A DNA stretch of 64,000 nucleotides, taken from assembly GCF_036507355.1 (NCBI RefSeq), contig NZ_AP027877.1. One strand, 5' to 3'. How positions within the stretch are numbered: the first letter of the stretch is position 1; each line of letters begins with the position of its first letter. This stretch comes from Escherichia coli (lineage in GTDB: Bacteria > Pseudomonadota > Gammaproteobacteria > Enterobacterales > Enterobacteriaceae). The translations under genes and the position numbers were made by a program. This document shows, one piece after another, positions 1 to 64,000 of the stretch. The notes beneath the pieces are model-generated. The model searched no databases. It was not told where the DNA came from and saw only the letters and a program-made list of their open reading frames with translations.

Positions 1-345
1 TGGCGAGAAAGCCGACTCCCGCGGCGAGAAATAAATATGGCGTCGGTCCGGTCAGCGCCTTTCCAGTTAGCACGTTCCAGGGTCCAGCGTTCCACAGCTT
101 CACGCTCATCAAAACGTAACGGGTGAACGGTAGAAAATCCGTTCTTCAGTCGGCGAATATTTATTCGACCTTCATTAAGGTCAAGATCCTGATAATGCAG
201 ATCAAGCAGTTCACTAATACGCATCCCATGCCGATATGCCAACAGAATAAGACAATAATCTCTGGCTCCCGTTGCCCCGTAACAAACCGCCTGCATCATG
301 GCCTGAACTTCTTTACCGGTAAGATAACGACGTTTACTCACAATA
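1..345 (-). CDS. fimE: Type 1 fimbriae switch recombinase FimE, N-terminal part (3' end lies beyond window start)
   Basis: Minus-strand translation from GTG at 345 gives VSKRRYLTGKEVQAMMQAVCYGATGARDYCLILLAYRHGMRISELLDLHYQDLDLNEGRINIRRLKNGFSTVHPLRFDEREAVERW..., matching FimE from memory; tyrosine-recombinase family. Confidence 0.85.
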
Positions 346-818
346 GTAGTACTCCTAACTGAGATATATTTGAATGAATACCTATAGGAAACCTCAATCG
401 GTCAAAATTAGCCCAATAGATAAAAAGATAACCACACACGAAGTGATGTGGCTATCAGTCAATTACATTAAATATCATACAAAAATAAAATATCACTGAT
501 GTGATAACATCTATTTTCATTGATTTGATTCAATATAACAATAGATTGCAGTGGATTAACTTCCAGTTGCTTAAAAAATAAAGGAAAAAGTGCAGAAACA
601 GGAGAGTTTAAGTGATGTGTAAATTTATGAATGATTTTGTTTATTTATTTTGAAGAACATAAACCATTGTATTTTGTATGGATATGGTTAACTTAATGTT
701 TATTATGATAATTAAGAATCATACTTACAATAACATCAATTAATAAATGGTTAATCATTTTTGATATATCGTAAGAATAATGTAGTTTTTAACACCATCC
801 CTGGTATCTCAACTATCT

Positions 819-1421
819 CTATAAAACAGCGTGACGCTGTCGTCCTCTGGCTCTATCCCAGATGCCGTAAAAACGCCCTGCATTGCTGGCGGTATACCAG
901 ACAGTATGACGAATATTGCGATGCCCAAGATAATCCTGGATAAGTCGCGTATCTATTCCCATATTCGCCAAAGCAAAACTACACGAATGGCGTAACATGT
1001 GCGGATGAATCTCCAGTGACAACCCGGCATTACCACCGGAAGTCGAGATAATATGGTAAAACTGTTGCCGAGAAAGCGGATTCCCCTTACGCGATAAAAA
1101 TACCCACTCGCTCTCAGCATGCGGGTACGAAGTACGGATACTCAACCAGTTTTTTAAAGCCTGAACTTCTTTATTCAATAGCGGGTGCGTTGTTGAAAAG
1201 ACTTTTTTTAATCGATGGATATATATACACTTTGCCTTAAGATCAATATCCGAAATCCTCAATCGACAAATTTCACTCGCCCGGAAACCATGAATAAAAC
1301 AAAGCAAAGTCAGACAATAATTACGTGCTGCATGAGGCCCGGTATTTGCTGCTTTAAGGAGTGATTCGATTTCACTATGGGTCAGGAAGTTCCTTTTTTT
1401 GTTATCAGCCTTATTCTTCAT
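819..1421 (-). CDS. fimB: Type 1 fimbriae switch recombinase FimB (tyrosine recombinase)
   Basis: ORF 819..1451(-); internal Met gives MKNKADNKKRNFLTHSEIESLLKAANTGPHAARNYCLTLLCFIHGFRASE... (200 aa), matching FimB; conserved HxxR and Y motifs near the C-terminus. Confidence 0.9.
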   Translation of the reverse strand: MKNKADNKKRNFLTHSEIESLLKAANTGPHAARNYCLTLLCFIHGFRASEICRLRISDIDLKAKCIYIHRLKKVFSTTHPLLNKEVQALKNWLSIRTSYPHAESEWVFLSRKGNPLSRQQFYHIISTSGGNAGLSLEIHPHMLRHSCSFALANMGIDTRLIQDYLGHRNIRHTVWYTASNAGRFYGIWDRARGRQRHAVL

Positions 1422-2436
1422 CGTTTTTCCCTTATAATTACAGACGCGCACTAGCTGTGCTGGGTTAGCAATAATCCAACATTTTTATCCTGATTATGTT
1501 TATAAAAGCGAACGTTTGCTTAATAACTAACGTAAGTGGACCAGTTCTTCTGAGTGAACTTAAATGGAGTAGCAACAGTTAATTATAATAACGTTGCCAT
1601 ACAAACGCCATGCTCTTGCATGCTATGTACCTTTATATATTTATCAATCGGATACGAATCTAATAATAACCCTCATCATTAATGCAACTAATCTTATCTA
1701 TATATCATGTGATATGTTCTGTAACAAGTAAAATCAACATAAAAAATTCAGCAAAATTTAATATTCGTTCAACTAGCCGTCTCACATATGACATTATTAG
1801 TCAACTCCATTTGCCACAAAATGGCTATTTCATGGAGCGCAGTAATTTCTTAGTGGCTATTATCATGCTAATTCTTAGGTCCCTAGCGATTATTCCTGGC
1901 TGATTCGTCAGCTTACGCCATGAGATTGTTACATTCATTTTTATCCTGGAGATATGGGGGAACGCAGGAGATGATTTTTTCATCTACATTCGTTGGTAAA
2001 TATAGCTTTGGTCACTACGACTTAAACCTTCCTCAATCACAGCCATTCGCCGGGCGATACGGCAAACAAACTAAGTGAAACATCATCCTGAAAACACCAA
2101 CATCAACAAGCCTCTCCAGATCGACTTCAGAAGTGACCAGTTACAAGCCACAAACCAAGAAACATATTTCATGATGAGAATTATGCTCAGCCTGATGGCG
2201 GGTAAACACTGATTTTCACCAAGCTCACGGAGTTAGCTTGCAAAGCTTTCCTTGTTTAGACTATAAATAAATTATTTATAAAACAAATAGTTAAACGAAG
2301 ATCTTTAGTTTTTGAAGACCACCGCAAGTGTTCGTCTGGCTTCACATGGCATCTTCCTCTTAGAAAAATATCGACATATTTTGTGACACGAATTGCAAAT
2401 CTGGTTTTGTTGTATGGATTGCGTGATTTTTGTTCT

Positions 2437-2459
2437 GGTATAACAGGTATAAAGGTGCA
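2437..2459. promoter_or_regulatory. Candidate NanR operator (GGTATA repeats) in the fimB-nanC intergenic region
   Basis: Sequence GGTATAACAGGTATAAAGGTGCA: two exact GGTATA hexamers and one degenerate copy at 9-bp spacing, the known NanR repeat pattern; sits in the ~1.45 kb spacer between divergent fimB and nanC. Confidence 0.5.
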
Positions 2460-2875
2460 CCAAGATAGTCAATGAGACAGGGCATCTTGCAATCTATGGC
2501 AAACATCACTTCAGTTCTTTCTCATCGGGTGATGAAAACGCACTTCAGTCTGAAAGGAATATGAAAATGAGATCAACAGACACTCTATTTTATGACTCCG
2601 GGTAAAATGGATTGAGTAAGTGATATAGCTTACGAACATTCAAATCAATTAAACATCAGAAGAGATTTTATACTCAGGTATTTAATCTGGATCTCTGTTT
2701 ATTTAAATAATGTGAAACGAGAATTTTCACAGGAGACCTTATACAAAAAATATAAAATACAGTTACCCGTTGCCAAAGACACTATAAGCCTGGCAAAAAA
2801 TATTACACAACATAAATGCTAATTGTTTATGCGGGCTTTGTATTGCTTTCTGTATCCTACAAATGAGTGAAATTT

Positions 2876-3592
2876 ATGAAAAAGGCTAAAATACTTTCTG
2901 GCGTATTATTACTGTGCTTTTCGTCCCCATTAATTTCTCAGGCTGCGACACTGGACGTACGTGGTGGATATCGTAGTGGAAGCCACGCCTATGAGACTCG
3001 ACTCAAAGTCAGTGAGGGATGGCAAAATGGATGGTGGGCAAGCATGGAAAGTAATACCTGGAATACCATTCATGATAATAAAAAGGAAAATGCCGCACTC
3101 AATGATGTTCAGGTTGAAGTTAATTACGCGATTAAACTTGATGATCAATGGACGGTGCGCCCGGGAATGTTAACGCATTTTAGCAGCAACGGCACACGCT
3201 ACGGACCCTACGTAAAACTGTCCTGGGACGCGACAAAAGATCTTAATTTTGGCATTCGCTATCGTTACGACTGGAAAGCTTACCGACAACAAGACTTATC
3301 TGGTGATATGTCTCGTGATAACGTTCATCGTTGGGATGGATATGTCACTTACCATATTAATAGTGATTTCACCTTCGCATGGCAAACGACGCTATACAGT
3401 AAACAGAACGATTATCGCTATGCAAACCATAAGAAATGGGCGACGGAAAATGCATTTGTTCTACAATACCATATGACGCCCGATATTACGCCATACATAG
3501 AATATGACTACCTTGACCGTCAGGGTGTTTACAACGGCAGAGATAATTTATCGGAAAACAGTTATCGCATTGGTGTGTCATTTAAACTGTAG
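2876..3592 (+). CDS. nanC: N-acetylneuraminic acid outer-membrane channel (KdgM family porin)
   Basis: ORF 2867..3592(+); MKKAKILSGVLLLCFSSPLISQA signal peptide then beta-barrel-like alternating sequence; matches NanC/YjhA from memory. Confidence 0.85.
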   Translation: MKKAKILSGVLLLCFSSPLISQAATLDVRGGYRSGSHAYETRLKVSEGWQNGWWASMESNTWNTIHDNKKENAALNDVQVEVNYAIKLDDQWTVRPGMLTHFSSNGTRYGPYVKLSWDATKDLNFGIRYRYDWKAYRQQDLSGDMSRDNVHRWDGYVTYHINSDFTFAWQTTLYSKQNDYRYANHKKWATENAFVLQYHMTPDITPYIEYDYLDRQGVYNGRDNLSENSYRIGVSFKL

Positions 3593-3611
3593 TAGACAGG
3601 AGACAGTCACA

Positions 3612-4718
3612 ATGAATAAAACAATAACGGCGCTTACTATCATAATGGCTTCATTTGCCGCAAACGCGTCTGTATTACCGGAAACTCCTGTGCCATTTAA
3701 AAGTGGTACCGGAGCAATTGATAACGACACTGTCTACATTGGTTTAGGTAGCGCAGGTACGGCATGGTACAAGCTGGATACACAGGCCAAAGATAAAAGA
3801 TGGACAGCGTTAGCTGCATTCCCTGGCGGACCGAGAGATCAAGCAACCTCTGCATTTATTGATGGCAATCTGTATGTGTTTGGCGGCATTGGCAAAAACA
3901 GCGAGGGCTTGACTCAGGTATTTAATGACGTACACAAATACAACCCCAAAACCAATAGCTGGGTTAAATTGATGTCGCACGCGCCGATGGGCATGGCGGG
4001 CCATGTGACTTTTGTACACAACGGCAAGGCTTATGTTACTGGCGGTGTTAACCAGAATATCTTCAATGGCTATTTTGAAGATCTCAACGAAGCTGGAAAA
4101 GATTCAACCGCTATAGATAAAATCAACGCCTACTATTTTGACAAAAAAGCAGAAGATTATTTCTTCAATAAGTTTCTGTTGTCTTTTGATCCCTCAACAC
4201 AGCAATGGAGTTACGCTGGCGAATCTCCCTGGTACGGAACGGCTGGTGCGGCGGTTGTGAATAAAGGTGATAAAACCTGGCTTATTAATGGCGAAGCCAA
4301 ACCAGGATTGCGAACGGATGCCGTATTTGAACTTGACTTCACCGGTGATAATTTAAAATGGAATAAGCTTGATCCCGTCTCATCACCAGATGGCGTCGCT
4401 GGCGGTTTTGCGGGGATAAGCAATGATTCTCTTATATTTGCTGGAGGGGCCGGATTCAAAGGTTCACGAGAAAATTACCAGAACGGTAAGAACTATGCGC
4501 ATGAAGGCCTGAAAAAATCATATAGCGCTGATATTCATCTTTGGTATAACGGGAAATGGGATAAATCGGGTGAATTATCGCAAGGTCGGGCCTACGGAGT
4601 ATCATTGCCCTGGAATAATAGTTTATTAATTATTGGCGGTGAAACTGCAGGCGGCAAAGCAGTGATGGATTCAGTTTTAATTTCTGTGAAGGATAATAAA
4701 GTCACAGTACAAAACTAA
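3612..4718 (+). CDS. nanM: N-acetylneuraminate mutarotase (Kelch-repeat beta-propeller), periplasmic
   Basis: ORF 3504..4718(+); internal start MNKTITALTIIMASFAANA (signal peptide), repeated GG/Kelch-like motifs (VFGGIG, YVTGGVN, FAGGAGF, LIIGGE); RBS AGGAGA upstream. Confidence 0.85.
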   Translation: MNKTITALTIIMASFAANASVLPETPVPFKSGTGAIDNDTVYIGLGSAGTAWYKLDTQAKDKRWTALAAFPGGPRDQATSAFIDGNLYVFGGIGKNSEGLTQVFNDVHKYNPKTNSWVKLMSHAPMGMAGHVTFVHNGKAYVTGGVNQNIFNGYFEDLNEAGKDSTAIDKINAYYFDKKAEDYFFNKFLLSFDPSTQQWSYAGESPWYGTAGAAVVNKGDKTWLINGEAKPGLRTDAVFELDFTGDNLKWNKLDPVSSPDGVAGGFAGISNDSLIFAGGAGFKGSRENYQNGKNYAHEGLKKSYSADIHLWYNGKWDKSGELSQGRAYGVSLPWNNSLLIIGGETAGGKAVMDSVLISVKDNKVTVQN

Positions 4719-4750
4719 CGCTTCAGGGCCCCGGTAAAGGGGCCCTGCTA
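4718..4750 (+). terminator. Hairpin after nanM (GGGCCCCGGTAAAGGGGCCC)
   Basis: Perfect GC-rich inverted repeat immediately after the nanM stop; no long U-tract, so it may act as an intra-operon attenuator or RNA-stability element rather than a full terminator. Confidence 0.35.
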
Positions 4751-4782
4751 TCAATTTGTCATTTCAATTACGCGAAATTTAT

Positions 4783-5763
4783 ATGAACGCAATAATATCG
4801 CCTGATTATTACTATATTCTTACCGTTGCTGGTCAGTCTAATGCCATGGCGTATGGCGAAGGACTGCCATTACCGGACAGGGAAGATGCGCCTCATCCCA
4901 GAATTAAACAATTAGCGAGATTTGCGCATACGCATCCCGGAGGCCCGTCATGTCACTTTAACGACATTATTCCACTGACTCACTGCCCACACGATGTTCA
5001 GGATATGCAGGGTTATCACCATCCTCTGGCAACGAATCATCAAACACAGTACGGCACCGTTGGCCAGGCACTGCATATAGCACGGAAATTACTGCCCTTT
5101 ATTCCTGATAATGCAGGGGTTCTCATCGTTCCGTGTTGCCGTGGCGGATCGGCTTTTACCGCGGGCAGCGAAGGGACATATTCAGAACGGCACGGAGCCA
5201 GCCATGATGCTTGTCGTTGGGGAACGGATACTCCGCTATACCAGGATTTAGTCAGCAGAACGCGAGCCGCACTGGCAAAAAATCCGCATAACAAATTCCT
5301 CGGCGTATGCTGGATGCAAGGCGAATTTGACTTAATGACCAGTGACTACGCGTCACACCCTCAACACTTTAATCATATGGTTGAAGCCTTTCGTAGGGAT
5401 CTAAAACAATACCATTCTCAGCTTAATAATATTACTGACGCACCGTGGTTTTGCGGCGATACCACCTGGTACTGGAAAGAAAATTTCCCTCATGCGTATG
5501 AAGTTATTTATGGCAATTATCAAAATAATGTTTTAGCCAATATTATTTTCGTCGACTTCCAGCAACAAGGTGAAAGAGGACTGACGAACGCGCCTGATGA
5601 AGACCCGGACGATTTAAGCACGGGATATTACGGTTCAGCGTACCGGTCACCGGAGAACTGGACGACGGCACTGCGAAGCAGTCATTTCAGCACGGCAGCC
5701 CGTCGGGGGATTATTTCTGACAAGTTTGTAGAAGCAATTTTGCAGTTTTGGCGCGAAAGGTGA
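4783..5763 (+). CDS. nanS: 9-O-acetyl-N-acetylneuraminate esterase (SGNH hydrolase)
   Basis: ORF 4756..5763(+); MNAIISPDYYYILTVAGQSNAMAYGEGLPLP... has the GQSN esterase motif; matches NanS/YjhS from memory. Confidence 0.8.
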   Translation: MNAIISPDYYYILTVAGQSNAMAYGEGLPLPDREDAPHPRIKQLARFAHTHPGGPSCHFNDIIPLTHCPHDVQDMQGYHHPLATNHQTQYGTVGQALHIARKLLPFIPDNAGVLIVPCCRGGSAFTAGSEGTYSERHGASHDACRWGTDTPLYQDLVSRTRAALAKNPHNKFLGVCWMQGEFDLMTSDYASHPQHFNHMVEAFRRDLKQYHSQLNNITDAPWFCGDTTWYWKENFPHAYEVIYGNYQNNVLANIIFVDFQQQGERGLTNAPDEDPDDLSTGYYGSAYRSPENWTTALRSSHFSTAARRGIISDKFVEAILQFWRER

Positions 5764-5770
5764 GCGTTCA

Positions 5771-6025
5771 TTAATTTGATTTATTCGCATCCATCAGCGC
5801 TTTTAACTGCTCCGGCGTAAACGGTGGTTTGCGTCGGTGCAACATCGCATGGCAATTAGGGTACACAGGCAGCAAATCATTAACTGGATCCAGCTGGTAA
5901 TCCTCTTTAATGGCTGACAGCGGCACCAGGTGATGCACATGGATAAAGCCTTCAGCGATATCACCATAGATCTTCACCAGATCAACACCGCATATTCCGT
6001 ATGAACCATACGGAGATTTAACCAT
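5771..6025 (-). CDS. Short HNH-motif protein, possibly a C-terminal remnant of a larger HNH nuclease gene
   Basis: 84-aa translation contains HVHHLVP...N...NCHAMLH (HNH-like His/Asn/His spacing) but lacks a clear first CxxC pair; AT-rich; its start overlaps the start of the divergent HUH gene. Confidence 0.4.
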   Translation of the reverse strand: MVKSPYGSYGICGVDLVKIYGDIAEGFIHVHHLVPLSAIKEDYQLDPVNDLLPVYPNCHAMLHRRKPPFTPEQLKALMDANKSN

Positions 6026-6593
6026 GACCTACAAATACAACCCCTTCTGGCAGCAACGTATTCGTGAGACGGTGCGGCACGCACTGAATGTTCATCCCCG
6101 CCTGACGGCATTGCGGGTTGACCTGCGTCTCCCGGATGTACCGGCAGCAACGGACGCAGCTGTGATATCCCGCTTCATCAATGCCCTGAAAGCCCGAATC
6201 GACGCTTACCAGAAACGTAAGCATCGGGAAGGTAAACGCGTGCATCCCACAACCCTGCATTACGTCTGGGCCCGGGAGTTTGGGGAGTGCAAAGGTAAAA
6301 AACACTATCACCTGATGCTGCTGGTCAACCGGGATACCTGGTGTCGTGCCGGTGATTACCGCGCTCCGGAGTCTCTGGCCGGGATGATTAAACAGGCGTG
6401 GTGCAGTGCCCTGGGAGTGGATGTCGGGTGCCATGCCACGCTGGTGCATTTTCCGGCCTGGCCGGCGGTGTGGCTGGCGCGTAATGATGACACCGGCTTT
6501 CAGCAAGTGCTGGAACGTGCTGACTATCTGGCGAAGGAGTATACCAAAGCTCACTGCACCGGTGAGCGCAATTTTGGCTGTAGCCGGAGTTGA
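6024..6593 (+). CDS. YagK/YfjJ-like (inovirus Gp2-type) protein with HUH-like motif, probable rolling-circle Rep-type nuclease
   Basis: 189-aa ORF; KKHYHLMLLV resembles an HUH motif (His-hydrophobic-His-hydrophobics); resembles YfjJ/YagK proteins of CP4-type cryptic prophages from memory. Confidence 0.55.
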   Translation: MTYKYNPFWQQRIRETVRHALNVHPRLTALRVDLRLPDVPAATDAAVISRFINALKARIDAYQKRKHREGKRVHPTTLHYVWAREFGECKGKKHYHLMLLVNRDTWCRAGDYRAPESLAGMIKQAWCSALGVDVGCHATLVHFPAWPAVWLARNDDTGFQQVLERADYLAKEYTKAHCTGERNFGCSRS

Positions 6594-6846
6594 GCACGAC
6601 TGGCGCGCCAATATCCGGCAAACCAAAAGTATGGGTTGTTGTCTGGCGGCAACGATGTATCCACTCGCCCACTGACTGTTTTTTACGTCAGTGTTCCATT
6701 GTGTGACAACCACAGTGCTGTAACAGCAACCAGCCTGCTTTACCCAAACTCCAGTCCAGATTTTAACTGAACCGCCATTCACACCCTGACCACGCTGCCC
6801 GTACCGGGACGGCTGTTGCCTGCGTGTCGTCTGGCGGCTAAGGAAT

Positions 6847-7254
6847 ATGACTATGTACGCAAAATCCTTTATCGCTCTTGATGGCAACGGACGTCTGACG
6901 GGCGCCCGTACTGCACAGGCCGCACCTTATGCTCACTACACCTGCCACTTGTGTGGCAGTGCACTCAGATACCATCCGCAATACGACACTGAACTTCCCT
7001 GGTTTGAACACACTGACGACAGGCTGACAGAGCACGGTCAACAGTGCCCTTATGTCAGGCCGGAGCGCAGAGAAATACAGTTGATTAAACGTCTGCAGCA
7101 ATTCGTACCGGATGCCTTACCCGTGGTGCGTAAAGCCAGCTGGCACTGCAGACAATGTCACCACGATTATTATGGGGAGCAGTACTGCACACACTGCCAG
7201 ACCGGAGGATTCAGTATTCCCCGGACAACTCAGGAGGAAATATGCGAATTCTGA
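6847..7254 (+). CDS. Cys-rich zinc-ribbon protein, paralog 1
   Basis: 135-aa ORF with CHLCG...PWFEH...WHCRQC...YCTHCQTG; same architecture as the next gene. Confidence 0.5.
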   Translation: MTMYAKSFIALDGNGRLTGARTAQAAPYAHYTCHLCGSALRYHPQYDTELPWFEHTDDRLTEHGQQCPYVRPERREIQLIKRLQQFVPDALPVVRKASWHCRQCHHDYYGEQYCTHCQTGGFSIPRTTQEEICEF

Positions 7255-7676
7255 ACTGTTATATGGCGAATGACAGCAAAGGCCATTTTGTTACGGCGAA
7301 AGAAGCTGCGAAGCACAACCGACAGGACGTTTTGTGCTGTGTGTCCTGTGGATGCCCGTTAACACTTCAGCGGGGCAATGACGGACAACCACCGTGGTTT
7401 GAACATGACCAGATGACTGTCGCTGAAAAAATCCTGCTGCGATGTACCTGGCTTGACCCGGCGGAGAAAGAGGCCCGTCGTTTGCATCTGCAGGGCATGA
7501 CGGTTCCGGATTATACGGTGAAGGTGAGAAAGTGGTTTTGTGTGATGTGTGACGAAGATTATGAGGGGGAAAAGTGCTGCCCACGCTGCGGTACCGGGGT
7601 ATACAGCAGGGCGTGGGGGCGGCAGGAGGTGCCGTCGGAAGATGCCAGGGCTGATAATCCGTTACAGAGGCTGTAA
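7242..7676 (+). CDS. Cys-rich zinc-ribbon protein, paralog 2
   Basis: Start ATG at 7242 preceded by GGAGG RBS and overlapping the last codons of paralog 1; CCVSCG...PWFEH...FCVMC...CCPRCGTG. Confidence 0.5.
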   Translation: MRILNCYMANDSKGHFVTAKEAAKHNRQDVLCCVSCGCPLTLQRGNDGQPPWFEHDQMTVAEKILLRCTWLDPAEKEARRLHLQGMTVPDYTVKVRKWFCVMCDEDYEGEKCCPRCGTGVYSRAWGRQEVPSEDARADNPLQRL

Positions 7677-8009
7677 TGGTTGCCTCCGGAGCAGTTTGCG
7701 GTGATGCCTTTCCCGGGAATGGATTGCCAGTGCGGGGACTGTGGAGCTTAATTCCGGTGTTGGTGGCCTTTCCGTTGATTTTATGCCAACAGCCCCCTGT
7801 GACTGACAGGCTGCCTCGTCATTCCATTCGTATCTCCAGTAACAGGGGGTTGTATTGTATTTTATTGTGCCGGTTCAGGTGTGCGTTTCCCGGCGCGTCT
7901 GCACCGGCTTAACCAAATTCAACAGGGATAAAATAGTGGTAAGCGTACAGCCTGAACCGTCTGGTCAGAATCTGACGAATTAGACAAAGTGGTGTCCACC
8001 AAATAAGTA

Positions 8010-8411
8010 GTGGGAACCAAAGTGTCAGATATGCAGAAAAATGTGACTCCCGGCAGGCGAAAAGGCTGCCCTAATTATCCTCCCGAATTTAAACAGCTGC
8101 TCGTTGCTGCCTCCTGTGAACCCGGGATATCCATCTCAAAACTTGCTCTTGAAAATGGCATTAACGCCAATCTGTTGTTCAAATGGCGACAACAATGGCG
8201 CGAGGGAAAGCTGCTATTACCTTCTTCAGAGAGCCCCCAGCTACTTCCTGTGACTCTCGATGCAGCTGCCGAACAGCCAGAATCGCTCGCAGAGGACCCG
8301 GAAACCCTCAGTATCAGCTGTGAGGTAACGTTCCGGCACGGGACGCTCCGCTTCAATGGCAATGTCAGCGAAAAGCTCCTGACTCTGCTGATACAGGAAC
8401 TGAAGCGATGA
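8010..8411 (+). CDS. IS66-family accessory protein (orfA / TnpA-like)
   Basis: 133-aa ORF with HTH-like N-terminus (ISKLALENGINANLLFKWRQQW), typical of IS66 orfA. Confidence 0.7.
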   Translation: MGTKVSDMQKNVTPGRRKGCPNYPPEFKQLLVAASCEPGISISKLALENGINANLLFKWRQQWREGKLLLPSSESPQLLPVTLDAAAEQPESLAEDPETLSISCEVTFRHGTLRFNGNVSEKLLTLLIQELKR

Positions 8412-8755
8412 TCCCGTTACCTTCCGGGACCAAAATTTGGCTGGTTGCCGGTATCACCGATATGAGAAATGGCTTCAACGGCCTGGCTGCGAAAGTACAA
8501 ACGGCGCTGAAAGACGATCCCATGTCCGGCCATGTTTTCATTTTCCGGGGCCGCAGCGGCAGTCAGGTTAAACTGCTGTGGTCCACCGGTGACGGACTGT
8601 GCCTCCTGACCAAACGGCTGGAGCGTGGGCGCTTCGCCTGGCCGTCAGCCCGTGATGGCAAAGTGTTCCTTACGCAGGCGCAGCTGGCGATGCTGCTGGA
8701 AGGTATCGACTGGCGACAGCCCAAGCGGCTGCTGACCTCCCTGACCATGCTGTAA
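8408..8755 (+). CDS. IS66-family orfB (TnpB-like)
   Basis: 115-aa ORF; MIPLPSGTKIWLVAGITDMRNGFNGLAA... is the IS66 Orf2 signature; start overlaps the orfA stop (ATGA). Confidence 0.75.
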   Translation: MIPLPSGTKIWLVAGITDMRNGFNGLAAKVQTALKDDPMSGHVFIFRGRSGSQVKLLWSTGDGLCLLTKRLERGRFAWPSARDGKVFLTQAQLAMLLEGIDWRQPKRLLTSLTML

Positions 8756-8804
8756 ATCTCTTTATCCTGGTTGTCACAGAATAAGCCCGGTAAAATACGG
8801 GCTT

Positions 8805-10190
8805 ATGAACGACATCTCTTCTGACGACATCTTCCTGCTAAAACAGCGCCTGGCCGAACAGGAAGCGCTGATCCACGCCCTGCAGGAAAAGCTGAGCAAC
8901 CGGGAGCGCGAAATAGACCATCTGCAGGCGCAGCTGGATAAACTCCGCCGGATGAACTTCGGCAGTCGTTCCGAAAAAGTCTCCCGCCGTATCGCACAAA
9001 TGGAAGCCGATCTGAACCGGCTTCAGAAAGAGAGCGATACGCTGACTGGTAGGGTGTATGACCCGGCAGTACAGCGTCCGTTGCGTCAGACCCGCACCCG
9101 TAAGCCGTTCCCTGAATCACTACCCCGTGACGAAAAGCGACTGTTGCCTGCGGCGCCGTGCTGCCCGAACTGCGGCGGTTCACTGAGCTATCTGGGCGAG
9201 GATACCGCCGAACAGCTGGAGTTGATGCGTAGCGCCTTCCGGGTTATCCGGACGGTACGGGAAAAACATGCCTGTACTCAGTGCGATGCCATCGTGCAGG
9301 CACCTGCACCTTCGCGGCCCATCGAGCGGGGTATCGCCGGACCGGGGCTGCTGGCCCGCGTGCTGACCTCGAAGTATGCAGAGCACACCCCGCTGTATTG
9401 CCAGTCAGAAATATACGGCCGGCAAGGTGTGGAGCTGAGCCGTTCACTGCTGTCGGGCTGGGTGGATGCATGCTGCCGGCTGCTGTCTCCGCTGGAAGAG
9501 GCGCTTCATGGCTATGTCATGACTGACGGCAAACTCCATGCCGATGATACCCCGGTCCAGGTACTGCTGCCGGGTAATAAGAAGACGAAGACCGGGCGGT
9601 TGTGGGCGTATGTTCGTGATGACCGCAATGCCGGGTCAGCGTTGGCACCTGCAGTGTGGTTCGCTTACAGCCCGGACAGAAAAGGCATCCATCCGCAGAC
9701 TCATCTTGCTTGCTTCAGCGGTGTGCTGCAAGCGGATGCGTACGCCGGGTTCAACGAGCTGTATCGCAATGGTGGGATAACGGAAGCTGCCTGCTGGGCT
9801 CATGCCCGCCGAAAGATCCACGATGTGCACGTCCGCATCCCGTCAGCACTGACGGAAGAAGCCCTAGAGCAGATCGGTCAGTTGTACGCCATAGAGGCGG
9901 ATATAAGGGGAATGCCGGCAGAGCAGCGGCTTGCTGAACGTCAGCGAAAAACGAAACCGCTGTTGAAATCCCTGGAAAGCTGGTTGCGTGAAAAGATGAA
10001 GACCCTGTTCTTCGGCTCTGGCCATGGTGGTGAGCGGGGAGCGCTACTGTACAGCCTGATCGGGACGTGCAAACTGAATGACGTGGATCCAGAAAGCTAC
10101 CTTCGCCATGTGCCTGGCGTCATAGCAGACTGGCCGGTCAACCGGGTCAGCGAACTGCTTCCGTGGCGCATAGCACTGCCAGCTGAATAA
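8805..10190 (+). CDS. IS66-family transposase (orfC / TnpC), probably carrying an internal in-frame deletion
   Basis: 461-aa ORF with leucine-zipper N-terminus, CxxC...CxxC zinc motif and DDE region; about 50 aa shorter than typical IS66 TnpC, with the conserved region before LFFGS.GGERGA apparently missing. Confidence 0.7.
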   Translation: MNDISSDDIFLLKQRLAEQEALIHALQEKLSNREREIDHLQAQLDKLRRMNFGSRSEKVSRRIAQMEADLNRLQKESDTLTGRVYDPAVQRPLRQTRTRKPFPESLPRDEKRLLPAAPCCPNCGGSLSYLGEDTAEQLELMRSAFRVIRTVREKHACTQCDAIVQAPAPSRPIERGIAGPGLLARVLTSKYAEHTPLYCQSEIYGRQGVELSRSLLSGWVDACCRLLSPLEEALHGYVMTDGKLHADDTPVQVLLPGNKKTKTGRLWAYVRDDRNAGSALAPAVWFAYSPDRKGIHPQTHLACFSGVLQADAYAGFNELYRNGGITEAACWAHARRKIHDVHVRIPSALTEEALEQIGQLYAIEADIRGMPAEQRLAERQRKTKPLLKSLESWLREKMKTLFFGSGHGGERGALLYSLIGTCKLNDVDPESYLRHVPGVIADWPVNRVSELLPWRIALPAE

Positions 10191-10428
10191 CACATCCCCG
10201 TCAATACGGCCCTCGCTGTACGCTTACTTTTGTTCGGACTGCTTATGGCCTTTTTCCACTGGTGTAGCAGGAAAGTTAACCGGCTGCCACCATGAGATGA
10301 CGTGTAAACCGTGCAGGCATGTTTTCACGTGGTGACGCTTTCATTGGGGGTCTACGCCGGAACCCCAATATTGTTCACATACATGAATTTGAAAAACTAA
10401 GCGATACTGCTGTCCGTACCTTATAAAC

Positions 10429-11787
10429 TTATTTCAACGCTTCCGGCAGCGTCACAATCCACAGTTCACTGTCAGACTCCGGTTTCTCCAGTGGCTTCAC
10501 TCTGAGGGTCGTTTCAACCTGCTTGTCGTCAAGCGTCAGCTTTCCTTCCGCGTTCACCCGATAATCCTTGAATGTCTTGCCCTCGACCGGATGTTGCATC
10601 GCCACCTTCACGCCAAAGTCGTTATCGTTCGCCACCGCCAGCGTTTTGCTGTCGATCAGCGCCAACCCTTCAGCCTTCTCCTGCTGCCAGCCCAAGGAGC
10701 GCAGATCAACAACCTGCGTTTTCTGCGCAAGGGTAATGCCGCGCTGTGACAGGGTTTTCTCATCATCAAACTCCGGATACTCACCCGGCTTGTCGAAGCC
10801 TGACAGGTCGCTCGCCTTATTGAGATCGACCTCGTAAATCAGGTTACGCATTCTGTTGTTTTTATCTCTTCCCTGTTCGATCAGCAGGATGTGCTGGTTA
10901 TCGAGCGCCACGATGTCTCCGATTTTAGCGTCGCTGTTTTTGCTGTAGGCCGCGCTGTCGATAGGATAACCGTACATCGCGGTTTTTCCGCTTGCCGGAT
11001 CGAAGCTCACCAGACGCGTAAACAGCGCCTTTTTCTTGCTCTTAGCGTCGATATCCAGCGTACTTTGCACGGCGACAATAATACGCCCGTCCGGCATACG
11101 GGTGAGGCCTTCAAAGCCGCGGTTCGCCTGACGCCATTTGAGGATATTTGGCAAACCGCCCGCAATCGCTTTTTCCCCTTCCGCCGCCTGCGGACCGTGG
11201 ATTGCCAGGATTTTCCCTTTACTGTCGATGTTAATCAGGAACGGGCCATACTCATCGCACAGCCAGTAACCTCCTTTACCATCCGGAGTGATCCCTTCCG
11301 TATCCAGCCCGCGATTATCCCCCTTCAGTCTATGTAACGTGTCGCTGAAGGCCACTTCATTGGTGGAGCCAATCACGTCGCTTGCCAGCGGCAGACCGTT
11401 GATCGCGCCTTTATCGTCATGCAGAGGACGGGGATCGATGGCCTCCGCTTTGCCGTTTTGTACACGAATCGTCATCAGCAGCGGCGCGAAATCTGGCGTA
11501 ACGAAAATTTTAGTTTCGTTTTTCCCCTCTTTCGGTGAATCCGCGTTCGGACCGCGATCGGTAATGGTTGCGAATGTCAGGGCATCGCCCTGTTTACCGG
11601 TGAACAGCAGGCCAGAACCTATCCCAACCGGAAGGCCGTTCGGGAATGCACTGGCAAATGCGCCGGCGTAGTTCACGTGCGTGCCTTCTGGAAAACTGAC
11701 GACATAGCGCTCAGCCGTAGGTTGTGCCGCCAGGGCAGAGAAAGAGAGCGTACAACCGATTAGCACGGGAATAATTTTTCTTTTCAT
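10429..11787 (-). CDS. Secreted phytase-like / esterase-like beta-propeller protein
   Basis: ORF 10429..11802(-); signal peptide MKRKIIPVLIGCTLSFSALAAQP; sequence resembles 'esterase-like activity of phytase' family proteins from memory; no catalytic motif verified. Confidence 0.45.
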   Translation of the reverse strand: MKRKIIPVLIGCTLSFSALAAQPTAERYVVSFPEGTHVNYAGAFASAFPNGLPVGIGSGLLFTGKQGDALTFATITDRGPNADSPKEGKNETKIFVTPDFAPLLMTIRVQNGKAEAIDPRPLHDDKGAINGLPLASDVIGSTNEVAFSDTLHRLKGDNRGLDTEGITPDGKGGYWLCDEYGPFLINIDSKGKILAIHGPQAAEGEKAIAGGLPNILKWRQANRGFEGLTRMPDGRIIVAVQSTLDIDAKSKKKALFTRLVSFDPASGKTAMYGYPIDSAAYSKNSDAKIGDIVALDNQHILLIEQGRDKNNRMRNLIYEVDLNKASDLSGFDKPGEYPEFDDEKTLSQRGITLAQKTQVVDLRSLGWQQEKAEGLALIDSKTLAVANDNDFGVKVAMQHPVEGKTFKDYRVNAEGKLTLDDKQVETTLRVKPLEKPESDSELWIVTLPEALK

Positions 11788-12059
11788 ATTGTTAGCATCC
11801 ATAAAGTGAAGATCACACTACACCATAAAGAAGAAACGAGTCAGGAAAATGACATCGAATGGCAACATGCGCGGGCCTGAGGCCAAAGAAATGTAAAACA
11901 CTGTTGTTATTTGTAACAACGGAAACATTTACGGAAATTATTTGTCTTTCTTCGTGATCAAAAATGCTGTGTCTTGTTGGATTGGAGTGATGAGGGCTGC
12001 GTTTAGGAAACGCCCTATATTGTACGGTTGCATTATCGCGGTAGGGGTAATGCACGTGT

Positions 12060-12200
12060 CAGTATGATGAGCTGACCACACTCACGTGGGTGGACTGGTA
12101 TAACAATCGACGATTGCTGGAAAGGCAGGGCCATATCCCACCGGCAGAAGCAGAAAAAGCTTATTATGCTTCCATCGGAAACGATGATCTGGCAGCCTGA
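12060..12200 (+). pseudogene. IS3-family transposase C-terminal remnant
   Basis: Translates to ...QYDELTTLTWVDWYNNRRLLERQGHIPPAEAEKAYYASIGNDDLAA*, the typical C-terminal tail of IS3-family OrfB; the upstream part of the gene is absent. Confidence 0.4.
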
Positions 12201-12298
12201 GTTCACAGATAAAACACTCTCCAGGAAACCCGGGGCGGTTCACTTAGCCGCGTGTCCATTATTGCTGGATAAGATCATAACGAGGTAATGACTCCAAC

Positions 12299-12802
12299 TT
12301 ATTGATAGTGTTTTATGTTCAGATAATGCCCGATGACTTTGTCATGCAGCTCCACCGATTTTGAGAACGACAGCGACTTCCGTCCCAGCCGTGCCAGGTG
12401 CTGCCTCAGATTCAGGTTATGCCGCTCAATTCGCTGCGTATATCGCTTGCTGATTACGTGCAGCTTTCCCTTCAGGCGGGATTCATACAGCGGCCAGCCA
12501 TCCGTCATCCATATCACCACGTCAAAGGGTGACAGCAGGCTCATAAGACGCCCCAGCGTCGCCATCGTGCGTTCACCGAATACGTGCGCAACAACCGTCT
12601 TCCGGAGCCTGTCATACGCGTAAAACAGCCAGCGCTGGCGCGATTTAGCCCCGACATAGCCCCACTGTTCGTCCATTTCCGCGCAGACGATGACGTCACT
12701 GCCCGGCTGTATGCGCGAGGTTACCGACTGCGGCCTGAGTTTTTTAAGTGACGTAAAATCGTGTTGAGGCCAACGCCCATAATGCGGGCTGTTGCCCGGC
12801 AT
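12299..12802 (-). CDS. insB: IS1 InsB (expressed as InsAB' by -1 frameshift)
   Basis: Translation ...[74 protein letters not shown]... matches IS1 InsB. Confidence 0.85.
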
Positions 12803-12996
12803 CCAACGCCATTCATGGCCATATCAATGATTTTCTGGTGCGTACCGGGTTGAGAAGCGGTGTAAGTGAACTGCAGTTGCCATGTTTTACGACAGTGAGA
12901 GCAGAGATAGCGCTGATGTCCGGCGGTGCTTTTGCCGTTACGCACCACCCCGTCAGTAGCTGAACAGGAGGGACAGCTGATAGAAACAGAAGCCAC
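12721..12996 (-). CDS. insA: IS1 InsA
   Basis: [43 protein letters not shown]... identical in character to IS1 InsA. Confidence 0.85.
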
Positions 12997-13065
12997 TGGA
13001 GCACCTCAAAAACACCATCATACACTAAATCAGTAAGTTGGCAGCATCACCGGCCTCGCATTTAA

Positions 13066-13911
13066 TTATTCATTTAAAGATTCAAGAAATGTCCAGCCTT
13101 TATGAGTAACATAATACATTTGTCCTTTTGCCCCTCTTTCAATCACAAAATCAAAGGATAACAGTTCGTTAAGTGCGCCCTCCCAACGGGCTACCTCTCT
13201 AGCCGAACTTCCACCAAAGGATTGATTTCCCGCTTGAATATCCGTGCCACCTAAATGCCTTATCACATAAATTGTTCCGCTATCATCGACACATGCCAAT
13301 TTCAGCAAACTGAGTGCATCGGCGGACAAATTACTTTCTGGCAAAGATTGACTTGTATTCGCATCAGGAGAATTGTTAATGGTAGATATAAGAGAAGACA
13401 AATAAGGGCTACTAGAAATAATTATCGAAAGTTGCCTACGGACTTTGTCTTTGAAATCAGATAAGTCATTAAAAGACTCTATCAATCCCTTTTGCATGCA
13501 CTCAATTTTGAACAATTTAAGAGACTCATATTGTTCTCTATCAAGGCTTTCAGGGGCAACAGGCTTTGAGGAAAAGTAAATCATTGCCGGTTTTCCCGCA
13601 TTCAAATGACGGTGAATTTCTTCGACTGTTCCGCTGGCCTCGTTCCCAGTCGGTGAGCCTAGACGAGTCCAAAACACACCGATTAATAAATCACAATCTA
13701 CTAATAATCTTTGATTAATCAACTCCTGAGGCCTAACTCCTAATTCGGGTGATGTATGAGTTTCCCATCCAATTGGTGTCAACATTACTTTTGAACGAGC
13801 TGAATTTATATCATTCCACTCATGGATCATTTCACGAATGACTTGTCTCTCTTCAGCGACATCACCAGGAGAAGCAATCATTACAGGGATAACAGTTGCT
13901 GTGTAAGCCAT
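13066..13911 (-). CDS. Hypothetical protein with N-terminal DUF4062-like (TIR/STIR-like) domain and uncharacterised C-terminal domain
   Basis: 281-aa AT-rich ORF with GGAGAG RBS; N-terminus VMIASPGDVAEERQVIREMI...CDLLIGVFWTRLGSPTG...SGTVEEIHRHLNAGKPAMIYFSS fits the DUF4062 pattern as I recall it; start lies 14 nt after the recombinase stop; IS1 ends 14 bp past its stop. Confidence 0.5.
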   Translation of the reverse strand: MAYTATVIPVMIASPGDVAEERQVIREMIHEWNDINSARSKVMLTPIGWETHTSPELGVRPQELINQRLLVDCDLLIGVFWTRLGSPTGNEASGTVEEIHRHLNAGKPAMIYFSSKPVAPESLDREQYESLKLFKIECMQKGLIESFNDLSDFKDKVRRQLSIIISSSPYLSSLISTINNSPDANTSQSLPESNLSADALSLLKLACVDDSGTIYVIRHLGGTDIQAGNQSFGGSSAREVARWEGALNELLSFDFVIERGAKGQMYYVTHKGWTFLESLNE

Positions 13912-13924
13912 AAACTCTCCATAT

Positions 13925-14485
13925 TCAATCGGTAATAGCTGCTACAGTCGCTCTTGAAACGCCATATTGACGCGCTAACGCACTGATACTCAAACCGCTA
14001 TTCTTTTTCTCTAAAATCTCTCTACGGGCTTCTGACGCGATTTTAGGAGGTCTGCCCAATTTCTTACCTTCGGCTTTTGCTCGTGATAGTCCCGCCTGAG
14101 TGCGCTCAATCAGCAGATCACGCTCCATCTCCGCAACCGCGGCGAGCATAGATAATAGCAACTTCCCAGCGGCAGAAGTGAGATCTGTGTTACCAAGCTG
14201 GTGGACAAGAACCTTGATATTACGGTCAGCCAGCGCCCTTACCGTTTGCAGGACGTCAATCGCATCACGCCCCAGACGATCAAGCTTCGCTACCACCAAC
14301 GTTTCACCATCGCGGATTTTATTGAGCATTTCAGAAAATGCTTTACGTTGCATTGCCGGAACCTTCCCGCTAACAACATCGGCAAACCAGTAATCAATTT
14401 GCCACCCAGCCTGCCCAAGCTCCAGCCGTTGGTTCTCAGTATCCTGCTGCGATGTCGAAACACGTCCGTAGCCAAAAGTTGCCAT
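13925..14485 (-). CDS. Small serine recombinase (resolvase/invertase family)
   Basis: ORF 13925..14554(-); true start likely MATFGYGRVSTSQQDTENQ (catalytic Ser motif GYxRVSTxxQ) with GGGGAG RBS; C-terminal HTH SISALARQYGVSRATV; about 186 aa. Confidence 0.75.
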   Translation of the reverse strand: MATFGYGRVSTSQQDTENQRLELGQAGWQIDYWFADVVSGKVPAMQRKAFSEMLNKIRDGETLVVAKLDRLGRDAIDVLQTVRALADRNIKVLVHQLGNTDLTSAAGKLLLSMLAAVAEMERDLLIERTQAGLSRAKAEGKKLGRPPKIASEARREILEKKNSGLSISALARQYGVSRATVAAITD

Positions 14486-14507
14486 TGTTATCTCCCCATC
14501 TGACCCC

Positions 14508-14604
14508 TGCCAGAAAACGAGGCCAACATTAGGATGGCCTGCCAGAAAAGCCAAGGCTATTTTTCCAACAGTGTGAAAGCGTGCGATTGGGAGGTGCCAG
14601 AAAA
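14508..14604. repeat. Three direct copies of TGCCAGAAAA upstream of the serine recombinase start; candidate res-like binding sites/operator
   Basis: TGCCAGAAAA at 14508-14517, 14540-14549 and 14595-14604 (spacings 32 and 55 bp), 23-120 bp upstream of the recombinase start codon. Confidence 0.4.
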
Positions 14605-15460
14605 CGGTCGATTGATGACACCATCAAACACTAACAGTGTGCCCCGGCAACGCGCGCCTGCAACGGTTGTCTCGGATGAGCAAAATCTTAGGGTTTTCTC
14701 AGCGACCCCTGACGCGCGGGCACGCACATGCTCACGGGGGCGCGGGCGAGCTATACAGTTGAGGGAGGGGCAACCATAAGCGTGCAATTTTTCAAGCCGG
14801 GGATTCAGCTATAGGCTAACGGTAGAATGCGGCTTGTAGAGGGTTGTGCGCACATACCCAGTACAATCGCATTACTCCACGCGCACAAACCCCGGAGAGC
14901 CGCTTGCGGTGGGGGTTTAAGAGGTACAATTTTTGGTTCGGGTCATAAAGGACTTTTGAGAGCTGACTTAGCTTATTTAAACTGCATTCGTCTTGGCTAT
15001 GGAGACACGAGGCAGCTCAAGTTTTGTTCAAAACTTTGCAATATTTTGGTTCGATCTCATGTTCTCGTGCTAAAGAAATCAGCACTCGATCAAATTTTCA
15101 TTTTTTTTCTGAAACATTGACATACAGCCTAAGCCTTAAGGCACGTAGGGTTGGTCGAAATTTCCCTTTGACAACCTCAATTTAACCTCAAAATCAACCC
15201 TTGTACTGCAAAGAATCCTAACTAGAATGCTGAACATGTAGGGGGGAATCTTATTAACACACCCTATATGTTGTGCTCATGTATAAATGATGGGCATAAA
15301 AAAACCGGAGTCACCTGCGTGAATCCGGTCTATGAAGCATGACCGCCATGAGTCTGCAAACTCATAACGATTGTTAGCCTCACTATCGTTTCTAACGGCT
15401 CGATTGTGCCCGGCTTGGTTGGTTATGTAAACAGTAAGATAAAATCAAAAGGAACGATCC

Positions 15461-16375
15461 ATGCTTATTCAGAAAAAGCGTATTCGAAATATTGATAATT
15501 ACATACCTAACTTTGATGGCCGTGATATCTACATTGCACATTCTTTGCCAGATGCGGGGAAAACGGACTCTATTGGTTTCTCAAGTCAAAGAGCTTTAGG
15601 TGAAGAAGTCCTCCCCAAGATTTTAGGGCCAATAACCAGATTCAATGCTAATGGCAAATCAGTACCTGACAAAACAGCACCTAAAGAAACTGCATACAGA
15701 CAAATTTCATGGACTAGAAAGCAATGGATCGGAGGGGGCGCAACTCAAGAAGTTACTGACACTCGTGAAATTGAGTATAAGCGCTACAAGAGAATCCTCA
15801 CCCCTCCACCAAGCATAGAGTTAAAGATTGTAGAGAATCTTCAAGGGGAGAAGTTGATCATCTCTCCAAAGCTAAGTTTGACAGCTAACAACAAAGAGTT
15901 AGTGGCTCACTGCATTAATCTTTTTTTAGAGCTTTTTGGGTTGTGCGAAACTGTTGACGACCAACTTAATACCATCGTTAAAAGTAAATCTATAAAACTA
16001 AACTGGAGCCTCCTGCCTCAGGGTCAACAGCCTTGGAGTACTATCGGTTCAAAAATCCTTTCAGCTATTAAGATCAGGGGAAAGGGCAATACCGCTGTTG
16101 TTGAAGGCAGACTTGAACTTATCAATAGTAAAAAACCAGATTTCGTAGCGGTTGGGCAAGCTGGGTTCCAAGGCTACGTGATATTTGGGTTCACAGGCCA
16201 AAACATTTACGTGCTAGAAAGCTCACAATGTAATAACGCAACTTATATACTTAACAATAATTGGCAGCAGTTATCCCAGCTAACTAAAGCCGAAATACTA
16301 GACGGAAACTTGCACCATGCCCGTGTCATCCACCGTGTAAACTGGGCAGCAGAAATACTTAAATACTTACCATAA
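15461..16375 (+). CDS. Hypothetical protein (304 aa), AT-rich orphan gene adjacent to leuX
   Basis: Uninterrupted 304-aa ORF with RBS AAAGGAA upstream; strongly AT-biased codon usage; no motif I can assign; ends ~510 bp from the tRNA 3' end. Confidence 0.5.
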   Translation: MLIQKKRIRNIDNYIPNFDGRDIYIAHSLPDAGKTDSIGFSSQRALGEEVLPKILGPITRFNANGKSVPDKTAPKETAYRQISWTRKQWIGGGATQEVTDTREIEYKRYKRILTPPPSIELKIVENLQGEKLIISPKLSLTANNKELVAHCINLFLELFGLCETVDDQLNTIVKSKSIKLNWSLLPQGQQPWSTIGSKILSAIKIRGKGNTAVVEGRLELINSKKPDFVAVGQAGFQGYVIFGFTGQNIYVLESSQCNNATYILNNNWQQLSQLTKAEILDGNLHHARVIHRVNWAAEILKYLP

Positions 16376-16888
16376 AGCGCCGGACGCGCGGGAATGAACC
16401 CCCGCGCACTTTCAAACATACCGCAATAGAATCCATAAAGCCCCGTTGGTGGTAAGACAACAAGCGGAGCCTCTGGCGACTACATCACAGTTATGTCAGT
16501 TAGTGAGGCTTATCAGGATGACCATGTACCCAAGGGGAGCGAGGCCGAACCGCTGGCAGAGCTTGCATATGGTCTGCAAGTACCGTGACCACCATAAACC
16601 TGTTTATCCCCTGCGGCGTCTCGCGACAGCGGCAGAACGGGGGCATCGGGCTAAAATGCGCTTCACTAAAAGTTTTTGGGATTGTTTAGAGACAGTGGCT
16701 ACGTCATAGCTTTCAAGTTGAGTCAGTACGTGTTTGACGCTTGGAACTACACGCCGCTATGAGTTAACATCCCAATTACCACTATCAACCACAGCGGCTT
16801 TTTCAAGGGACATAACAGAGCATTTCTTACAGGCAAAAGAGACAGATTTTATTGTCTAACTACCTGTATTGTAAGGAATTTAGTGACT

Positions 16889-16973
16889 TGGTGCCGAAGG
16901 CCGGACTCGAACCGGCACGTATTTCTACGGTTGATTTTGAATCAACTGCGTCTACCGATTTCGCCACTTCGGC
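16889..16973 (-). tRNA. leuX: tRNA-Leu (CAA anticodon)
   Basis: Reverse complement reads GCCGAAGTGGCGAAATCGGTAGACGCAGTTGATTCAAAATCAACCGTAGAAATACGTGCCGGTTCGAGTCCGGCCTTCGGCACCA: 85 nt, long variable arm, CAA anticodon loop, 3' CCA. Confidence 0.9.
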
Positions 16974-17168
16974 ACTGAAGAGGTATGCGGAAAACGTTGT
17001 GGATTATACCTGTCGCACGCCACCATGCAAGCGCCAGCTTGCTCGCACCTCGCTAAGTGCTGAAATTTTCAGCATTGCATACAGCGATGTGTAACCTTTG
17101 TCACACTCCAGGCACCCCGCCCTGCCATGCTCTACACTTCCCAGACAACACCAGAGAAGGACCAAAAA

Positions 17169-18188
17169 ATGTCGATGATAAAAAGCTATGCCGCAAAAGA
17201 AGCAGGCGGCGAACTGGAAGTTTATGAGTACGATCCCGGTGAACTGAAGCCACAAGATGTTGAAGTGCAGGTGGATTACTGCGGGATCTGCCATTCCGAT
17301 CTGTCGATGATCGATAACGAATGGGGATTTTCACAATATCCGCTGGTTGCCGGGCATGAGGTGATTGGTCGCGTGGTGGCGCTCGGGAGCGCCGCGCAGG
17401 ATAAAGGTTTGCAGGTCGGTCAGCGTGTCGGGATTGGCTGGACGGCGCGTAGCTGCGGGCATTGCGATGCCTGTATTAGCGGTAATCAGATCAACTGTGA
17501 GCAAGGTGCGGTGCCGACGATTATGAATCGCGGTGGCTTTGCCGAGAAGTTGCGTGCGGACTGGCAATGGGTGATTCCACTGCCAGAAAATATTGATATC
17601 GAGTCCGCCGGGCCGCTGTTGTGCGGTGGTATCACGGTCTTCAAACCACTGTTAATGCACCATATCACTGCCACCAGCCGCGTTGGGGTAATTGGTATTG
17701 GCGGGCTGGGGCATATCGCTATAAAACTTCTGCACGCAATGGGATGCGAGGTGACAGCCTTTAGTTCGAATCCGGCGAAAGAGCAGGAAGTACTGGCGAT
17801 GGGTGCCGATAAAGTGGTGAATAGCCGCGATCCGCAGGCACTGAAAGCACTGGCGGGGCAGTTTGATCTCATTATCAACACCGTCAACGTCAGCCTCGAC
17901 TGGCAGCCTTATTTTGAAGCGCTGACGTACGGCGGTAATTTCCATACGGTCGGTGCGGTTCTCACGCCGCTGTCTGTTCCGGCCTTTACGTTAATTGCGG
18001 GCGACCGCAGCGTCTCTGGTTCTGCTACCGGCACGCCTTATGAGTTGCGTAAGCTGATGCGCTTTGCCGCCCGCAGCAAGGTTGCGCCGACTACCGAATT
18101 GTTCCCGATGTCGAAAATTAACGACGCCATTCAGCATGTACGCGATGGTAAAGCGCGCTACCGAGTGGTCCTGAAAGCCGACTTCTGA
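17169..18188 (+). CDS. ahr: NADPH-dependent aldehyde reductase (Zn-dependent alcohol dehydrogenase family)
   Basis: ORF 17127..18188(+); [45 protein letters not shown]..., zinc-ADH motifs (GHE, CxxC) and GxGxxG NADP site; matches Ahr/YjgB. Confidence 0.9.
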
Positions 18189-18317
18189 TCCCTTTGCCGG
18201 GTGCCTGTCGCCCGGCACTTAAATCTCTTTGGAAGGCGTCTCGCAATCTGCTGAATTTAGCGGTGAAGAGTGCGCAGCCGTTGCCTATACTCCAGGCAGG
18301 AAACTGGAGGAAATCTC

Positions 18318-19820
18318 ATGAGCGAACCCCTGTTAATTGCCCGCACGCCGGACACAGAACTATTTTTACTGCCGGGAATGGCTAACCGTCACGGGCTGAT
18401 TACTGGCGCAACGGGGACGGGTAAAACTGTCACGCTGCAAAAACTGGCGGAGTCTCTATCGGAAATCGGTGTTCCGGTGTTTATGGCCGATGTGAAAGGC
18501 GATCTGACCGGCATCGCGCAGGCAGGAACGGCGTCGGAAAAACTGCTCGCAAGGCTTAAAAATATCGGCGTCAATGACTGGCAACCGCATGCCAATCCGG
18601 TGGTGGTGTGGGATATCTTTGGCGAGAAAGGCCATCCGGTGCGGGCGACGGTTTCGGATCTGGGGCCGCTGTTGTTGGCGCGGCTGTTGAATCTCAACGA
18701 TGTGCAGTCTGGCGTGCTGGATATCATCTTCCGCATTGCTGACGATCAGGGGCTGTTACTGCTCGACTTTAAAGATTTGCGGGCGATTACCCAGTACATC
18801 GGCGATAACGCCAAATCTTTCCAGAATCAGTACGGAAATATCAGTAGCGCATCGGTTGGTGCCATCCAGCGCGGGCTGTTGTCGCTGGAACAGCAAGGCG
18901 CAGCACACTTCTTTGGTGAGCCGATGCTGGATATCAAAGACTGGATGCGCACCGATGCCAACGGTAAAGGCGTTATCAATATCCTCAGCGTCGAGAAGCT
19001 TTATCAGATGCCGAAACTGTATGCCGCCAGCCTGTTGTGGATGCTCTCGGAGTTGTATGAACAATTGCCGGAAGCGGGCGATCTGGAGAAACCAAAACTG
19101 GTGTTTTTCTTCGACGAGGCACATCTGCTGTTTAACGATGCACCGCAGGTACTGCTGGATAAGATTGAGCAGGTGATAAGGCTTATTCGCTCAAAAGGCG
19201 TGGGCGTCTGGTTCGTTTCGCAAAATCCGTCCGATATTCCGGATAACGTGCTCGGCCAGCTCGGTAATCGCGTTCAACACGCTTTGCGAACTTTTACGCC
19301 CAAAGATCAGAAAGCGGTAAAAGCTGCGGCGCAAACCATGCGGGTCAATCCGGCATTTGATACCGAAAAGGCGATTCAGGAACTGGGCACCGGCGAGGCG
19401 TTGATCTCTTTTCTGGATGCGAAAGGAAGCCCTTCTGTGGTGGAACGGGCGATGGTGATTGCGCCTTGTTCGCGGATGGGACCGATGACGGAAGATGAGC
19501 GTAATGGCTTGATTAATCACTCTCCGGTGTATGGCAAGTACGAGGATGACGTGGACCGGGAATCCGCCTATGAGATGTTGCAAAAAGGCGTACAGGCAAG
19601 CGCCGAGCAGCAAAATAATCCTGCCGTGAAAGGGAAAGAGGTGGCGGTGGATGACGGCATTCTTGGTGGATTGAAGGATATTTTGTTTGGCACTACCGGA
19701 CCACGCGGCGGGAAGAAAGATGGTGTGGTGCAAACAATGGCGAAAAGCGCCGCCCGCCAGGTGACGAATCAGATTGTACGTGGGATGTTGGGGAGTTTGC
19801 TGGGGGGAAGAAGAAGGTAA
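18318..19820 (+). CDS. yjgR: DUF853-family P-loop NTPase
   Basis: ORF 18270..19820(+); start [10 protein letters not shown] with GGAGG RBS; Walker A GATGTGKT; matches YjgR from memory. Confidence 0.85.
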
Positions 19821-19824
19821 GTCA

Positions 19825-19870
19825 GGCGCGATTTGTCTTTGCCTGATGCGACGCTGGCGCGTCTTATCAT
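19825..19870. repeat. REP-like palindromic element downstream of yjgR
   Basis: GCCTGATGCGACGCTGGCGCGTCTTATCATGCCTAC, the canonical REP consensus shape. Confidence 0.5.
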
Positions 19871-19980
19871 GCCTACACCACTGCAATATATTGGATTTTC
19901 ATGATTTTTCAGGCATGAACGAAGCACACTTTGCTAACAATAATAAAGGGAGCTTTCGCTCCCTTTATTCGTTCATTCGG

Positions 19981-21063
19981 TTACGATTTTCTCATTAACA
20001 GCCACAGGCTGATTAAGAAGAAGCTGGCGCTTGGCAACAGTGCGCCGATGATCGGCGGGATGCCATAAACCAACGTCAGCGGGCCGAAGATCTGGTCCAG
20101 TACATAGAAGACAAAACCGAAGCTGATACCGGTGACCACACGCACACCCATCGGTACGCTACGCAGTGGGCCAAAGATGAACGACAGCGCCATCAGCATC
20201 ATCACCGCCACGGATAGCGGCTGGAAGATTTTGCTCCACATGTTGAGCTGATAACGTCCGGCATCCTGACCGCTCGATTTCAGATACTTCACATAGTTGT
20301 GCAAACCGCTGATAGAGAGTGCATCCGGATCCAGCGCCACCACGCCCAGTTTGTCAGGCGTGAGGTTGGTTTTCCAGGTGCCGCTCACCGTCTGCGAACC
20401 GGTGATCTGTTTCGGATTGGTCAGATCAGATTCATCAATCTGCGACAGACGCCAGACTTTATGTTCCGGGTCAAACTTCGCGGTAGCGGCATAGCGTACG
20501 GATTGCAGACGACGATTCTCGTTAAAGGCATAAATACTGATGCCACCTAACTCTTCGTCACCTTTAACCCGCTCAATGTAGACGAAGTTGTTGCCATCTT
20601 TCGCCCATAAACCTTGCTGGGTAGAGAGCAACGAGCCGCCGTACATCGCCTGCGCACGGTAGTTACGCGCCATCTGCTCGCCCTGCGGCGCGACCCATTC
20701 GCCAATCGCCATCGTCAGCAAGACCAGCGGAATGGCGGTTTTCATCACCGACAGCGCCACCTGCATACGGGTAAAACCAGAAGCCTGCATCACCACCAGT
20801 TCGCTGCGCTGCGCCAGCATCCCAAGACCAAGCAACGCCCCAAGCAAAGCCGCCATCGGGAAGAATATTTGCACATCTTTCGGCACGCTCAGCAAGGTAT
20901 ACATTCCTGCGCCTAACGCGTCGTAGCTCCCCTGCCCGGCTTTTTTCAACTGATCGACAAATTTGATAATGCCCGACAGCGACACCAGCATGAACAGCGT
21001 CATCATGATGGTGGTGAAAATAGTTTTACCGATATAGCGGTCAAGTACGCCAAAAGGTTGCAT
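19981..21063 (-). CDS. lptG: LPS export ABC transporter permease LptG
   Basis: Translation MQPFGVLDRYIGKTIFTTIMMTLFMLVSLSGIIKFVDQLKKAGQG... matches LptG; 1-nt overlap with the lptF stop. Confidence 0.9.
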   Translation of the reverse strand: MQPFGVLDRYIGKTIFTTIMMTLFMLVSLSGIIKFVDQLKKAGQGSYDALGAGMYTLLSVPKDVQIFFPMAALLGALLGLGMLAQRSELVVMQASGFTRMQVALSVMKTAIPLVLLTMAIGEWVAPQGEQMARNYRAQAMYGGSLLSTQQGLWAKDGNNFVYIERVKGDEELGGISIYAFNENRRLQSVRYAATAKFDPEHKVWRLSQIDESDLTNPKQITGSQTVSGTWKTNLTPDKLGVVALDPDALSISGLHNYVKYLKSSGQDAGRYQLNMWSKIFQPLSVAVMMLMALSFIFGPLRSVPMGVRVVTGISFGFVFYVLDQIFGPLTLVYGIPPIIGALLPSASFFLISLWLLMRKS

Positions 21064-22163
21064 CACACCGCTCCTTTACGCGAAAAACTGGCGCGCAGGC
21101 GGCGGACCGGCACAGTGTCCCAAAGGTTGAGAACAATCGCCAAAGCCAGATAAATCAGGTTAACGGTCCACATCCACAGCGTCGGGTCCAGCTTACCTTT
21201 ACCGCCGTTCGATTTCAGGGAGGTCTGGATCAGGAAGAAAAGTAGATACAGCAGCATGGCTGGCAGCATCGACAGTACGCGTCCCTGACGCGGGTTAACC
21301 ACGCTCAACGGTACAACCATAAGTGCCATCATAAACACGGTGAATACCAACGTGATACGCCAGTTCAGTTCTGCGCGGGCACGATCGGTGTCAGTGTTCC
21401 ACAATGTGCGCATGTCCATCTGGTCGGTATCGTTCGGGTCGAGCGCCACCGCCTGGTGACCAATGATCGCCTGATAATCCTGGAAATCCGTAATGCGGAA
21501 ATCACGTAACAGTGCAGTGCCTTCGAAGCGCGTTCCCTGGTTGAGAGTGACGACCTGGGAGCCGTCGCGCAGCTGGGTTAAATGTCCGGAATCGGCCACC
21601 ACCACAGAAGGTCGTGCATTACCTTTTGGTCGAATTTGTGCGAGGAACACATCTTTGAAATCGCTGCCGTCAACGCTTTCGATGAACAGCACCGAGCTGC
21701 CATTAGTCGCTTGCTGGAATTGCCCTTGCGCCAGCGCCGCCATGCCAGGGTTCGCTTTCGCTTCTGCTAACACTTCATCCTGATGACGCGATGACCACGG
21801 TCCCGCCCACATCACGTTAACCGCCGCGACGATTGCCGTGAATACCGCAAGGATCATTGCCGCTTTCACCAGAACCGCTTTGCTCAGGCCGCAGGCATGC
21901 ATTACCGTAATTTCACTTTCGGTATACAGTTTGCCCAGCGTCATCAGCAGCCCGAGGAACAGGCTTAATGGCAGGATAAGCTGCGCCATTTCCGGCACGC
22001 CCAACCCGAGAAGGGAGAGCACCAGATTCGCCGGAATATCGCCGTCAACCGCTGCGCCGAGGATCCTCACTAACTTTTGACAGAAGAAGATCAAAAGCAA
22101 GATGAAGAGTATCGCCAGCTGGCTTTTGAGCGTCTCCCGCACCAGATATCTTATGATTATCAC
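21063..22163 (-). CDS. lptF: LPS export ABC transporter permease LptF
   Basis: Translation MIIIRYLVRETLKSQLAILFILLLIFFCQKLVRILGAAVDGDIP... matches LptF. Confidence 0.9.
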   Translation of the reverse strand: MIIIRYLVRETLKSQLAILFILLLIFFCQKLVRILGAAVDGDIPANLVLSLLGLGVPEMAQLILPLSLFLGLLMTLGKLYTESEITVMHACGLSKAVLVKAAMILAVFTAIVAAVNVMWAGPWSSRHQDEVLAEAKANPGMAALAQGQFQQATNGSSVLFIESVDGSDFKDVFLAQIRPKGNARPSVVVADSGHLTQLRDGSQVVTLNQGTRFEGTALLRDFRITDFQDYQAIIGHQAVALDPNDTDQMDMRTLWNTDTDRARAELNWRITLVFTVFMMALMVVPLSVVNPRQGRVLSMLPAMLLYLLFFLIQTSLKSNGGKGKLDPTLWMWTVNLIYLALAIVLNLWDTVPVRRLRASFSRKGAV

Positions 22164-22426
22164 TTTAAATACGCCCGTAAAAACTCGTCTTTTGCAGGAT
22201 TTTAGCTTGTTTCATGGCTTAAACGTCATTTATTCTCTTGAGTCGTCGAAATCGTCGCTAAGATAATTATACTCAACGGATTCACCTCTCAGATTTTGTT
22301 CTGACGTGCCAATGCCGTAATAACGTTAAGATTAACACGAAGTCATCGCAACAGCGGACATGAGTTACGAAAGCTTGCAATTCTATCTGTAGCCACCGCC
22401 GTTGTCTTTAAGATTCAGGAGCGTAG

Positions 22427-24290
<1,864 letters not shown>

Positions 24291-24296
24291 CCATTT

Positions 24297-24740
24297 ATGA
24301 AAAACGCGACGTTCTACCTTCTGGACAATGACACCACCGTCGATGGCTTAAGCGCCGTTGAGCAACTGGTGTGTGAAATTGCCGCAGAACGTTGGCGCAG
24401 CGGTAAGCGCGTGCTCATCGCCTGTGAAGATGAAAAGCAGGCTTACCGGCTGGATGAAGCCCTGTGGGCGCGTCCGGCAGAAAGCTTTGTTCCGCATAAT
24501 TTAGCGGGAGAAGGACCGCGCGGCGGTGCGCCGGTGGAGATCGCCTGGCCGCAAAAACGCAGCAGCAGCCCGCGCGATATATTGATTAGTCTGCGAACAA
24601 GCTTTGCAGATTTTGCCACCGCTTTCACAGAAGTGGTAGACTTCGTTCCTTATGAAGATTCTCTGAAACAACTGGCGCGCGAACGCTATAAAGCCTACCG
24701 CGTGGCTGGTTTCAACCTGAATACGGCAACCTGGAAATAA
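24297..24740 (+). CDS. holC: DNA polymerase III chi subunit
   Basis: 147-aa [63 protein letters not shown]... matches HolC. Confidence 0.9.
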
Positions 24741-27595
24741 TGGAAAAGACATACAACCCACAAGATATCGAACAGCCGCTTTACGAGCACTGGGAAAAGC
24801 AGGGCTACTTTAAGCCTAATGGCGATGAAAGCCAGGAAAGTTTCTGCATCATGATCCCGCCGCCGAACGTCACCGGCAGTTTGCATATGGGTCACGCCTT
24901 CCAGCAAACCATCATGGATACCATGATCCGCTATCAGCGCATGCAGGGCAAAAACACCCTGTGGCAGGTCGGTACTGACCACGCCGGGATCGCTACCCAG
25001 ATGGTCGTTGAGCGCAAGATTGCCGCAGAAGAAGGTAAAACCCGTCACGACTACGGCCGCGAAGCTTTCATCGACAAAATTTGGGAATGGAAAGCGGAAT
25101 CCGGCGGCACCATTACCCGTCAGATGCGCCGTCTCGGCAACTCCGTGGACTGGGAGCGTGAACGCTTCACGATGGACGAAGGCCTGTCCAATGCGGTGAA
25201 AGAAGTTTTCGTTCGTCTGTATAAAGAAGACCTGATTTACCGTGGCAAACGCCTGGTAAACTGGGACCCGAAACTGCGCACCGCTATCTCTGACCTGGAA
25301 GTGGAAAACCGCGAATCAAAAGGTTCGATGTGGCACATCCGCTATCCGCTGGCTGACGGCGCGAAAACCGCAGACGGCAAAGATTATCTGGTGGTTGCGA
25401 CTACCCGTCCGGAAACCCTGCTGGGCGATACCGGCGTGGCCGTTAACCCGGAAGATCCGCGTTACAAAGATCTGATTGGCAAATATGTCATTCTGCCGCT
25501 GGTTAACCGTCGTATTCCGATCGTTGGCGACGAACACGCCGACATGGAAAAAGGCACCGGCTGCGTGAAGATCACTCCGGCACACGACTTTAACGACTAT
25601 GAAGTCGGTAAACGTCACGCCCTGCCGATGATCAACATCCTGACCTTTGACGGCGATATCCGTGAAAGCGCCCAAGTGTTCGATACCAAAGGTAACGAAT
25701 CTGACGTTTATTCCAGCGAGATCCCCGCAGAATTCCAGAAACTGGAGCGTTTTGCTGCACGTAAAGCAGTCGTTGCCGCAGTTGACGCGCTCGGCCTGCT
25801 GGAAGAAATTAAACCACATGACCTGACCGTTCCTTATGGTGACCGTGGTGGCGTGGTCATCGAACCGATGCTGACCGACCAGTGGTACGTGCGTGCCGAT
25901 GTCCTGGCGAAACCGGCAGTTGAAGCGGTTGAGAATGGCGACATTCAGTTCGTACCGAAGCAGTACGAAAACATGTACTTCTCCTGGATGCGCGATATTC
26001 AGGACTGGTGTATCTCTCGTCAGCTGTGGTGGGGTCACCGTATCCCGGCATGGTACGACGAAGCGGGTAACGTTTATGTTGGCCGCAACGAAGACGAAGT
26101 GCGTAAAGAAAATAACCTCGGTGCCGACGTTGCCCTGCGTCAGGACGAAGACGTTCTCGACACCTGGTTCTCTTCTGCGCTGTGGACCTTCTCTACCCTT
26201 GGCTGGCCGGAAAATACCGACGCCCTGCGTCAGTTCCACCCAACCAGCGTGATGGTATCTGGTTTCGACATCATCTTCTTCTGGATTGCCCGCATGATCA
26301 TGATGACCATGCACTTCATCAAAGATGAAAATGGCAAACCGCAGGTGCCGTTCCACACTGTTTACATGACCGGTCTGATTCGTGACGACGAAGGCCAGAA
26401 GATGTCCAAATCCAAGGGTAACGTTATCGACCCGCTGGATATGGTTGACGGTATTTCGCTGCCAGAACTGCTGGAAAAACGTACCGGCAATATGATGCAG
26501 CCGCAGCTGGCGGACAAAATCCGTAAGCGCACCGAGAAACAGTTCCCGAACGGCATTGAGCCGCACGGTACCGATGCCCTGCGCTTCACCCTGGCGGCGC
26601 TGGCGTCTACCGGTCGTGACATCAACTGGGATATGAAGCGCCTGGAAGGTTACCGTAACTTCTGTAACAAGCTGTGGAACGCCAGCCGCTTTGTGCTGAT
26701 GAACACAGAAGGTCAGGATTGCGGCTTCAACGGCGGCGAAATGACGCTGTCGCTGGCGGACCGCTGGATTCTGGCGGAGTTCAACCAGACCATCAAAGCG
26801 TACCGCGAAGCGCTGGACAGCTTCCGCTTCGATATCGCCGCAGGCATTCTGTATGAGTTCACCTGGAACCAGTTCTGTGACTGGTATCTCGAGCTGACCA
26901 AGCCGGTAATGAACGGTGGCACCGAAGCAGAACTGCGCGGTACTCGCCATACGCTGGTGACTGTACTGGAAGGTCTGCTGCGCCTCGCGCATCCGATCAT
27001 TCCGTTCATCACCGAAACCATCTGGCAGCGTGTGAAAGTACTTTGCGGTATCACTGCCGACACCATCATGCTGCAACCGTTCCCGCAGTATGATGCATCT
27101 CAGGTTGATGAAGCGGCGCTGGCCGACACCGAGTGGCTGAAGCAGGCGATCGTTGCGGTACGTAACATCCGTGCAGAAATGAACATCGCGCCGGGCAAAC
27201 CGCTGGAGCTGCTGCTGCGTGGTTGCAGCGCGGATGCAGAACGTCGCGTAAATGAAAACCGTGGCTTCCTGCAAACCCTGGCGCGTCTGGAAAGCATCAC
27301 CGTGCTGCCTGCCGATGACAAAGGTCCGGTTTCCGTTACGAAGATTATCGACGGCGCAGAGCTGCTGATCCCGATGGCTGGCCTCATCAACAAAGAAGAT
27401 GAGCTGGCGCGTCTGGCGAAAGAAGTGGCGAAGATCGAAGGCGAAATCAGCCGCATCGAGAACAAGCTGGCGAATGAAGGCTTTGTCGCCCGCGCACCGG
27501 AAGCGGTCATCGCGAAAGAGCGTGAGAAGCTGGAAGGCTATGCGGAAGCGAAAGCGAAGCTGATTGAACAGCAGGCTGTTATCGCCGCGCTGTAA
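24740..27595 (+). CDS. valS: Valine--tRNA ligase
   Basis: 951-aa ORF with class-I HIGH ([14 protein letters not shown]) and KMSKS motifs; start overlaps the holC stop (TAATGG). Confidence 0.95.
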
Positions 27596-27615
27596 TCAAC
27601 ACCGTGATGAAAACG

Positions 27616-27644
27616 AAGGCCGGAGCATGCTCCGGCCTTTTTTA
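27616..27644. terminator. Bidirectional rho-independent terminator between valS and yjgN
   Basis: AAGGCCGGAGCATGCTCCGGCCTTTTTTAT: perfect GC-rich hairpin followed by a T-run. Confidence 0.65.
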
Positions 27645-27648
27645 TCTC

Positions 27649-28845
27649 TTACAGAAATGGTAAAGAAGGCATAATTCCCCGTGAAATACTGGCTAAGAAG
27701 CCTTTATCTGGTTGTTCTTCTTTATTGATTAAAGGAAGGTCATCCAAATCGCCCAGCAAATACGTATTTTTTGCCTGCCAGTCAATCATCCATATTTTCA
27801 GCAGTGGATAAGCCAGACCGCCCGTAATCCCGGATATCACCACCAACGCACACATGCGATAAAGCATACCGTGGTATGTTAAAGTTGAGCGAAAACGAAT
27901 ACGCCCATCATTCAGTGACAGGTTGCTCATAAAATGATTTCGCAACGACACCGTTAAATAACTGGTGCTAACAGCAATCCCAAAATAATAGATTAACTGC
28001 GCGATTATCATTTTACGTTGCATTTCCATAAATTGCTGTAAATTCTCAATATCATCATTTGCATACACAGAACTATCATACGCATTTAATATTTGATCGA
28101 AGATAATATAACCAGCAACAGCGAGAAAAGGTAATAAAGCTAAAAATGCGAGAATGGCATATTTTATACAATACGTAGTATCTAATTTCACCTTGAAACG
28201 ATGTATACCGAAACTGGTATTGCTCCAGAGAAAACTCATTACCAGACTATATAAAGTACCATTAAAAATACCAATGGAAACAATACCAACTATTGCCATC
28301 AGAACCACAGATATAATAACACTACTTGAACTATTGGCATGTAGCATCTTTGTCGAGATAAAGAAAACAGTCCCCATCCCAATGGCCATTAAAATCGGCA
28401 AGAAAAAGGTTACCCACCAGAACCCTTTCAAAGAGCAATTAAAACTAAATCTTACGCCGTTGAGACTAGTCATCAAGGCCTGATAACGCAGTCCTTTTGC
28501 TGCCATAAATATAAGCAAAACCAACAGTGACAAAGTCAAAACACAGTCAACAAGCGGCATATCTGCTGACACTGTCATTAAGATTGCGAAATAGAAAAAA
28601 ACAAAAACAAGACAACTAACAAAAACATTCCCACCGGTAATCCCATAAGAAAATCGTTGTCCGTTAACTTCCATATTAGCATAGAGATAACGCTTACATT
28701 TCATTAATGCCCATGGTAAATAGATACCTAGCGTTATAATCGTTAACAACACATTCACCACACAAATAAGAAAATATCTCTCACCTGTACCATGAAAAAC
28801 AAACGAATGGGACGGAACATCCATTTCATTAATAATTTGAGCCAT
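27649..28845 (-). CDS. yjgN: DUF898-family inner membrane protein
   Basis: ORF 27649..28872(-); multi-pass hydrophobic translation starting MAQIINEMDVPSHSFVFHGTGERYF; matches YjgN from memory. Confidence 0.8.
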   Translation of the reverse strand: MAQIINEMDVPSHSFVFHGTGERYFLICVVNVLLTIITLGIYLPWALMKCKRYLYANMEVNGQRFSYGITGGNVFVSCLVFVFFYFAILMTVSADMPLVDCVLTLSLLVLLIFMAAKGLRYQALMTSLNGVRFSFNCSLKGFWWVTFFLPILMAIGMGTVFFISTKMLHANSSSSVIISVVLMAIVGIVSIGIFNGTLYSLVMSFLWSNTSFGIHRFKVKLDTTYCIKYAILAFLALLPFLAVAGYIIFDQILNAYDSSVYANDDIENLQQFMEMQRKMIIAQLIYYFGIAVSTSYLTVSLRNHFMSNLSLNDGRIRFRSTLTYHGMLYRMCALVVISGITGGLAYPLLKIWMIDWQAKNTYLLGDLDDLPLINKEEQPDKGFLASISRGIMPSLPFL

Positions 28846-29037
28846 AAAAATTCCCTGAATTAAAAAATTCATTGATATAATTTATAGATACAGACAGTAA
28901 AATGTTCTGCCACGTTACAATACTCTTATCAGTAATAGGCTGGCAAAAACTTTATTGCTTTATAAGACGCTTGCGCACGTAAGAAGAGAGTGGTATTAAA
29001 CAAATGTATAATTACTTTATTTTTATTGGGTTAAACT

Positions 29038-29541
29038 ATGAATAACATTGCGCCGCAATCACCTGTAATGCGTCGCCTGACGTTGCAGGATAATCCTGCT
29101 ATCGCCCGCGTCATTCGTCAGGTATCCGCCGAATACGGTCTTACCGCTGATAAAGGCTACACCGTCGCCGATCCGAATCTTGACGAGCTGTATCAAGTGT
29201 ATAGTCAGCCTGGTCATGCATATTGGGTGGTTGAGTACGAGGGTGAAGTGGTCGGCGGCGGTGGGATTGCGCCATTAGCAGGTAGTGAATCGGACATTTG
29301 CGAACTGCAAAAGATGTATTTTCTTCCGGCTATTCGCGGTAAAGGGCTGGCGAAAAAACTGGCCTTAATGGCGATGGAGCAAGCACGAGAGATGGGCTTC
29401 AAACGCTGCTATCTGGAAACGACCGCTTTTTTAAAGGAAGCCATTGCGCTTTATGAGCATTTGGGCTTTGAGCATATCGACTATGCGCTTGGCTGCACGG
29501 GCCATGTCGATTGTGAAGTGCGGATGCTACGCGAACTCTAA
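29038..29541 (+). CDS. yjgM: GNAT-family N-acetyltransferase
   Basis: 167-aa ORF with GNAT acetyl-CoA motif ([26 protein letters not shown]). Confidence 0.8.
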
Positions 29542-29542
29542 A

Positions 29543-29580
29543 AAAATGCCCGCTAGTGTGTGCTATCGGGCATTTTAATC
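29543..29580 (+). terminator. Rho-independent terminator after yjgM
   Basis: AAAAAATGCCCGCTAGTGTGTGCTATCGGGCATTTT: hairpin plus T-run. Confidence 0.5.
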
Positions 29581-29586
29581 AATTAA

Positions 29587-30003
29587 TTAGTGGCGAACAC
29601 CGTCATCGTCTTCATCGACAAAATCTTCATCGTCGCCGTCTTCGCCATTGGGATCTTCAAAGTAAGTGCCCCAACCGTCGTACTCAACGTCAAATTTCTC
29701 CGCCAGCGTCATCAGTTGTTCAACCTGGGCATCGATCAGATCGGCATTCAACGCGCACTCGCTGAGGATGTCGCAGCAAATCACGATATCACCATCTTCA
29801 ACTTCCAGCTCTTCTGGATCGGTCACTTCGTAACCGAGTTTAAACGCTTCAACTGCTGCTTTTTCCAGGGTTTCCAGATCGTCTGCGGAAAGATGGTGTT
29901 CGATGGTGTACAGCGCGTCCGGATCGCTGCCATCTTCCAGTAATTCTTCAATAATCAAACGTGTTTCTTCACGCTGTTCTTCCAGTTGTTCCGGGTTTGC
30001 CAT
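29587..30003 (-). CDS. rraB: RNase E regulator RraB (acidic protein)
   Basis: 138-aa highly acidic [63 protein letters not shown]... Confidence 0.85.
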
Positions 30004-30102
30004 GGCTCATTCCTCTTAATGTCCTGCCGATACTCTTATTGTCACACACCACTGACATTGCCTCCACCTTTGTGACAAAGATTTATGCTTTAGACTTGCA
30101 AA

Positions 30103-30139
30103 TGAATAATCATCCATATAAATTGAATTTTAATTCATT
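30103..30139. promoter_or_regulatory. Tandem ARG boxes (ArgR operator) upstream of argI
   Basis: TGAATAATCATCCATATAAATTGAATTTTAATTCATT: two adjacent 18-bp units with TGAAT...ATTCA symmetry, about 25 bp upstream of the argI start. Confidence 0.55.
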
Positions 30140-30164
30140 GAGGCATTAGCCACAGGAGGGATCT

Positions 30165-31169
30165 ATGTCCGGGTTTTATCATAAGCATTTCCTGAAATTA
30201 CTCGATTTCACGCCAGCTGAACTCAACACCTTGTTGCAGTTAGCCGCGAAGCTGAAAGCCGATAAGAAAAGCGGTAAAGAAGAAGCTAAACTCACTGGTA
30301 AAAACATCGCGCTCATCTTCGAAAAAGACTCGACTCGTACCCGATGCTCTTTCGAAGTTGCCGCATATGACCAGGGTGCTCGTGTTACTTATCTCGGCCC
30401 AAGCGGCAGCCAGATTGGTCATAAAGAGTCGATTAAAGACACTGCCCGCGTGCTTGGTCGCATGTATGACGGTATTCAGTATCGCGGCTATGGTCAGGAG
30501 ATTGTCGAAACACTGGCGGAATACGCTGGCGTGCCGGTATGGAACGGCCTGACCAATGAGTTTCACCCCACGCAGCTGCTGGCGGATCTCCTCACCATGC
30601 AGGAGCATTTGCCCGGTAAAACATTCAACGAAATGACGCTGGTCTATGCAGGTGACGCACGTAACAACATGGGCAATTCGATGCTCGAAGCTGCGGCGCT
30701 TACCGGTCTGGATTTGCGTCTGGTCGCGCCACAGGCATGCTGGCCGGAAGCTGCGCTGGTTACGGAATGCCGCGCTCTGGCACAGCAAAATGGCGGGAAT
30801 ATTACGCTGACGGAAGATGTAGCCAAAGGAGTAGAAGGTGCTGACTTTATCTATACCGATGTGTGGGTGTCGATGGGGGAAGCAAAAGAGAAATGGGCGG
30901 AACGAATTGCATTGCTGCGTGATTATCAGGTGAATAACAAGATGATGCAGTTGACCGGTAACCCGGAGGTCAAATTCCTCCACTGCCTGCCCGCGTTTCA
31001 TGACGACCAAACGACGCTTGGCAAGAAAATGGCGGAAGAGTTTGGCCTACATGGCGGAATGGAAGTGACTGATGAGGTCTTCGAATCTGCCGCCAGCATT
31101 GTATTTGATCAGGCGGAAAACCGCATGCATACCATCAAAGCGGTGATGGTCGCGACGCTCAGTAAATAA
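30165..31169 (+). CDS. argI: Ornithine carbamoyltransferase
   Basis: 334-aa ORF with carbamoyl-phosphate binding STRTR and HCLP motifs; argI rather than paralog argF is inferred from the rraB/yjgL/valS neighbourhood. Confidence 0.85.
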
Positions 31170-31225
31170 TTGATATCGCTATAAAGATGCCGGGAAATAC
31201 AAAACTATCCCGGCATCACATTATT

Positions 31226-42077: not shown

Positions 42078-43499
42078 ATGATGAGCAAAATAAACCAAAC
42101 GGATATCGATCGGTTGATTGAACTGGTCGGCGGGCGCGGCAATATTGCGACGGTGAGCCACTGTATTACTCGCCTGCGCTTTGTCCTCAACCAACCGGCC
42201 AATGCCAGACCGAAAGAAATTGAGCAACTCCCCATGGTGAAAGGCTGTTTCACCAATGCCGGGCAATTTCAGGTGGTGATTGGCACCAATGTGGGTGATT
42301 ACTATCAAGCACTGATTGCGTCAACCGGACAGGCGCAGGTTGATAAAGAGCAGGTAAAAAAAGCCGCCCGGCAGAATATGAAATGGCATGAGCAGTTGAT
42401 CTCTCATTTCGCGGAGATCTTCTTCCCGCTGCTGCCCGCGTTGATTAGCGGCGGTTTGATCCTCGGTTTTCGCAATGTGATCGGCGATTTGCCCATGAGC
42501 AACGGTCAGACGCTGGCGCAAATGTACCCTTCCCTGCAAACGATCTACGATTTTCTATGGTTGATCGGTGAAGCGATCTTCTTCTACCTGCCGGTCGGGA
42601 TTTGCTGGTCAGCGGTGAAAAAAATGGGCGGCACGCCGATCCTTGGTATCGTGCTTGGCGTGACACTGGTTTCTCCACAGCTGATGAACGCTTATCTGCT
42701 CGGGCAGCAGCTGCCGGAAGTGTGGGACTTTGGCATGTTCAGCATCGCCAAAGTAGGCTATCAGGCGCAGGTGATCCCGGCACTGTTAGCCGGGCTGGCG
42801 CTGGGCGTTATTGAAACTCGCCTTAAACGCATCGTGCCGGATTACCTCTATCTGGTGGTGGTGCCCGTCTGTTCGCTGATCCTCGCGGTGTTCCTCGCCC
42901 ATGCGCTGATTGGTCCGTTTGGTCGCATGATTGGCGATGGCGTTGCCTTTGCGGTACGTCACCTGATGACCGGCAGCTTTGCTCCGATTGGCGCAGCATT
43001 GTTTGGCTTCCTGTACGCCCCGCTGGTGATCACCGGGGTACACCAGACCACGCTTGCTATTGATTTGCAGATGATTCAAAGCATGGGTGGTACGCCAGTG
43101 TGGCCGCTGATTGCGCTGTCGAATATCGCTCAGGGCTCCGCCGTGATAGGCATTATCATTTCCAGCCGCAAGCACAATGAACGCGAGATCTCCGTGCCTG
43201 CCGCTATCTCCGCCTGGCTTGGGGTCACTGAGCCTGCAATGTACGGCATCAACCTGAAATATCGCTTCCCGATGCTGTGCGCGATGATTGGTTCTGGTCT
43301 GGCAGGATTGCTATGCGGCCTGAACGGCGTTATGGCGAATGGCATCGGCGTAGGCGGCCTGCCGGGAATTCTCTCGATTCAACCGAGCTACTGGCAGGTG
43401 TTTGCGCTGGCAATGGCTATCGCCATCATCATCCCGATTGTACTCACCTCGTTTATCTATCAGCGGAAATACCGCCTGGGCACGCTGGACATTGTTTAA
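42078..43499 (+). CDS. treB: PTS trehalose-specific EIIBC component
   Basis: 473-aa ORF MMSKINQTDIDRLIELVGGRGNIATVSHCITRLRF (EIIB Cys motif) followed by multi-pass EIIC. Confidence 0.9.
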   Translation: MMSKINQTDIDRLIELVGGRGNIATVSHCITRLRFVLNQPANARPKEIEQLPMVKGCFTNAGQFQVVIGTNVGDYYQALIASTGQAQVDKEQVKKAARQNMKWHEQLISHFAEIFFPLLPALISGGLILGFRNVIGDLPMSNGQTLAQMYPSLQTIYDFLWLIGEAIFFYLPVGICWSAVKKMGGTPILGIVLGVTLVSPQLMNAYLLGQQLPEVWDFGMFSIAKVGYQAQVIPALLAGLALGVIETRLKRIVPDYLYLVVVPVCSLILAVFLAHALIGPFGRMIGDGVAFAVRHLMTGSFAPIGAALFGFLYAPLVITGVHQTTLAIDLQMIQSMGGTPVWPLIALSNIAQGSAVIGIIISSRKHNEREISVPAAISAWLGVTEPAMYGINLKYRFPMLCAMIGSGLAGLLCGLNGVMANGIGVGGLPGILSIQPSYWQVFALAMAIAIIIPIVLTSFIYQRKYRLGTLDIV

Positions 43500-43548
43500 T
43501 TTTCTTCGGGGCGCAATTGCGCCCCCTCGCATTCGCAGGAATAACGTA

Positions 43549-45204
43549 ATGACTAATCTTCCCCACTGGTGGCAAAACGGCGTTATCTACCAGATTTATC
43601 CAAAGAGTTTTCAGGACACCACGGGTAGCGGCACCGGCGATTTACGTGGCGTTATCCAACGCCTGGACTATCTGCATAAACTGGGCGTTGATGCCATCTG
43701 GCTAACCCCCTTTTATGTCTCTCCCCAGGTCGATAACGGTTACGACGTAGCGAACTATACGGCGATTGATCCCACCTACGGCACGCTGGACGATTTTGAC
43801 GAACTGGTGACGCAGGCAAAATCGCGCGGGATTCGTATCATTCTCGATATGGTGTTTAACCATACCTCTACCCAACATGCCTGGTTTCGCGAGGCGCTGA
43901 ACAAAGAAAGCCCTTACCGCCAGTTTTATATCTGGCGCGATGGAGAACCAGAAACGCCACCGAACAACTGGCGTTCAAAATTTGGCGGTAGTGCGTGGCG
44001 CTGGCATGCGGAAAGCGAACAGTACTATTTGCATCTCTTTGCACCAGAACAGGCGGATCTCAACTGGGAGAATCCAGCGGTACGCGCAGAGCTGAAAAAA
44101 GTCTGTGAGTTCTGGGCCGATCGTGGGGTCGACGGGTTGCGCCTGGATGTGGTGAATCTGATCTCCAAAGACCCGCGTTTCCCTGAAGACCTGGACGGCG
44201 ACGGGCGTCGCTTCTACACCGACGGGCCACGAGCACACGAGTTTTTGCACGAGATGAACCGCGATGTGTTTACGCCACGCGGGTTAATGACCGTAGGTGA
44301 AATGTCCTCCACCAGCCTTGAGCATTGCCAGCGATACGCGGCTCTGACAGGCAGTGAATTGTCGATGACCTTTAATTTTCATCACCTGAAGGTCGATTAT
44401 CCCGGTGGTGAAAAATGGACGCTGGCTAAACCTGACTTTGTGGCGTTGAAAACATTGTTCCGCCACTGGCAACAAGGAATGCACAACGTAGCATGGAATG
44501 CCTTGTTCTGGTGTAACCACGATCAGCCGCGCATTGTTTCTCGCTTTGGTGATGAAGGTGAATACCGCGTGCCTGCGGCAAAAATGCTGGCGATGGTGCT
44601 GCATGGCATGCAGGGAACGCCGTATATCTACCAGGGCGAAGAGATTGGCATGACCAACCCGCATTTCACGCGCATTACTGACTATCGCGACGTAGAGAGC
44701 CTCAATATGTTTGCCGAGCTGCGCAACGATGGTCGTGATGCCGACGAATTATTGGCAATCCTCGCCAGTAAATCCCGTGACAACAGTCGCACGCCCATGC
44801 AATGGAGCAACGGCGATAATGCCGGGTTTACGGCTGGCGAACCGTGGATTAGCCTGGGCGATAACTATCAACAAATCAACGTAGAAGCCGCGCTGGCCGA
44901 TGAGTCCTCGGTGTTTTACACCTACCAAAAGTTAATCGCACTACGTAAGCAAGAAGCCGTTCTGACATGGGGCAATTACCAGGATCTGCTGCCAAACAGC
45001 CCTGTATTGTGGTGCTATCGCCGTGAATGGAAGGGGCAAACCTTGCTGGTCATTGCCAACCTTAGCCGTGAGATCCAACCCTGGCAGCCAGAGCAAATGC
45101 GCGGCAACTGGCAGCTTGTGATGCATAACTACGAAGAAGCCTCACCACAACCCTGTGCCATGACTTTACGGCCTTTTGAGGCTGTCTGGTGGTTACAGAA
45201 GTAA
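43549..45204 (+). CDS. treC: Trehalose-6-phosphate hydrolase (GH13)
   Basis: ORF 43402..45204(+); start MTNLPHWWQNGVIYQIYPKSF; GH13 motifs (DAIWLTPF, GLRLDVVNLISK, GEM). Confidence 0.9.
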   Translation: MTNLPHWWQNGVIYQIYPKSFQDTTGSGTGDLRGVIQRLDYLHKLGVDAIWLTPFYVSPQVDNGYDVANYTAIDPTYGTLDDFDELVTQAKSRGIRIILDMVFNHTSTQHAWFREALNKESPYRQFYIWRDGEPETPPNNWRSKFGGSAWRWHAESEQYYLHLFAPEQADLNWENPAVRAELKKVCEFWADRGVDGLRLDVVNLISKDPRFPEDLDGDGRRFYTDGPRAHEFLHEMNRDVFTPRGLMTVGEMSSTSLEHCQRYAALTGSELSMTFNFHHLKVDYPGGEKWTLAKPDFVALKTLFRHWQQGMHNVAWNALFWCNHDQPRIVSRFGDEGEYRVPAAKMLAMVLHGMQGTPYIYQGEEIGMTNPHFTRITDYRDVESLNMFAELRNDGRDADELLAILASKSRDNSRTPMQWSNGDNAGFTAGEPWISLGDNYQQINVEAALADESSVFYTYQKLIALRKQEAVLTWGNYQDLLPNSPVLWCYRREWKGQTLLVIANLSREIQPWQPEQMRGNWQLVMHNYEEASPQPCAMTLRPFEAVWWLQK

Positions 45205-45597
45205 ATCTTCGCTAAGCCCCGGTAATGCCTGTCATTCCGGGGTTTTGTCTGTCAGCATGTTGTTTTTGTTGATTTTTCAACCAGAAAATTCATTAAAAAA
45301 TTTACATAACGCTGTAGCGCCCGTCATCCGTACGCTCTGCTTTTTACTTTGAGCTACATCAAAAAAAGTTCAAACATCCTTGATGCAAAGCACTATATAT
45401 AGACTTTAAAATGCGTCCCAACCCAATATGTTGTATTAATCGACTATAATTGCTACTACAGCTCCCCACGAAAAAGGTGCGGCGTTGTGGATAAGCGGAT
45501 GGCGATTGCGGAAAGCACCGGAAAACGAAACGAAAAAACCGGAAAACGCCTTTCCCAATTTCTGTGGATAACCTGTTCTTAAAAATATGGAGCGATC

Positions 45598-47736
45598 ATG
45601 ACACCGCATGTGATGAAACGAGACGGCTGCAAAGTGCCGTTTAAATCAGAGCGCATCAAAGAAGCGATTCTGCGTGCAGCTAAAGCAGCGGAAGTCGATG
45701 ATGCAGATTATTGCGCCACTGTTGCTGCGGTTGTCAGCGAGCAGATGCAAGGCCGTAACCAGGTGGATATCAACGAGATCCAGACCGCAGTTGAAAACCA
45801 GCTGATGTCAGGTCCATACAAACAACTGGCTCGTGCTTACATCGAGTACCGTCACGATCGCGACATTGAACGTGAAAAACGCGGTCGCCTGAACCAGGAG
45901 ATCCGTGGTCTGGTCGAGCAGACCAACGCCTCGTTACTCAACGAAAACGCCAACAAAGACAGCAAGGTGATTCCAACCCAGCGCGACCTGCTGGCCGGGA
46001 TCGTGGCTAAACACTATGCACGCCAGCACCTGCTGCCGCGTGACGTGGTGCAGGCACATGAGCGTGGCGATATTCACTATCACGATCTCGATTACTCGCC
46101 GTTCTTCCCGATGTTCAACTGCATGTTGATCGACCTGAAAGGCATGCTGACCCAGGGCTTTAAAATGGGGAACGCCGAGATTGAACCGCCGAAGTCGATC
46201 TCTACGGCAACCGCGGTAACTGCGCAGATTATTGCTCAGGTCGCCAGCCATATTTATGGCGGCACCACCATTAACCGTATCGATGAAGTGCTGGCGCCGT
46301 TTGTTACCGCCAGCTACAACAAACATCGCAAGACCGCAGAAGAGTGGAACATCCCGGACGCCGAAGGCTACGCTAACTCTCGTACCATCAAAGAGTGCTA
46401 CGATGCCTTCCAGTCGCTGGAGTACGAAGTAAACACCCTGCACACCGCCAACGGTCAGACGCCGTTTGTAACCTTTGGTTTTGGTCTGGGCACCAGCTGG
46501 GAATCGCGCCTGATTCAGGAATCGATCCTGCGTAACCGTATCGCAGGCCTCGGTAAAAACCGTAAAACTGCGGTGTTCCCGAAACTGGTGTTTGCGATTC
46601 GCGATGGCCTGAACCATAAAAAAGGCGATCCGAACTACGACATCAAACAGCTGGCGCTGGAGTGCGCAAGCAAGCGCATGTATCCGGATATCCTGAACTA
46701 CGATCAGGTAGTGAAAGTCACCGGTTCGTTTAAAACCCCGATGGGCTGCCGCAGCTTCCTCGGCGTGTGGGAAAATGAAAACGGCGAGCAGATCCACGAT
46801 GGTCGTAACAACCTCGGCGTGATCAGCCTGAACCTGCCGCGTATTGCTCTGGAAGCAAAAGGCGATGAAGCCACCTTCTGGAAGCTGCTGGATGAACGTC
46901 TGGTGCTGGCACGTAAGGCACTGATGACCCGTATCGCTCGTCTCGAAGGCGTGAAAGCGCGCGTCGCCCCGATCCTCTATATGGAAGGTGCTTGTGGCGT
47001 ACGTCTGAATGCTGACGATGATGTTTCTGAAATCTTCAAAAACGGTCGTGCGTCTATTTCGCTGGGTTACATCGGCATCCACGAAACCATTAACGCGCTG
47101 TTCGGCGGCGAGCATGTTTACGACAACGAGCAGCTTCGCGCGAAAGGTATCGCCATTGTTGAACGTCTGCGTCAGGCAGTGGATCAGTGGAAAGAAGAAA
47201 CGGGTTATGGTTTCAGTCTCTACAGCACGCCGAGTGAAAACCTGTGCGACCGCTTCTGCCGTCTCGATACTGCTGAGTTTGGCGTGGTGCCGGGCGTGAC
47301 CGATAAAGGTTACTACACCAACAGTTTCCACCTTGATGTGGAGAAGAAGGTGAACCCGTACGACAAGATCGACTTTGAAGCGCCTTACCCGCCGCTGGCG
47401 AACGGTGGTTTCATTTGCTACGGCGAGTATCCAAACATTCAGCACAACCTGAAAGCGCTGGAAGATGTCTGGGATTACAGCTATCAGCATGTACCGTATT
47501 ACGGCACCAATACACCGATTGATGAGTGCTACGAGTGTGGCTTTACCGGTGAGTTCGAGTGCACCAGCAAAGGCTTCACTTGCCCGAAATGTGGTAACCA
47601 TGACGCCTCCCGTGTGTCGGTAACTCGCCGCGTGTGCGGATATTTAGGTAGCCCGGATGCACGTCCATTTAACGCCGGTAAGCAGGAAGAAGTTAAGCGC
47701 CGCGTTAAACATTTGGGAAATGGGCAAATAGGTTAA
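45598..47736 (+). CDS. nrdD: Anaerobic ribonucleoside-triphosphate reductase
   Basis: 712-aa ORF with C-terminal glycyl-radical region and CxxC...CxxC zinc ribbon (CYECGFTGEFECTSKGFTCPKCG). Confidence 0.95.
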   Translation: MTPHVMKRDGCKVPFKSERIKEAILRAAKAAEVDDADYCATVAAVVSEQMQGRNQVDINEIQTAVENQLMSGPYKQLARAYIEYRHDRDIEREKRGRLNQEIRGLVEQTNASLLNENANKDSKVIPTQRDLLAGIVAKHYARQHLLPRDVVQAHERGDIHYHDLDYSPFFPMFNCMLIDLKGMLTQGFKMGNAEIEPPKSISTATAVTAQIIAQVASHIYGGTTINRIDEVLAPFVTASYNKHRKTAEEWNIPDAEGYANSRTIKECYDAFQSLEYEVNTLHTANGQTPFVTFGFGLGTSWESRLIQESILRNRIAGLGKNRKTAVFPKLVFAIRDGLNHKKGDPNYDIKQLALECASKRMYPDILNYDQVVKVTGSFKTPMGCRSFLGVWENENGEQIHDGRNNLGVISLNLPRIALEAKGDEATFWKLLDERLVLARKALMTRIARLEGVKARVAPILYMEGACGVRLNADDDVSEIFKNGRASISLGYIGIHETINALFGGEHVYDNEQLRAKGIAIVERLRQAVDQWKEETGYGFSLYSTPSENLCDRFCRLDTAEFGVVPGVTDKGYYTNSFHLDVEKKVNPYDKIDFEAPYPPLANGGFICYGEYPNIQHNLKALEDVWDYSYQHVPYYGTNTPIDECYECGFTGEFECTSKGFTCPKCGNHDASRVSVTRRVCGYLGSPDARPFNAGKQEEVKRRVKHLGNGQIG

Positions 47737-47744
47737 TCTTCACT

Positions 47745-47885
<141 letters not shown>

Positions 47886-47893
47886 GCGAAACA

Positions 47894-48358
47894 ATGAATT
47901 ATCATCAGTACTATCCTGTCGACATCGTCAACGGCCCCGGCACTCGCTGCACCTTGTTTGTCTCCGGGTGTGTTCATGAATGCCCCGGTTGCTATAACAA
48001 AAGCACCTGGCGGGTAAATTCTGGTCAGCCCTTTACCAAAGCAATGGAAGACCAGATCATTAACGATCTGAATGACACTCGTATCAAACGCCAGGGGATT
48101 TCCCTCTCCGGCGGCGATCCGCTGCATCCGCAAAACGTGCCGGATATTCTGAAACTGGTAAAACGCATCCGCGCCGAGTGTCCGGGTAAAGACATCTGGG
48201 TGTGGACAGGCTATAAACTCGACGAACTCAACGCTGCGCAAATGCAGGTTGTTGATTTGATTAACGTACTGGTCGACGGCAAATTTGTGCAGGATTTAAA
48301 AGACCCTTCCCTGATCTGGCGCGGCAGCAGCAATCAGGTGGTGCATCATTTGCGATGA
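47894..48358 (+). CDS. nrdG: Anaerobic ribonucleotide reductase activating protein (radical SAM)
   Basis: 154-aa ORF with CxxxCxxC-type motif (FVSGCVHECPGCYNK). Confidence 0.9.
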   Translation: MNYHQYYPVDIVNGPGTRCTLFVSGCVHECPGCYNKSTWRVNSGQPFTKAMEDQIINDLNDTRIKRQGISLSGGDPLHPQNVPDILKLVKRIRAECPGKDIWVWTGYKLDELNAAQMQVVDLINVLVDGKFVQDLKDPSLIWRGSSNQVVHHLR

Positions 48359-48402
48359 TAAGTTCCCTGTTACCTGAGTGCAGGCAACAGGGAAATGAGG
48401 AA

Positions 48403-48792
<390 letters not shown>

Positions 48793-48971
48793 TCACTTCC
48801 TTTTTTATTTACACTTCATCCTTCACACTGCCTCATCGACGGCTACGCTCATTCGCCCGGGTCACGTACTGCGAGTACGCTCCCCGGCCCTCATTCACTT
48901 TCCGTCTCGATGCAGTGCGAATGATTTTGTGTAATTTTTTAGTTTATAGCGCGGCAGGTCGCGCCAGTTTT

Positions 48972-50324
48972 TTACTGCCCGGCGATTTTCATCTCCGGCA
49001 ACAGCACAGAACCACACTGTATATTACTGCGTGTTTCAATATCGTTACCGACGGTGACAATATTGCGCCACATATCTTTTAAATTACCTGCGATGGTGAT
49101 TTCACTAACGGGATACTGAATTTCGCCATTCTCTACCCAGAAGCCCGCTGCACCACGGGAATAATCACCGGTAATGGCACTCACGCCCTGGCCCATCAGC
49201 TCCGTCACCACCAGCCCGGTGCCCATCTCTTTGAGCATTTGTTCGAAGCTTAGCCCTTGTCCGGCAATCCGCCAGTTGTGAATACCGCCCGCATGTCCGG
49301 TGCTTTTCAGCCCCAGTTTCCGCGCCGAGTAGCTGGTCAGCAGCCACTGAGTCAGGATGCCATCTTTAATAATATCGCGACGCTCGGTGCGCACACCTTC
49401 GCTGTCGAATGGCGTCGACGCCAGCCCTTTCAGCAGATGCGGATGCTCTTCAATGGTCAGCCAGTCCGGCAGAATTTGTTTACCCAGCGAATCCAGCAGA
49501 AAGGTAGATTTACGGTAAACCGAGCCACCCGCTATCGCCCCCACCAGATGGCCAAAAAGCCCGGTTGCCACTTCATTGGCAAAAATGACTGGCGCTTTCA
49601 TGGTGGAGAGTTTACGCGGTGACAGGCGCGATAAAGTACGGCGAGCACAGTCGGCCCCGACCCACTCTGGCGTTTGCAGATCGCTCATCGCGCGGCCAAT
49701 GGTGTAGGCGTAATCACGCTCCATATCGCCATTTTCTTCGGCAATTACACAGCTGGAGAGCGAATGACGCGTTGAGCAGTAACCCTGCAACATGCCGTGG
49801 CTGTTGCCAAAAACTTTGACACCGTAGTGGCTGTTAAAACTGCCGCCTTCGGTATTGGTAATGCGTTTGTCCGCCTGCAATGCCGCCTGTTCTGCGCGGG
49901 CCGCCAGTTCAATGGCTTCATCCGGGGAAACTTCAGCAGGGTGGAACAAGTCGAGATCTGGTGCGTCAAAGGCCAGCAGCTCTTTGTCTGCCAGCCCGGC
50001 ACAGGGATCTGGCGAGGTATAACGGGCAATATCCAGCGCCGCCTGTACAGTACGGGCAATGGCCTGCGGGCTTAAATCGGTGGATGATGCGCTACCTTTG
50101 CGGTTCTGGTGATAAACAGTGATCCCCAGCGCGCCATCGCTATTGAATTCAACATTCTCCACTTCACCATAACGCGTGCTTACGCTAATGCCGGTGGTCT
50201 TGCTGACGGCAACTTCCGCACCGTCCGATTTGCCTGAGGCCAACTCCAGCGCAGTGGAAACTGCTTCTTCCAGAATCTTGCGCTGCGCTTCAACTTGAGA
50301 GATTACTTTCATTGCAAGTGCCAT
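48972..50324 (-). CDS. pmbA: Metalloprotease PmbA/TldE
   Basis: 450-aa [45 protein letters not shown]... Confidence 0.9.
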
Positions 50325-50417
50325 AATGTAGAGAGTTTCTCTGAAGTCTAACAGAGAACCGTTTTTCAGTGCGCATCTTAACTGGTAACATTAGCCTCTT
50401 TTTTTAAGGAGCCTGAG

Positions 50418-50969
50418 ATGACTAAGCAGCCCGAAGACTGGCTCGACGACGTTCCCGGTGATGACATCGAAGACGAAGACGATGAAATTATCTGGGTCAG
50501 TAAAAGTGAAATTAAACGTGATGCCGAGGAGCTAAAACGCCTTGGCGCGGAAATTGTTGATCTGGGGAAAAACGCGCTGGATAAGATCCCGTTAGATGCG
50601 GATCTGCGCGCGGCTATTGAGCTCGCCCAGCGTATTAAGATGGAAGGTCGCCGCCGCCAGTTGCAGCTCATCGGTAAGATGCTGCGCCAGCGCGATGTAG
50701 AACCGATCCGTCAGGCGCTGGATAAGCTGAAAAACCGTCACAACCAGCAGGTGGTGCTGTTCCATAAACTGGAAAACCTGCGCGATCGTCTGATCGATCA
50801 AGGTGATGACGCCATCGCTGAGGTATTAAATCTGTGGCCCGATGCCGATCGTCAGCAGCTGCGTACTCTGATCCGCAACGCGAAGAAAGAGAAAGAAGGG
50901 AATAAGCCGCCGAAATCCGCACGCCAGATTTTCCAGTATCTGCGCGAACTGGCGGAGAATGAAGGGTAA
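50418..50969 (+). CDS. yjgA: Ribosome-associated protein YjgA (DarP)
   Basis: 183-aa [50 protein letters not shown]... Confidence 0.85.
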
Positions 50970-50984
50970 TTTTCGTTGTTGATG

Positions 50985-51115
50985 TGAGTATGGTTTGCCG
51001 GATGCGGTGCACCTGTAGGCCTGATAAGACGCATCAAGCGTCGCATCAGGCACTATGCTCAAATGCCGGATGCGGCGTGAACGCCTTATCCGGCCTACGC
51101 ACACTATATCAGGCT
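50985..51115. repeat. REP elements between yjgA and mpl
   Basis: GCCGGATGCGGTGCACCTGTAGGCCTGATAAGACGCATCAAGCGTCGCATCAGGC...GCCGGATGCGGCGTGAACGCCTTATCCGGCCTAC. Confidence 0.5.
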
Positions 51116-51124
51116 GAGGCCGAA

Positions 51125-52498
51125 TTACTGCGCAGCTTCCGCCTTCTTCGCCAGACCATCCAGCAGTTTCTGATGGATCCCACCAAAACCGCCGTTGCTC
51201 ATCACCAGAATATGGTCGCCAGGCTGAGCGGTTTTCACCACCATATCTGCCAGCGTATCCACATCGCCACTCCAGTGTGCAGGCTGAACGCAGGCTTCTG
51301 CCACTTCTGCCACCTGCCACGGAATATGCGCCGGTTGCAGCAGGAAGACTTCATCGGCACGACCTAATGAAGGTGCCAGATCGTCTTTGCAGATCCCCAT
51401 TTTCATGGTATTCGAGCGCGGCTCCAGCACAGCAATAATGCGCGCCGTACCGCCAACTTTGCCGCGCAGCGCCGCAAGCGTTGCCAGAATCGCCGTCGGG
51501 TGATGGGCGAAATCGTCATATACCGTGACGCCATTCGCTTCACCACGCAACTCCAGACGGCGACGAGCATTAATAAACGAACCCAGCGCGTTAGCGGCAT
51601 CTGCCGGCTCTACACCAACATGGCGAGCCGCTGCAATCGCCATCAGGCCATTGTGCATATTATGTTCGCCTACCAGCGACCATTTCACTTCGCCCACTTT
51701 TTCGCCATCCAGCAAAACTTCCCATTCGGAAGCATCGGTGGTCAGCTTTTTCGCCTGCCAGTGACCCTGCTCGCCCACCAGCTCCTGCTCGCTCCAGCAG
51801 CCCATCGCCATGGTCTGTTTCAGGTTGATGTCGTTTTCCGGCCAGATAATACGGCCCTGCCCCGGAACGATACGCACCAGATGGTGGAACTGTTTCTGGA
51901 TCGCTTTCAGGTCGTCAAAGATATCGGCGTGATCGAACTCAAGGTTGTTGAGGATCAGCGTACGCGGGCAGTAATGGACAAATTTAGAGCGTTTGTCGAA
52001 GAAGGCGCAGTCATACTCATCCGCTTCGATAACAAAGAAGTCGCTTTCGCCCAGACGCGCCGAAACCTCAAAGTTCCCCGGCACACCGCCGATCACAAAT
52101 CCCGGTTTGTAACCGCACTGTTCCAGAATCCAGGTCGCCATTCCCGCGGTGGTGGTTTTGCCGTGTGTACCTGCAACGGCCAGCACCCAACGGTCACGCA
52201 GCACAAAATCGTGCAGCCACTGCGGACCTGACATATAAGGGATGTTTTTTTCCAGTACCGCTTCCACACACGGATTTCCACGGGTCATGGCGTTGCCAAT
52301 AATCACCAGATCCGGCTGCGGGTCGAGCTGGCTGGCATCGTAACCCTGAATCAGTTCAATGCCTTGCTTCTCAAGTAAGGTGCTCATCGGCGGATACACA
52401 TTGGCGTCCGAACCCGTTACTTCATGGCCTAACTGGCGCGCCAGCATCGCCAGACCGCCCATAAACGTGCCACAAATTCCTAAAATATGAATGCGCAT
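51125..52498 (-). CDS. mpl: UDP-N-acetylmuramate:L-alanyl-gamma-D-glutamyl-meso-DAP ligase (murein peptide ligase)
   Basis: 457-aa [34 protein letters not shown]... of the Mur ligase family. Confidence 0.9.
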
Positions 52499-52673
52499 AC
52501 GTCACTATCCTTTTTTAATCTGCCGCTCATTTTACGCATATGTCGGGCAAGTGAGAAACGCATTTCAGGATAATCCGCAATTTGCTGGCGCGATTCACCT
52601 GAGCGCAACATTCCGATTATTTGTTAAGATTGTTACGGTCGCTTTACTCCATAAACATTGCAGGGAAAGTTTT

Positions 52674-53672
52674 ATGAAAACGTTAGGTGAATTTATTGTC
52701 GAAAAGCAGCACGAGTTTTCTCATGCTACCGGTGAGCTCACTGCTTTGCTGTCGGCAATAAAACTGGGCGCCAAGATTATCCATCGCGATATCAACAAAG
52801 CAGGACTGGTTGATATCCTGGGTGCCAGCGGTGCTGAGAACGTGCAGGGCGAGGTTCAGCAGAAACTCGACTTGTTCGCTAATGAAAAACTGAAAGCCGC
52901 ACTGAAAGCACGCGATATCGTTGCGGGGATTGCCTCTGAAGAAGAAGATGAGATTGTCGTCTTTGAAGGCTGTGAACACGCAAAATACGTGGTGCTGATG
53001 GACCCCCTGGATGGCTCGTCCAACATCGATGTTAACGTCTCTGTCGGTACCATTTTCTCCATCTACCGCCGCGTTACGCCTGTTGGCACGCCGGTAACGG
53101 AAGAAGATTTCCTCCAGCCTGGTAACAAACAGGTTGCGGCAGGTTACGTGGTATACGGCTCCTCTACCATGCTGGTTTACACCACCGGATGCGGTGTTCA
53201 CGCCTTTACTTACGATCCTTCGCTGGGCGTTTTCTGCCTGTGCCAGGAACGGATGCGCTTCCCGGAGAAAGGCAAAACCTACTCCATCAACGAAGGAAAC
53301 TACATTAAGTTTCCGAACGGGGTGAAGAAGTACATTAAATTCTGCCAGGAAGAAGATAAATCCACCAACCGCCCGTATACCTCACGTTATATCGGTTCAC
53401 TGGTTGCGGATTTCCACCGTAACCTGCTGAAAGGCGGTATTTATCTCTACCCAAGCACCGCCAGCCACCCGGACGGTAAACTGCGTTTACTGTATGAGTG
53501 CAACCCGATGGCATTCCTGGCGGAACAAGCGGGCGGTAAAGCGAGCGATGGCAAAGAGCGTATTCTGGATATTATCCCGGAAACCCTGCACCAGCGCCGT
53601 TCGTTCTTTGTCGGCAACGACCATATGGTTGAAGATGTCGAACGCTTTATCCGTGAGTTCCCGGACGCGTAA
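52674..53672 (+). CDS. fbp: Fructose-1,6-bisphosphatase class 1
   Basis: ORF 52491..53672(+); start [26 protein letters not shown]; 332 aa. Confidence 0.9.
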
Positions 53673-53680
53673 TCTCCTGC

Positions 53681-53706
53681 GCCTCTCCACACGGAGAGGC
53701 GTTTTT
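53681..53706. terminator. Bidirectional terminator between fbp and yjfF
   Basis: GCCTCTCCACACGGAGAGGCGTTTTT: hairpin plus T-run. Confidence 0.6.
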
Positions 53707-54700
53707 ATTGCTGCGCAATGTTGACTCTTGTCACTGGCGAACTCTGACGATTCTCCCACAGCACCGTTAATCCACGCTGTAATGCTATAAAAATAAACAA
53801 CAAAATACCGATGGCGATTTTCGTCCACCAGGAACTCAGCGTGCCATCAAAGTTTATGTAAGTCTGAATCAGTCCCTGAATCGCCACGCCAAAAAGCGTC
53901 CCTAATACCGTTCCAACGCCACCGCTCAAAAGCGTACCGCCAATTACCACTGAGGCGATAGCATCCAGTTCCACACCTACGCCCGCCAGCGCATATCCGG
54001 CCTGGGTATAAATCGAGAAGACAATCCCCGCCAGCGTTGCCAGTCCGGTGGAGAGCATATAAATGCGAATAGTGGTGCTGCGAGTGGAAATCCCCATCAG
54101 ATTCGCCGACGTTGCGTTGCCGCCAATGGCGTATACCTGATTACCAAAACGGGTACGATGCGCGAGGAATATGCCGATAACCACCACCGCCAACATCAGC
54201 AGTCCCATCGCACTTAAGCGACCGCCGCCAGGGATTTTCCACGCAAGGCTTGAGAGCGTGTCATAAATGGGATGGTTTATCGGAATCGACTCTTCCGAAA
54301 CGAGATAGCTGACGCCGCGCAAAAAGAACATCCCCGCAAGCGTAATGATAAATGCCGGGATCTTCAGGGCGTCGATCAGAAGCCCCATAAATGCGCCGAA
54401 GGCACAGCCCATCACCAGCACTAGCGGAAACGCCAGCAGCGGCGAGAGGCCGAAATCGCCAACCACTTTTGCCAGAAACACGCCAGTAAAGGCGATCACC
54501 GAACCGACGGAGAGATCGATACCGCCAGAGAGGATCACAAAGGTCATGCCAACGGCGATTATCCCAAGAAAGGCGTTATCGGTCAGGATATTGCAGATCA
54601 CCCTTGTGGAAGCAAAACCGGGAAACTGGGTCAGGCAGTAGAGATAGCCCAGCACAAAGACGCCGATGGTGATCATCAGCGGCAAGTTACGTTTTATCAT
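53705..54700 (-). CDS. yjfF: Galactofuranose ABC transporter permease YjfF
   Basis: 331-aa multi-pass ORF, last gene of the minus-strand ytfQRT-yjfF operon. Confidence 0.85.
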   Translation of the reverse strand: MIKRNLPLMITIGVFVLGYLYCLTQFPGFASTRVICNILTDNAFLGIIAVGMTFVILSGGIDLSVGSVIAFTGVFLAKVVGDFGLSPLLAFPLVLVMGCAFGAFMGLLIDALKIPAFIITLAGMFFLRGVSYLVSEESIPINHPIYDTLSSLAWKIPGGGRLSAMGLLMLAVVVIGIFLAHRTRFGNQVYAIGGNATSANLMGISTRSTTIRIYMLSTGLATLAGIVFSIYTQAGYALAGVGVELDAIASVVIGGTLLSGGVGTVLGTLFGVAIQGLIQTYINFDGTLSSWWTKIAIGILLFIFIALQRGLTVLWENRQSSPVTRVNIAQQ

Positions 54701-55709
54701 GGCTACGTACTCCTTTAATCAGACTGATAAAGCGTTGCGACTGAACAATCAGCACACAAAGCACCACCACCGCTTTCACCACCTGGTTCATCTCCGGCGG
54801 AAAGCCCGAAAGCAAAATTCCGGTGTTCATCCCCTGAATAATCAGCGCCCCCACCACCGAAAGCAGCAGGTTAAAGCGCCCGCCCATCAGCGATCCGCCG
54901 CCAATCACCACCGCGAGAATGGCGTCCAGCTCCAGCCATAACCCGGCGTTATTGGCATCGGCACCGCGAATATCCGCCGCCACGATAATGCCCGCAATCG
55001 CCGCACATAGCCCGCTCAACACGTAGGTGAGCATGACGATGATTCGTGTGTTGACTCCGGCATTTTTTGCCGCCCGAATGTTGATACCAACGGCTTCGAT
55101 AAACATCCCCAGCGCCGTTTTGCGGGTCAACAGCCAGAACAGGAGAAGCGTCAGCACCGCGATAATGACCGGCGTTGGCAGGAACAACAGCGATCCGCTG
55201 CCAAACCATGAGAGATCCGGCGAGTTAAACGTGACGATCTGCCCGGCGGTGATCAGTTGCGCCACGCCGCGCCCGGCGACCATCAGGATCAGGGTGGCGA
55301 CAAACGGCTGAATTTTGAGGATCGCTACCAGTATGCCGTTCCACAATCCCGCCAGGATGCCGGTGCCCAGGGCGCTTAACAAAACAATCGGCAGGCTGAA
55401 TCCCGCGACCGTCATCGCAGCCGTTGTGGCTCCGGCGATAGCCATCACCGCCCCCACAGAGAGATCGATACCACCGGTGGCGATCACCAGCGTCATACCA
55501 ATCGCCAGTAACGCAACGGGAGCTGCACGGTTAAGAATGTCGATAGGGCTACCGAACAAACGCCCATCCTGAAGCACCACCTGCCAGAAATGGGGGGCTA
55601 CCAGGCTATCGACCAGCAGCACCAGCAACAGTGCCGCCAGCTGCGGCATCCCCGTCGGCCAGTGAAAACGCCTTTTTGGCGGCGTAGTGTCAGGGAGAGA
55701 TTGAGGCAT
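54687..55709 (-). CDS. ytfT: Galactofuranose ABC transporter permease YtfT
   Basis: ORF 54687..55733(-); probable start MPQSLPDTTPPKRRFHWPTG; multi-pass permease. Confidence 0.85.
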   Translation of the reverse strand: MPQSLPDTTPPKRRFHWPTGMPQLAALLLVLLVDSLVAPHFWQVVLQDGRLFGSPIDILNRAAPVALLAIGMTLVIATGGIDLSVGAVMAIAGATTAAMTVAGFSLPIVLLSALGTGILAGLWNGILVAILKIQPFVATLILMVAGRGVAQLITAGQIVTFNSPDLSWFGSGSLLFLPTPVIIAVLTLLLFWLLTRKTALGMFIEAVGINIRAAKNAGVNTRIIVMLTYVLSGLCAAIAGIIVAADIRGADANNAGLWLELDAILAVVIGGGSLMGGRFNLLLSVVGALIIQGMNTGILLSGFPPEMNQVVKAVVVLCVLIVQSQRFISLIKGVRSHDKT

Positions 55710-55722
55710 CACACTGTTCTCC

Positions 55723-57235
55723 TTACGCCGCAATGGCGTTCATGATCGCCGGAACGGAAAGCTGTGCCAGCGGGATCTCCGCCACCTGTTTGCGATCGCG
55801 CATGATGATCACCCGGTCGGCATAGCCCACCAGCTCTTCCAGTTCGGAGGAGATCACCAGCAGCGCCAGACCGTCAGCACACAGCGTTTCAATCAGGCGG
55901 ATGATCTCGGCGTGGGCACCAACATCAATGCCACGGGTTGGCTCATCAAGGATCAGAAATTGCGGTCGGGTTAGTAGCCAACGTGAAAGCAGCACTTTTT
56001 GCTGATTGCCACCGGAGAGAAATTCAATCGGTTGTTCAGTTGAAGGTGTGCGAATGCCAAGCTGGCGGATAAAGCGTTCGGCAATCTCTTGCTGCTCTTT
56101 GCGGGAAATGGGTCGTAGCCAGCCGCGCTGGGCCTGGAGAGCGAGGATGATATTTTCCCGCACCGAGGCGGCGGCGATGATGCCATCGGTTTTCCTGTCT
56201 TCCGGGCAGAATCCGATGCCCAGTACTGAAGCCTGATGTGGCGATCGCAGGGTTTGCGGTTTGCCTTTGATCAACGCCGTGCCGCTGTCAGCAGGTTTGA
56301 TACCGAAGATCACTTCGGCGGTTTCGGTACGTCCGGATCCCAGCAAGCCAGCCAGACCGACGATCTCGCCGGGGTGCACTTCGAGATCAAACGGTGCTAT
56401 CGTTCCTTTTTTGCCGTAATTTTTGAACGCGGCAACGGGTTTGTCGCTCAACAATGTTCGCCCGGCACGCTGTAGCGCGTGGGTATCCAGCTCGCGCCCC
56501 AGCATCATTTTTACCAGTTCGATCTGCGGTAGCTCGCGCGTTTCCCGACAGCCTACGAAACTGCCGTTGCGTAAGACGGTGATCCGATCGCTGACCTGAT
56601 AGACCTGATCGAGAAAGTGAGTGACAAAGATCAGGCTGACGCCGCGATCGCGCAACTGACGCATCAGGCCAAATAATAGCTCCACTTCCTGGGTGTCGAG
56701 GCTGGCGGTGGGTTCATCGAGGATCAGCACTTTGGCGGAGAGATCGATAGCCCGGCAAATGGCGACGATTTGCTGCATCGCCACCGAAAAACGGTTAAGC
56801 GGTTCGCGCACGTCGAGGGAGAAACCGTAAGATGCCATCAGTTCGGTGGCGCGCTTTTCCATCTCTTTACGGCGTAGAAGGCCGAAACGTTTGGGTTCGC
56901 GACCTATGAATAGATTATCAGCAACCGACATATTGGGTAGCAGGTTGACTTCCTGATAGACGGTGCCGATACCGAGTTGTTGTGCATGGGCGGTATTTTT
57001 CGGTGAGATAGCCTGGCCTTCCAGCCAGATGGTGCCGCGATCGGCGTGGTATACACCAGTTAATGCTTTGATTAGCTTTGATTAGCGTTGATTTTCCCGC
57101 CCCGTTTTCACCAAGCAGCGCCATGATTTCGCCACGGCGCAGGCTGAAATCAACGTTGTCTAACGCTTTGACGCCGGGGAAAAATTTACTTAATCCTTCG
57201 GTGCGGAGGATCTCCTGGTGTTGGTCGGTCGTCAT
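55723..57235 (-). pseudogene. ytfR: ABC transporter ATPase YtfR, disrupted by a frameshift from a 10-bp tandem duplication
   Basis: Two ORFs (56918..57235 and 55723..56931, minus strand) cover one tandem-ABC ATPase; frame breaks after Walker A ([13 protein letters not shown]); GCTTTGATTA is duplicated in tandem at 57065-57084, and removing one copy restores ...[63 protein letters not shown]... Confidence 0.75.
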
Positions 57236-57239
57236 GGTT

Positions 57240-57365
57240 TCCCCCGGTGTAAAGCGTGCTCCCAGTAGGCATGATAAGACGCGGTAAGCGTCGAATCAGG
57301 CTTCAGTGCACCATCGCCGGATGCGGCGCGAGCGCCTTATCCGGCCTACGAATCGGCATCAGGCA
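57240..57365. repeat. REP elements between ytfR and ytfQ
   Basis: GCATGATAAGACGCGGTAAGCGTCGAATCAGGC...GCCGGATGCGGCGCGAGCGCCTTATCCGGCCTAC. Confidence 0.5.
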
Positions 57366-57374
57366 TAGCAACCC

Positions 57375-58331
57375 TCAATACCCCATATTTTTCTTCTTCT
57401 CTAACTCTTCTTTTGCGGTATCAGGCAGGTAAAGGGTGGATTTGGTTAACGTCAGCTTTTCAGGCATGGTGCCGTCTTTTTTGTATTTCTCCAGCGCATC
57501 GAAAGCGGGTCCTGCCATGTTCGGCGTCAGTTCAACACTGGCGTTCGCTTCGCCATCCATCATCGCTTTGTAGATGTCCGGTACACCGTCAATGGAACCC
57601 GTGAGGATATCTTTGCCCGGTTTCAGGCCCGCTTCTTTAATTGCCTGAATTGCACCAATCACCATGTCGTCGTTATGGGCGTAAACCATGCAGATGTTTT
57701 TGCCGTTGTTTTCCGCTTTGATAAAGCTCTCCATGACTTCTTTGCCTTTACTGCGGGTGAAGTCACCTGACTGCGAGCGGATAATTTTGATATTTGGCGC
57801 ATTCTTAATGGCTTCGGCAAAGCCTTTCTTACGGTCAATGGCGACGCTGGCCCCAACGGTGCCCTGCAGCTCCACCACGTTGCATGGTTTGCCATTCACT
57901 TCTTTTACCAGCCAGTCACCGATCAACTTACCTTCGAGGATGTTGTCGGCAGTAACGGTGGTCATATAGAGAGATTTGTCTTTCACATCGATGGAACGGT
58001 CGAGCAAGAAGACCGGGATTTCGGCATCTTTCGCCTCTTTTAATACCGGTTCCCAACCCGTCGCAACCACTGGAGCGATAAAGATCGCATCCACCCCTTG
58101 TGCAACGAAGGAACGTACCGCTTTAATCTGGTTTTCCTGCTTTTGCTGACCATCGGCAATTTTCAACGTAATTCCGCGTTTTTCGGCCTCACTTTTCGCC
58201 ACATTGGTTTCTGCGGCGCGCCAGCCGGATTCCGATCCGACCTGCGAAAATCCTACGGTTAATGGAGCGGCCAACGCCATAGACGACATGGCTGCCGAGA
58301 CTGCAGAGACTACAAGTAAGCGTTTCCACAT
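57375..58331 (-). CDS. ytfQ: Galactofuranose-binding periplasmic protein
   Basis: 318-aa ORF with signal peptide MWKRLLVVSAVSAAMSSMALA and periplasmic sugar-binding fold sequence. Confidence 0.9.
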   Translation of the reverse strand: MWKRLLVVSAVSAAMSSMALAAPLTVGFSQVGSESGWRAAETNVAKSEAEKRGITLKIADGQQKQENQIKAVRSFVAQGVDAIFIAPVVATGWEPVLKEAKDAEIPVFLLDRSIDVKDKSLYMTTVTADNILEGKLIGDWLVKEVNGKPCNVVELQGTVGASVAIDRKKGFAEAIKNAPNIKIIRSQSGDFTRSKGKEVMESFIKAENNGKNICMVYAHNDDMVIGAIQAIKEAGLKPGKDILTGSIDGVPDIYKAMMDGEANASVELTPNMAGPAFDALEKYKKDGTMPEKLTLTKSTLYLPDTAKEELEKKKNMGY

Positions 58332-58640
58332 AGGGTTGTCCTCGTCGGGGTAATTATTATTGGTGAAAAGATGTTCGCGAAAAAACTATAGACAATTCGT
58401 TATGTAACGGATTGCGTTACATCACACTTCAAAAAAGTAAATAAAACGTTAATCACAAGTTTGTAATCGCTTTCATCTCACTATGAAAAATGCGGCTACG
58501 GTTATGGATTTTCCTGCTCTGTATACCGTCTTAAAACTGGCGAAAAAGGAAAATGAAGACGAAAACAAGCAAAGACATTCGGCGCGAGTTGGCTATAATA
58601 CTCGGCACTTGTTTGCCACATATTTTTAAAGGAAACAGAC

Positions 58641-59171
58641 ATGAGCTTACTCAACGTCCCTGCGGGTAAAGATCTGCCGGAAGACATCTACGTTGTTATT
58701 GAGATCCCGGCTAACGCAGATCCGATCAAATACGAAATCGACAAAGAGAGCGGCGCACTGTTCGTTGACCGCTTCATGTCCACCGCGATGTTCTATCCGT
58801 GCAACTACGGTTACATCAACCACACCCTGTCTCTGGACGGTGACCCGGTTGACGTACTGGTCCCGACTCCGTACCCGCTGCAGCCGGGTTCTGTGATCCG
58901 TTGCCGTCCGGTTGGCGTTCTGAAAATGACCGACGAAGCCGGTGAAGATGCGAAACTGGTTGCGGTTCCGCACAGCAAGCTGAGCAAAGAATACGATCAC
59001 ATTAAAGACGTAAACGATCTGCCTGAACTGCTGAAAGCGCAAATCGCTCACTTCTTCGAGCACTACAAAGACCTCGAAAAAGGCAAGTGGGTGAAAGTTG
59101 AAGGTTGGGAAAACGCAGAAGCCGCTAAAGCTGAAATCGTTGCTTCCTTCGAGCGCGCAAAGAATAAATAA
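58641..59171 (+). CDS. ppa: Inorganic pyrophosphatase
   Basis: 176-aa [49 protein letters not shown]... with DGDPVDVLV motif. Confidence 0.95.
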
Positions 59172-59187
59172 GTTCTTCTAGCGCAAT

Positions 59188-59228
59188 AACCCTGAACGCC
59201 GGGCTTCGGTTAGTAAGGGTTTTTTTAT
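59188..59228 (+). terminator. Probable rho-independent terminator after ppa
   Basis: ACCCTGAACGCCGGGCTTCGGTTAGTAAGGGTTTTTTTA: stem-loop followed by 7 T. Confidence 0.5.
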
Positions 59229-59550
59229 GCCCGCGATAAATAAACTCTCTATTCCACCATCATTATTCTCAGCGGTTGCAAGGCTTGAACGGTAAGAACA
59301 AGCAAACCCGACCACCATTTTGCTGTTCATAGCCACTTGCTGGAAGTTAGCCGACCTCACTCATACTCACCGTTCAAAGCGTGCCCCCGTTTTACCCCTG
59401 CACATTTGTGAACGCCAGCAGAGTTTTTTATGCGATTGCAGATATGGAAAGCGGCTCGGAGAGAAAAGCAAAAGATGGAAAAGTTACAAAAAAAAATCGC
59501 GAGATACATCGCATAAAACAACGCCACCCGAAGGTGGCGTGCTTTTATTA

Positions 59551-59892
59551 TTACTTATCCCTGTCTAACCAGTCGCCGCTTTCAATTAGCTTTAATCCAT
59601 CGACGGGTCGTTGATAAACGTACATCCATGCACTCCCGTACGGCGTCTGAATCAACTGGCGCGCGTATTCACCGCCCCTGGTGCGCAAGGCATCAAGTTC
59701 GGCCAGCGTGGCGTTGTCAATACGATAAACTTCACCGTGTACCGTTCCGTTCCCCGGAACTGCGCCTGGATAGTGGCCCAGGCTATACAACTGGTAGTTA
59801 TCGATACTGAAATCGCCCAGTAACTGGGCATTGGTCATCCAGTGACTGTTGCCTTGTTTGTGGCGTAAACTGCCGTAGACAAATATTCGCAT
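59551..59892 (-). CDS. ytfP: Gamma-glutamylcyclotransferase-family protein
   Basis: 113-aa ORF MRIFVYGSLRHKQGNSHWMTNAQLLGDF... (YGSL motif). Confidence 0.85.
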   Translation of the reverse strand: MRIFVYGSLRHKQGNSHWMTNAQLLGDFSIDNYQLYSLGHYPGAVPGNGTVHGEVYRIDNATLAELDALRTRGGEYARQLIQTPYGSAWMYVYQRPVDGLKLIESGDWLDRDK

Positions 59893-59894
59893 TG

Positions 59895-64000
<4,106 letters not shown>

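Follow-up and report, generated by a model that had tools for sequence, protein, structure and literature searches.

The spacer of about 1.45 kb that separates fimB, a fimbrial switch gene, from the divergent nanC, which encodes a sialic-acid porin, in the 64,000-nucleotide stretch of Escherichia coli DNA analysed here (contig NZ_AP027877.1; hereafter the window) is almost certainly the shared, non-coding control region of fimB and the nanCMS operon, arranged as in E. coli K-12. An initial annotation, made from the letters of the sequence, had described this spacer as unusually long and AT-rich, had pointed out GGTATA repeats of NanR type within it, and had assigned it to the known control of fimB by sialic acid and N-acetylglucosamine (GlcNAc). 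All of these points are upheld, the last by orthology with K-12, by the position of the NanR box and by the recovery of the spacer as a NanR target in genomic SELEX. We judge the spacer to be the already known K-12 fimB–nanC control region, as it occurs in a further strain of E. coli. Those defining features of the K-12 archetype that were testable all appear present or consistent in the window, the accessory Dam sites excepted.

Both start codons bounding the spacer were located, which fixes its length (Table 1). Its G+C content is 36.0%, against 50.4% for the whole window, whose longest run free of ORFs of 100 aa or more is formed by positions 1452–2866, the runner-up being 906 bp. The first gene of the window is a partial fimE on the minus strand, ahead of fimB. 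The gene order fimE–fimB, spacer, nanC–nanM–nanS is the same in MG1655 (K-12), whose counterpart spacer (NC_000913, 4539502–4540956) measures 1455 bp and shares the flanking genes and their orientation. A full-length alignment of the two spacers, 1456 columns long, contains 19 substitutions and three single-base indels (98.5% identity). None of these differences falls in the NanR box, the SlyA and H-NS sites, the fimB promoter, the 271-nt leader or either NagC candidate. No gene or RNA is annotated inside the fimB–nanC spacer of MG1655. Among 5426 complete E. coli genomes, 5086 carry the spacer (5020 match at least 80% of it), and the annotation beneath it is almost always empty. The lptFG–pepA–valS segment of the window is 99.4% identical to the nearest of these 5426 genomes, and the FimB variant encoded here corresponds to WP_338387865.1, which is known from a single contig; the source lineage of the window is, as judged from these comparisons, rare and poorly sampled.

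Table 1. Features of the fimB–nanC region, with coordinates in the window and identity to the divergent Escherichia strain E69.
Feature	Position	Strand	Details
fimB CDS	819–1421	−	200 aa; G74V and G148S relative to K-12
fimB–nanC spacer	1422–2875		1454 bp, from fimB ATG at 1421 (−) to nanC ATG at 2876 (+)
fimB 5′ untranslated leader	1422–1692	−	271 nt
Shine–Dalgarno AAGGGA in leader	1428–1433	−	exact match, PMC3911127
ops-like element TGGCGTTTGTAT in leader	1599–1610	−	exact match, PMC3911127
SphI site in leader	1618–1623	−	exact match, PMC3911127
73-codon ORF	1682–1903	+	antisense across fimB promoter and SlyA/H-NS sites; judged non-coding
fimB sigma-70 promoter	1699–1727	−	−35 TTGTTA 1722–1727, 17-bp spacer, −10 TATATA 1699–1704, start A1692
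H-NS2 site, overlapping SlyA operators	1857–1866	−	exact match, PMC3173223
SlyA operator O_SA1	1860–1871	−	exact match, PMC3173223
SlyA operator O_SA2	1875–1886	−	exact match, PMC3173223
H-NS3 site, overlapping SlyA operators	1886–1895	−	exact match, PMC3173223
Variable central spacer	1897–2371		most polymorphic part in E. coli; 57–65% identical to E69; encloses NagC2 island
E69 identity, central segment	1975–2161		118/206 (57%)
Candidate NagC operator O_NC2	2162–2184	−	CATAATTCTCATCATGAAATATG; TT-N9-AAA geometry; −492 to −470 from fimB start
E69 identity, NagC2 candidate	2162–2184		22/23 (96%)
E69 identity, between NagC candidates	2185–2366		119/183 (65%)
A+T tract with one-mismatch IHF consensus matches	2262–2293		about midway between NagC candidates; polymorphic; candidate by position only
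E69 identity, NagC1 to NanR	2367–2460		91/94 (97%)
TATC replacing GATC	2369–2372		next to NagC1 candidate
Candidate NagC operator O_NC1	2375–2400 (approx.)	−	TGCAATTCGTGTCACAAAATATG; adjoins NanR box
GTTC replacing GATC	2432–2435		1 bp from NanR box; private A-to-T at 2433
NanR operator	2437–2460	+	GGTATA-ACA-GGTATA-AAG-GGTGCA; two exact repeats and a degenerate third
nanC-proximal spacer	2461–2875	+	putative nanC leader and promoter region
E69 identity, downstream of NanR box	2461–2515		33/55 (60%)
E69 identity, nanC-proximal	2516–2875		312/363 (86%)
nanC CDS	2876–3592	+	238 aa, KdgM-family porin; nanM and nanS next

The sequence GGTATAACAGGTATAAAGG was found on the plus strand at 2437–2455, where the repeats had been annotated, and has no second copy in the window when up to three mismatches are tolerated; shuffled sequences give 0.01 matches; the same interval is also the only mismatch-free tandem GGTATA-N3-GGTATA of the window. 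The third repeat (GGTGCA, 2455–2460) matches GGTATA at four of six positions; with the two exact repeats it makes up an operator that is identical at K-12 nanC and invariant in 66 distinct E. coli spacer haplotypes collected from complete genomes, NCBI assemblies and metagenome contigs. Together the three repeats follow a 9-bp period, as in the operator of NanR (GntR-type). It could be argued that A+T-rich DNA throws up such repeats by chance, with no NanR connection, given that the window contains 26 copies of GGTATA by itself and that tandem versions with two mismatches appear at chance frequency. We give this explanation next to no credence: the exact 19-mer, for which only 0.01 occurrences were expected, corresponds in position to the operator of the orthologous K-12 spacer, is near-invariant in the 66 haplotypes, recurs in the nan operators of about 90 species and lies in a spacer that was recovered by SELEX.

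That the repeats belong to NanR, as annotated, is borne out by the following evidence. Firstly, the box lies at −763 to −745 from the fimB transcription start (1692), in agreement with published distances upstream of that start of around 760 bp for a NanR operator and 470 bp for a NagC site (McVicker 2011, PMC3173223). Secondly, genomic SELEX identified the nanC/fimB spacer as the NanR target that is still bound with Neu5Ac present (PMC5934670). Thirdly, when one genome per bacterial species was scanned, the exact 19-mer GGTATAACAGGTATAAAGG turned up in 91 stretches, nearly all of them upstream of nan genes in Enterobacterales; in about 90 species representatives of this order, nan operators are built around it. 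NanR operators consist of GGTATA repeats in nanATEK-yhcH, yjhBC and nanCMS (Horne et al. 2021, PMC8012715), and the box at 2437–2460 doubles as the operator from which nanCMS is controlled (PMC8012715). The overlapping sequence TGGTATAAC at 2436–2444 is readable as an extended −10 element, which would make it a putative part of the nanC promoter.

On the fimB side, the comparison with published maps of the regulatory region gave exact placements for the leader, the −35 and −10 boxes, both SlyA operators and two H-NS sites (Table 1). The SlyA operators were reported as TTAGCATGATAA (−179 to −168) and CTAGGGACCTAA (McVicker et al. 2011, PMC3173223). With O_SA1 at −179 to −168 the fimB start falls at 1692, and a start at 1692 makes the leader exactly 271 nt long, which is the length reported by Moores et al. 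2014 (PMC3911127). The −35 and −10 boxes were derived from this leader length combined with the endpoint of a deletion from −277, described in the same work as “immediately adjacent to the -10” (PMC3911127), and the ApaLI site at −1033 of that study is matched in the window as well. The arrangement that characterizes the K-12 archetype, with SlyA operators, H-NS2 and H-NS3 (−194 to −167), a sigma-70 promoter and a 271-nt leader, was therefore found in full. Within 1672–1746, the 66 haplotypes show four variable positions, with a mean minor-allele frequency of at most 0.004.

The operator positions used for comparison were those given in secondary statements of McVicker 2011 (PMC3173223) and Moores 2014 (PMC3911127), and the position of the O_NC2 candidate fits the phrase “around 470 bp upstream” of the former (PMC3173223). 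A motif scan of the spacer for NagC and IHF yielded two NagC-like candidates and, for IHF, one-mismatch matches only. The O_NC2 candidate is invariant in the 66 haplotypes, with polymorphic flanks, and the O_NC1 candidate is near-invariant in them; both fit the TT-N9-AAA geometry, and they lie about 213 bp apart, centre to centre. Sohanpal et al. (2007) reportedly described two NagC sites 212 bp apart, with IHF midway between them. The exact IHF consensus WATCAANNNNTTR was absent from the spacer in the consensus scan, and the only CRP-like match there, at 2382–2397 with two mismatches, lies inside the O_NC1 candidate; the CRP and IHF scans produced weak matches only. NagC and IHF are accordingly placed here as candidates, on grounds of position, motif geometry and conservation.

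Sequence variation within and beyond E. coli follows the same map. Polymorphism among the 66 haplotypes is low at 1422–1896, which includes the fimB leader, the promoter and the SlyA/H-NS sites, is greatest in the central part of the spacer, and almost disappears at 2372–2446, the block that joins NagC1 to NanR. Alignment of the divergent Escherichia strain E69 (locus L023) to positions 1975–3008 gave an uneven profile of identity (Table 1). When the haplotypes and E69 are considered together, constraint coincides with the published operator placements, and this shows selective conservation of the operator islands. As a by-product, the comparison singles out just two islands of strong constraint in the distal half, the NagC1–NanR block and the NagC2 site. 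One metagenome contig, in which the spacer is fused to nanA at the Nan box, was rejected as an assembly chimera at 1.1x coverage that arose via the shared operator.

Read in the light of K-12, for which published work has established the mechanism, the region would work as follows. NanR dimers on the GGTATA repeats would repress nanCMS until N-acetylneuraminate weakens their binding. NanR at its box and NagC at its two operators would activate the sigma-70 promoter of fimB from about 470–760 bp away, so that in the presence of sialic acid or GlcNAc there would be less FimB, less switching from OFF to ON and less type 1 fimbriation. H-NS would silence the fimB promoter across the A+T-rich DNA, with SlyA at 1860–1886 relieving the silencing, and the 271-nt leader would serve as a target of post-transcriptional control by MicA. 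For the window strain, we infer protein binding, the promoter of nanC and the exact extents of the sites for NagC and IHF from the sequence and its K-12 counterpart. A region of this kind ties host amino sugars, which are a signal of inflammation, to the decision on type 1 fimbriae.

Recognizing the spacer for what it is averts spurious gene calls in a long “empty” interval and leaves the known picture unchanged. The small ORF at 1682–1903 had been annotated as most likely non-coding, and the presence of a real protein or small RNA gene would have spoken against the annotation; both were looked for. The ORF, at 73 aa, is as long as expected by chance: dinucleotide shuffles of the spacer have a mean longest ORF of 73.3 aa, and 44% of them reach 73. 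Its length differs among strains (73, 88, 105, 114, 131 or 135 aa) through stop and frameshift polymorphisms, and K-12, which alone is without one G at 1898, has an ORF of 88 aa as against 73 aa in the window. No Shine–Dalgarno sequence was found ahead of the ORF, whose ATG lies ten bases within the fimB-transcribed region on the opposite strand. A Pfam search with its translation gave no significant match (best E = 0.25), and its homologues are E. coli sequences only, with none outside. Over the first 72 codons, which are free of indels, the ratio of synonymous to non-synonymous changes is 5:8, not different from neutral and no better than in other frames.

These results bear on the idea that a protein gene, intact or lately decayed, lies in the spacer on the strand of nanC and has been cut down to 73 aa in the window. 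Such a gene could find some backing in the longer alleles: 27 of 67 haplotypes have a form of 131–135 aa, the 131-aa form exceeds 98.9% of the shuffles of that allele (1.1% reach its length), a 12-bp insertion in one strain preserves the frame, and a few annotations list a “hypothetical protein”. The significance of the 131-aa form is inflated, however, by the choice of the longest ORF among many alleles, and the segment 1900–1975 is read in two frames that differ by strain. A 195–199-aa spacer protein, represented in databases by clusters of more than 1000 members, was rejected because in-frame TGA stops had been read as W. The neutral substitution ratio, the lack of a Pfam family, of relatives beyond E. 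coli and of a Shine–Dalgarno sequence, and the start codon inside the opposing fimB transcript all weigh against a gene, and the ORF is left uncalled in MG1655 and in nearly all PGAP annotations. A protein gene is consequently regarded as highly improbable. The ORF at 1682–1903 failed every coding test and is judged to be a chance, non-coding ORF within the fimB–nanCMS control region, in agreement with the initial annotation.

The other kind of gene that might occupy the spacer is an unannotated small RNA or antisense transcript with a share in the control, located for instance in the variable centre or opposite the leader of fimB. Room for it could be seen in the length of the spacer and in those parts of its nanC-proximal half that are well conserved (86% identity to E69) but have no assigned site, and a promoter-like match of 10/12 is present on the minus strand at 2749–2776. 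Yet an Rfam scan of 300–3800 with E values up to 1 gave no match, and neither the fimB leader (z = −0.67) nor the nanC-proximal 436 nt (z = −0.58) folds in an unusual way relative to shuffles, so that neither a covariance match to a known RNA family nor folding below shuffles was detected. Promoter-like matches in the spacer number four, fewer than the 6.2 in shuffles; this count passes over the real fimB promoter, because the scan demands a T at the last position of the −10 box. The sole terminator-like site lies within the fimB leader. Moreover, no RNA is annotated in the spacer of MG1655, although small RNAs such as FimR2 are annotated nearby. An RNA gene is therefore considered very unlikely, and a control region free of genes is the reading retained for the spacer.

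The window departs from K-12 in its Dam methylation sites. The K-12 spacer has six GATC sites and that of the window four, the sites beside NanR and NagC1 being absent (Table 1). On the NagC1 side, the TATC allele is common, occurring in 12 of the 66 haplotypes and in strain E69, and for this side we therefore rejected the idea that the two Dam sites were lost in concert or under selection; an 81-mer test had been misleading here owing to linked SNPs. On the NanR side, the 81-mer of the window with GTTC was found in none of 5048 complete genomes, all 22 assemblies sampled irrespective of allele carried GATC and none GTTC, and an exact-pattern scan of metagenome contigs matched the GATC version 97 times and the GTTC version not at all. 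The NagC1-side site is dispensable in nature; the NanR-side site is essentially fixed in E. coli and lost only in the window strain. A selected loss on the NanR side is weakened as an explanation by the rarity of the lineage, whose core genes are 99.4% identical to the nearest genome and in which private SNPs are expected everywhere: in a poorly sampled lineage, a single private SNP in a 4-bp target is no evidence of selection. Other genera carry GTTCT, GGTCT and further variants ahead of the same NanR box, which indicates that the operator as such can do without GATC. The GTTC at 2432–2435 is a new but minor detail.

The NanR-adjacent GATC sites at nanA, nanC and yjhB change their methylation with growth phase, and methylation of a freed GATC has been hypothesised to hinder the re-binding of NanR (Westphal et al. 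2016, PMC5155068, citing Chu 2008). K-12 nanC is one of the three sites in that case of competition between Dam and a regulator at GATC (PMC5155068), whereas the window has no GATC there and its locus is therefore unable to join the methylation-dependent behaviour; as both Dam sites are absent, methylation-linked behaviour cannot be assumed for the window strain. It is conceivable, albeit unlikely, that the control region is methylation-blind in this lineage and, provided that methylation does hinder NanR, shows faster re-repression of nanCMS and re-activation of fimB after sialic acid depletion. If this were true, the window strain would be a natural test of the methylation/NanR hypothesis. 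Among known operators, that of nanATEK-yhcH ((GGTATA)3), which has been the subject of structural work (PMC8012715), is closely similar, sharing the core GGTATAACAGGTATAAAGG, the TCT ahead of the first repeat and usually the GATC. The two types differ in the third repeat, which is an exact GGTATA at nanA-type sites (TATA after the 19-mer) and GGTGCA at nanC, and in their reach: the nanA site acts as a repressor site of its own promoter only, whereas the nanC box is also credited with the distant activation of fimB.

At the NanR box (GGTATA repeats, 2437-2460), the window reads GTTC at 2432-2435 where K-12 has a Dam site, GATC, abutting the box, the change being A-to-T at 2433. The GTTC allele occurred in none of 5048 complete E. 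coli genomes and in none of 22 assemblies picked blind to that allele, and a metagenome scan gave 0 matches for the GTTC form versus 97 for the GATC form. The GATC adjoining the NagC1 candidate (~2375-2400) is replaced as well, by TATC at 2369-2372; that this allele is unique was considered and dropped, because it is carried by 12 of the 66 haplotypes (distinct E. coli spacer alleles) and by the divergent Escherichia strain E69. It is common and old, and its seeming rarity in an 81-mer search is due to linked SNPs.

Between the NagC2 candidate (2162-2184) and the IHF tract (2262-2293) lies a SlyA-like candidate, which agrees with the SlyA consensus TTAGCAAGCTAA at more positions than the published operator O_SA1 does (10/12) and is absent from the description by McVicker 2011 (PMC3173223). 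The surrounding block, GGAGTTAGCTTG, is kept in strain E69, and the candidate varies at 2236 within E. coli. The nanC-proximal 360 bp of the spacer (2516-2875) show 86% identity to E69, versus 57-65% for the spacer centre. On the fimB side, the sole terminator-like match within the spacer is a short hairpin sharing bases with two elements studied by Moores et al. (PMC3911127), the ops-like element and the SphI site.

Coordinates of features in the spacer and elsewhere in the window
Feature	Position	Strand	Remark
Hairpin CATGCAAGAGCATG, then GCGTTTGTAT	1609-1622	minus	terminator-like, in fimB leader
SlyA-like candidate TTTGCAAGCTAA	2233-2244	minus	11/12 match to SlyA consensus
leuX, tRNA-Leu(CAA)	16889-16973	minus	
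Ysr276, antisense to pepA	22988-23182		Rfam
naRNA4/REP-type elements, four	24016-24189, 51018-51095, 57268-57346		Rfam
Magnesium riboswitch (mgtA leader)	40727-40842		Rfam

In metagenome contig ERZ504680 NODE_5832, the fimB-side part of the spacer is joined to nanA, with the junction precisely at the Nan box; at a coverage of 1.1x, this contig is most likely chimeric, misassembled across the operator that both loci share. The spacer ORF appears in the protein database as clusters of 195-199 aa (L104:149-736 and L105:186-773, two outside loci), one of them with 1076 members, and these were rejected as gene calls reading an in-frame TGA as tryptophan.

Compared with the allele common to K-12 and most strains, FimB (819-1421) carries G74V and G148S, and G148 belongs to the tyrosine recombinase's HxLRHS-C-G motif region. 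An identical protein, WP_338387865.1, is on record for one contig. No close match to the window was found among complete RefSeq E. coli: agreement for 1-25000 is 98.2% at 92% coverage, and the core genes lptF-lptG-pepA-holC-valS (19900-28900) reach 99.4% against the same genomes. The E. coli lineage behind the window is therefore one that has been sparsely sampled.

Outside the spacer, the Rfam matches are at gathering-score level. An ~11-kb island (5764-16973) lies between nanS and leuX, with HNH/ScoMcrA-like restriction genes directly past nanS; in its place, K-12 has the KpLE2 element.

Follow-up and report, generated by a model that had tools for sequence, protein, structure and literature searches.

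A predicted HUH nuclease gene and two overlapping zinc-ribbon genes in Escherichia coli: a common locus and the probable remnant of a tRNA-island module

Three intact open reading frames lie on the same strand at positions 6024-7676 of the stretch of Escherichia coli DNA analyzed here (64,000 nucleotides, hereafter the window), in a chromosome segment with the order fim/nan, leuX island, valS, treBC and tamB. They encode a Rep-like protein of the YagK/YfjJ family and, downstream of it, two small cysteine-rich proteins, which we call ZnA and ZnB. What do these genes do together, and from what kind of element do they come? A preliminary description of the sequence had proposed a remnant of a small integrative or satellite element, possibly with regulatory or anti-defence roles, while allowing that the genes might prove to be ubiquitous and already annotated island genes. 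The latter is what the databases show: DNA that is 100% identical is annotated in many strains as "inovirus Gp2 family protein", "putative zinc ribbon protein" and "zinc-ribbon domain-containing protein", the trio (at least 80% query coverage) occurs in 1519 of 5426 complete E. coli genomes, with a partial match to the trio query in 5231 of the 5426, and the zinc-ribbon pair alone is found in 2698 of them, at a median of two places per genome. That is, the locus was correctly described yet is ordinary and has been catalogued already, and the HUH Rep and AlpA content of such islands has been described before (PMC12458937, section 11). The reading that we favor, with modest confidence and taken together with the mechanism set out below, is that the three genes represent what is left, at the 3' end, of a replication/excision-control module from a CP4-57/leuX-type island of the Enterobacterales.

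The first gene (6024-6593, + strand; 189 aa, pI 9.7) matches the Pfam family YagK_YfjJ_C (PF11726) over model positions 1-170 of 170 (E = 1.1e-47), with REP_ORF2-G2P as a second, weaker Pfam match, and is under purifying selection (dN/dS 0.09-0.22). Its HYHLMLL motif (residues 94-100) had been read as HUH-like and typical of rolling-circle Rep or relaxase nucleases, and among 16 homologues, down to 21% identity, D33, E85, H94, Y95, H96, N102, Y168, K171 and K175 are all invariant. In a confident predicted model, H94-Y95-H96 (codons 6303-6311, + strand) lies on strand 93-102, the YxxK motif with the candidate catalytic tyrosine (Y168-L-A-K171, codons 6525-6536, + strand) is placed C-terminal to it on helix 156-170, and the predicted fold is similar to solved HUH nuclease domains; this order, HUH and then YxxK, matches the arrangement of Rep proteins. 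The motif, the invariant residues and the predicted fold thus bear out the identification as a Rep-type nuclease and, at the level of sequence and model, show the gene to encode a single-tyrosine HUH nuclease of the YagK/YfjJ family. The literature search returned no biochemical data for any YagK/YfjJ protein, and neither a nick site nor an origin was found in the region, where the inverted repeats are unremarkable. We rejected the identity with inovirus gene II that the RefSeq name implies, given that the neighbors are island genes and not coat or morphogenesis genes. The PHROG match of the protein is to a family of unknown function, and the phage collection contains no homologue except in one UNVERIFIED, low-coverage contig of 4.5 kb ("Escherichia phage ECO111 5-P"), which was set aside as evidence of packaging.

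The two genes that follow, ZnA (6853-7254, + strand; 133 aa) and ZnB (7242-7676, + strand; 144 aa), both encode a DUF7828 domain (Pfam E = 2e-31 and 9e-31, respectively) and a Zn_ribbon_11 domain (E = 8e-9 and 2e-18). The same series of motifs runs through both proteins, i.e., CHLCG (31-35), PWFEH (49-53), WHCRQC (97-102) and CTHCQTG (112-118) in ZnA, and CVSCG (33-37), PWFEH (51-55), WFCVMC (98-103) and CPRCGTG (113-119) in ZnB; the two sequences are 31% identical over 125 aa (BLASTP E = 2e-15), which, together with the shared Pfam domains, places their paralogy far beyond chance. In a sample of 40 diverse family members, of which 40 match DUF7828 and 39 Zn_ribbon_11, all eight zinc ligands are kept as a CCHC set in the first domain (C33, C36, H55 and C68 in ZnB numbering) and a C4 set in the C-terminal ribbon (C100, C103, C113 and C116). 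The AF2 model of ZnB (pLDDT 87.8) has two domains and is confident within each; no informative structural neighbor was found for the zinc-ribbon model in the PDB or AFDB, and PDB sequence searches gave nothing or chance zinc-finger matches only. The family is small (266 matches, many of them fragments, in a profile search of 1.84 billion representatives) and, by its AFDB matches, confined to the Enterobacterales. A peptide-pattern scan of contigs returned only two, both from a MAG labelled Collinsella, one with a 98%-identical partial copy. NCBIfam held no family for any of four proteins, and our literature search found no paper that discusses DUF7828/Zn_ribbon_11 proteins. Two candidates were rejected: the K-12 pseudogene yjhY, a "zinc finger" gene, is unrelated to the pair at E<=1e-3, and a 454-aa fusion (P0184) considered as a Rosetta-stone link has a C-terminal 300 aa whose similarity to the Rep family is insignificant (hhalign E 0.067).

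Could the two zinc-ribbon frames instead be fragments of one longer gene, or debris? Some copies are annotated as pseudogenes (e.g., in strain A30) and many database entries of the family are partial or chimeric, as decay would predict. However, each frame in the window encodes a complete two-domain protein with all of its ligands, single-copy homologues have the same length as each paralog, the pair is kept in Klebsiella, and the dN/dS of 0.2-0.4 for these genes excludes the pseudogene-fragment idea, so that we regard decay as refuted by the sequence analysis and give it practically no credence. The two downstream genes are therefore true paralogs, as first proposed, and we return to the island-module reading with two functional-looking partners of the Rep-like gene. 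ZnB is closest to the single-copy form of other genera, and ZnA-type genes form a clade of their own and always come first, ZnA being the conserved upstream paralog and ZnB the variable downstream one.

The boundaries of the pair needed some adjustment. The ZnA gene itself stands, but its earlier start at 6847 does not; the true start is almost certainly the ATG at 6853, two codons later, because the Shine-Dalgarno sequence AAGGA (6840-6844) lies 8 nt before it, the homologues all start with MYAKSF, and RefSeq agrees. Similarly, the GGAGG ribosome-binding site of ZnB is real, with its coordinate corrected to 7233-7237; position 7242, to which it had been assigned, is that of the ZnB ATG. ZnB does start inside the end of ZnA, whose TGA stop at 7252-7254 makes the overlap 13 nt long (junction 7233-7254, + strand). 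The geometry of this overlap (ATGCGnATnCTGA) is identical in a Klebsiella plasmid copy in which the coding DNA is 70% (ZnA) and 62% (ZnB) identical to that of the window, and E. coli HS has a 4-nt overlap in place of the 13 nt. Judged from these comparisons, the kept overlap fits translational coupling of the two genes.

How constant is the association of the three genes? The preliminary description had called for a survey of co-occurrence with YagK/YfjJ genes, and in all ten of the distinct contexts that we checked by hand such a gene lies on the same strand, at most ~1.3 kb upstream of the zinc-ribbon gene. In seven contexts, i.e., all except the three E. coli chromosomal types, alpA belongs to the same-strand cluster as well, in the order Rep-like, AlpA, zinc-ribbon (L005, L008, L011, L017 and L024) or AlpA, Rep-like, zinc-ribbon (L015 and L026). 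The Klebsiella plasmid segment mentioned above (L024) carries Rep-like, AlpA, ZnA-type and ZnB-type genes in that order. Between the Rep-like gene and the leader of ZnA, the variable spacer of the window (6594-6766) is, by comparison with other copies, replaced by an unrelated, shorter sequence in other E. coli and by alpA in other genera. E. coli HS has a ZnA that is 87% identical to that of the window (dN/dS 0.22), while its Rep-like gene (26%) and its second zinc gene (34%) belong to other types, which makes the module a mosaic. The genes that intervene in two contexts (L018 and L019) were considered as a lost third component and rejected; they are unrelated to each other and thus cargo. 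The Rep-like/AlpA/zinc-ribbon module is the most constant core of such islands, and the zinc-ribbon pair is an uncharacterised, tightly linked accessory of it. From this gene neighborhood we infer a link between the zinc-ribbon proteins and the Rep-like protein.

The cargo 3' of the zinc-ribbon gene, by contrast with the core, varies (McrBC, SMEK/CTD10, type I RM or Hachiman, and BREX in E. coli HS), and related loci carry fec, Dnd and BREX, with Ag43 also present in the island family. An element so rich in antirestriction and defence genes, and the small, cysteine-rich nature of the two proteins, might suggest that ZnA and ZnB are themselves anti-defence or defence cargo, as had been floated initially. 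Yet their linkage is with the Rep/AlpA core and not with any particular cargo, the PADLOC defence models match neither of them nor the Rep-like protein, PHROG has no family for them, and a set of 50,697 phage records contains no copy, so we consider a cargo role quite improbable compared with a role in the island's own replication/excision-control module.

A further feature of the locus is the 86-nt non-coding leader directly 5' of ZnA (6767-6852, + strand), which includes the Shine-Dalgarno sequence of that gene. It is 90.7% identical in nucleotides between the window and the Klebsiella copy, compared with 62-70% for the flanking coding sequences, and in a metagenome scan its core was found upstream of 75 of the 75 ZnA-type genes recovered. 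Away from the pattern used for the search, the columns of the leader reach an identity of 0.86, which is as high as at 1st and 2nd codon positions and higher than at 3rd positions (0.68). No Rfam family matched it, and an RNA structure was considered and rejected: there were no covariation or compensatory pairs, the named structure did no better than shuffles, and the fold z-score was -0.05. The leader is thus a sequence-level cis element, which may resemble a sigma-54 -24/-12 promoter. It is also the one detail of the locus not described before; in the main text and the supplements examined of PMC12458937, neither the leader nor the DUF7828/Zn_ribbon_11 genes are mentioned.

It is conceivable that ZnA and ZnB act independently of the HUH protein, as regulators or sensors that control island induction or cargo expression via the leader. 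Such a role would agree with the position of the zinc-ribbon genes, always where the conserved core meets the variable defence cargo, with a conserved ZnA next to a ZnB that comes in swappable types, and with the strong conservation of the cis element. However, no DNA-binding fold is recognisable in the proteins, their pI (5.9-6.9) is close to neutral, and the single-copy ZnB-type genes lack the leader upstream; overall, we hold independent regulation to be rather unlikely. A bolder proposal, to which we assign a somewhat lower probability still, is that ZnA, ZnB and the leader form an unrecognised control switch of the commonest defence-carrying family of tRNA islands in the Enterobacterales; the HUH Rep and AlpA might, for instance, be gated by a zinc heteromer that responds to a helper phage or plasmid, with the ZnB types giving specificity. 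We continue to favor the reading of a replication/excision-control module with the zinc pair as accessory.

Of that module, the window holds the Rep-like gene and the zinc pair only, not an intact CP4-57/leuX-type island. Window positions 1-5994 are colinear with positions 1001-6995 of the corresponding locus of strain CAVP888 (L002), and megablast synteny places a deletion junction at 5993-5994, where ~3.5 kb (L002 6996-10497) are missing. The junction truncates an HNH endonuclease gene on the opposite strand (partial, 5771-6025, - strand; recognized by colinearity with L002, with weak PHROG HNH and PADLOC mREase_IV matches), the full version of which encodes 216 aa in L002 (6772-7422); in the window, the C-terminal ~74 codons are native, and the first codons and the ATG were created by the junction. 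On the other side, the deletion has spared just 31 native nucleotides before the ATG of the Rep-like gene. In all 1519 genomes that bear the trio, the match starts only at query position 294, that is, at window position 5993, where homology to all other copies begins. No promoter-like site is left upstream of the Rep-like gene in the window; in an intact copy, the sole upstream promoter-like site lies 137 nt before the ATG, outside the retained DNA. By tblastn, the window contains no alpA remnant; the L002 integrase has no counterpart in it, and no integrase adjoins the module.

At the 3' end, a 17-nt inverted repeat (7789-7805/7837-7853) followed by a T-rich run makes a candidate operon terminator (7789-7870, + strand; a consensus-level match only), beyond which an IS66-family element (7939-10227, + strand; tnpA, tnpB and tnpC, with 22-nt terminal inverted repeats) forms the right border. 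The 8-mers that flank this element differ (AAATAGTG and TTTTGTTC), so there is no matching 8-bp duplication. The deletion at 5993, the loss of alpA and the IS66 element downstream together mark the locus as a stranded remnant, and the module here is probably inactive or only read through, its intact reading frames notwithstanding. Hence, the initial proposal of an integrative-element remnant was right with respect to the remnant, as the deletion and the synteny indicate, but nothing demonstrates a small or satellite nature of the parent, which belongs to the family of large CP4-57/leuX-type tRNA islands.

In an intact island, the favored mechanism would run as follows. AlpA- and integrase-driven excision would come first, after which the HUH nuclease would nick the circular island at an origin, presumably through Y168 with a metal held by H94 and H96, and this nick would start rolling-circle copying of the excised island. 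ZnA and ZnB, as proteins with two zinc sites each, would be made at a ratio of ~1:1 through coupled translation, and a ZnA/ZnB heteromer may assist or regulate the Rep/AlpA module; contacts with other proteins are a likelier route for this than DNA binding of the classical basic kind.

Alternatively, the HUH protein could be a relaxase that nicks an oriT of the island for single-stranded DNA transfer by a helper conjugative element, with ZnA and ZnB as relaxosome accessories. MOB_T is an established class of Rep-like HUH relaxases (10.64898/2026.01.13.699239), and the adjoining backbone has genes typical of a leading region (ArdB/KlcA-type antirestriction, DUF932, RadC and DUF905). Further, 41 of the 67 plasmid records with a homologue are typed as conjugative, although several of the plasmid matches are island segments or misclassified chromosomes; the plasmids that bear the homologues are large, with at least one of the copies inside an island-like segment, and none is a small rolling-circle plasmid. 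The analysis detected neither an oriT nor a coupling protein nor a relaxase Pfam family, however, and mobilization by helper phages is favored in PMC12458937. We therefore see transfer by conjugation as a possible but distinctly less probable function than rolling-circle copying after excision.

Among known systems, CoiA_N (PF25164) and DUF7830 have the CxxC...(F/W)xH...C spacing in common with the family, with weak matches to the two models in 8-9 of 40 members; the CoiA_N matches stay below significance (0 of 40 at E<=0.001, 9 of 40 at E<=0.1, best 1.3e-3) and hint at a shared type of zinc finger. In CoiA, a PD-(D/E)XK nuclease domain follows the finger, which is not the case in the zinc-ribbon family, and no function has been assigned to the CoiA finger (10.1101/2024.02.06.579203). 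The Rep-like protein, on the other hand, has a predicted fold in common with SIRV1 ORF119, parvovirus NS1, AAV Rep and RepB of pMV158, all of which, like it, have the HUH motif followed by a helix-borne YxxK with a single tyrosine.

At the level of whole elements, the closest K-12 counterparts are YfjJ (CP4-57) and YagK (CP4-6), which belong to the same Pfam family (PF11726; the window protein is 36% identical to YfjJ) and occupy the same position in P4-integrase-type tRNA islands, adjoining alpA and yfjI. In CP4-57, yfjJ is followed directly by the defence cargo abpBA and rnlAB, with no zinc-ribbon gene, so that a Rep-like gene can occur without the pair; the window copy, in turn, has lost alpA, yfjI and its upstream region. 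The PIMEs (10.64898/2026.01.12.698999) follow a logic of integrase, AlpA and replicase with defence cargo that is like that of this island type, but they combine RepA with TraJ/TrbJ/TrbL, lack both YagK/YfjJ and zinc-ribbon genes, and form a separate family; the PIME and "minimal hitchers" preprints, which concern other element families, were set aside. Islands of the type discussed here supply E. coli and related bacteria with BREX, Dnd, Druantia/Zorya, fec and Ag43. With the HUH target and the role of the zinc pair and leader in hand, the mobility of a major class of such defence islands could be put to the test; the window copy is a decayed example that adds nothing further. A further match is provided by the tRNA-targeting mobile elements with fec, Dnd or BREX cargo of a 2025 preprint (PMC12458937, section 11 and Fig. 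5), which encode AlpA-like excisionases and HUH rolling-circle initiators. These elements share with the window the type of locus (leuX, with fim operon and valS borders) and the core gene classes, and the window holds one fragment of what they carry.

The leuX island of this strain extends over only about 11 kb (~5764-16890 in the window), with the leuX tRNA placed by synteny at ~16.9 kb, and is without the fec operon and without the integrase, both of which are present in strain CAVP888. Compared to the latter strain, a 3.5-kb deletion with its junction at 5993 joins a truncated HNH endonuclease gene (5771-6025), reduced to its C-terminal third, to a site 31 nt 5' of the Rep-like gene (6024-6593, + strand). 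The fusion produces an 84-aa chimeric ORF on the opposite strand, and the start codons (ATG) of this ORF and of the Rep-like gene overlap.

On the other side, a 17-nt inverted repeat followed by a T-rich run (7789-7870) is found 110 nt 3' of the stop codon of ZnB (7242-7676) and represents a possible terminator of the operon. Next comes an IS66-family element (7939-10227) with 22-nt terminal inverted repeats (GTAAGCGTAC...). The 8-mers on its two sides are unequal (AAATAGTG and TTTTGTTC), which points to an IS-mediated rearrangement, as opposed to a simple insertion.

Relatives of the Rep-like gene were also found elsewhere. The zinc pair of the Klebsiella plasmid pRWS292.s3 is immediately followed by a second paralog of the YagK/YfjJ family (L024:9151-9717), whose product matches this family with an hhalign probability of 95.7%; this paralog is probably catalytically dead because CKM replaces HYH and the tyrosine region is missing. 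The Rep-like gene is also present, at 93% identity, in a 4468-bp GenBank record named "Escherichia phage ECO111 5-P" (OR844780.1; UNVERIFIED_ORG, coverage 3.7), which is most likely host island DNA within a phage preparation. Further, in E. coli HS, the BREX type 1 locus (brxL, pglZ, pglX) directly adjoins the Rep-like/ZnA/Zn trio (the region L022:8212-18545).

Among the database homologues of the zinc-ribbon family, P0031, P0033, P0040 and P0054 appear to be recombinants in which ZnA-type, ZnB-type and "MNGIKTGLG"-type sequences, the last being a third type, are combined; this indicates that paralogous island copies recombine frequently. A longer homologue, P0184 (454 aa; L026:2797-4161), carries the DUF7828 + zinc-ribbon module at its N-terminus, its C-terminal 300-aa region matches no Pfam family, and its gene is preceded by alpA and by a YagK/YfjJ gene of 350 codons' product length (350 aa). 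Many UniProt entries of the family (AFDB50 matches) are named "DNA-directed RNA polymerase, beta subunit/140 kD subunit", a misannotation that has evidently been passed on from entry to entry.

Finally, an 86-nt non-coding leader (6767-6852) upstream of ZnA (6853-7254) shares 91% nucleotide identity with the Klebsiella copy vs. 62-70% for the surrounding genes. This leader was found ahead of every recovered ZnA-type gene but not ahead of the single-copy ZnB-type genes, and a search for RNA covariation within its 86 nt returned none. It includes a CGGGACG-N4-TTGCC stretch, which may resemble a sigma-54 promoter.

Follow-up and report, generated by a model that had tools for sequence, protein, structure and literature searches.

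The nanS-proximal end of the leuX island

The window, i.e. the whole stretch of 64,000 nucleotides that was analysed, is part of an Escherichia coli chromosome and covers the fim/nan region, with fimB on the minus strand (819-1451), nanC, nanM and nanS on the plus strand (2867-5763), and the tRNA-Leu(CAA) gene leuX on the minus strand (16889-16973). The DNA of interest lies in the variable island that extends from leuX to nanS, at its end towards nanS. There, nanS (4756-5763, plus strand), the gene of a sialate O-acetylesterase that is recognised by PF03629 and by the RefSeq annotations of syntenic loci, converges on a minus-strand open reading frame (ORF) of 84 amino acids at 5771-6025, which begins with an ATG, includes its stop codon in this range of the ORF list, and contains the remnant of an HNH endonuclease gene. 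This ORF is followed by an intact plus-strand gene of the YagK/YfjJ type at 6024-6593, annotated as 'inovirus Gp2 family' and called the Gp2 gene in the following, and nanS belongs to the only upstream plus-strand transcription unit that faces it.

The Gp2 gene encodes a protein of 189 amino acids with an HYH motif that matches the full length of PF11726 (profile positions 1-170 of 170, E = 9.7e-48) and is identical to WP_000221545.1. In this it resembles the YagK/YfjJ proteins of P4-type islands and of the cryptic prophages CP4-6 and CP4-57, for which no function was found in the literature. Two tandem, partly overlapping paralogous genes follow (6847-7676, plus strand), the products of which consist of a DUF7828 domain and a C-terminal zinc ribbon (PF25165 + PF11682), and many islands of E. 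coli have these three genes as a conserved unit. Beyond these are an IS66 copy and a phytase-like esterase gene, and then an IS1 copy (12284-13051). At 13066-14554 on the minus strand, a serine recombinase/resolvase-like gene (13925-14554) is directly followed downstream by the gene of a 281-residue protein, the N-terminal 160 residues of which match the PADLOC candidate defence model PDC-S60 (E = 1.7e-26), with no match of this protein among the NCBIfam profiles. In the interval 14554-16973, leuX has no adjoining P4-type integrase gene, and the sole sizeable ORF between leuX and the recombinase gene is an orphan of 304 amino acids (15461-16375, plus strand) that matches nothing in PADLOC or NCBIfam. 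A scan of 5500-7000 by Rfam E-value gave no RNA family, and NCBIfam profiles found no match in the 84-aa ORF and its neighbours.

A further small ORF of 29 codons (MNAHLSRQNCKIASTNLSEIIPRRAAVLK; 5682-5771, minus strand) has its start in the sequence TAATG, where it overlaps the stop of the HNH remnant, and continues in antisense across the 3' end of nanS. Its equivalent is annotated as a hypothetical protein by RefSeq in several strains; in K-12 derivatives, a 'protein YthB' is annotated near the nanS 3' end.

An HNH core behind a foreign N-terminus

An earlier note on this DNA had described the 84-aa ORF as the carrier of an HNH His/Asn/His core, and this core is indeed there: HH 31-32, N57, H59 and H63 fall into invariant columns of an alignment of 15 sequences, 14 of which are full-length relatives, and the catalytic histidines (HH), the asparagine and the distal histidine are thus all kept. 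The beginning of the range given in that note, 5771, is right, and its end has to be corrected from 6030, which is 5 nt too far, to 6025. The overlap of its start with that of the YfjJ-like gene was also correctly seen: the ATG of the ORF is the reverse complement of the CAT at 6023-6025, and the palindrome CATG at 6023-6026 contains both start codons, which have the two bases 6024-6025 in common. An in-frame stop is found two codons upstream of the ATG.

The codons of the ORF come from two sources. Codons 1-10, MVKSPYGSYG, are the antisense of the Gp2 leader, codon 11 (Ile11) spans the joint, and codons 12-84 with the stop are the tail of an HNH endonuclease gene; the peptide MVKSPYGSYGICGVDLVK is part of the predicted product. 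As the first codon behind the joint is that of Cys12 (5992-5990), which is the second cysteine of the parental CNVC motif, the first cysteine of the CxxC is lost at the junction, in agreement with the earlier remark that a clear first CxxC pair is lacking. The third of the four zinc-ligand cysteines (CxxC ... CxxC) is replaced by Tyr55, the codon of which is TAC instead of TGC (5861-5863, minus strand; changed base 5862) and turns the CPNCH motif into YPNCH, so that Cys12 and Cys58 are all that the ORF retains of the four ligands.

The Pfam score for PF01844 (HNH, beta-beta-alpha-metal fold) is 18.6 bits and therefore below the gathering threshold of 21.4, with a match only to profile positions 13-47, the C-terminal two thirds. 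An intact E. coli allele (P0016) likewise scores below the threshold (18.0 bits), and a relative (P0050) scores above it (29.9 bits). Even with a sub-threshold score, the HNH likeness of the ORF evidently is not due to chance, because 5771-5994 matches the 3' end of an intact HNH gene by 100%.

The parent gene and its family

The remnant (5771-5994, minus strand) corresponds in the family alignment to residues 144-216 and the stop of a 216-aa protein with a head domain and an HNH domain. It is identical in 224 of 224 nucleotides to the allele of strain E2 and in 223 of 224 to that of strain H3, and all 73 residues agree with the intact E2 protein. An intact gene of 216 codons is found in the strains H3, E2, E01, EA2, MB20 and STEC384. 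The alignment with full-length homologues, which had been proposed earlier as a check for a missing N-terminus, shows that 143 N-terminal codons are absent from the 84-aa ORF. In E2 and H3, the protein is deposited as 'HNH endonuclease' (WP_001037966.1 / WP_001037967.1; 216 aa), its last 73 residues and stop are those of the window, the tyrosine included, and its gene is found in the distal end region of the leuX island, beside nanS and convergent with it like the remnant. In contrast to these alleles, the window lacks codons 1-143 with the head-like domain, the linker and the first cysteine of the CxxC, and has instead 11 codons without relation to them, which stem from the Gp2 leader read in antisense.

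With the E2348/69 allele as query, 2,494 relatives were found, and those of normal architecture are nearly all 205-217 amino acids long, with an N-terminal PF26345 domain and an HNH domain; they are often annotated as '5-methylcytosine-specific restriction enzyme A' or 'HNH endonuclease'. The family motif in the alignment is C-x-x-C-x-x-D ... GFIHVHH ... DP..DL.PVCPNCHAMLH. As the 84-aa ORF starts at the equivalent of residue 144 of 216, it has no head domain, and as its descent from the family (PF26345 + PF01844) is evident from the identities given above, it is to be classed by its composition as a fragment of a family member and not as a member. Small HNH homologues of the same size with the same overlap of starts, which by the earlier note would have refuted its interpretation, were looked for and not found, and the remaining short proteins in its 90% cluster, of 68, 75 and 94 amino acids, are truncated in other ways.

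These data bear on the idea that the ORF is a stand-alone mini-HNH nuclease of 84 residues that is expressed from a promoter inside the Gp2 gene, in antisense to it. The open frame, the retained HH/N/H residues and the GenBank annotation of the ORF as a hypothetical protein fit this idea. Small single-domain HNH proteins of about 100 amino acids are known in phages and are a precedent for such a protein. However, codons 1-10 are the antisense of another gene's leader and codon 11 lies across the joint, two of the four zinc ligands are gone, relatives of normal architecture all have 205-217 residues, the exact protein is found on one contig among about 15 billion proteins, and neither a promoter-like site nor a well-spaced Shine-Dalgarno sequence is present, which altogether makes a functional mini-nuclease very improbable.

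The tyrosine at the third zinc-ligand position is found also in the intact 216-aa alleles of H3 and E2, whereas cysteine is found in E. coli alleles at a greater distance and in every other family member of the alignment, and the Tyr55 of the remnant is thus inherited from the parental allele. In the H3 and E2 alleles, either the zinc site may be dispensable, or the allele may have been crippled already before the deletion.

The parent protein combines an N-terminal domain similar to the ScoMcrA head with an HNH domain. ScoMcrA of Streptomyces coelicolor (PDB 5ZMM) is a phosphorothioate/methyl-dependent type IV restriction endonuclease with a C-terminal HNH domain, as in the intact parent, and residues 24-86 of the parent align with its head domain (29-92; E = 0.0013), a small domain the function of which is unknown according to the structure paper (PMC6224610). 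The sulfur-binding and SRA domains of ScoMcrA are both absent from the parent, and the window remnant has not even a head domain. Matches to the PADLOC type IV mREase models are weak, with E = 1.3e-4 and 3.9e-4 for the parent and 1.8e-3 for the remnant. In E2348/69 (L001 4172-8395), the head-domain + HNH gene and its neighbour are divergent; the neighbour encodes a restriction endonuclease that binds phosphorothioated DNA (SBD + HNH; NF045808, E = 1.9e-131), and McrC/McrB family genes come after it. In this small defence cluster, which lies where the leuX island ends, the domains of ScoMcrA are thus distributed over two adjoining genes.

The deletion junction

Strain H3 contains both parts of the chimera in the same order and orientation. 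Window positions 2501-5994 correspond to 1-3495 of the H3 locus (L004) with 99.5% identity, and 5993-12242 to 8074-14323 with 99.7%, while the 4,580 bp between these two blocks are missing from the window; this size refers to H3 only, and the intervening segment of the true ancestor may have differed. The earlier suggestion of a truncation or fusion junction was thus right, and three-way alignments place the breakpoint within 2 bp at a TA dinucleotide (5993-5994) that is common to both parents, a 2-bp microhomology by which also the BLAST coordinates overlap. The H3 segment that is missing comprises HNH codons 1-143, the remnant of a phosphorothioated-DNA-binding restriction endonuclease gene, remnants of HTH and DUF4942 genes, DUF957 and DUF5983 genes, a CbtA/YeeU toxin-antitoxin pair, two small hypothetical ORFs, and, except for 31 nt, the 199-nt intergenic region in front of the Gp2 gene. 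The HNH gene and the Gp2 region are about 4.2 kb apart in H3, and the gap between nanS and the Gp2 gene, about 4.8 kb in an H3-like arrangement, has shrunk to 260 bp (5764-6023) in the window.

No direct repeats or IS ends were found that link the two endpoints. A homologous or IS-mediated deletion was therefore rejected, microhomology-level illegitimate recombination is favoured, and the event is best described as a microhomology-mediated illegitimate recombination. DNA folding of the left endpoint gave no significant structure (z = -1.1), and the right endpoint lies 2-3 nt upstream of a stable hairpin (5996-6014), which makes it plausible that hairpin-assisted slippage contributed to the deletion. 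Since no mutations are found in either flank in comparison with intact alleles, the deletion must be young, and the remnant is regarded as recent and strain-specific.

Occurrence of the junction

When positions 5600-6700 were used for a megablast search of 5,426 complete E. coli genomes, 5,246 had a match, and in none of the 5,426 did a single place cover 80% or more of the junction-spanning query. The matches comprise either query positions 1-395 or less (nanS and 'HNH endonuclease') or query positions 394-1101 ('inovirus Gp2 family protein'). A 26-nt junction pattern likewise was found neither in the GTDB representative genomes (one per species) nor in 241 million metagenome records. A search for contigs that encode the exact 84-aa protein gave no result, and a cluster look-up gave the single contig mentioned above (BED24016.1, locus tag VEE46_37840, 'hypothetical protein').

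As many of the megablast matches begin exactly at 5993, as a hairpin is adjacent, and as the Gp2 protein is Rep-like, the idea arose that 5993 may be the natural end of a hairpin-bounded Rep/HUH cassette or mobile unit. This was rejected, because in 2,801 genomes the Gp2 upstream region runs unbroken through the breakpoint position; 5993 is merely the point at which the window diverges from all others.

The occurrence in only one record also raises the question of an assembly artefact, in which the source genome would have an intact HNH gene and the 4.6-kb segment, collapsed by the assembler. Mis-assemblies normally occur at long repeats, however, and here the endpoints share 2 bp and no linking repeat; the record is a single contig of 4.64 Mb, and this HNH gene has often been truncated independently elsewhere in E. 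coli, which makes a real deletion nothing unusual. An artefact is therefore highly unlikely.

The Gp2 leader and the signals for expression

The window and the strains HUM3355 and CV839-06 are identical in 601 of 601 nucleotides from 5993 to 6593, i.e. in the leader and the coding sequence of the Gp2 gene. The retained leader (5995-6023, plus strand) was delimited by the identity with CV839-06, HUM3355 and H3 from 5993 onward, and with the junction TA, 31 nt remain upstream of the ATG from the intergenic region of 199 nt that this gene usually has. The hairpin (5996-6014, plus strand) consists of an 8-bp stem and a 3-nt loop (TCCGTATG-AAC-CATACGGA), with an RNA folding energy of -9.9 kcal/mol (z = -3.8). 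Its arms are invariant across strains, and the loop is 5 nt longer in M18 and EC17GD31. It covers three of the four bases of the Gp2 Shine-Dalgarno sequence GGAG (6012-6015), which ends 8 nt before the ATG, and the hairpin may serve to control translation or to bind a protein.

The earlier note had offered a compact bidirectional regulatory unit as the other possible meaning of the overlapping starts, in which these would couple the HNH ORF and the Gp2/YfjJ gene. Both ATGs overlap in the CATG palindrome and a stable hairpin adjoins, which speaks for such a unit, but the population data contradict it: the juxtaposition is found in this genome alone and in no other genome or metagenome that was searched, the Gp2 gene is preceded in the 2,801 genomes by another, conserved sequence that contains a small divergent ORF, and the hairpin is a feature of the Gp2 leader in all of these, to which the HNH side contributes nothing. 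Such a unit has practically no probability left, and the overlap of the start codons is thus seen as a by-product of the position at which the deletion ended.

Promoter and Shine-Dalgarno sequences were called by consensus scans. On neither strand was a sigma-70-like promoter found near the junction, which is at the level of consensus consistent with the earlier expectation that the two genes cannot both have normal promoters. Upstream of the 84-aa ORF, the only purine runs are at -21 to -16 and -6 to -3, which is not the spacing of a Shine-Dalgarno sequence, and judged from these signals the remnant is probably not expressed; it is probably also inactive. In H3, a promoter-like site (TTTACA-16-GAAAAT) is present 137 nt upstream of the Gp2 ATG, within the DNA that is deleted in the window, and the Gp2 gene has thus probably lost its native promoter. 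If so, it could be transcribed only by read-through from nanCMS, and such a read-through is suggested because its own upstream region is gone and because the consensus scan found no terminator-like site between the nanS stop and the Gp2 ATG. In a more far-reaching scenario, the Rep-like Gp2/YfjJ gene would have become a 3' extension of the sialic-acid-inducible nanCMS operon, and at the same time the zinc-poor 84-aa fragment would be weakly translated and keep some DNA-nicking or dominant-negative activity; this combination is very hard to believe on the basis of these data.

Other lesions of the same gene

The HNH gene beside nanS has been broken also in other E. coli strains. In E2348/69 there is a nonsense codon at codon 35 (L001 4172-4960), in CFS3246 a remnant of 35 codons is left (L010 1201-1305), and 19 of 40 matches sampled across the ranking are limited to the same 106 nt as this latter remnant. 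In HUM3355, an IS1 insertion has left 34 nt of the gene (L003 3272-3305), P0002 and P0015 are 75-aa alleles with an in-frame internal deletion and the native MNKLPD start, and K-12 derivatives have retained nothing of the gene. Like the window, these alleles represent inactivations of the same gene at the same locus, and they differ from it and from each other in their breakpoints; none has a fusion to the Gp2 leader or the N-terminus MVKSPYGSYGI. The gene has thus been inactivated repeatedly in E. coli, by at least five independent lesions in the strains compared here, and that it was broken independently in several lineages underlines that it is dispensable.

The IS1 copy of HUM3355 (L003 3306-4074), which is inserted 34 nt into the HNH remnant beside nanS, is 99% identical to the IS1 of the window at 12284-13051. 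IS1 has thus remodelled the same island in closely related strains, in each at another place.

Origin of the 84-aa ORF and its significance

The likely course of events begins with an order as it is still found in H3, with nanS, the convergent 216-aa head-like + HNH gene, about 4.2 kb of further DNA, and the Gp2/YfjJ gene with its 199-nt upstream intergenic region. Illegitimate recombination at a TA would then have joined HNH codon 143/144 to position -31 of the Gp2 gene. By chance, the HNH frame has no stop in the 31 nt of Gp2 leader that it crosses in antisense, and it reaches an ATG that is given as the reverse complement of the CAT in the CATG start context of the Gp2 gene, which has generated the ORF of 84 codons. 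Its product would be without the whole N-terminal domain and without two of the four zinc ligands, and its gene without a properly spaced Shine-Dalgarno sequence and a recognisable promoter. The 84-aa ORF is thus very probably a by-product without function, left when 4,580 bp were recently deleted from the leuX-associated genomic island in a strain of E. coli. Against this speaks that the frame is intact and that all catalytic His/Asn/His residues are kept, by which a residual activity is possible, and that the exchange of Cys for Tyr, being present also in the full-length alleles of H3 and E2, may be tolerated and not inactivating.

The finding is an ordinary one, a routine gene decay of an already known kind at the variable end of a genomic island, and it carries little biological weight. 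Its main value is in annotation: the ORF has been deposited as a 'hypothetical protein' and would be better flagged as a pseudogene fragment, and the apparently overlapping divergent starts should not be taken for a regulatory design. The recurrent loss of the HNH gene may be of interest to those who follow how restriction and defence genes are gained and lost at the leuX island.

Follow-up and report, generated by a model that had tools for sequence, protein, structure and literature searches.

At positions 7939-10227 of the window (the whole 64,000-nucleotide stretch of Escherichia coli DNA that was analysed) lies a 2289-bp IS66-family element with a 461-aa transposase, TnpC. The locus raised two questions: whether this transposase is a native form or the product of a damaged copy of a known element, and whether an element of this kind could still move.

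Identity of the element and the gap in tnpC

The element has the gene layout of the IS66 family, with consecutive tnpA, tnpB and tnpC genes on the same strand (+), all three of which were identified by Pfam and NCBIfam matches. The tnpA gene (8031-8411) encodes an intact 126-aa IS66 accessory protein (HTH_Tnp_1; NF047595, 94.6 bits) and overlaps by ATGA with tnpB (8408-8755), which encodes an intact 115-aa IS66 Orf2-like accessory protein (PF05717 (TnpB_IS66), E=1e-38; NF033819). Their products are annotated as WP_001171523.1 and WP_000612591.1, respectively, in the identical copy of Nissle 1917, and also in a full-length plasmid copy (tnpA) and in full-length ISEc8 (tnpB). The third gene, tnpC (8805-10190), encodes the DDE transposase, which matched LZ_Tnp_IS66, zf-IS66, DDE_Tnp_IS66 and DDE_Tnp_IS66_C in Pfam. 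IS66-family ends start with GTAA, as does GTAAGCGTACAGC, which was found at both ends of the element, at 7939-7951 (+) and 10215-10227 (-), its sole two occurrences within the window. These 13 nucleotides open the left terminal repeat, IRL (7939-7960, +), as an exact inverted repeat of the right end, and the repeats stretch to 22 nt at 82% complementarity with IRR (10206-10227, +), which was placed by its terminal repeat match and by comparison with full-length copies. The IS66-family layout and terminal repeats that a first-pass annotation had read from the sequence were thereby borne out.

Comparison with annotated "ISEc8 family" copies identified the element as ISEc8 with a single in-frame 153-bp deletion in tnpC. 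Two full-length copies, one from a plasmid (L003) and one from the chromosome of the O157-type strain ATCC 43889 (L004), are both 2442 bp in length and have the same IRL as the window element. Apart from the 153-bp gap, the window element differs from the plasmid copy by 2 substitutions and from the chromosomal copy by 14 over 2289 aligned bases, such that identity outside the gap is 99.4-99.9%. When the last 528 bp of the element were used as a query, copies labelled "IS66-like element ISEc8 family transposase" gave two-piece matches covering 681 bp. Being in frame, the gap costs the 512-aa TnpC 51 residues, 402-452 (SRHSELAKAFAYALNQWPALTYYANDGWVEIDNNIAENALRAVSLGRKNFL), which directly precede FFGSGHGGERGA in the alignment to full-length ISEc8. 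The suspicion that a conserved block was missing before this motif was therefore correct, and 461 aa is not the length of the native TnpC, which has 512 aa.

The deletion junction lies at 10003|10004 (feature 10003-10008, +), where one CCTGT remains at 10004-10008. In full-length ISEc8 this 5-bp sequence occurs as a direct repeat on either side of the deleted segment, with the result that the position of the gap can slide by 5 bp. This junction was identified in 2218 of 5426 complete E. coli genomes (~41%), at 2407 places, and therefore is neither a chance occurrence nor an assembly artefact. Many of these genomes, Nissle 1917 and ST131 strains among them, have a copy with 100% identity to the window element over all 2289 bp.

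ISEc8, which is found in E. coli O157:H7 and on many plasmids, thus has its ends and its TnpA and TnpB proteins in common with the window element, from which 51 codons of tnpC are missing. The tnpA-tnpB-tnpC layout and the leucine-zipper, zinc-finger and DDE domains of TnpC are also shared with IS679 and other IS66-family elements; relative to IS679-like members, the window element is a defective derivative and not a separate member of the family. Work on IS679 by Han et al. in 2001 reportedly found that transposition depends on all three genes and that the ends begin with GTAA.

Conservation and predicted role of the lost TnpC block

The effect of the deletion was apparent in the profile matches of the 461-aa protein. 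Its match to DDE_Tnp_IS66 ended at profile position 222 of 284, and the score against the NCBIfam IS66 profile was 354 bits, versus 451 bits for full-length TnpC, with the best stretch ending at position 294 of 387. To describe conservation across the family we aligned 105 diverse TnpC representatives, which are 33-51% identical to ISEc8 TnpC. Positions conserved in at least 97% of these proteins include D247, D311, C330, H333, R335, R336, E364, R379, Y413, E438 and N450 (512-aa numbering is used throughout). The lost block had a mean conservation of 0.48, compared to 0.37 for the whole of TnpC, and contains the near-invariant positions Y413, N434, E438, G447, R448 and N450. The most conserved 51-residue window of the entire protein, residues 409-459 (mean identity 0.52), mostly overlaps the lost residues.

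Searches of the PDB with the TnpC protein and with the family profile gave no sequence match, and a search of the literature for the DDE assignment of IS66 found no usable open paper; a paper on the beta-clamp had no bearing on the lost block. Of the structure searches, the one by fold was the only informative one. An AlphaFold2 model of full-length ISEc8 TnpC was confident (pLDDT 93, pTM 0.83). The modelled protein has an RNase H-like order of elements, with a first strand (243-255) carrying D247, two further strands and a helix, then a fourth strand (306-310) with D311 directly after it, a second helix, a fifth strand (325-328) and a helix that opens with the CWAH motif. These are followed by an all-alpha insert (helices within 348-426) and then by a helix (435-448) bearing E438.

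The closest solved fold to the full-length TnpC model was that of the IS256-family ISCth4 transposase (PDB 6xg8, 6xgx; Foldseek E 5.5e-7, probability 1.00). The DDE triad of ISCth4 is D175, D241 and E348, its CxxH motif is 21 residues past the second Asp, and its Glu helix comes after an insertion domain that is alpha-helical (PMC7780238). The arrangement in ISEc8 TnpC is alike, with a spacing of 64 residues between the two Asp residues, CWAH 19 residues past D311, an alpha insert and then E438, although ISCth4 belongs to another IS family, has a single gene and different ends, and has no detected sequence similarity to TnpC. Based on this fold analogy and on motif position, E438 is most likely the catalytic Glu, the third DDE residue. 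E364 is also near-invariant and is a competing candidate for the catalytic Glu.

The 461-aa TnpC retains D247, D311 and CWAH, and the set of D, D, CWAH and E is incomplete in it as the block with E438 has been deleted. Because the deletion removes the end of the all-alpha insert along with the helix bearing E438, the protein is predicted to be catalytically dead; it would almost certainly be unable to catalyse transposition, and the window element is accordingly predicted to be non-autonomous.

Flanks, distribution and a second copy in yehR

Where a target duplication is visible, ISEc8 makes one of 8 bp, whereas the window copy has none, as the first-pass annotation had noted. The 8-mer to its left, AAATAGTG (7931-7938), is in non-coding DNA of an island module with a Gp2-like gene and two zinc-ribbon genes, and the right flank (10228-10307, +), which begins with TTTTGTTC, is what remains of the 3' part of a DUF6404 family gene cut by the IS. 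In IS-free genomes (L018, L019) AAATAGTG is followed by TAAATAACCGAAG and then by unrelated DNA that carries ilvN', a DeoR regulator, rbsK and fucP. On the right side, intact plasmid DUF6404 alleles (~91% identical) read GAGTGGTTTTTTGTTCGGACTGC across the end point of the IS; the remnant in the window also has an internal stop. The ISEc8 copy therefore joins two unrelated DNA segments and the locus is a rearrangement point, a proposal made earlier from the sequence that holds upon comparison with these genomes and alleles. The left junction was present in 1923 complete genomes. Recombination between two simple insertions would be expected to leave two reciprocal junctions, one in which IRR is followed by AAATAGTG and its continuation, and one in which the 5' part of DUF6404 with TTTTGTTC is followed by IRL; neither was found in the 5426 complete genomes.

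In the window, the element is set in a short island associated with leuX. Its genes run from a fimB-like recombinase through nanC, nanM, nanS, the Gp2-like gene and the two zinc-ribbon genes to the IS, and on through the DUF6404 remnant, a phytase-like gene and a resolvase to tRNA-Leu(CAA) (16889-16973), after which core genes resume. The right junction of the element also occurs in two O145:H28 genomes, there with a full-length, frameshifted ISEc8 whose left end is cut by another IS66-family element. Because this full-length copy shares the right junction, the insertion of ISEc8 into the DUF6404 gene probably predates the 153-bp deletion. Gene conversion could also have restored the full-length copy in the O145:H28 genomes.

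Three right-flank contexts cover nearly all of the 2407 places of the deleted element: the canonical DUF6404 remnant (2165 genomes), an IS110-family remnant (124 genomes; adjacent to a pheV island integrase in KE47, the only genome looked at for this context) and yehR (82 genomes). Full-length ISEc8, by comparison, occupies up to 19 places in a single genome. The deleted copies are nearly identical, being only a few positions off the window copy (12 genome copies, or 42 when metagenome contigs are included). Among the 42 complete deleted copies, the tnpC variants seen at least twice comprised 8 non-synonymous and 4 synonymous changes, where neutrality would predict ~3:1; this variation is too sparse, and too mixed with recombined polymorphism, to bear on selection. 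The deleted TnpC is WP_000998019.1, named "IS66 family transposase", which PGAP carries without a pseudogene flag, and the exact 461-aa protein is listed in 11152 index blocks.

Beyond the complete genomes, the deleted allele was found in 61 plasmid records of PLSDB. In the seven plasmids fetched, the copies look like passenger pieces and not like independent IS66 transpositions: the phytase-like gene was on the canonical right side in all seven, and IS1 was annotated just upstream in five. A metagenome scan for the deletion junction identified 120 contigs, most of which had canonical flanks, and no new matching 8-bp pair was found among them. Mixed flank combinations on the metagenome contigs may represent chimeric assemblies across IS repeats, and these contigs were set aside as evidence. 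The scan of species-representative genomes gave one match, on a contig of a MAG labelled uncultured Ruminococcaceae bacterium, which we take to be mis-binned.

The earlier view that the element is probably immobile was not supported in that form. Its ends, tnpA and tnpB are intact, and in the O103 strain RM8385 a second 2289-bp deleted copy interrupts yehR with GAACGGCA on both sides, a perfect 8-bp duplication. Excising the IS together with one of its two flanking 8-mers from yehR gives an intact ORF for the YehR lipoprotein. In this one genome, where the two were compared, the yehR copy is identical to the canonical copy, including private SNPs at element positions 358 and 1298. The chromosomal full-length ISEc8 of ATCC 43889 has AGTAGCTC on both sides, which confirms an 8-bp duplication for these ends. 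The ends assigned to the window element thus stand, the full-length and the deleted yehR copies each having a perfect 8-bp duplication at the same ends.

Among the matches listed for the yehR junction were O26:H11, O103 RM8385 and O111:H11 strains, which we take to be one related group. The O26 strain 11368 is reported to carry 9 (+4 partial) ISEc8 copies (PMC3893438 Table S4). The insertion into yehR was the only clear transposition event of the deleted element that we found, and is best explained by a single transposition in which TnpC was supplied by intact copies. [quoted passage not shown] would consequently be a better description of the deleted element than "immobile". It resembles trans-mobilised internal-deletion derivatives of other transposons in having intact ends and a disabled transposase gene, and in that movement was seen only in a lineage with intact copies, from which we infer trans-mobilisation; unlike such derivatives, it retains most of its length, including a long open reading frame. 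To our knowledge, there is little direct experimental support for the trans-mobilisation of IS66-family ends.

Proposed history and alternative explanations

The account that we favor, and in which we have high confidence as a whole, is that of an ISEc8 made defective by internal deletion, situated at an old rearrangement joint and mobilisable in trans. In this account, ISEc8 would first have inserted into the DUF6404 gene, and 153 bp of tnpC would then have been lost between two CCTGT repeats, which fits a slipped-strand or microhomology-mediated deletion. After the insertion, the DNA to the left would also have been replaced, through an adjacent deletion mediated by the IS or through two ISEc8 copies recombining with each other; such a replacement would have erased the target duplication and joined the segment with the DUF6404 remnant and phytase-like gene to the Gp2-like/zinc-ribbon module. 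The joint would then have been inherited, and spread with genomic islands, to reach ~40% of sequenced E. coli. In the presence of intact ISEc8 copies as a source of TnpC in trans, it would still be possible for the deleted element to transpose and generate an 8-bp duplication, as is proposed for yehR.

A very different interpretation is that the 461-aa TnpC is a natural, short and active transposase, and that the element moved into yehR as an autonomous IS. The intact frame, the extreme commonness of the exact protein in the index, the lack of a pseudogene flag and the existence of one insertion with a target duplication are all consistent with such a transposase. We nevertheless consider it extremely improbable, as the lost block holds near-invariant residues including E438, a 5-bp repeat lies on either side of the gap, as is typical of accidental deletion, and the near-identity of the copies (both in the set of 12 and in that of 42) suggests that the deletion is young and does not define an old lineage. 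In addition, nearly all of the roughly 2400 places fall in three right-flank contexts, far fewer than for full-length ISEc8 with its up to 19 places per genome, and the lineage in which the one transposition took place has many intact ISEc8 copies.

The yehR copy could also be accounted for if the element were truly immobile and a full-length ISEc8 in yehR had later been converted by recombination with the canonical deleted copy. Both copies are in one genome and are identical, IS copies do recombine, many metagenome contigs have mixed flank combinations, and the O145:H28 full-length copy at the canonical right junction indicates that both alleles can occupy one site. However, the conversion tract would have to span at least element positions 358 to 2066 with no helper-type SNP left, and no full-length yehR insertion was seen, an observation of little weight given that the E-value cut-off of the search would drop two-piece matches. 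We judge such a conversion to be unlikely and rate it below trans-mobilisation as the origin of the yehR copy.

A further idea concerns the persistence of the protein rather than the movement of the element. The 461-aa TnpC keeps the leucine-zipper, the zinc-finger and most of the catalytic-domain surfaces and is without the Glu helix, and it might persist in ~40% of E. coli by dampening ISEc8 transposition, either as a dominant-negative partner or as a competitor for end binding. The Inh protein of Tn5 and the KP form of the P element would be the analogues of such a host-fixed, truncated-transposase inhibitor. We regard this role as very doubtful.

On the reading of a defective, trans-mobilisable ISEc8, the element is an ordinary and widespread defective form of a catalogued IS, with nothing mechanistically new. 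This has practical consequences for the reading of E. coli genomes, as WP_000998019.1, which ~41% of complete genomes encode (those of Nissle 1917 and ST131 among them), is to be regarded as the product of a defective ISEc8 allele rather than as an active transposase. For strain typing, stable markers of island history and lineage are provided by the deletion junction and by its three flank contexts, namely the DUF6404 remnant, the IS110 remnant and yehR, with the yehR insertion marking the O26:H11 group. For the family, the element provides a natural example suggesting that IS66-family ends may be mobilised in trans, and leaves the current understanding of the family unchanged.

Genes flanking the deleted ISEc8 in the window

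To the left of the deleted ISEc8, two neighbouring, overlapping genes (window 6847-7676) each encode a product with DUF7828 and Zn_ribbon_11 domains and are apparently a tandem pair. Upstream of this pair is a YagK/YfjJ (inovirus Gp2-like) gene (6024-6593). On the other side, the region from the phytase-like gene to tRNA-Leu(CAA) (16889-16973, minus strand) contains genes for a DUF4062 protein (13066-13911) and a serine resolvase (13925-14554), as well as a 304-residue open reading frame without a Pfam match (15461-16375). No tyrosine integrase adjoining tRNA-Leu(CAA) was found in window 12000-16900. In E. coli Nissle 1917, which has an identical deleted copy, the phytase-like gene is followed by the fec operon, whereas in the window strain no fec operon follows this gene.

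Interrupted and frameshifted ISEc8 copies

The deleted ISEc8 of strain WP7-S18-ESBL-09 is interrupted, after the tnpC stop codon and before the right inverted repeat, by an IS3-family element that has a programmed frameshift, and this copy is thereby lengthened to 3603 bp. The ISEc8 of O145:H28 strain RM12761 (L029, 3877-6304) is full-length and frameshifted and has the same right junction as the deleted element. The 15 bp at the start of this copy, which include the left repeat, are absent, and a different, second IS66-family element lies immediately upstream in reverse orientation.

The deletion junction in plasmids and metagenomes

The deletion junction in tnpC was present in 61 PLSDB records, seven of which were inspected (L022-L028). 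The deleted-tnpC region and, next to it, the phytase-like gene (together corresponding to approximately window 9000-11800) occurred repeatedly in plasmids typed as IncFIB/IncHI1B, from E. coli, E. fergusonii, E. albertii, and Salmonella hosts. Based on an annotated IS1 copy being immediately upstream in five of the seven inspected plasmids, and one following the phytase-like gene in four, the plasmid segment looks like an IS1-bounded piece taken from the chromosomal island. The PLSDB gene table has no entry for tnpC itself.

Several metagenome contigs, including L116, L049, and L091, paired the deletion junction with the flanks of other ISEc8 copies; in L116, the right flank was that of L003, a full-length plasmid copy. 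These mixed-flank contigs either reflect genuine recombination among IS copies or are chimeric assemblies.

An alternative right flank

An IS110-family transposase remnant, and not the DUF6404 remnant, adjoins the deleted ISEc8 at its right end in 124 of 5426 complete E. coli genomes. In E. coli KE47, the only one of the 124 to be inspected, the left flank is canonical, and the IS110-family remnant is followed by a tyrosine integrase and tRNA-Phe. Based on these alternative remnants at its right end, the deleted ISEc8 links different partners in different islands.

Follow-up and report, generated by a model that had tools for sequence, protein, structure and literature searches.

A gene at 10429..11787 on the minus strand of the window (the whole 64,000-nucleotide stretch of Escherichia coli DNA analyzed here, from contig NZ_AP027877.1 of RefSeq assembly GCF_036507355.1) probably encodes a Sec-exported, periplasmic phosphoesterase which is activated by PhoB, scavenges phosphate, and was acquired, promoter included, from an Enterobacter-like chromosome. 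Earlier catalogues include the gene: it is named in RefSeq and was listed in 2020, without function, as orf34 of the SRL island of Shigella flexneri (PMC6980539). Its product belongs to the 'phytase-like' family PF13449. The searched literature contained no functional study of this protein (WP_000823243.1) or of a PF13449 domain, no report of enzymatic activity for any such domain, and no published expression data for the gene. Beyond the catalogued protein and its family label, the only addition made by the present analysis is the prediction of a Pho box. This conserved promoter motif predicts that the gene is switched on upon phosphate exhaustion.

The gene and its product

An uninterrupted open reading frame without internal stop codons spans 10429..11802 on the minus strand and gives 457 aa when counted from its first ATG. 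The product assigned here (452 aa plus stop, on the basis of the ORF list, the Pfam match, and RefSeq identity) starts at the second ATG of this frame, at 11787-11785. It is 100% identical to RefSeq WP_000823243.1, which likewise has 452 aa and begins at the ATG at 11787. In most Enterobacter orthologues the equivalent of M6 is the sole in-frame ATG. Moreover, a Shine-Dalgarno-like GGAT lies 9 nt 5' of the ATG at 11787, and the upstream ATG overlaps it. Based on the RefSeq start, the single ATG in Enterobacter, and the position of the GGAT motif, 452 aa is the better length, and the upstream in-frame ATG at 11802, which would add 5 aa, is probably not used. Comparison with Enterobacter orthologues gave a dN/dS of 0.09-0.11, a low value which informs on the family rather than on the period after transfer. 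From this purifying selection it was concluded that the gene is constrained and functional, and its reading as a pseudogene was dismissed.

The protein scored 148.6 bits (cut-off 27.6; E 4.6e-43) with the model of the Pfam family PF13449 ('Esterase-like activity of phytase'), residues 60-396 aligning with profile positions 4-284 of 284. This was the only Pfam match at E≤1, and no NCBIfam model matched the protein; the NCBI/RefSeq product name agrees with that of the Pfam family. PF13449 is described as having conserved Asp and Glu residues distributed along the domain. Ten such residues of the window protein (D77, D162, E164, E179, E226, D291, E304, E373, D388, and D390) are shared by at least 90% of a set of 85 diverse homologues, and all ten are invariant among 29 orthologues. 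The invariant motifs and residues comprise TDRGPN (76-81), DTEG (162-165), CDEYGP (177-182), RQxNRGFEG (219-227), R258, D291, EQG (304-306), KAEG (371-374), and NDNDF (387-391). The invariant acidic and basic residues recur where successive propeller blades begin, a pattern which would be expected of a metal-and-anion site at the propeller mouth.

The signal peptide was assessed by eye, from the sequence itself and the N-termini of 29 orthologues. The N-terminus reads MKRK, then IIPVLIGCTLSFSALA and A, followed by QPT. A Sec-type signal peptide is predicted at residues 1-20 (MKRKIIPVLIGCTLSFSALA; 11728..11787, minus strand), with a positively charged n-region (MKRK), a hydrophobic core (IIPVLIGCTLSFS), and the cleavage motif ALA followed by A. 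Signal peptidase I would cleave after A-L-A or L-A-A. The alanine at -1 (A20) is invariant across the 29 orthologues, and no twin-arginine motif was seen on inspection of the N-terminus (MKRKII). In the AlphaFold2 model, residues 1-20 form an isolated helix of low pLDDT. As read from the sequence, the n-region, the h-region, and the small residues at -3 and -1 are those of a protein exported through Sec and processed by signal peptidase I. A lipoprotein reading of the segment LIGC was considered and rejected, as Cys12 is not conserved in the orthologues and lies only 12 residues from the start.

These results bear on several parts of the original prediction, which had proposed a protein of 452-457 aa with a clear Sec signal peptide and a phytase-like/esterase-like family. 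The open reading frame is intact and the favored 452 aa falls within the predicted range, the signal peptide is supported by its n-, h-, and c-regions and its A-x-A site, and the proposed family proved to be correct. The two findings that had been named as fatal to the prediction, a pseudogene or membership in an unrelated, well-characterized family, were not encountered in the reading frame and dN/dS analysis or in the Pfam search, respectively.

Structural comparison placed the protein among β-propellers. The AlphaFold2 model, built with 85 homologues, reached a mean pLDDT of 95.9 and a pTM of 0.92. A Foldseek search of the PDB returned generic propellers only (TM≤0.37). Direct and profile searches of PDB sequences similarly found only generic propeller blades (Pizza designs, Drp35, and PknD); YjiK appeared among these generic matches at E 0.38, and none of them was an informative relative. 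The model of the SdiA-regulated/YjiK-like propeller family (PF06977) did not match the protein. The closest structural resemblances of the confident AlphaFold2 model are with YjiK, glutaminyl cyclase, and a calcium-activated nucleotidase.

The upstream region and its predicted Pho box

Pho boxes are sites for PhoB, the phosphate-starvation regulator, and follow the consensus CTGTCATA(A/T)A(T/A)CTGTCA(C/T). Upstream of the gene, a PhoB binding site, ATGTCATTTTCCTGACTC, is predicted at 11838..11855 on the minus strand, where 11 of the 14 specified positions of CTGTCATNNNNCTGTCAY are matched and the box replaces the -35 element. A -10-like hexamer, TATGGT (11822..11827, minus strand), was read from the sequence exactly 10 nt 3' of the box. 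This arrangement is that of the Pho regulon, with a box in place of the -35 and about 10 nt to the -10. Within the window, Pho box matches with three mismatches occur at chance level (6 found vs 7.9 expected) and the single match is not significant, so that its weight derives only from conservation and position among orthologues.

Seventy-eight orthologous loci were scored over the 14 specified positions within 150 nt of the start codon. A box with at least 11 of 14 matches was found in 92% of the loci and one with at least 12 of 14 in 77%, nearly always beginning 61-80 nt before the start codon. In shuffled upstream sequences the same thresholds were reached in 1.5% and 0.13% of cases, and in other 150-nt windows from the same loci in 0.6% and 0%. 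At the level of genera, 23 of 29 groups contained a box with at least 12 of 14 matches; a recognizable box was missing in a few orthologues, namely two Pectobacterium loci and Samsonia. When seven diverse upstream regions were aligned, they proved unalignable apart from one block, which is the Pho box itself (ATGTCATTTTCCTGACTC in the window, CTGTCATTAATCTGTCAC in Cronobacter, and CTGTCATGACATTGTCAT in a Serratia-like genome).

On the same scale, established PhoB promoters of K-12 scored 13 (phoA), 12 (phoB), 14 (pstS), 12 (ugpB), 11 (phoE), 14 (phoH), and 10 (phnC), and the score of 11 for the window box falls inside this range of 10-14. The ugpB box, TTGTCATCTTTCTGACAC, is nearly identical to that of the Enterobacter orthologue, ATGTCATTTTTCTGACAC. 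The E. coli box has one mismatch more than the Enterobacter box (CTGACTC vs CTGACAC), located in the second half-site, and owing to this mismatch PhoB control could be weaker in E. coli.

A scan of 10150-12350 detected no complete sigma-70 promoter with both -35 and -10 elements. This absence is uninformative on its own and is consistent with an activator-dependent promoter. The gene also has no conserved neighborhood: its neighbors differ in [Enterobacter] lignolyticus, Pantoea, Cronobacter, a Serratia/Yersinia-like genome, and E. hormaechei. Since the gene stands alone in this way, the sequence directly preceding it must account for its regulation.

Genomic setting, distribution, and origin

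The original prediction placed the gene between IS66 and remnants of IS3 and IS1, and considered it not to be a K-12 core gene. Open reading frames and the annotation of matching segments confirmed the former. On the 3' side, the gene is bounded by a complete IS66-family element with tnpA, tnpB, and tnpC (7939..10227, plus strand), as recognized from its inverted repeats (7939-7960 and 10206-10227), its open reading frames, and the annotation of Nissle 1917. Between this element and the stop codon lies a remnant of a DUF6404-family gene (10230..10307, plus strand), identified from the annotation of the matching HCM-25C-3 segment. No homology links the remnant to the surroundings of the gene in Enterobacter, and it was probably left over from the donor locus. 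On the promoter (5') side, an IS3-family transposase fragment is found at about 12069..12200 (plus strand; RefSeq annotation of Nissle 1917 and HCM-25C-3), followed by insA and insB of IS1, which encode 91 and 167 aa (12299..12996, minus strand; ORF list) and have an IS1 at the equivalent place in Nissle 1917. The island bearing the gene is integrated at leuX, a tRNA-Leu(CAA) gene detected by ARAGORN at 16889..16973 (minus strand), 5 kb from the gene, with ahr and yjgR arranged as in K-12 and HCM-25C-3. It is situated between the fim/nan genes and ahr-yjgR-lptFG-pepA. The claim that this is not a K-12 core gene was also upheld: the gene is absent from the corresponding leuX/KpLE2 region of K-12 MG1655, in which the IS1F beside fecI directly abuts yjhU.

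The same gene order recurs elsewhere. In Nissle 1917, IS66, the gene, the IS3 fragment, and IS1 adjoin ykiE-fecIRABCDE. In the SRL island of Shigella flexneri, orf34 is accompanied by IS66 (orf35-37) and by genes for Gp2/YfjJ, Hha, and AlpA (PMC6980539). In contrast to both, the window copy resides in a leuX island without the fec operon, where IS1, a DUF4062-like gene, and a resolvase gene follow; the protein sequence is the same.

Further genomic analysis revealed the gene together with 58 nt of upstream sequence in 2262 of 5426 complete E. coli genomes (~40%), including Nissle 1917 and ST131. The best match in every carrier genome was at least 99% identical, and at least 80% of the query was retained in 2190 of the 2262 carriers (~97%), coverage being below 80% in the remaining 72. 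Among the carriers, 66 copies were plasmid-borne. PLSDB contained 64 E. coli plasmids with the gene, one copy of which is flanked by IS1 on both sides. The gene is one of the more widespread accessory genes of E. coli without an assigned function, and it travels beside ferric-citrate uptake genes and on plasmids.

Outside E. coli, the gene has orthologues of 60-91% identity in Enterobacter, Lelliottia, Pantoea, Buttiauxella, Cedecea, Serratia, Yersinia, Pectobacterium, Mangrovibacter, and others, each present as one copy on the chromosome, with remoter orthologues in Wohlfahrtiimonas, Tolumonas, and a Neisseriaceae MAG. Comparison with orthologous loci by blastn showed that 10425..11942 (minus strand) is homologous to the Enterobacter/Lelliottia chromosomal locus at 83-87%. 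This homology runs from just beyond the stop codon (10425) to ~155 nt 5' of the start codon (11942), which indicates that the E. coli gene was captured with its native promoter.

Proposed function and comparison with known systems

Relatives of the protein provide links to phosphorus chemistry. Among 26 multidomain relatives scanned, three join PF13449 to a 5'-nucleotidase/metallophosphoesterase and one joins it to a ParB-like nuclease, all of these fusions being from other phyla. Giant proteins of the Bacteroidetes type combine PF13449 with 'choice-of-anchor I' propellers and carry a type IX secretion tail, and relatives of 590-700 aa possess an N-terminal region of ~200 residues without a Pfam assignment. 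In some cyanobacteria the domain is fused to the alkaline phosphatase Psip1 (PMC11098088), and in Nodularia a PF13449 protein is among the genes most strongly induced by phosphate limitation (PMC9846622). In the fused proteins, catalysis could lie wholly with the partner domain.

In the mechanism proposed here, the PF13449 protein would be a soluble β-propeller brought to the periplasm via Sec. Its gene would be transcribed alone from a PhoB-dependent promoter, and the product would accordingly be made when phosphate is scarce. Acting as a metal-dependent phosphoesterase, probably with Ca2+, it would hydrolyze a phosphorylated compound in the periplasm, and the released phosphate would be taken up by Pst. 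Candidate substrates are nucleotides or phosphodiesters derived from nucleic acids, general phosphomonoesters, and phytate; nucleotide or phosphodiester substrates are slightly favored over phytate. E. coli acquired the gene and its native promoter from an Enterobacter-like relative, in which the gene was chromosomal, and IS66, IS3, and IS1 elements have since moved it between islands (the leuX island and the SRL island of Shigella), the fec region, and plasmids.

The family name invites a more specific reading, in which the protein is a Ca-dependent β-propeller phytase that dephosphorylates phytate (myo-inositol hexakisphosphate) from the gut or from plant material. The predicted Pho regulation would suit such an enzyme, and among Enterobacterales the orthologues occur most often in members associated with plants and soil, such as Pantoea, Serratia, Pectobacterium, and Buttiauxella. 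An orthologue is present in three of four phytate-degrading isolates of Pantoea brenneri (PMC12697123). No solved phytase was among the PDB sequences found by the family profile at E≤10, and comparison with Pfam, the PDB, and structures gave no match by sequence or fold to the true β-propeller phytase family or to PhoX. 'Phytase' is a label only, its literal reading is unwarranted, and a dedicated phytase is considered quite improbable. A role without phosphate release, somewhat less improbable although still unlikely, would make the protein a binding or scaffold propeller, an enzyme resembling a lactonase or cyclase, or a factor whose targets are host or envelope molecules, with an upstream motif that is non-working or indirect. 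Its two top structural matches, YjiK and glutaminyl cyclase, are neither of them phosphatases. However, across ~29 genus-level groups the box has kept both its sequence and its position within DNA that otherwise diverges, which is difficult to account for without selection for PhoB control. The repeated fusions to phosphoesterases and the induction of cyanobacterial members by phosphate limitation likewise speak against it. Of the two roles suggested originally, phosphate scavenging thus gains independent support from the conserved promoter Pho box, while nothing found in the analysis supports a role in host interaction.

It is very unlikely, in turn, that the gene is a hitch-hiking IS passenger in E. 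coli, recent and intact yet poorly expressed and contributing nothing. The near-identity of all E. coli copies points to recent spread, the gene is always surrounded by IS debris, the E. coli Pho box carries its extra mismatch relative to Enterobacter, and shortened versions exist, both among the 72 genomes of low coverage and as several truncated protein clusters. Nevertheless, nearly all carriers keep most of the gene and its 58 nt of upstream sequence, successful lineages such as ST131 and Nissle 1917 are among the ~40% of complete genomes that have kept it, and the promoter layout is intact. A PhoB-activated scavenging phosphoesterase remains the preferred reading.

A broader proposal is more tentative, and we hold it to be possible but somewhat doubtful: stand-alone PF13449 proteins may form a distinct, unrecognized class of PhoB-controlled periplasmic phosphoesterases of Enterobacterales with a YjiK/SCAN-like propeller. 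If so, this class would be additional to PhoA, PhoD, PhoX, PafA, and Psip1, and its propeller would be unlike that of the phytase/PhoX type. A phosphate-scavenging activity which K-12 lacks would then be present in about 40% of E. coli strains, ST131 and the probiotic Nissle 1917 among them, and because K-12 is without the gene, this activity would have been missed by all K-12-based work on the Pho regulon. Confirmation of Pho control would add a strain-variable member to the E. coli Pho regulon and would give a large family with a borrowed name its first functional anchor. An active phosphoesterase would also bear on phosphorus acquisition by gut, urinary, and plant-associated enterobacteria.

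The known proteins from which the family name derives by resemblance are the Bacillus-type phytases (PhyC/TS-Phy) and PhoX. Like the window protein they are secreted β-propellers with many conserved acidic residues, and they belong to phosphate-starvation responses, as is predicted for the window protein. However, they show no detectable profile relationship to it and are absent from its best structural matches. For the β-propeller phytases (PhyC type, EC 3.1.3.8), a sequence match was lacking and the closest fold was not the six-bladed one; the nearest folds are presumably five-bladed propellers. PhoX is exported by the twin-arginine (Tat) route, whereas the window protein is of the Sec type and corresponds to PhoX neither in sequence nor in fold. 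E. coli YjiK (SdiA-regulated domain, PDB 3qqz) and the bacterial and plant-type glutaminyl cyclases (3mbr and 3nok) share 11-17% identity with the window protein, which is ~200 residues longer and has no Pfam match to their families. No function is known for YjiK, nor would a role as a cyclase account for a Pho box. The soluble calcium-activated nucleotidase/apyrase SCAN-1 (PDB 2h2n) is 13% identical, and no sequence-level relationship to it was found.

On the side of regulation, the predicted promoter shares with the classical Pho promoters (phoA, pstS, ugpB, and phoE) an 18-bp box made up of two direct repeats of 7 bp each at 11-bp spacing, which replaces the -35 and is followed 10 nt downstream by a -10 hexamer. 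The orthologues have a stronger second half-site than the CTGACTC of the window box. In K-12 phoA, CTGTCATAAAGTTGTCAC is separated by 10 nt from TATAGT, the same layout as that of the window box and its TATGGT hexamer.

Upstream sequence and origin of the phytase-like gene

A perfect palindrome (GTTGTTA-CAAA-TAACAAC) was found on the minus strand at window 11903-11920, approximately 50 nt upstream of the predicted PhoB site (Pho box) and within the captured native upstream region, which is homologous to the Enterobacter/Lelliottia locus. Its conservation in Enterobacter is only partial (GCTGACACAGATAAAGAC). The palindrome could be the site of a second regulator or a weak additional PhoB site. 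At the other end of the gene, the interval between the end of IS66 and the stop codon of the phytase-like gene contains 78 nt left over from a gene of the DUF6404 family (window 10230-10307). This remnant is absent in the Enterobacter context, and therefore the direct donor would be another, unsampled relative. DNA identity between the window and the sampled orthologues reaches only about 87% at best.

Further copies, plasmids and a divergent homologue

The phytase-like gene was also found on 64 E. coli plasmids in PLSDB with an identity of at least 99%. It is located at 9001-10359 of the IncHI1B plasmid pYLMB10a (NZ_CP073989.1; L091) from poultry, where IS1 copies flank it on either side in a composite transposon-like arrangement.

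Some E. coli contain another, divergent PF13449 gene, which encodes a 450-aa protein (P0078) that is 71% identical and is found at 6001-7353 of contigs L100-L102. In these contigs, the gene for the heat-stable enterotoxin STb lies about 2 kb away and those for heat-labile enterotoxin A and B about 5 kb away; because of these neighbors, the divergent gene presumably belongs to ETEC virulence plasmids. Only a degenerate match (GATTCATATATCTGAAAC, 9/14) occupies the place that corresponds to the Pho box, and a better -10 hexamer (TAAAAT) follows it.

A contig of an 'uncultured Ruminococcaceae' MAG (L011) contains the E. coli phytase-like gene at 99% identity, and one assigned to 'Chryseobacterium sp. 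18061' (L037) contains an enterobacterial-type orthologue (78%) whose Pho box is typical. Both contigs appear to be enterobacterial contaminants in the respective assemblies.

Genes flanking the insertion sequences

Beside IS66, window 6024-7676 encodes a YagK/YfjJ (inovirus Gp2-like) protein, followed by two adjoining genes of the DUF7828 plus zinc-ribbon type. This backbone also adjoins IS66 in Nissle 1917, HCM-25C-3 and the SRL island of Shigella. Beyond ykiE-fecI, Nissle 1917 contains IS1, an IS3 fragment, the phytase-like gene and IS66, whereas in K-12 MG1655 (4518372-4520324; L099) fecI-ykiE-IS1F is directly followed by yjhU. The two gene orders are consistent with a loss through IS1 activity in K-12, or else with an insertion that other lineages acquired later.

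Between IS1 and leuX, the window encodes, on the minus strand, a 281-aa protein whose DUF4062 match is sub-threshold (13066-13911) and a serine resolvase (13925-14554), and, on the plus strand, a 304-aa ORF without a match in Pfam (15461-16375). This region (13066-16375) has a low G+C content of about 46%, and its genes possibly form a small mobile or defence module. In Nissle 1917, the same IS1 is followed by the fec operon, whereas in the window this three-gene cargo is found instead.

Follow-up and report, generated by a model that had tools for sequence, protein, structure and literature searches.

The arrangement of two genes in a leuX island of Escherichia coli raises the question of whether a small serine recombinase and the protein encoded directly behind it constitute a dedicated and undescribed defence module, as the original prediction proposed, or two separable functions that share a transcription unit. 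The window analyzed here, a 64,000-nucleotide stretch of contig NZ_AP027877.1, contains both genes, tightly coupled on the minus strand as predicted, and the ORF list and Pfam matches identified them as a serine recombinase gene and a gene for a 281-aa DUF4062 protein, with the following surroundings:

12284-13051, minus strand: IS1, insA/insB ORFs and terminal repeats, beginning 14 bp past the DUF4062 stop
13066-13911, minus strand: DUF4062 gene, 281 aa, stop codon included (ORF list)
13912-13924, minus strand: 13-nt intergenic spacer with a GGAG ribosome-binding site (sequence)
13925-14485, minus strand: serine recombinase gene, 186 aa, ATG at 14485, stop at 13925-13927 (ORF list)
14621-16888, no strand: variant-specific left arm (island comparison)
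14621-15460: non-coding part of the left arm, ~840 bp
15461-16375, plus strand: 304-aa ORF in the left arm, no family match
16423-16880: common leuX-flanking DNA, 458 bp
16889-16973, minus strand: tRNA-Leu(CAA) leuX, the island integration site (ARAGORN, Rfam)

The close coupling of the genes held up and the length given for their gap, 14 nt, did not, as the spacer measures 13 nt; a terminator scan found no terminator-like site in it. The GC profile drops from 51% in the recombinase gene to ~40% in the DUF4062 gene. Truncation of the leuX island by the IS1, 14 bp past the DUF4062 stop, was confirmed by the coordinates and by comparison with intact islands, with which the homology of the window stops at 13052-13054. 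Relative to the intact islands L001 and L103, the truncation removed a gene for a 164-aa membrane protein, an HTH gene and the distal att repeat, the far end of intact islands being marked by a 26-bp repeat of the leuX 3' end (L001 10239-10264). The suggestion that a downstream partner gene was lost in this way did not survive this comparison, since the 164-aa membrane protein and the HTH regulator that follow in intact islands occur in DUF4062-less islands too and are therefore island backbone, not partners. Among PADLOC, NCBIfam, PHROG and Pfam, the only match to the 164-aa protein was PHROG 20749, which is of the function-unknown class.

Judged by its sequence, the 186-aa protein is a resolvase-type small serine recombinase. 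It begins with MATFGYGRVSTSQQ, carries a C-terminal HTH and matched the Pfam families Resolvase (1.4e-36) and HTH_7 (2.2e-5), and its best solved relative is gamma-delta resolvase (1.4e-25; ~37% identity, judged by eye). The conservation of the gamma-delta-aligned residues Y6, R8, S10, D67, R68, R71, E118 and E124 indicates that the catalytic residues are intact. The three direct repeats reported upstream of this gene are present, with TGCCAGAAAA at 14508, 14540 and 14595 on the plus strand, and the 64 kb contain one more copy, at 17581. By chance, 0.25 copies would be expected per window, and four copies were reached in 0 of 100 shuffles. Reading these repeats as a res-like recombinase site also agrees with the sequence, which contains a predicted res of 113 bp (14508-14620) with three subsites and six half-sites, in which the repeats would supply the half-site nearer the gene in each of subsites I, II and III:

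14595-14620, minus strand: res subsite I, presumed crossover site, 12-2-12, TGTCATCAATCG AC CGTTTTCTGGCA on the coding strand
14540-14570, minus strand: res subsite II, accessory, inverted half-sites 12-7-12, TGTTGGAAAAAT AGCCTTG GCTTTTCTGGCA
14508-14532, minus strand: res subsite III, accessory, direct-repeat half-sites 12-1-12, CTAATGTTGGCC T CGTTTTCTGGCA

In most islands the left half of subsite I reads TGCCAACAAACG, and the left half-site of subsite III is one that we infer by eye. Alignment of ten island variants showed the subsites to be kept, with coordinated variation in subsite II, while the adjacent non-coding DNA diverges. The subsite centres lie 52.5 bp (I to II) and 35 bp (II to III) apart, which is a Tn3-like spacing, and subsite III ends 23 bp upstream of the recombinase ATG and probably overlaps the promoter. 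As in Tn3 and gamma-delta, the res lies directly upstream of the resolvase gene and has three subsites, I distal and II and III proximal, and its 113 bp compare with 114 bp for the Tn3 res, which has three dimer sites. The subsite spacers of the gamma-delta res are 4, 10 and 1 bp, compared to 2, 7 and 1 bp here, and the half-sites of subsite III in the window seem to be directly repeated, like those of Sin site II. Unlike Tn3 and gamma-delta, the window unit has no transposase and carries a cargo gene downstream in the same putative transcript. A resolvase in an integrative island has a precedent in SGI1, where a resolvase and its res remove multimers of the island.

Some of the features of the recombinase are also those expected of an invertase, since Gin is almost as similar to it as gamma-delta resolvase, its best PHROG match is PHROG 125 'DNA invertase' (1.2e-55), and subsite I spans 26 bp, the same size as hix and gix sites. 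A Hin/Gin/Pin-type enzyme might thus flip a promoter segment and switch an NADase encoded downstream on and off by phase variation. We find this reading barely credible, as the 12-2-12 site is single, with one per examined island locus and no second copy in either orientation in the 64-kb window or in nine related loci, the three unequally spaced subsites have the geometry of a res and not of a lone crossover site, and the region was never inverted among the ten aligned variants. A search around the locus for an invertible segment, in the form of another copy of the site, also in inverted orientation, or of a long inverted repeat, returned only short matches at chance level.

The distribution of the two genes bears directly on whether they belong together. 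An obligate two-gene module, in which the recombinase controls or cooperates with a DUF4062 effector through DNA rearrangement or sensing, is suggested by the recombinase sites upstream of the operon and by the 13-nt coupling, which is repeated in islands L002-L005 and L089-L098 and kept in every enterobacterial allele (protein identity 60-83%). The recombinase lies beside DUF4062, however, in just three of 80 species-level loci, all three enterobacterial, and the remaining 77 have neither the recombinase nor any conserved neighbour. DUF4062 is absent beside the same recombinase and res in ~300 E. coli genomes, O157:H7, strain VCSW8 and plasmids, where the slot holds other genes or merely 157-400 bp. 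In addition, the published DUF4062 systems are single genes, and the recombinase of an analogous enterococcal bicistron is dispensable. This evidence makes an obligate module very improbable and contradicts the dedicated recombinase-DUF4062 system originally proposed. The DUF4062 gene is AT-rich cargo placed between the resolvase gene and the island HTH regulator, not a partner of the resolvase, and its occurrence suggests a single-gene type without an obligate partner. We therefore consider it probable that the transcription unit combines two separable functions, a stand-alone DUF4062 defence protein, akin to Swarozyc and Evangelion, and an island resolvase.

Sequence and fold comparisons agree with the original prediction that the 281-aa protein is DUF4062/TIR-like and bears a signature of the defence type. 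The match to Pfam DUF4062 (PF13271) is weak (E 3.1e-4, residues 10-99) and that to the PADLOC candidate PDC-S60 is strong (E 1.7e-26, residues 8-167), all of the top 50 fold matches in AFDB50 were annotated 'DUF4062 domain-containing protein', and Foldseek gave TIR-like matches; a PDB sequence search with the protein was empty. PDC-S60 is a PADLOC candidate and not a validated system, no mention of it was found in the papers searched, and the N-terminal 160 residues of the window protein match the first 169 of its 906 model positions, the rest being absent. The window-type allele is present in 387 of 5426 complete E. coli genomes (~7%), and the 2158 homologs, mostly full length (~282 aa), span many phyla. 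A plasmid search gave a full-length match at 42.5% identity on Synechococcus pANL, a Kangiella member is located among housekeeping genes without an island signature, and no copies of the family were found in the phage collection searched. An AF2 model divides the protein into three parts:

13465-13911, minus strand: predicted TIR-like/flavodoxin-like catalytic core, residues 1-149 (AF2, Foldseek)
13324-13464, minus strand: residues 150-196, a two-helix stalk (150-179) and a Ser-rich disordered linker (~181-196) (AF2)
13069-13323, minus strand: C-terminal auxiliary (AUX) domain, possibly winged-helix-like, residues 197-281 (AF2)

In the model, the core alternates five parallel-type strands with helices, and its Foldseek matches in the PDB were the nucleoside 2-deoxyribosyltransferase 2a0k and the plant TIR domains 3ozi and 4c6s, at modest E-values (5.6e-4 to 1.6e-3). 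In an alignment of 19 sequences, E97 and E98 (codons 13618-13623) and W49 are invariant, and position 50 is acidic throughout, being Glu in all but three sequences, which have Asp. E97 and E98 open the helix that follows strand C, and the predicted catalytic Glu is most likely one of these two. The C-terminal half, which had been described as Ser-rich and without a motif, turned out to comprise the helical stalk, the Ser-rich linker (pLDDT <50 at residues 181-192) and a confidently folded domain of 85 aa, which reached a pLDDT of 90.7 when folded by itself. The best PDB folds for this AUX domain were winged-helix eS10, MarR-family and F93 structures, none of them significant (E >= 0.018, TM 0.5-0.6), and Pfam gave a hint of HTH_45 (E 0.22), so that the winged-helix assignment is weakly supported; the domain is presumed to be the sensor.

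The two halves of the protein have diverged very differently. Core identity is 88-92% among diverged enterobacterial alleles, compared to 39-54% for residues 121-281. Within the latter region, residues 121-180 are 33-43% identical between alleles (87% in the closest allele, P0003), residues 181-196 are 12-44% identical (62% in P0003) and the AUX domain is 39-54% identical among island alleles, with the exception of P0003 at 72%. For the same alleles, the flanking genes encode proteins that are 84-87% (recombinase), 77-91% (165-aa protein) and 91-99% (HTH) identical. A C-terminal half that is hypervariable to this degree is typical of sensors. The core is also unusually conserved across phyla (75-92%), its fold resembles nucleoside 2-deoxyribosyltransferases just as closely, and some DUF4062 copies lie among housekeeping genes, all of which could suit a protein that is not anti-phage here and acts as a toxin for island maintenance or addiction, a nucleoside- or NAD-metabolising enzyme, or a winged-helix DNA-binding regulator. 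We judge such a role unlikely given the match to a PADLOC defence-candidate model, the hypervariable C-terminal half and the content of the islands, which are packed with defence genes (Shedu, Gabija-like, RloB/AAA_21, type I R-M and AbiJ), and given that two independent studies report defence and NAD+ depletion in several DUF4062 lineages.

These two studies, both from 2026, describe single-gene DUF4062 defences, and recombinase-defence co-transcription was reported in 2025, so that the module can no longer be called undescribed, and the locus is a fresh example of known things rather than a new system. Swarozyc (KpSwz; Osinski et al., bioRxiv 10.64898/2026.05.01.722283) is a DUF4062 TIR-like NADase and single-gene defence triggered by a phage portal protein, and Evangelion (Eva01-Eva04; Ibarra-Chavez et al., bioRxiv 10.64898/2026.06.25.731849) is a DUF4062 defence family; neither paper mentions a recombinase. 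The published proteins convert NAD+ to ADPR and NAM, which requires the catalytic Glu and the AUX domain (bioRxiv 10.64898/2026.05.01.722283, 10.64898/2026.06.25.731849), and the combination of NAD+ hydrolysis with abortive-infection phage protection was demonstrated for KpSwz and Eva01 only. By homology to these proteins, the clade of the 281-aa protein may likewise have NADase activity and act in phage defence. The window protein shares with Swarozyc a TIR-like core with a conserved Glu, a helical stalk and a C-terminal HTH/winged-helix auxiliary domain, as well as a single-gene organisation, a similar size and a location in enterobacterial defence islands. It differs in a core that is ~14 residues longer from strand A to the catalytic Glu, and the Swarozyc residue numbers (construct 16-C, D16, R18, D71, E97, W176 and W238/Y239) fail to map onto it at all offsets tried. 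From this residue numbering, Swarozyc is probably a different DUF4062 lineage from the window protein, and KpSwz WP_341800075 and EcSwz UPI0002A39D72 are absent from the cluster accessions listed. With Evangelion, the protein shares a conserved DUF4062 core joined to a diversified AUX region and a W-E motif that is placed almost identically (W49-E50, compared to W51-E52 in Eva01), and the plasmids found by tblastn with the window protein (Enterococcus, Rhodococcus, Synechococcus and Salmonella) mirror the Evangelion-positive taxa and counts. The AUX domain of the window protein is longer and winged-helix-like, however, the ~35% identity to the enterococcal plasmid proteins (E ~1e-20, plasmid tblastn) covers the core only, and the window copy is on a chromosomal island, not a resistance plasmid. 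With >2000 full-length homologs in many phyla, this family would add a very widespread and apparently uncharacterised lineage to the DUF4062 NADase defences.

The recombinase, for its part, resembles those of the RADS, in which small serine recombinases share a transcript with defence genes and are not required for defence (Andersen et al. 2025, PMC12632615). RADS were defined by a recombinase with >=30% identity to EF_B0058 and a same-strand ORF downstream within 100 bp, and the window locus falls within this definition. Over 140 aa, its recombinase is 34% identical to the pTEF2 recombinase encoded upstream of a DUF262 restriction gene, a protein that we take from its gene position to be EF_B0058, and the gap in the window is 13 nt. 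As in the RADS prototype, pTEF2 EF_B0058/EF_B0059, a small serine recombinase is followed by a same-strand defence gene. The window locus differs in that its downstream gene is DUF4062 and in that a res is defined here, at a boundary of cargo exchange; the RADS paper (PMC12632615) mentions neither DUF4062 nor res.

This boundary became apparent when Enterobacterales islands were compared, as the homology between them breaks at res subsite I. The cargo to the left of subsite I differs by island (Shedu, Gabija-like, RloB/AAA_21 or DUF1643). Islands L089 and L090 share 99.9% identity over 4.2 kb on the right side and have no homology on the left. For L094 and L097, the right side is 98% identical and the left side has no homology, and for L004 and L010 identity amounts to 94% on the left and 77% on the right. 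The window matches L103 at 99.55% identity as far as 14617, a position inside subsite I. The joining of right arms that are 98-99.9% identical to unrelated left arms indicates that these exchanges were recent. The coincidence of a definable res with the boundary of defence-cargo exchange is the sole point of moderate newness at this locus, and it offers a concrete role for one of the many small serine recombinases found beside defence genes. The boundary could also have been produced by res-targeted insertions of 'res-hunting' elements and not by resolvase crossover. Insertions of this kind, upstream of the resolvase genes of islands, have been documented for SGI1, and this, together with the classic res-tnpR organisation, fits a recombinase and res that are an inert relic of Tn3-family transposon or plasmid resolution, with a subsite I boundary left by old events or targeted insertions. 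This is quite unlikely, considering the intact catalytic residues, the half-sites kept in ten variants amid diverging non-coding DNA and the recent date of the exchanges. Furthermore, no Tn3-type transposase was found near the window locus or, among annotated or Pfam-listed neighbours, within ±7 kb of any of 15 loci, and homologs were thus not confined to Tn3 transposons.

With a stand-alone defence protein and an island resolvase as the preferred reading, the DUF4062 sensor domain would recognise a phage component, which would free the core from autoinhibition and/or drive oligomerisation, and the TIR-like core would then hydrolyse NAD+, leading to death or arrest of the infected cell. Resolvase dimers would occupy the three subsites of the 113-bp res, and crossover at subsite I would break down multimers or tandem arrays of the island, the 186-aa protein presumably being the resolvase of a family of tRNA-integrating, 'integrase-only' defence islands of Enterobacterales. 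The same recombination, as the sequence record indicates, would also have joined differing cargo-bearing left arms to one right arm. By analogy with Tn3/gamma-delta TnpR, resolvase bound at subsites II and III beside the promoter probably represses the operon, which would keep a co-transcribed and potentially toxic NADase low. Since a simple scan found no sigma-70-like promoter inside the res on the coding strand, we infer autoregulation and co-transcription only from the 13-nt gap and this analogy. A more far-reaching version, which we regard as possible but doubtful, is that the resolvase and res are a dedicated cargo-exchange joint of widespread enterobacterial tRNA-integrating defence islands, in which crossover at subsite I between islands in tandem at one att site would swap whole defence arms, like cassette shuffling, and the NADase would be wired to the resolvase-repressed promoter for a burst on entering a resolvase-free cell or upon repressor titration by extra res copies. 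Both the use of the recombinase to a defence island and resolvase autoregulation as dose control of a toxic effector can be tested from this locus.

The left arm of the window showed no homology to other left arms in the island comparisons, and searches of Pfam, PADLOC, NCBIfam and PHROG gave no match for its 304-aa ORF. Island L102 carries at its far end an ORF of the same length, which is unrelated, the shared 304 aa being coincidental. With regard to ncRNA in the ~975-bp gap at 14486-15460, a search with Rfam gave just the tRNA, outside the gap, and a sub-threshold potC, and a 12-nt match of 15188-15199 to the leuX anticodon arm was judged to be due to chance. The arm takes the place of the integrase-NIPSNAP-DUF1643 arm of sister islands and was found in 90 E. 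coli genomes.

The locus is genuine and well defined, and it is not a new kind of system. From its sequence, the 281-aa protein appears to represent a lineage of the predicted NADase-type DUF4062 defences, and its gene is cargo within an enterobacterial defence island, riding in that island's resolvase operon. What is moderately new is a res site that appears to mark the point at which defence cargo is exchanged. The computations here established the protein's family membership, its architecture and invariant residues, its stand-alone distribution, the anatomy and single-site status of res, and the junction at subsite I. The gene pair, called from open-reading frames and sequence, and its immediate surroundings are as follows.

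14485 (ATG) to stop codon 13925-13927, minus strand: 186-aa serine recombinase
13911 to stop codon 13066-13068, minus strand: 281-aa DUF4062 protein
12284-13051: IS1, its first base 14 bp beyond the DUF4062 stop
16889-16973: tRNA-Leu(CAA)

The two genes, the IS1, the tRNA and three TGCCAGAAAA repeats (at 14508, 14540 and 14595; 0.25 copies expected per whole window) were all recovered as the original prediction described them, except that the gap between the genes, given there as 14 nt, measures 13 nt and has GGAG within it. This short gap and the lack of any terminator-like site between the recombinase and DUF4062 genes in a terminator scan suggest that the two are co-transcribed. At 40% GC, compared to 51% for its recombinase neighbour, the DUF4062 gene is compositionally foreign. 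When clustered at 90% identity, the DUF4062 protein (P0001) is also grouped with 76-197-aa "recombinase family protein" entries, presumably a clustering artefact of fused or read-through gene calls over the 13-nt gap.

HMM and fold searches upheld the earlier DUF4062/TIR-like assignment of the 281-aa protein, with a weak match to Pfam DUF4062 (3.1e-4, residues 10-99) and a strong match to the PADLOC candidate model PDC-S60 (1.7e-26, residues 8-167 against positions 5-169 of 906). At E <= 1e-3 there were 2158 relatives, the best 120 of which are nearly all 270-300 aa long and align over their full length with 52-66% identity, and residues 1-168 alone retrieved 9137 cluster representatives whose attached C-termini vary in length. 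Scanning one genome per species located 214 DUF4062-family loci in Proteobacteria, Planctomycetota, Nitrospira, Chlorobi, Bacteroidota, Bacillota, Actinomycetota and others; a sequence search of the PDB found no relative. Across 19 aligned sequences, residues 1-120 are almost invariant, keeping PxMIASPGDV, CD74, FWTR, SGT-x-E97-E98-I and an invariant W49 whose next residue is acidic (E50, or Asp in 3 of the 19); the Ser-rich linker is variable, and conservation of the last 85 residues is moderate. The AlphaFold model (pLDDT 78) has a beta-alpha-beta core, and the remainder, previously described as a Ser-rich half with no assignable motif, consists instead of a pair of long helices (150-179) and a compact C-terminal domain, separated by a disordered stretch (181-196); the C-terminal domain reached pLDDT 90.7 when modelled by itself. 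Foldseek against the PDB placed the core among flavodoxin-like folds, such as nucleoside 2-deoxyribosyltransferase and plant TIR domains, and found a weak likeness of the C-terminal domain to winged-helix proteins (E >= 0.018, TM 0.5-0.6), while the top 50 AFDB50 matches were all "DUF4062 domain-containing protein" entries of the same size. A full-length homolog (42.5% identity over 279 aa) is present on the well-studied plasmid pANL of Synechococcus elongatus PCC 7942 / 6301 (matches H122-H126) and would be a handy second model for the family.

DUF4062 was shown to be a TIR-like NADase in a 2026 preprint by Osinski et al., whose Klebsiella Swarozyc is a single-gene defence requiring both its catalytic Glu and an auxiliary domain (bioRxiv 10.64898/2026.05.01.722283). 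In the Evangelion single-gene DUF4062 defences, described in the same year by Ibarra-Chavez et al., the core is conserved and the auxiliary region diversified, and a Q/W/E motif and a catalytic Glu are present (bioRxiv 10.64898/2026.06.25.731849). Neither preprint mentions a recombinase. Using tblastn, homologs of the 281-aa protein were found in plasmid records of Enterococcus (155), Rhodococcus (9), Synechococcus (5) and Salmonella (1), closely mirroring the published Evangelion-positive set outside Staphylococcus. On the basis of this plasmid set, the homology searches and the architecture, the 281-aa protein therefore belongs to the Swarozyc/Evangelion superfamily and shares its three-part layout, although the residue numbers published for Swarozyc fail to map onto it. 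By analogy with these relatives, the protein would hydrolyse NAD+, its C-terminal domain would act as the sensor, and the outcome would be abortive infection. Diverged enterobacterial alleles share 88-92% identity in the catalytic core but just 39-54% over residues 121-281 (72-87% for the closest allele, P0003), with similar flanking genes (recombinase 84-87%, 165-aa protein 77-91%, HTH protein 91-99%). This mosaic fits a predicted conserved enzyme fused to a putative fast-changing sensor, as both preprints describe.

The recombinase and DUF4062 protein do not constitute one system, and the module originally proposed from their adjacency did not hold when pairing was checked across genomes. 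A resolvase lies directly upstream of DUF4062 in only 3 of 80 species-level loci, all enterobacterial (L009-L011), and all-against-all clustering of neighbours within 4 kb in these 80 loci found no gene common to more than 6; Stutzerimonas and Kangiella provide examples of DUF4062 without shared neighbours. A relative of the recombinase with its upstream site is present in 754 of 5426 complete E. coli genomes, 387 of which carry the window-type DUF4062 allele and ~300 of which match over the site and recombinase only, without DUF4062. Behind the recombinase, O157:H7 has two unrelated genes on the opposite strand and strain VCSW8 a slot of 157 bp; on IncF and IncHI plasmids this slot is ~400 bp long, contains a 75-aa two-TM ORF and retains no trace of DUF4062. 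On the E. coli IncFIB / IncHI1B plasmid loci L099 (6562-6961) and L100, the recombinase and res are 91% identical, and the ~400 bp with the 75-aa ORF, which has two hydrophobic segments and takes the place of DUF4062, is followed by a 165-aa gene, an IS1 and a phytase-like esterase gene. The same IS1-plus-esterase neighbourhood is found at 10429-13051 of the window, which suggests that IS elements move pieces of the island between chromosome and plasmids.

The 186-aa protein matched Pfam Resolvase (1.4e-36) as well as HTH_7, and its nearest solved relative is gamma-delta resolvase (1.4e-25), with Gin invertase and Tn3 resolvase ranking behind; Y6, R8, S10, D67, R68, R71, E118 and E124 are kept in the alignment to solved relatives. 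A 2025 report (PMC12632615) described small serine recombinases that are co-transcribed with defence genes yet not needed for the defence itself, and its prototype is 34% identical to the recombinase here. The res site was defined by aligning the upstream regions of ten island variants, in which six 12-bp half-sites, each of the TGCCAGAAAACG or TGCCAACAAACG type, are conserved and form three subsites.

14595-14620: subsite I, 12-2-12, inverted half-sites
14540-14570: subsite II, 12-7-12, inverted half-sites
14508-14532: subsite III, 12-1-12, half-sites apparently direct

The gene-proximal half-site of each subsite is one of the three TGCCAGAAAA repeats, which together make up a predicted res site, in agreement with the res-like reading first given to them. 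The site totals 113 bp, ends 23 bp from the recombinase start codon, and has 52.5 bp between the centres of subsites I and II and 35 bp between those of II and III. This organisation matches that of the Tn3/gamma-delta res, a 114-bp element with three dimer sites, in which crossover takes place at site I and the accessory sites are differently spaced (53/34 bp). By analogy with TnpR, resolvase binding at subsites II and III would repress the operon, and the NADase level would then be low. An inversion switch was excluded, since each examined locus has a single copy of the 12-2-12 site and no second one in direct or inverted orientation.

Comparison of island pairs placed a recombination joint at subsite I. 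To the right of its centre, L089 and L090 are 99.9% identical over 4.2 kb and L094 and L097 98% identical, with no homology to the left in either pair, and L004 and L010 are 77% identical to the right and 94% over 1.3 kb to the left. The window and the AMA1167 island (L103) are 99.55% identical to the right, from 13054 to 14617, and unrelated to the left, the homology stopping within the left half-site of subsite I. Each left arm has its own version of this half-site: CGCCAACAAACG with the DUF1643 arm, TGCCAACAAACG with three other arms, TGTCATCAATCG in the window and TGTAAGAAATCG in VCSW8. The pattern is the product that would be expected of a central subsite I crossover between two res-like sites. 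These homology breaks and half-site variants argue that the resolvase is active or was so recently, and that res probably delimits cargo exchange. Insertion targeted to res is an alternative source of the same boundary to the resolvase crossover. In SGI1, the island resolvase removes multimers.

In Enterobacterales, the islands that carry the pair share a recurrent backbone and resemble the "integrase-only" mobile defence islands of E. coli hotspots, whose mobility is unclear in the source.

1: tRNA (leuX or thr)
2: integrase, 636-652 aa, DUF6538 plus Phage_integrase
3: variable slot 1, with DUF1643, Shedu (SduA_C), RloB plus AAA_21, a Gabija-like AAA plus UvrD pair, or DUF6119
4: res and recombinase
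5: variable slot 2, in the window type DUF4062 and an opposite-strand 164/165-aa membrane protein
6: HTH regulator, 154 aa
7: further cargo past the HTH gene (type I R-M, SIR2, HNH, Sel1 or AbiJ genes)
8: att repeat

The 164/165-aa protein, with an N-terminal membrane segment and a match to the functionally unannotated entry PHROG 20749, and the 154-aa Xre-type HTH protein are encoded divergently (L001 10755-11954, L004 6900-8101 and equivalents). This pair is kept in nearly all islands of the family, with or without DUF4062, and may be an island regulatory or maintenance module.

Strain GTEN_23 carries the intact form, which is 5.6 kb long and delimited by a repeated 26-bp segment from the 3′ end of leuX. 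The window island is a derived, truncated form, in which IS1 removed everything past DUF4062 and a 2.3-kb arm with an unassignable ORF replaced the integrase arm.

15461-16375, plus strand: 304-aa ORF between leuX and res, in the place of the integrase arm
14621-16422: arm found in 90 complete E. coli genomes

The 304-aa ORF had no match in Pfam, PADLOC, NCBIfam or PHROG and could be uncharacterised defence cargo. The arm is AT-rich apart from a GC-rich (54-56%) non-coding stretch at 14640-14905, which contains an imperfect 23-nt inverted repeat (14829-14851 / 14881-14903) and gave nothing in Rfam. Adjoining the leuX 3′ end, 458 bp (16423-16880) are common to ~540 other E. coli genomes at ~97% identity, with no annotated gene under the match in any sampled genome, and may be a common att-proximal remnant. 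The region downstream of IS1 is a patchwork of IS remnants from earlier rearrangements of tandem leuX islands; IS66-family fragments at 8010-10227 match L001 7983-8206.

Follow-up and report, generated by a model that had tools for sequence, protein, structure and literature searches.

Organization of the ahr-yjgR region

The window, by which we mean the whole 64-kb stretch of E. coli DNA analysed here, carries on its forward strand the gene ahr (yjgB; 17169..18188), which encodes an NADPH-dependent aldehyde reductase of 339 amino acids. The protein matches the NCBIfam equivalog NF047908 with 554 bits, for a cut-off of 470, and shares 99.7% amino-acid identity with the Ahr protein of K-12. Its frame ends with a TGA at 18186-18188, while the first ATG of the open reading frame is found at 17127 and the annotated start of the 339-aa product at 17169. 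On the left side of ahr, the reverse strand encodes leuX (16889..16973), a tRNA-Leu(CAA) gene detected by ARAGORN and by the Rfam tRNA model (59.4 bits), and placed with respect to ahr as it is in K-12. It is the left-hand landmark of the locus and a known site of island integration.

A spacer of 129 bp (18189-18317) separates ahr from yjgR (18318..19820, forward strand, ATG at 18318-18320), and the preliminary description of this DNA was therefore exact when it placed the two genes about 130 bp apart at these positions. The yjgR gene was recognized from its open reading frame and from the 97.5% identity of its product with K-12 YjgR, and its name is carried in more than 5,000 RefSeq genomes. 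It is predicted to encode a 500-aa ATPase with a DUF853 / HerA-like C-terminal domain. Many database entries for YjgR (P0002, P0003, P0050 and others) are 531 to 560 aa long instead of 500 aa, and one RefSeq yjgR (L095, 1719-3314) is annotated with about 93 nt more than in other strains; these length variants look like gene-calling differences rather than biology. To the right of yjgR are the genes for LptG and LptF, of which lptG (19981..21066, reverse strand; NCBIfam TIGR04408, 454 bits) is the first low-diversity core gene on this side of the locus.

A tblastn search of the 64-kb window with the five Idn proteins of K-12 revealed no orthologue of idnK, idnD, idnO, idnT or idnR and no idn remnants, in agreement with the absence of idn from the ahr-yjgR site that had been reported before. 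The only matches, located around ahr, bdcA and treR, are distant paralogues with 21 to 33% identity. Lacking the genes that define the GntII cluster class, the window belongs to the class of empty ahr-yjgR junctions, and it lies outside any integrative-element class, with neither an integrase nor an att site.

The DNA to the left of leuX contains a fimB/E-like recombinase gene (819-1451, reverse strand), nanC, nanM and a nanS-like gene (2867-5763), an IS66 transposase gene (8805-10190), a gene for a phytase-like esterase (10429-11802, reverse strand), an IS1 (12299-12802, reverse strand), a resolvase gene (13925-14554, reverse strand), a 281-aa open reading frame between these last two and a 304-aa open reading frame (15461-16375). 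No P4-type integrase was found beside leuX in the window. The genome of YZLc1-3, which is otherwise the closest, has a dnd/dpt island on this side; a similar left flank was considered for the window and rejected, as similarity starts only at leuX and positions 1-16888 do not correspond to that island. A second divergent patch relative to YZLc1-3 covers the rraB-argF-yjgL area (29583-32183), with 90.9% identity and 17 gaps, its neighbours being 97 to 99% identical.

Comparison with E. coli K-12

The order of genes in MG1655 (NC_000913.3) is lptG-yjgR-idnR-idnT-idnO-idnD-idnK-ahr-leuX, and the idn genes are annotated at 4490141-4495186, between yjgR and ahr. This bears out the K-12 map given in the preliminary description, which had idnK and idnDOTR between ahr and yjgR. 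The cluster idnK-idnDOTR constitutes the GntII locus of K-12 (Bausch et al. 1998, J Bacteriol 180:3704, as cited in PMC3251573). It occupies the same chromosomal site as the region studied here, and ahr, leuX, yjgR, lptG, lptF and pepA are collinear with the window. The K-12 locus however holds five idn genes, whereas the window lacks all five and has 90 bp instead.

Alignment with K-12 at the ahr-yjgR junction, suggested earlier as a way to check the difference, gave exact limits by blastn. Homology stops precisely at the stop codon of ahr (window 18188, K-12 4495190) and restarts 39 bp before the ATG of yjgR, at window 18279 (K-12 4490102). The window has between these points a segment of 90 bp (18189-18278) specific to the empty allele, as compared with 5,087 bp in K-12 (4490103-4495189), where the stop codon of idnK is 3 bp from that of ahr and the stop codon of idnR 38 bp from the sequence shared with the window. 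Outside the junction, the divergence between the two genomes amounts to 3.4% for ahr and 4.4% for yjgR, and to the left of leuX their DNA is different.

Anatomy of the empty spacer

The empty spacer is made of three parts, namely a stem-loop following ahr, a conserved block at 18240-18271 and the 39 bp proximal to yjgR. The description of the first two draws on an alignment of nine sequences, including the window, in which the whole empty spacer with its hairpin and its 18240-18271 block could be aligned. They come from four E. coli (the window among them), E. albertii, a fergusonii-type contig, so called because its YjgR is a member of a cluster bearing the name E. fergusonii, a type from a cryptic clade represented by Escherichia sp. 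TW14182, Citrobacter koseri and C. werkmanii.

The stem-loop (GCCGGGTG...CGCCCGGC) and its T-rich tail stand right after the ahr stop codon, on the forward strand (18195..18230). A consensus scan reported them as a terminator-like site, although the tail is only moderately T-rich, and the minimum-free-energy fold gives the stem-loop (18195-18217) a stem of 9 bp; the folding of the whole spacer is unexceptional (z = -1.29). The stem is kept in 8 of the 9 sequences, with two pairs changed on both sides. It is probably the terminator of ahr, a function suggested by the fold and its conservation. The second part, CTCGCAATCTGCTGAATTTAGCGGTGAAGAGT (18240..18271, forward strand), is retained in every empty allele, in Escherichia as in Citrobacter, and missing from the occupied ones; its conservation makes it a presumed regulatory region upstream of yjgR. 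The yjgR-proximal part (18279..18317, forward strand), where homology with K-12 restarts, is common to the empty alleles, the idn-occupied alleles and Enterobacter alleles occupied by a dihydroxyacetone-kinase-like (DAK) gene. It holds TATACT (18286-18291), a candidate -10 element, and GGAGG (18306-18310), a putative Shine-Dalgarno sequence; a scan of the spacer for a sigma-70 consensus promoter of yjgR found no site. A small RNA in the spacer was also considered and rejected for want of an Rfam family match: the covariance search of 16700-18500 at E <= 1 returned the leuX tRNA alone.

The preliminary description had proposed to look for scars or repeats at 18189-18317, and there the search was unsuccessful, with only short repeats at chance level in the spacer. 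At the borders of the K-12 cassette no 7-mer, direct or inverted, is shared within 80 bp on either side. We thus find no scar and no target-site duplication. The K-12 cassette contains five idn genes and no mobility gene, and where IS elements interrupt idn, as they do in some strains, they were inserted secondarily. Residual homology between the two alleles was assessed by comparing the 90-bp segment of the empty allele with the 38-bp tail that follows idnR in four occupied alleles, and 12 comparisons against shuffles gave no consistent homology. The best residual match was the 12-mer TCYCTTTGCCGG, which 18 of 2,000 shuffles also attained and which does not keep a consistent place from one taxon to another; we therefore treat it as due to chance. 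Since the 90-bp and 38-bp segments have no reliable homology, no single simple event would turn either allele into the other.

Frequency of the two states in E. coli

The intact 230-bp empty junction is present in 3,211 of the 5,426 complete E. coli genomes (59%), and is thus their majority state; the use of a 3-kb ahr-yjgR stretch as query gave a concordant count of 3,212. At least 80% of the K-12 cassette is found in 2,039 of the 5,426 (38%), with a median of one matching place per genome. Among the matches listed, cassette-less genomes have the 39 bp upstream of yjgR as their sole match, and they therefore carry no second idn copy. The remaining 3% or so was sampled through two examples, an IS-disrupted idn cluster and a locus with a truncated ahr.

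Empty-allele strains include O157:H7, O145, O111:H8, ATCC 8739 and an ST648 strain. Their junctions have the same 129-bp spacer and are 94.7 to 100% identical to that of the window over 230 bp, the O145 strain RM9872 being identical, while their ahr and yjgR flank haplotypes differ from those of the window by up to about 6%. The occupied strains comprise, among others, K-12 and its derivatives, BL21-type strains and APEC O2:K1:H4. The absence of idn had initially been read as marking a non-K-12 strain. The strain is indeed not K-12, as judged from the divergence of ahr and yjgR and from the DNA left of leuX, but the absence of idn says little on its identity, because the empty state is that of the majority, ATCC 8739 and O157:H7 included. 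It means just that the strain does not resemble K-12 at this site, as is the case for 59% of complete genomes.

Some loci depart from the two intact states. In strain OkiPb01690 (L101, 416-5015) idnK is split by an IS30 and idnO by an IS1, an example of decay of the occupied allele. Strain 50EVA (L090, 8746-8981) has only a fragment of ahr, beside a leuX island, and two cryptic-clade contigs (L085, 7735-7881; L086, 7753-7881) have only the 3' end of ahr; in all three, the empty spacer and yjgR are intact.

The ahr-yjgR slot in other taxa

The outgroup sample comprised about 10 loci. A genome scan with YjgR yielded at least seven Enterobacterales loci (E. albertii, two Citrobacter, two Enterobacter and two Yersinia), and the sample was widened through representatives of the YjgR and IdnD clusters and contig look-ups. 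The occupied allele, with the same gene order, was found in Citrobacter sp. FP75 and C. amalonaticus, and the cassette has the same site and limits in these two as in seven idn+ loci of E. coli. Their occupied alleles have in common the right-hand limit (G/A)TTGCCTATACTC. A Salmonella-type contig (L103, 3282-10627), designated so because the 343-aa members of the cluster to which its IdnD belongs bear the name Salmonella enterica, shows ahr-idnK-idnDOTR followed directly by lptG; yjgR is absent from it, and a vestige of the sequence upstream of yjgR (TTGCCTGTGCT) remains after idnR. With the empty spacer also present in both Escherichia and Citrobacter, the sequences compared indicate that the two alleles either predate or have crossed genus boundaries.

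Other arrangements exist. Two Enterobacter loci (L006, 8217-9863; L007, 8224-9930) have in the ahr-yjgR slot, on the opposite strand, a gene for a dihydroxyacetone-kinase-like protein of 548 to 568 aa, so that the cargo received by the slot differs from one genus to another. In one of them, Enterobacter cloacae DSM 26481, which was checked, homology with the window starts at GTTGCCTATACTCC. Since Enterobacter shares this right-hand limit while carrying a different gene, the limit at GTTGCCTATACTCC may be the edge of a conserved control region of yjgR rather than a recombination breakpoint. In Kluyvera intermedia (L104, 8261-13274) an idnK/idnDOTR module, whose proteins are 79 to 92% identical to those of K-12, lies between metallophosphatase and chemoreceptor genes, away from ahr and yjgR.

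Diversity and mosaic structure of the flanks

The flanks were compared in 14 E. coli loci, 8 of them empty (three with identical ahr) and 6 occupied. When the strains are classed by idn state, the mean pairwise divergence of ahr is 3.7 to 4.0% within classes and 4.6% between them, and that of yjgR 4.5% and 4.7%. The idea that flank haplotypes are sorted by idn state was thus rejected, neither ahr nor yjgR clustering in this way. Only the very end of ahr is perfectly linked to the idn state in the E. coli strains compared, reading GAC TTC TGA in empty alleles and GAT TTT TGA in occupied ones. The linkage does not extend beyond about 15 nt from the ahr stop codon, and the flanks are mosaic.

Among the six occupied strains, nucleotide diversity is 3.95% in ahr, then 1.25% in idnK, 0.83% in idnD, 0.38% in idnO, 0.57% in idnT and 0.65% in idnR, and rises again to 4.46% in yjgR before reaching 1.51% in lptG. 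The steps are sharp and fall exactly at the cassette borders (L091-L102). As the diversity of the cassette is comparable to, and mostly below, that of lptG, it is the flanks that are the unusual part. Two deeply diverged haplotype blocks were also seen in yjgR, at about 18490-18540 of the window (sites 211-260 when the count begins 39 nt before the ATG). One of them is common to E. coli A10, APEC O2:K1:H4, the fergusonii-type contig and E. albertii, which suggests trans-species polymorphism or introgression.

The locus (4.49 Mb in K-12) falls within the phylogenetically incongruent region of 4421-4618 kbp around leuX and fim (Touchon et al. 2009, PMC2617782), and ahr and yjgR have mosaic haplotypes with 4 to 4.5% diversity. 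That region was described there at a resolution of 5 kb; the passages of PMC2617782 on leuX or "4618 kbp" make no statement on the ahr/yjgR slot. The flanks may owe their extra diversity to imports from idn-less relatives, a route impossible for the interior of the cassette. Alternatively, balancing selection on the indel itself may be responsible.

Origin of the two alleles

We propose that the ahr-yjgR site is an old one with two alleles, of which 18189-18317 represents the empty one (probability about 0.85). The difference from K-12 is an old presence/absence polymorphism, with no fresh deletion and no scar. The empty allele is the complete 129-bp intergenic region, and in the occupied allele a self-contained 5.1-kb module, consisting of idnK and idnDOTR and assigned to the GntII pathway for L-idonate and 5-ketogluconate, takes the place of its first 90 bp. 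The alleles would be exchanged between lineages through homologous recombination within ahr and yjgR, inside the leuX/fim hot region. From the mosaic flanks of the 14 E. coli strains this is the most likely mode of exchange, in which we infer that no site-specific element takes part.

An artefact of assembly or of the window that joined ahr and yjgR can be practically discounted, for the junction is crossed by one continuous match, up to 100% identical, in 3,211 complete genomes out of 5,426; with a 230-bp junction intact in so many, the adjacency is neither chance nor misassembly. The same number of genomes with an identical junction speaks against a recent loss of idn in the lineage of this strain, where the 129-bp spacer would be a deletion scar. 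An idn+ ancestor is conceivable, idn adjoining ahr in three genera, and the IS30 and IS1 insertions of OkiPb01690 show that decay happens. A deletion however cannot create 90 conserved bp that are missing from the occupied alleles, and these 90 bp, hairpin included, are conserved in E. albertii, C. koseri and C. werkmanii. No idn remnant was left in the window either, and we regard a recent deletion as very improbable. Equally improbable is the converse view, that idn is a mobile island recently acquired horizontally by the K-12 lineage and that the window shows the untouched ancestral site. The low G+C content of the cassette (47.3% in K-12, against 54-56% in the flanks) and its diversity of 0.4 to 1.25%, against about 4% in the flanks, would fit this view. 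But the cassette is present in 2,039 genomes as different as K-12, BL21-type strains and APEC O2:K1:H4, the same junction is occupied in Citrobacter and in the Salmonella-type contig, integrase, transposase and border repeats are all missing, and the low diversity is comparable with that of the neighbouring lptG (1.5%) or, for the most part, below it, the flanks being the unusual part. As both alleles are found in Escherichia and in Citrobacter with the same yjgR-side limit, the event that produced them is old, and is no acquisition by the K-12 lineage.

If the polymorphism is indeed old, either allele may have come first. The common ancestor of Escherichia, Citrobacter and Salmonella could already have had the order ahr-idn-yjgR, a single old deletion or replacement having made the empty allele, which then spread. 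The position of idn beside ahr in three genera and the right-hand limit common to E. coli, two Citrobacter and the Salmonella-type contig are consistent with such a history, and so is the identity of the Idn proteins between E. coli and Citrobacter (80 to 97%), similar to that of Ahr, YjgR and LptFG (91 to 97%). The G+C content of the cassette moreover tracks that of the host, with 47.3%, 50.3% and 53.9%, which suggests long residence. In each of the three hosts, however, it stays 4 to 8 points under the flanks (54-56%, 56.1% and 58%, respectively), the sequence of the empty spacer has no counterpart in occupied alleles, four sampled Escherichia/Citrobacter species are empty, and in Kluyvera intermedia the five-gene module sits in an unrelated context. 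An occupied ancestor is thus possible, but we consider it doubtful. We lean slightly towards the opposite polarity, with an older empty allele into which the module was inserted, because of the G+C deficit of the cassette in three hosts, because the idn module also exists elsewhere, in Kluyvera, and because the empty spacer looks like a complete and conserved intergenic region. The preliminary description had regarded idn as an accessory insertion; its accessory nature is confirmed (2,039 of 5,426 genomes, always in one place), and insertion is the favoured direction of the event.

Relation to previous work and biological meaning

The variability of idn gene content is already documented in the pangenome literature. 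In the passages that deal with idn, idnK/D/O/T/R are reported as accessory, with a frequency of 83% among pks+ genomes and about 31% among pks- ones (PMC8545132), idnK as absent from the ST131 strains JJ1886 and S250 and present in SE15 (PMC5369007), and the genes for L-idonate degradation as enriched in HUS-associated STEC (PMC4216125). Those same idn passages contain nothing on the junction, the sequence of the empty allele or its distribution across genera. What the present analysis contributes is the exact anatomy of both alleles and their sharing across genera without a signature of mobility.

A more far-reaching and quite tentative interpretation is that the slot is a trans-species balanced polymorphism, both alleles having been kept since before the split of Escherichia and Citrobacter by niche-dependent selection on the use of L-idonate and 5-ketogluconate. 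If this were true, the nucleotide diversity of ahr and yjgR, 3- to 10-fold in excess and changing in steps exactly at the borders of the cassette, would be a footprint of selection and not a by-product of the leuX hot spot.

As no second copy of idn exists in the window or in other empty-allele genomes, the IdnD/IdnO route for L-idonate is probably missing from the strain, which is not expected to use it for L-idonate and 5-ketogluconate. Metabolic models built on K-12 over-predict the IdnD/IdnO capacity when applied to about 60% of the complete genomes of E. coli.
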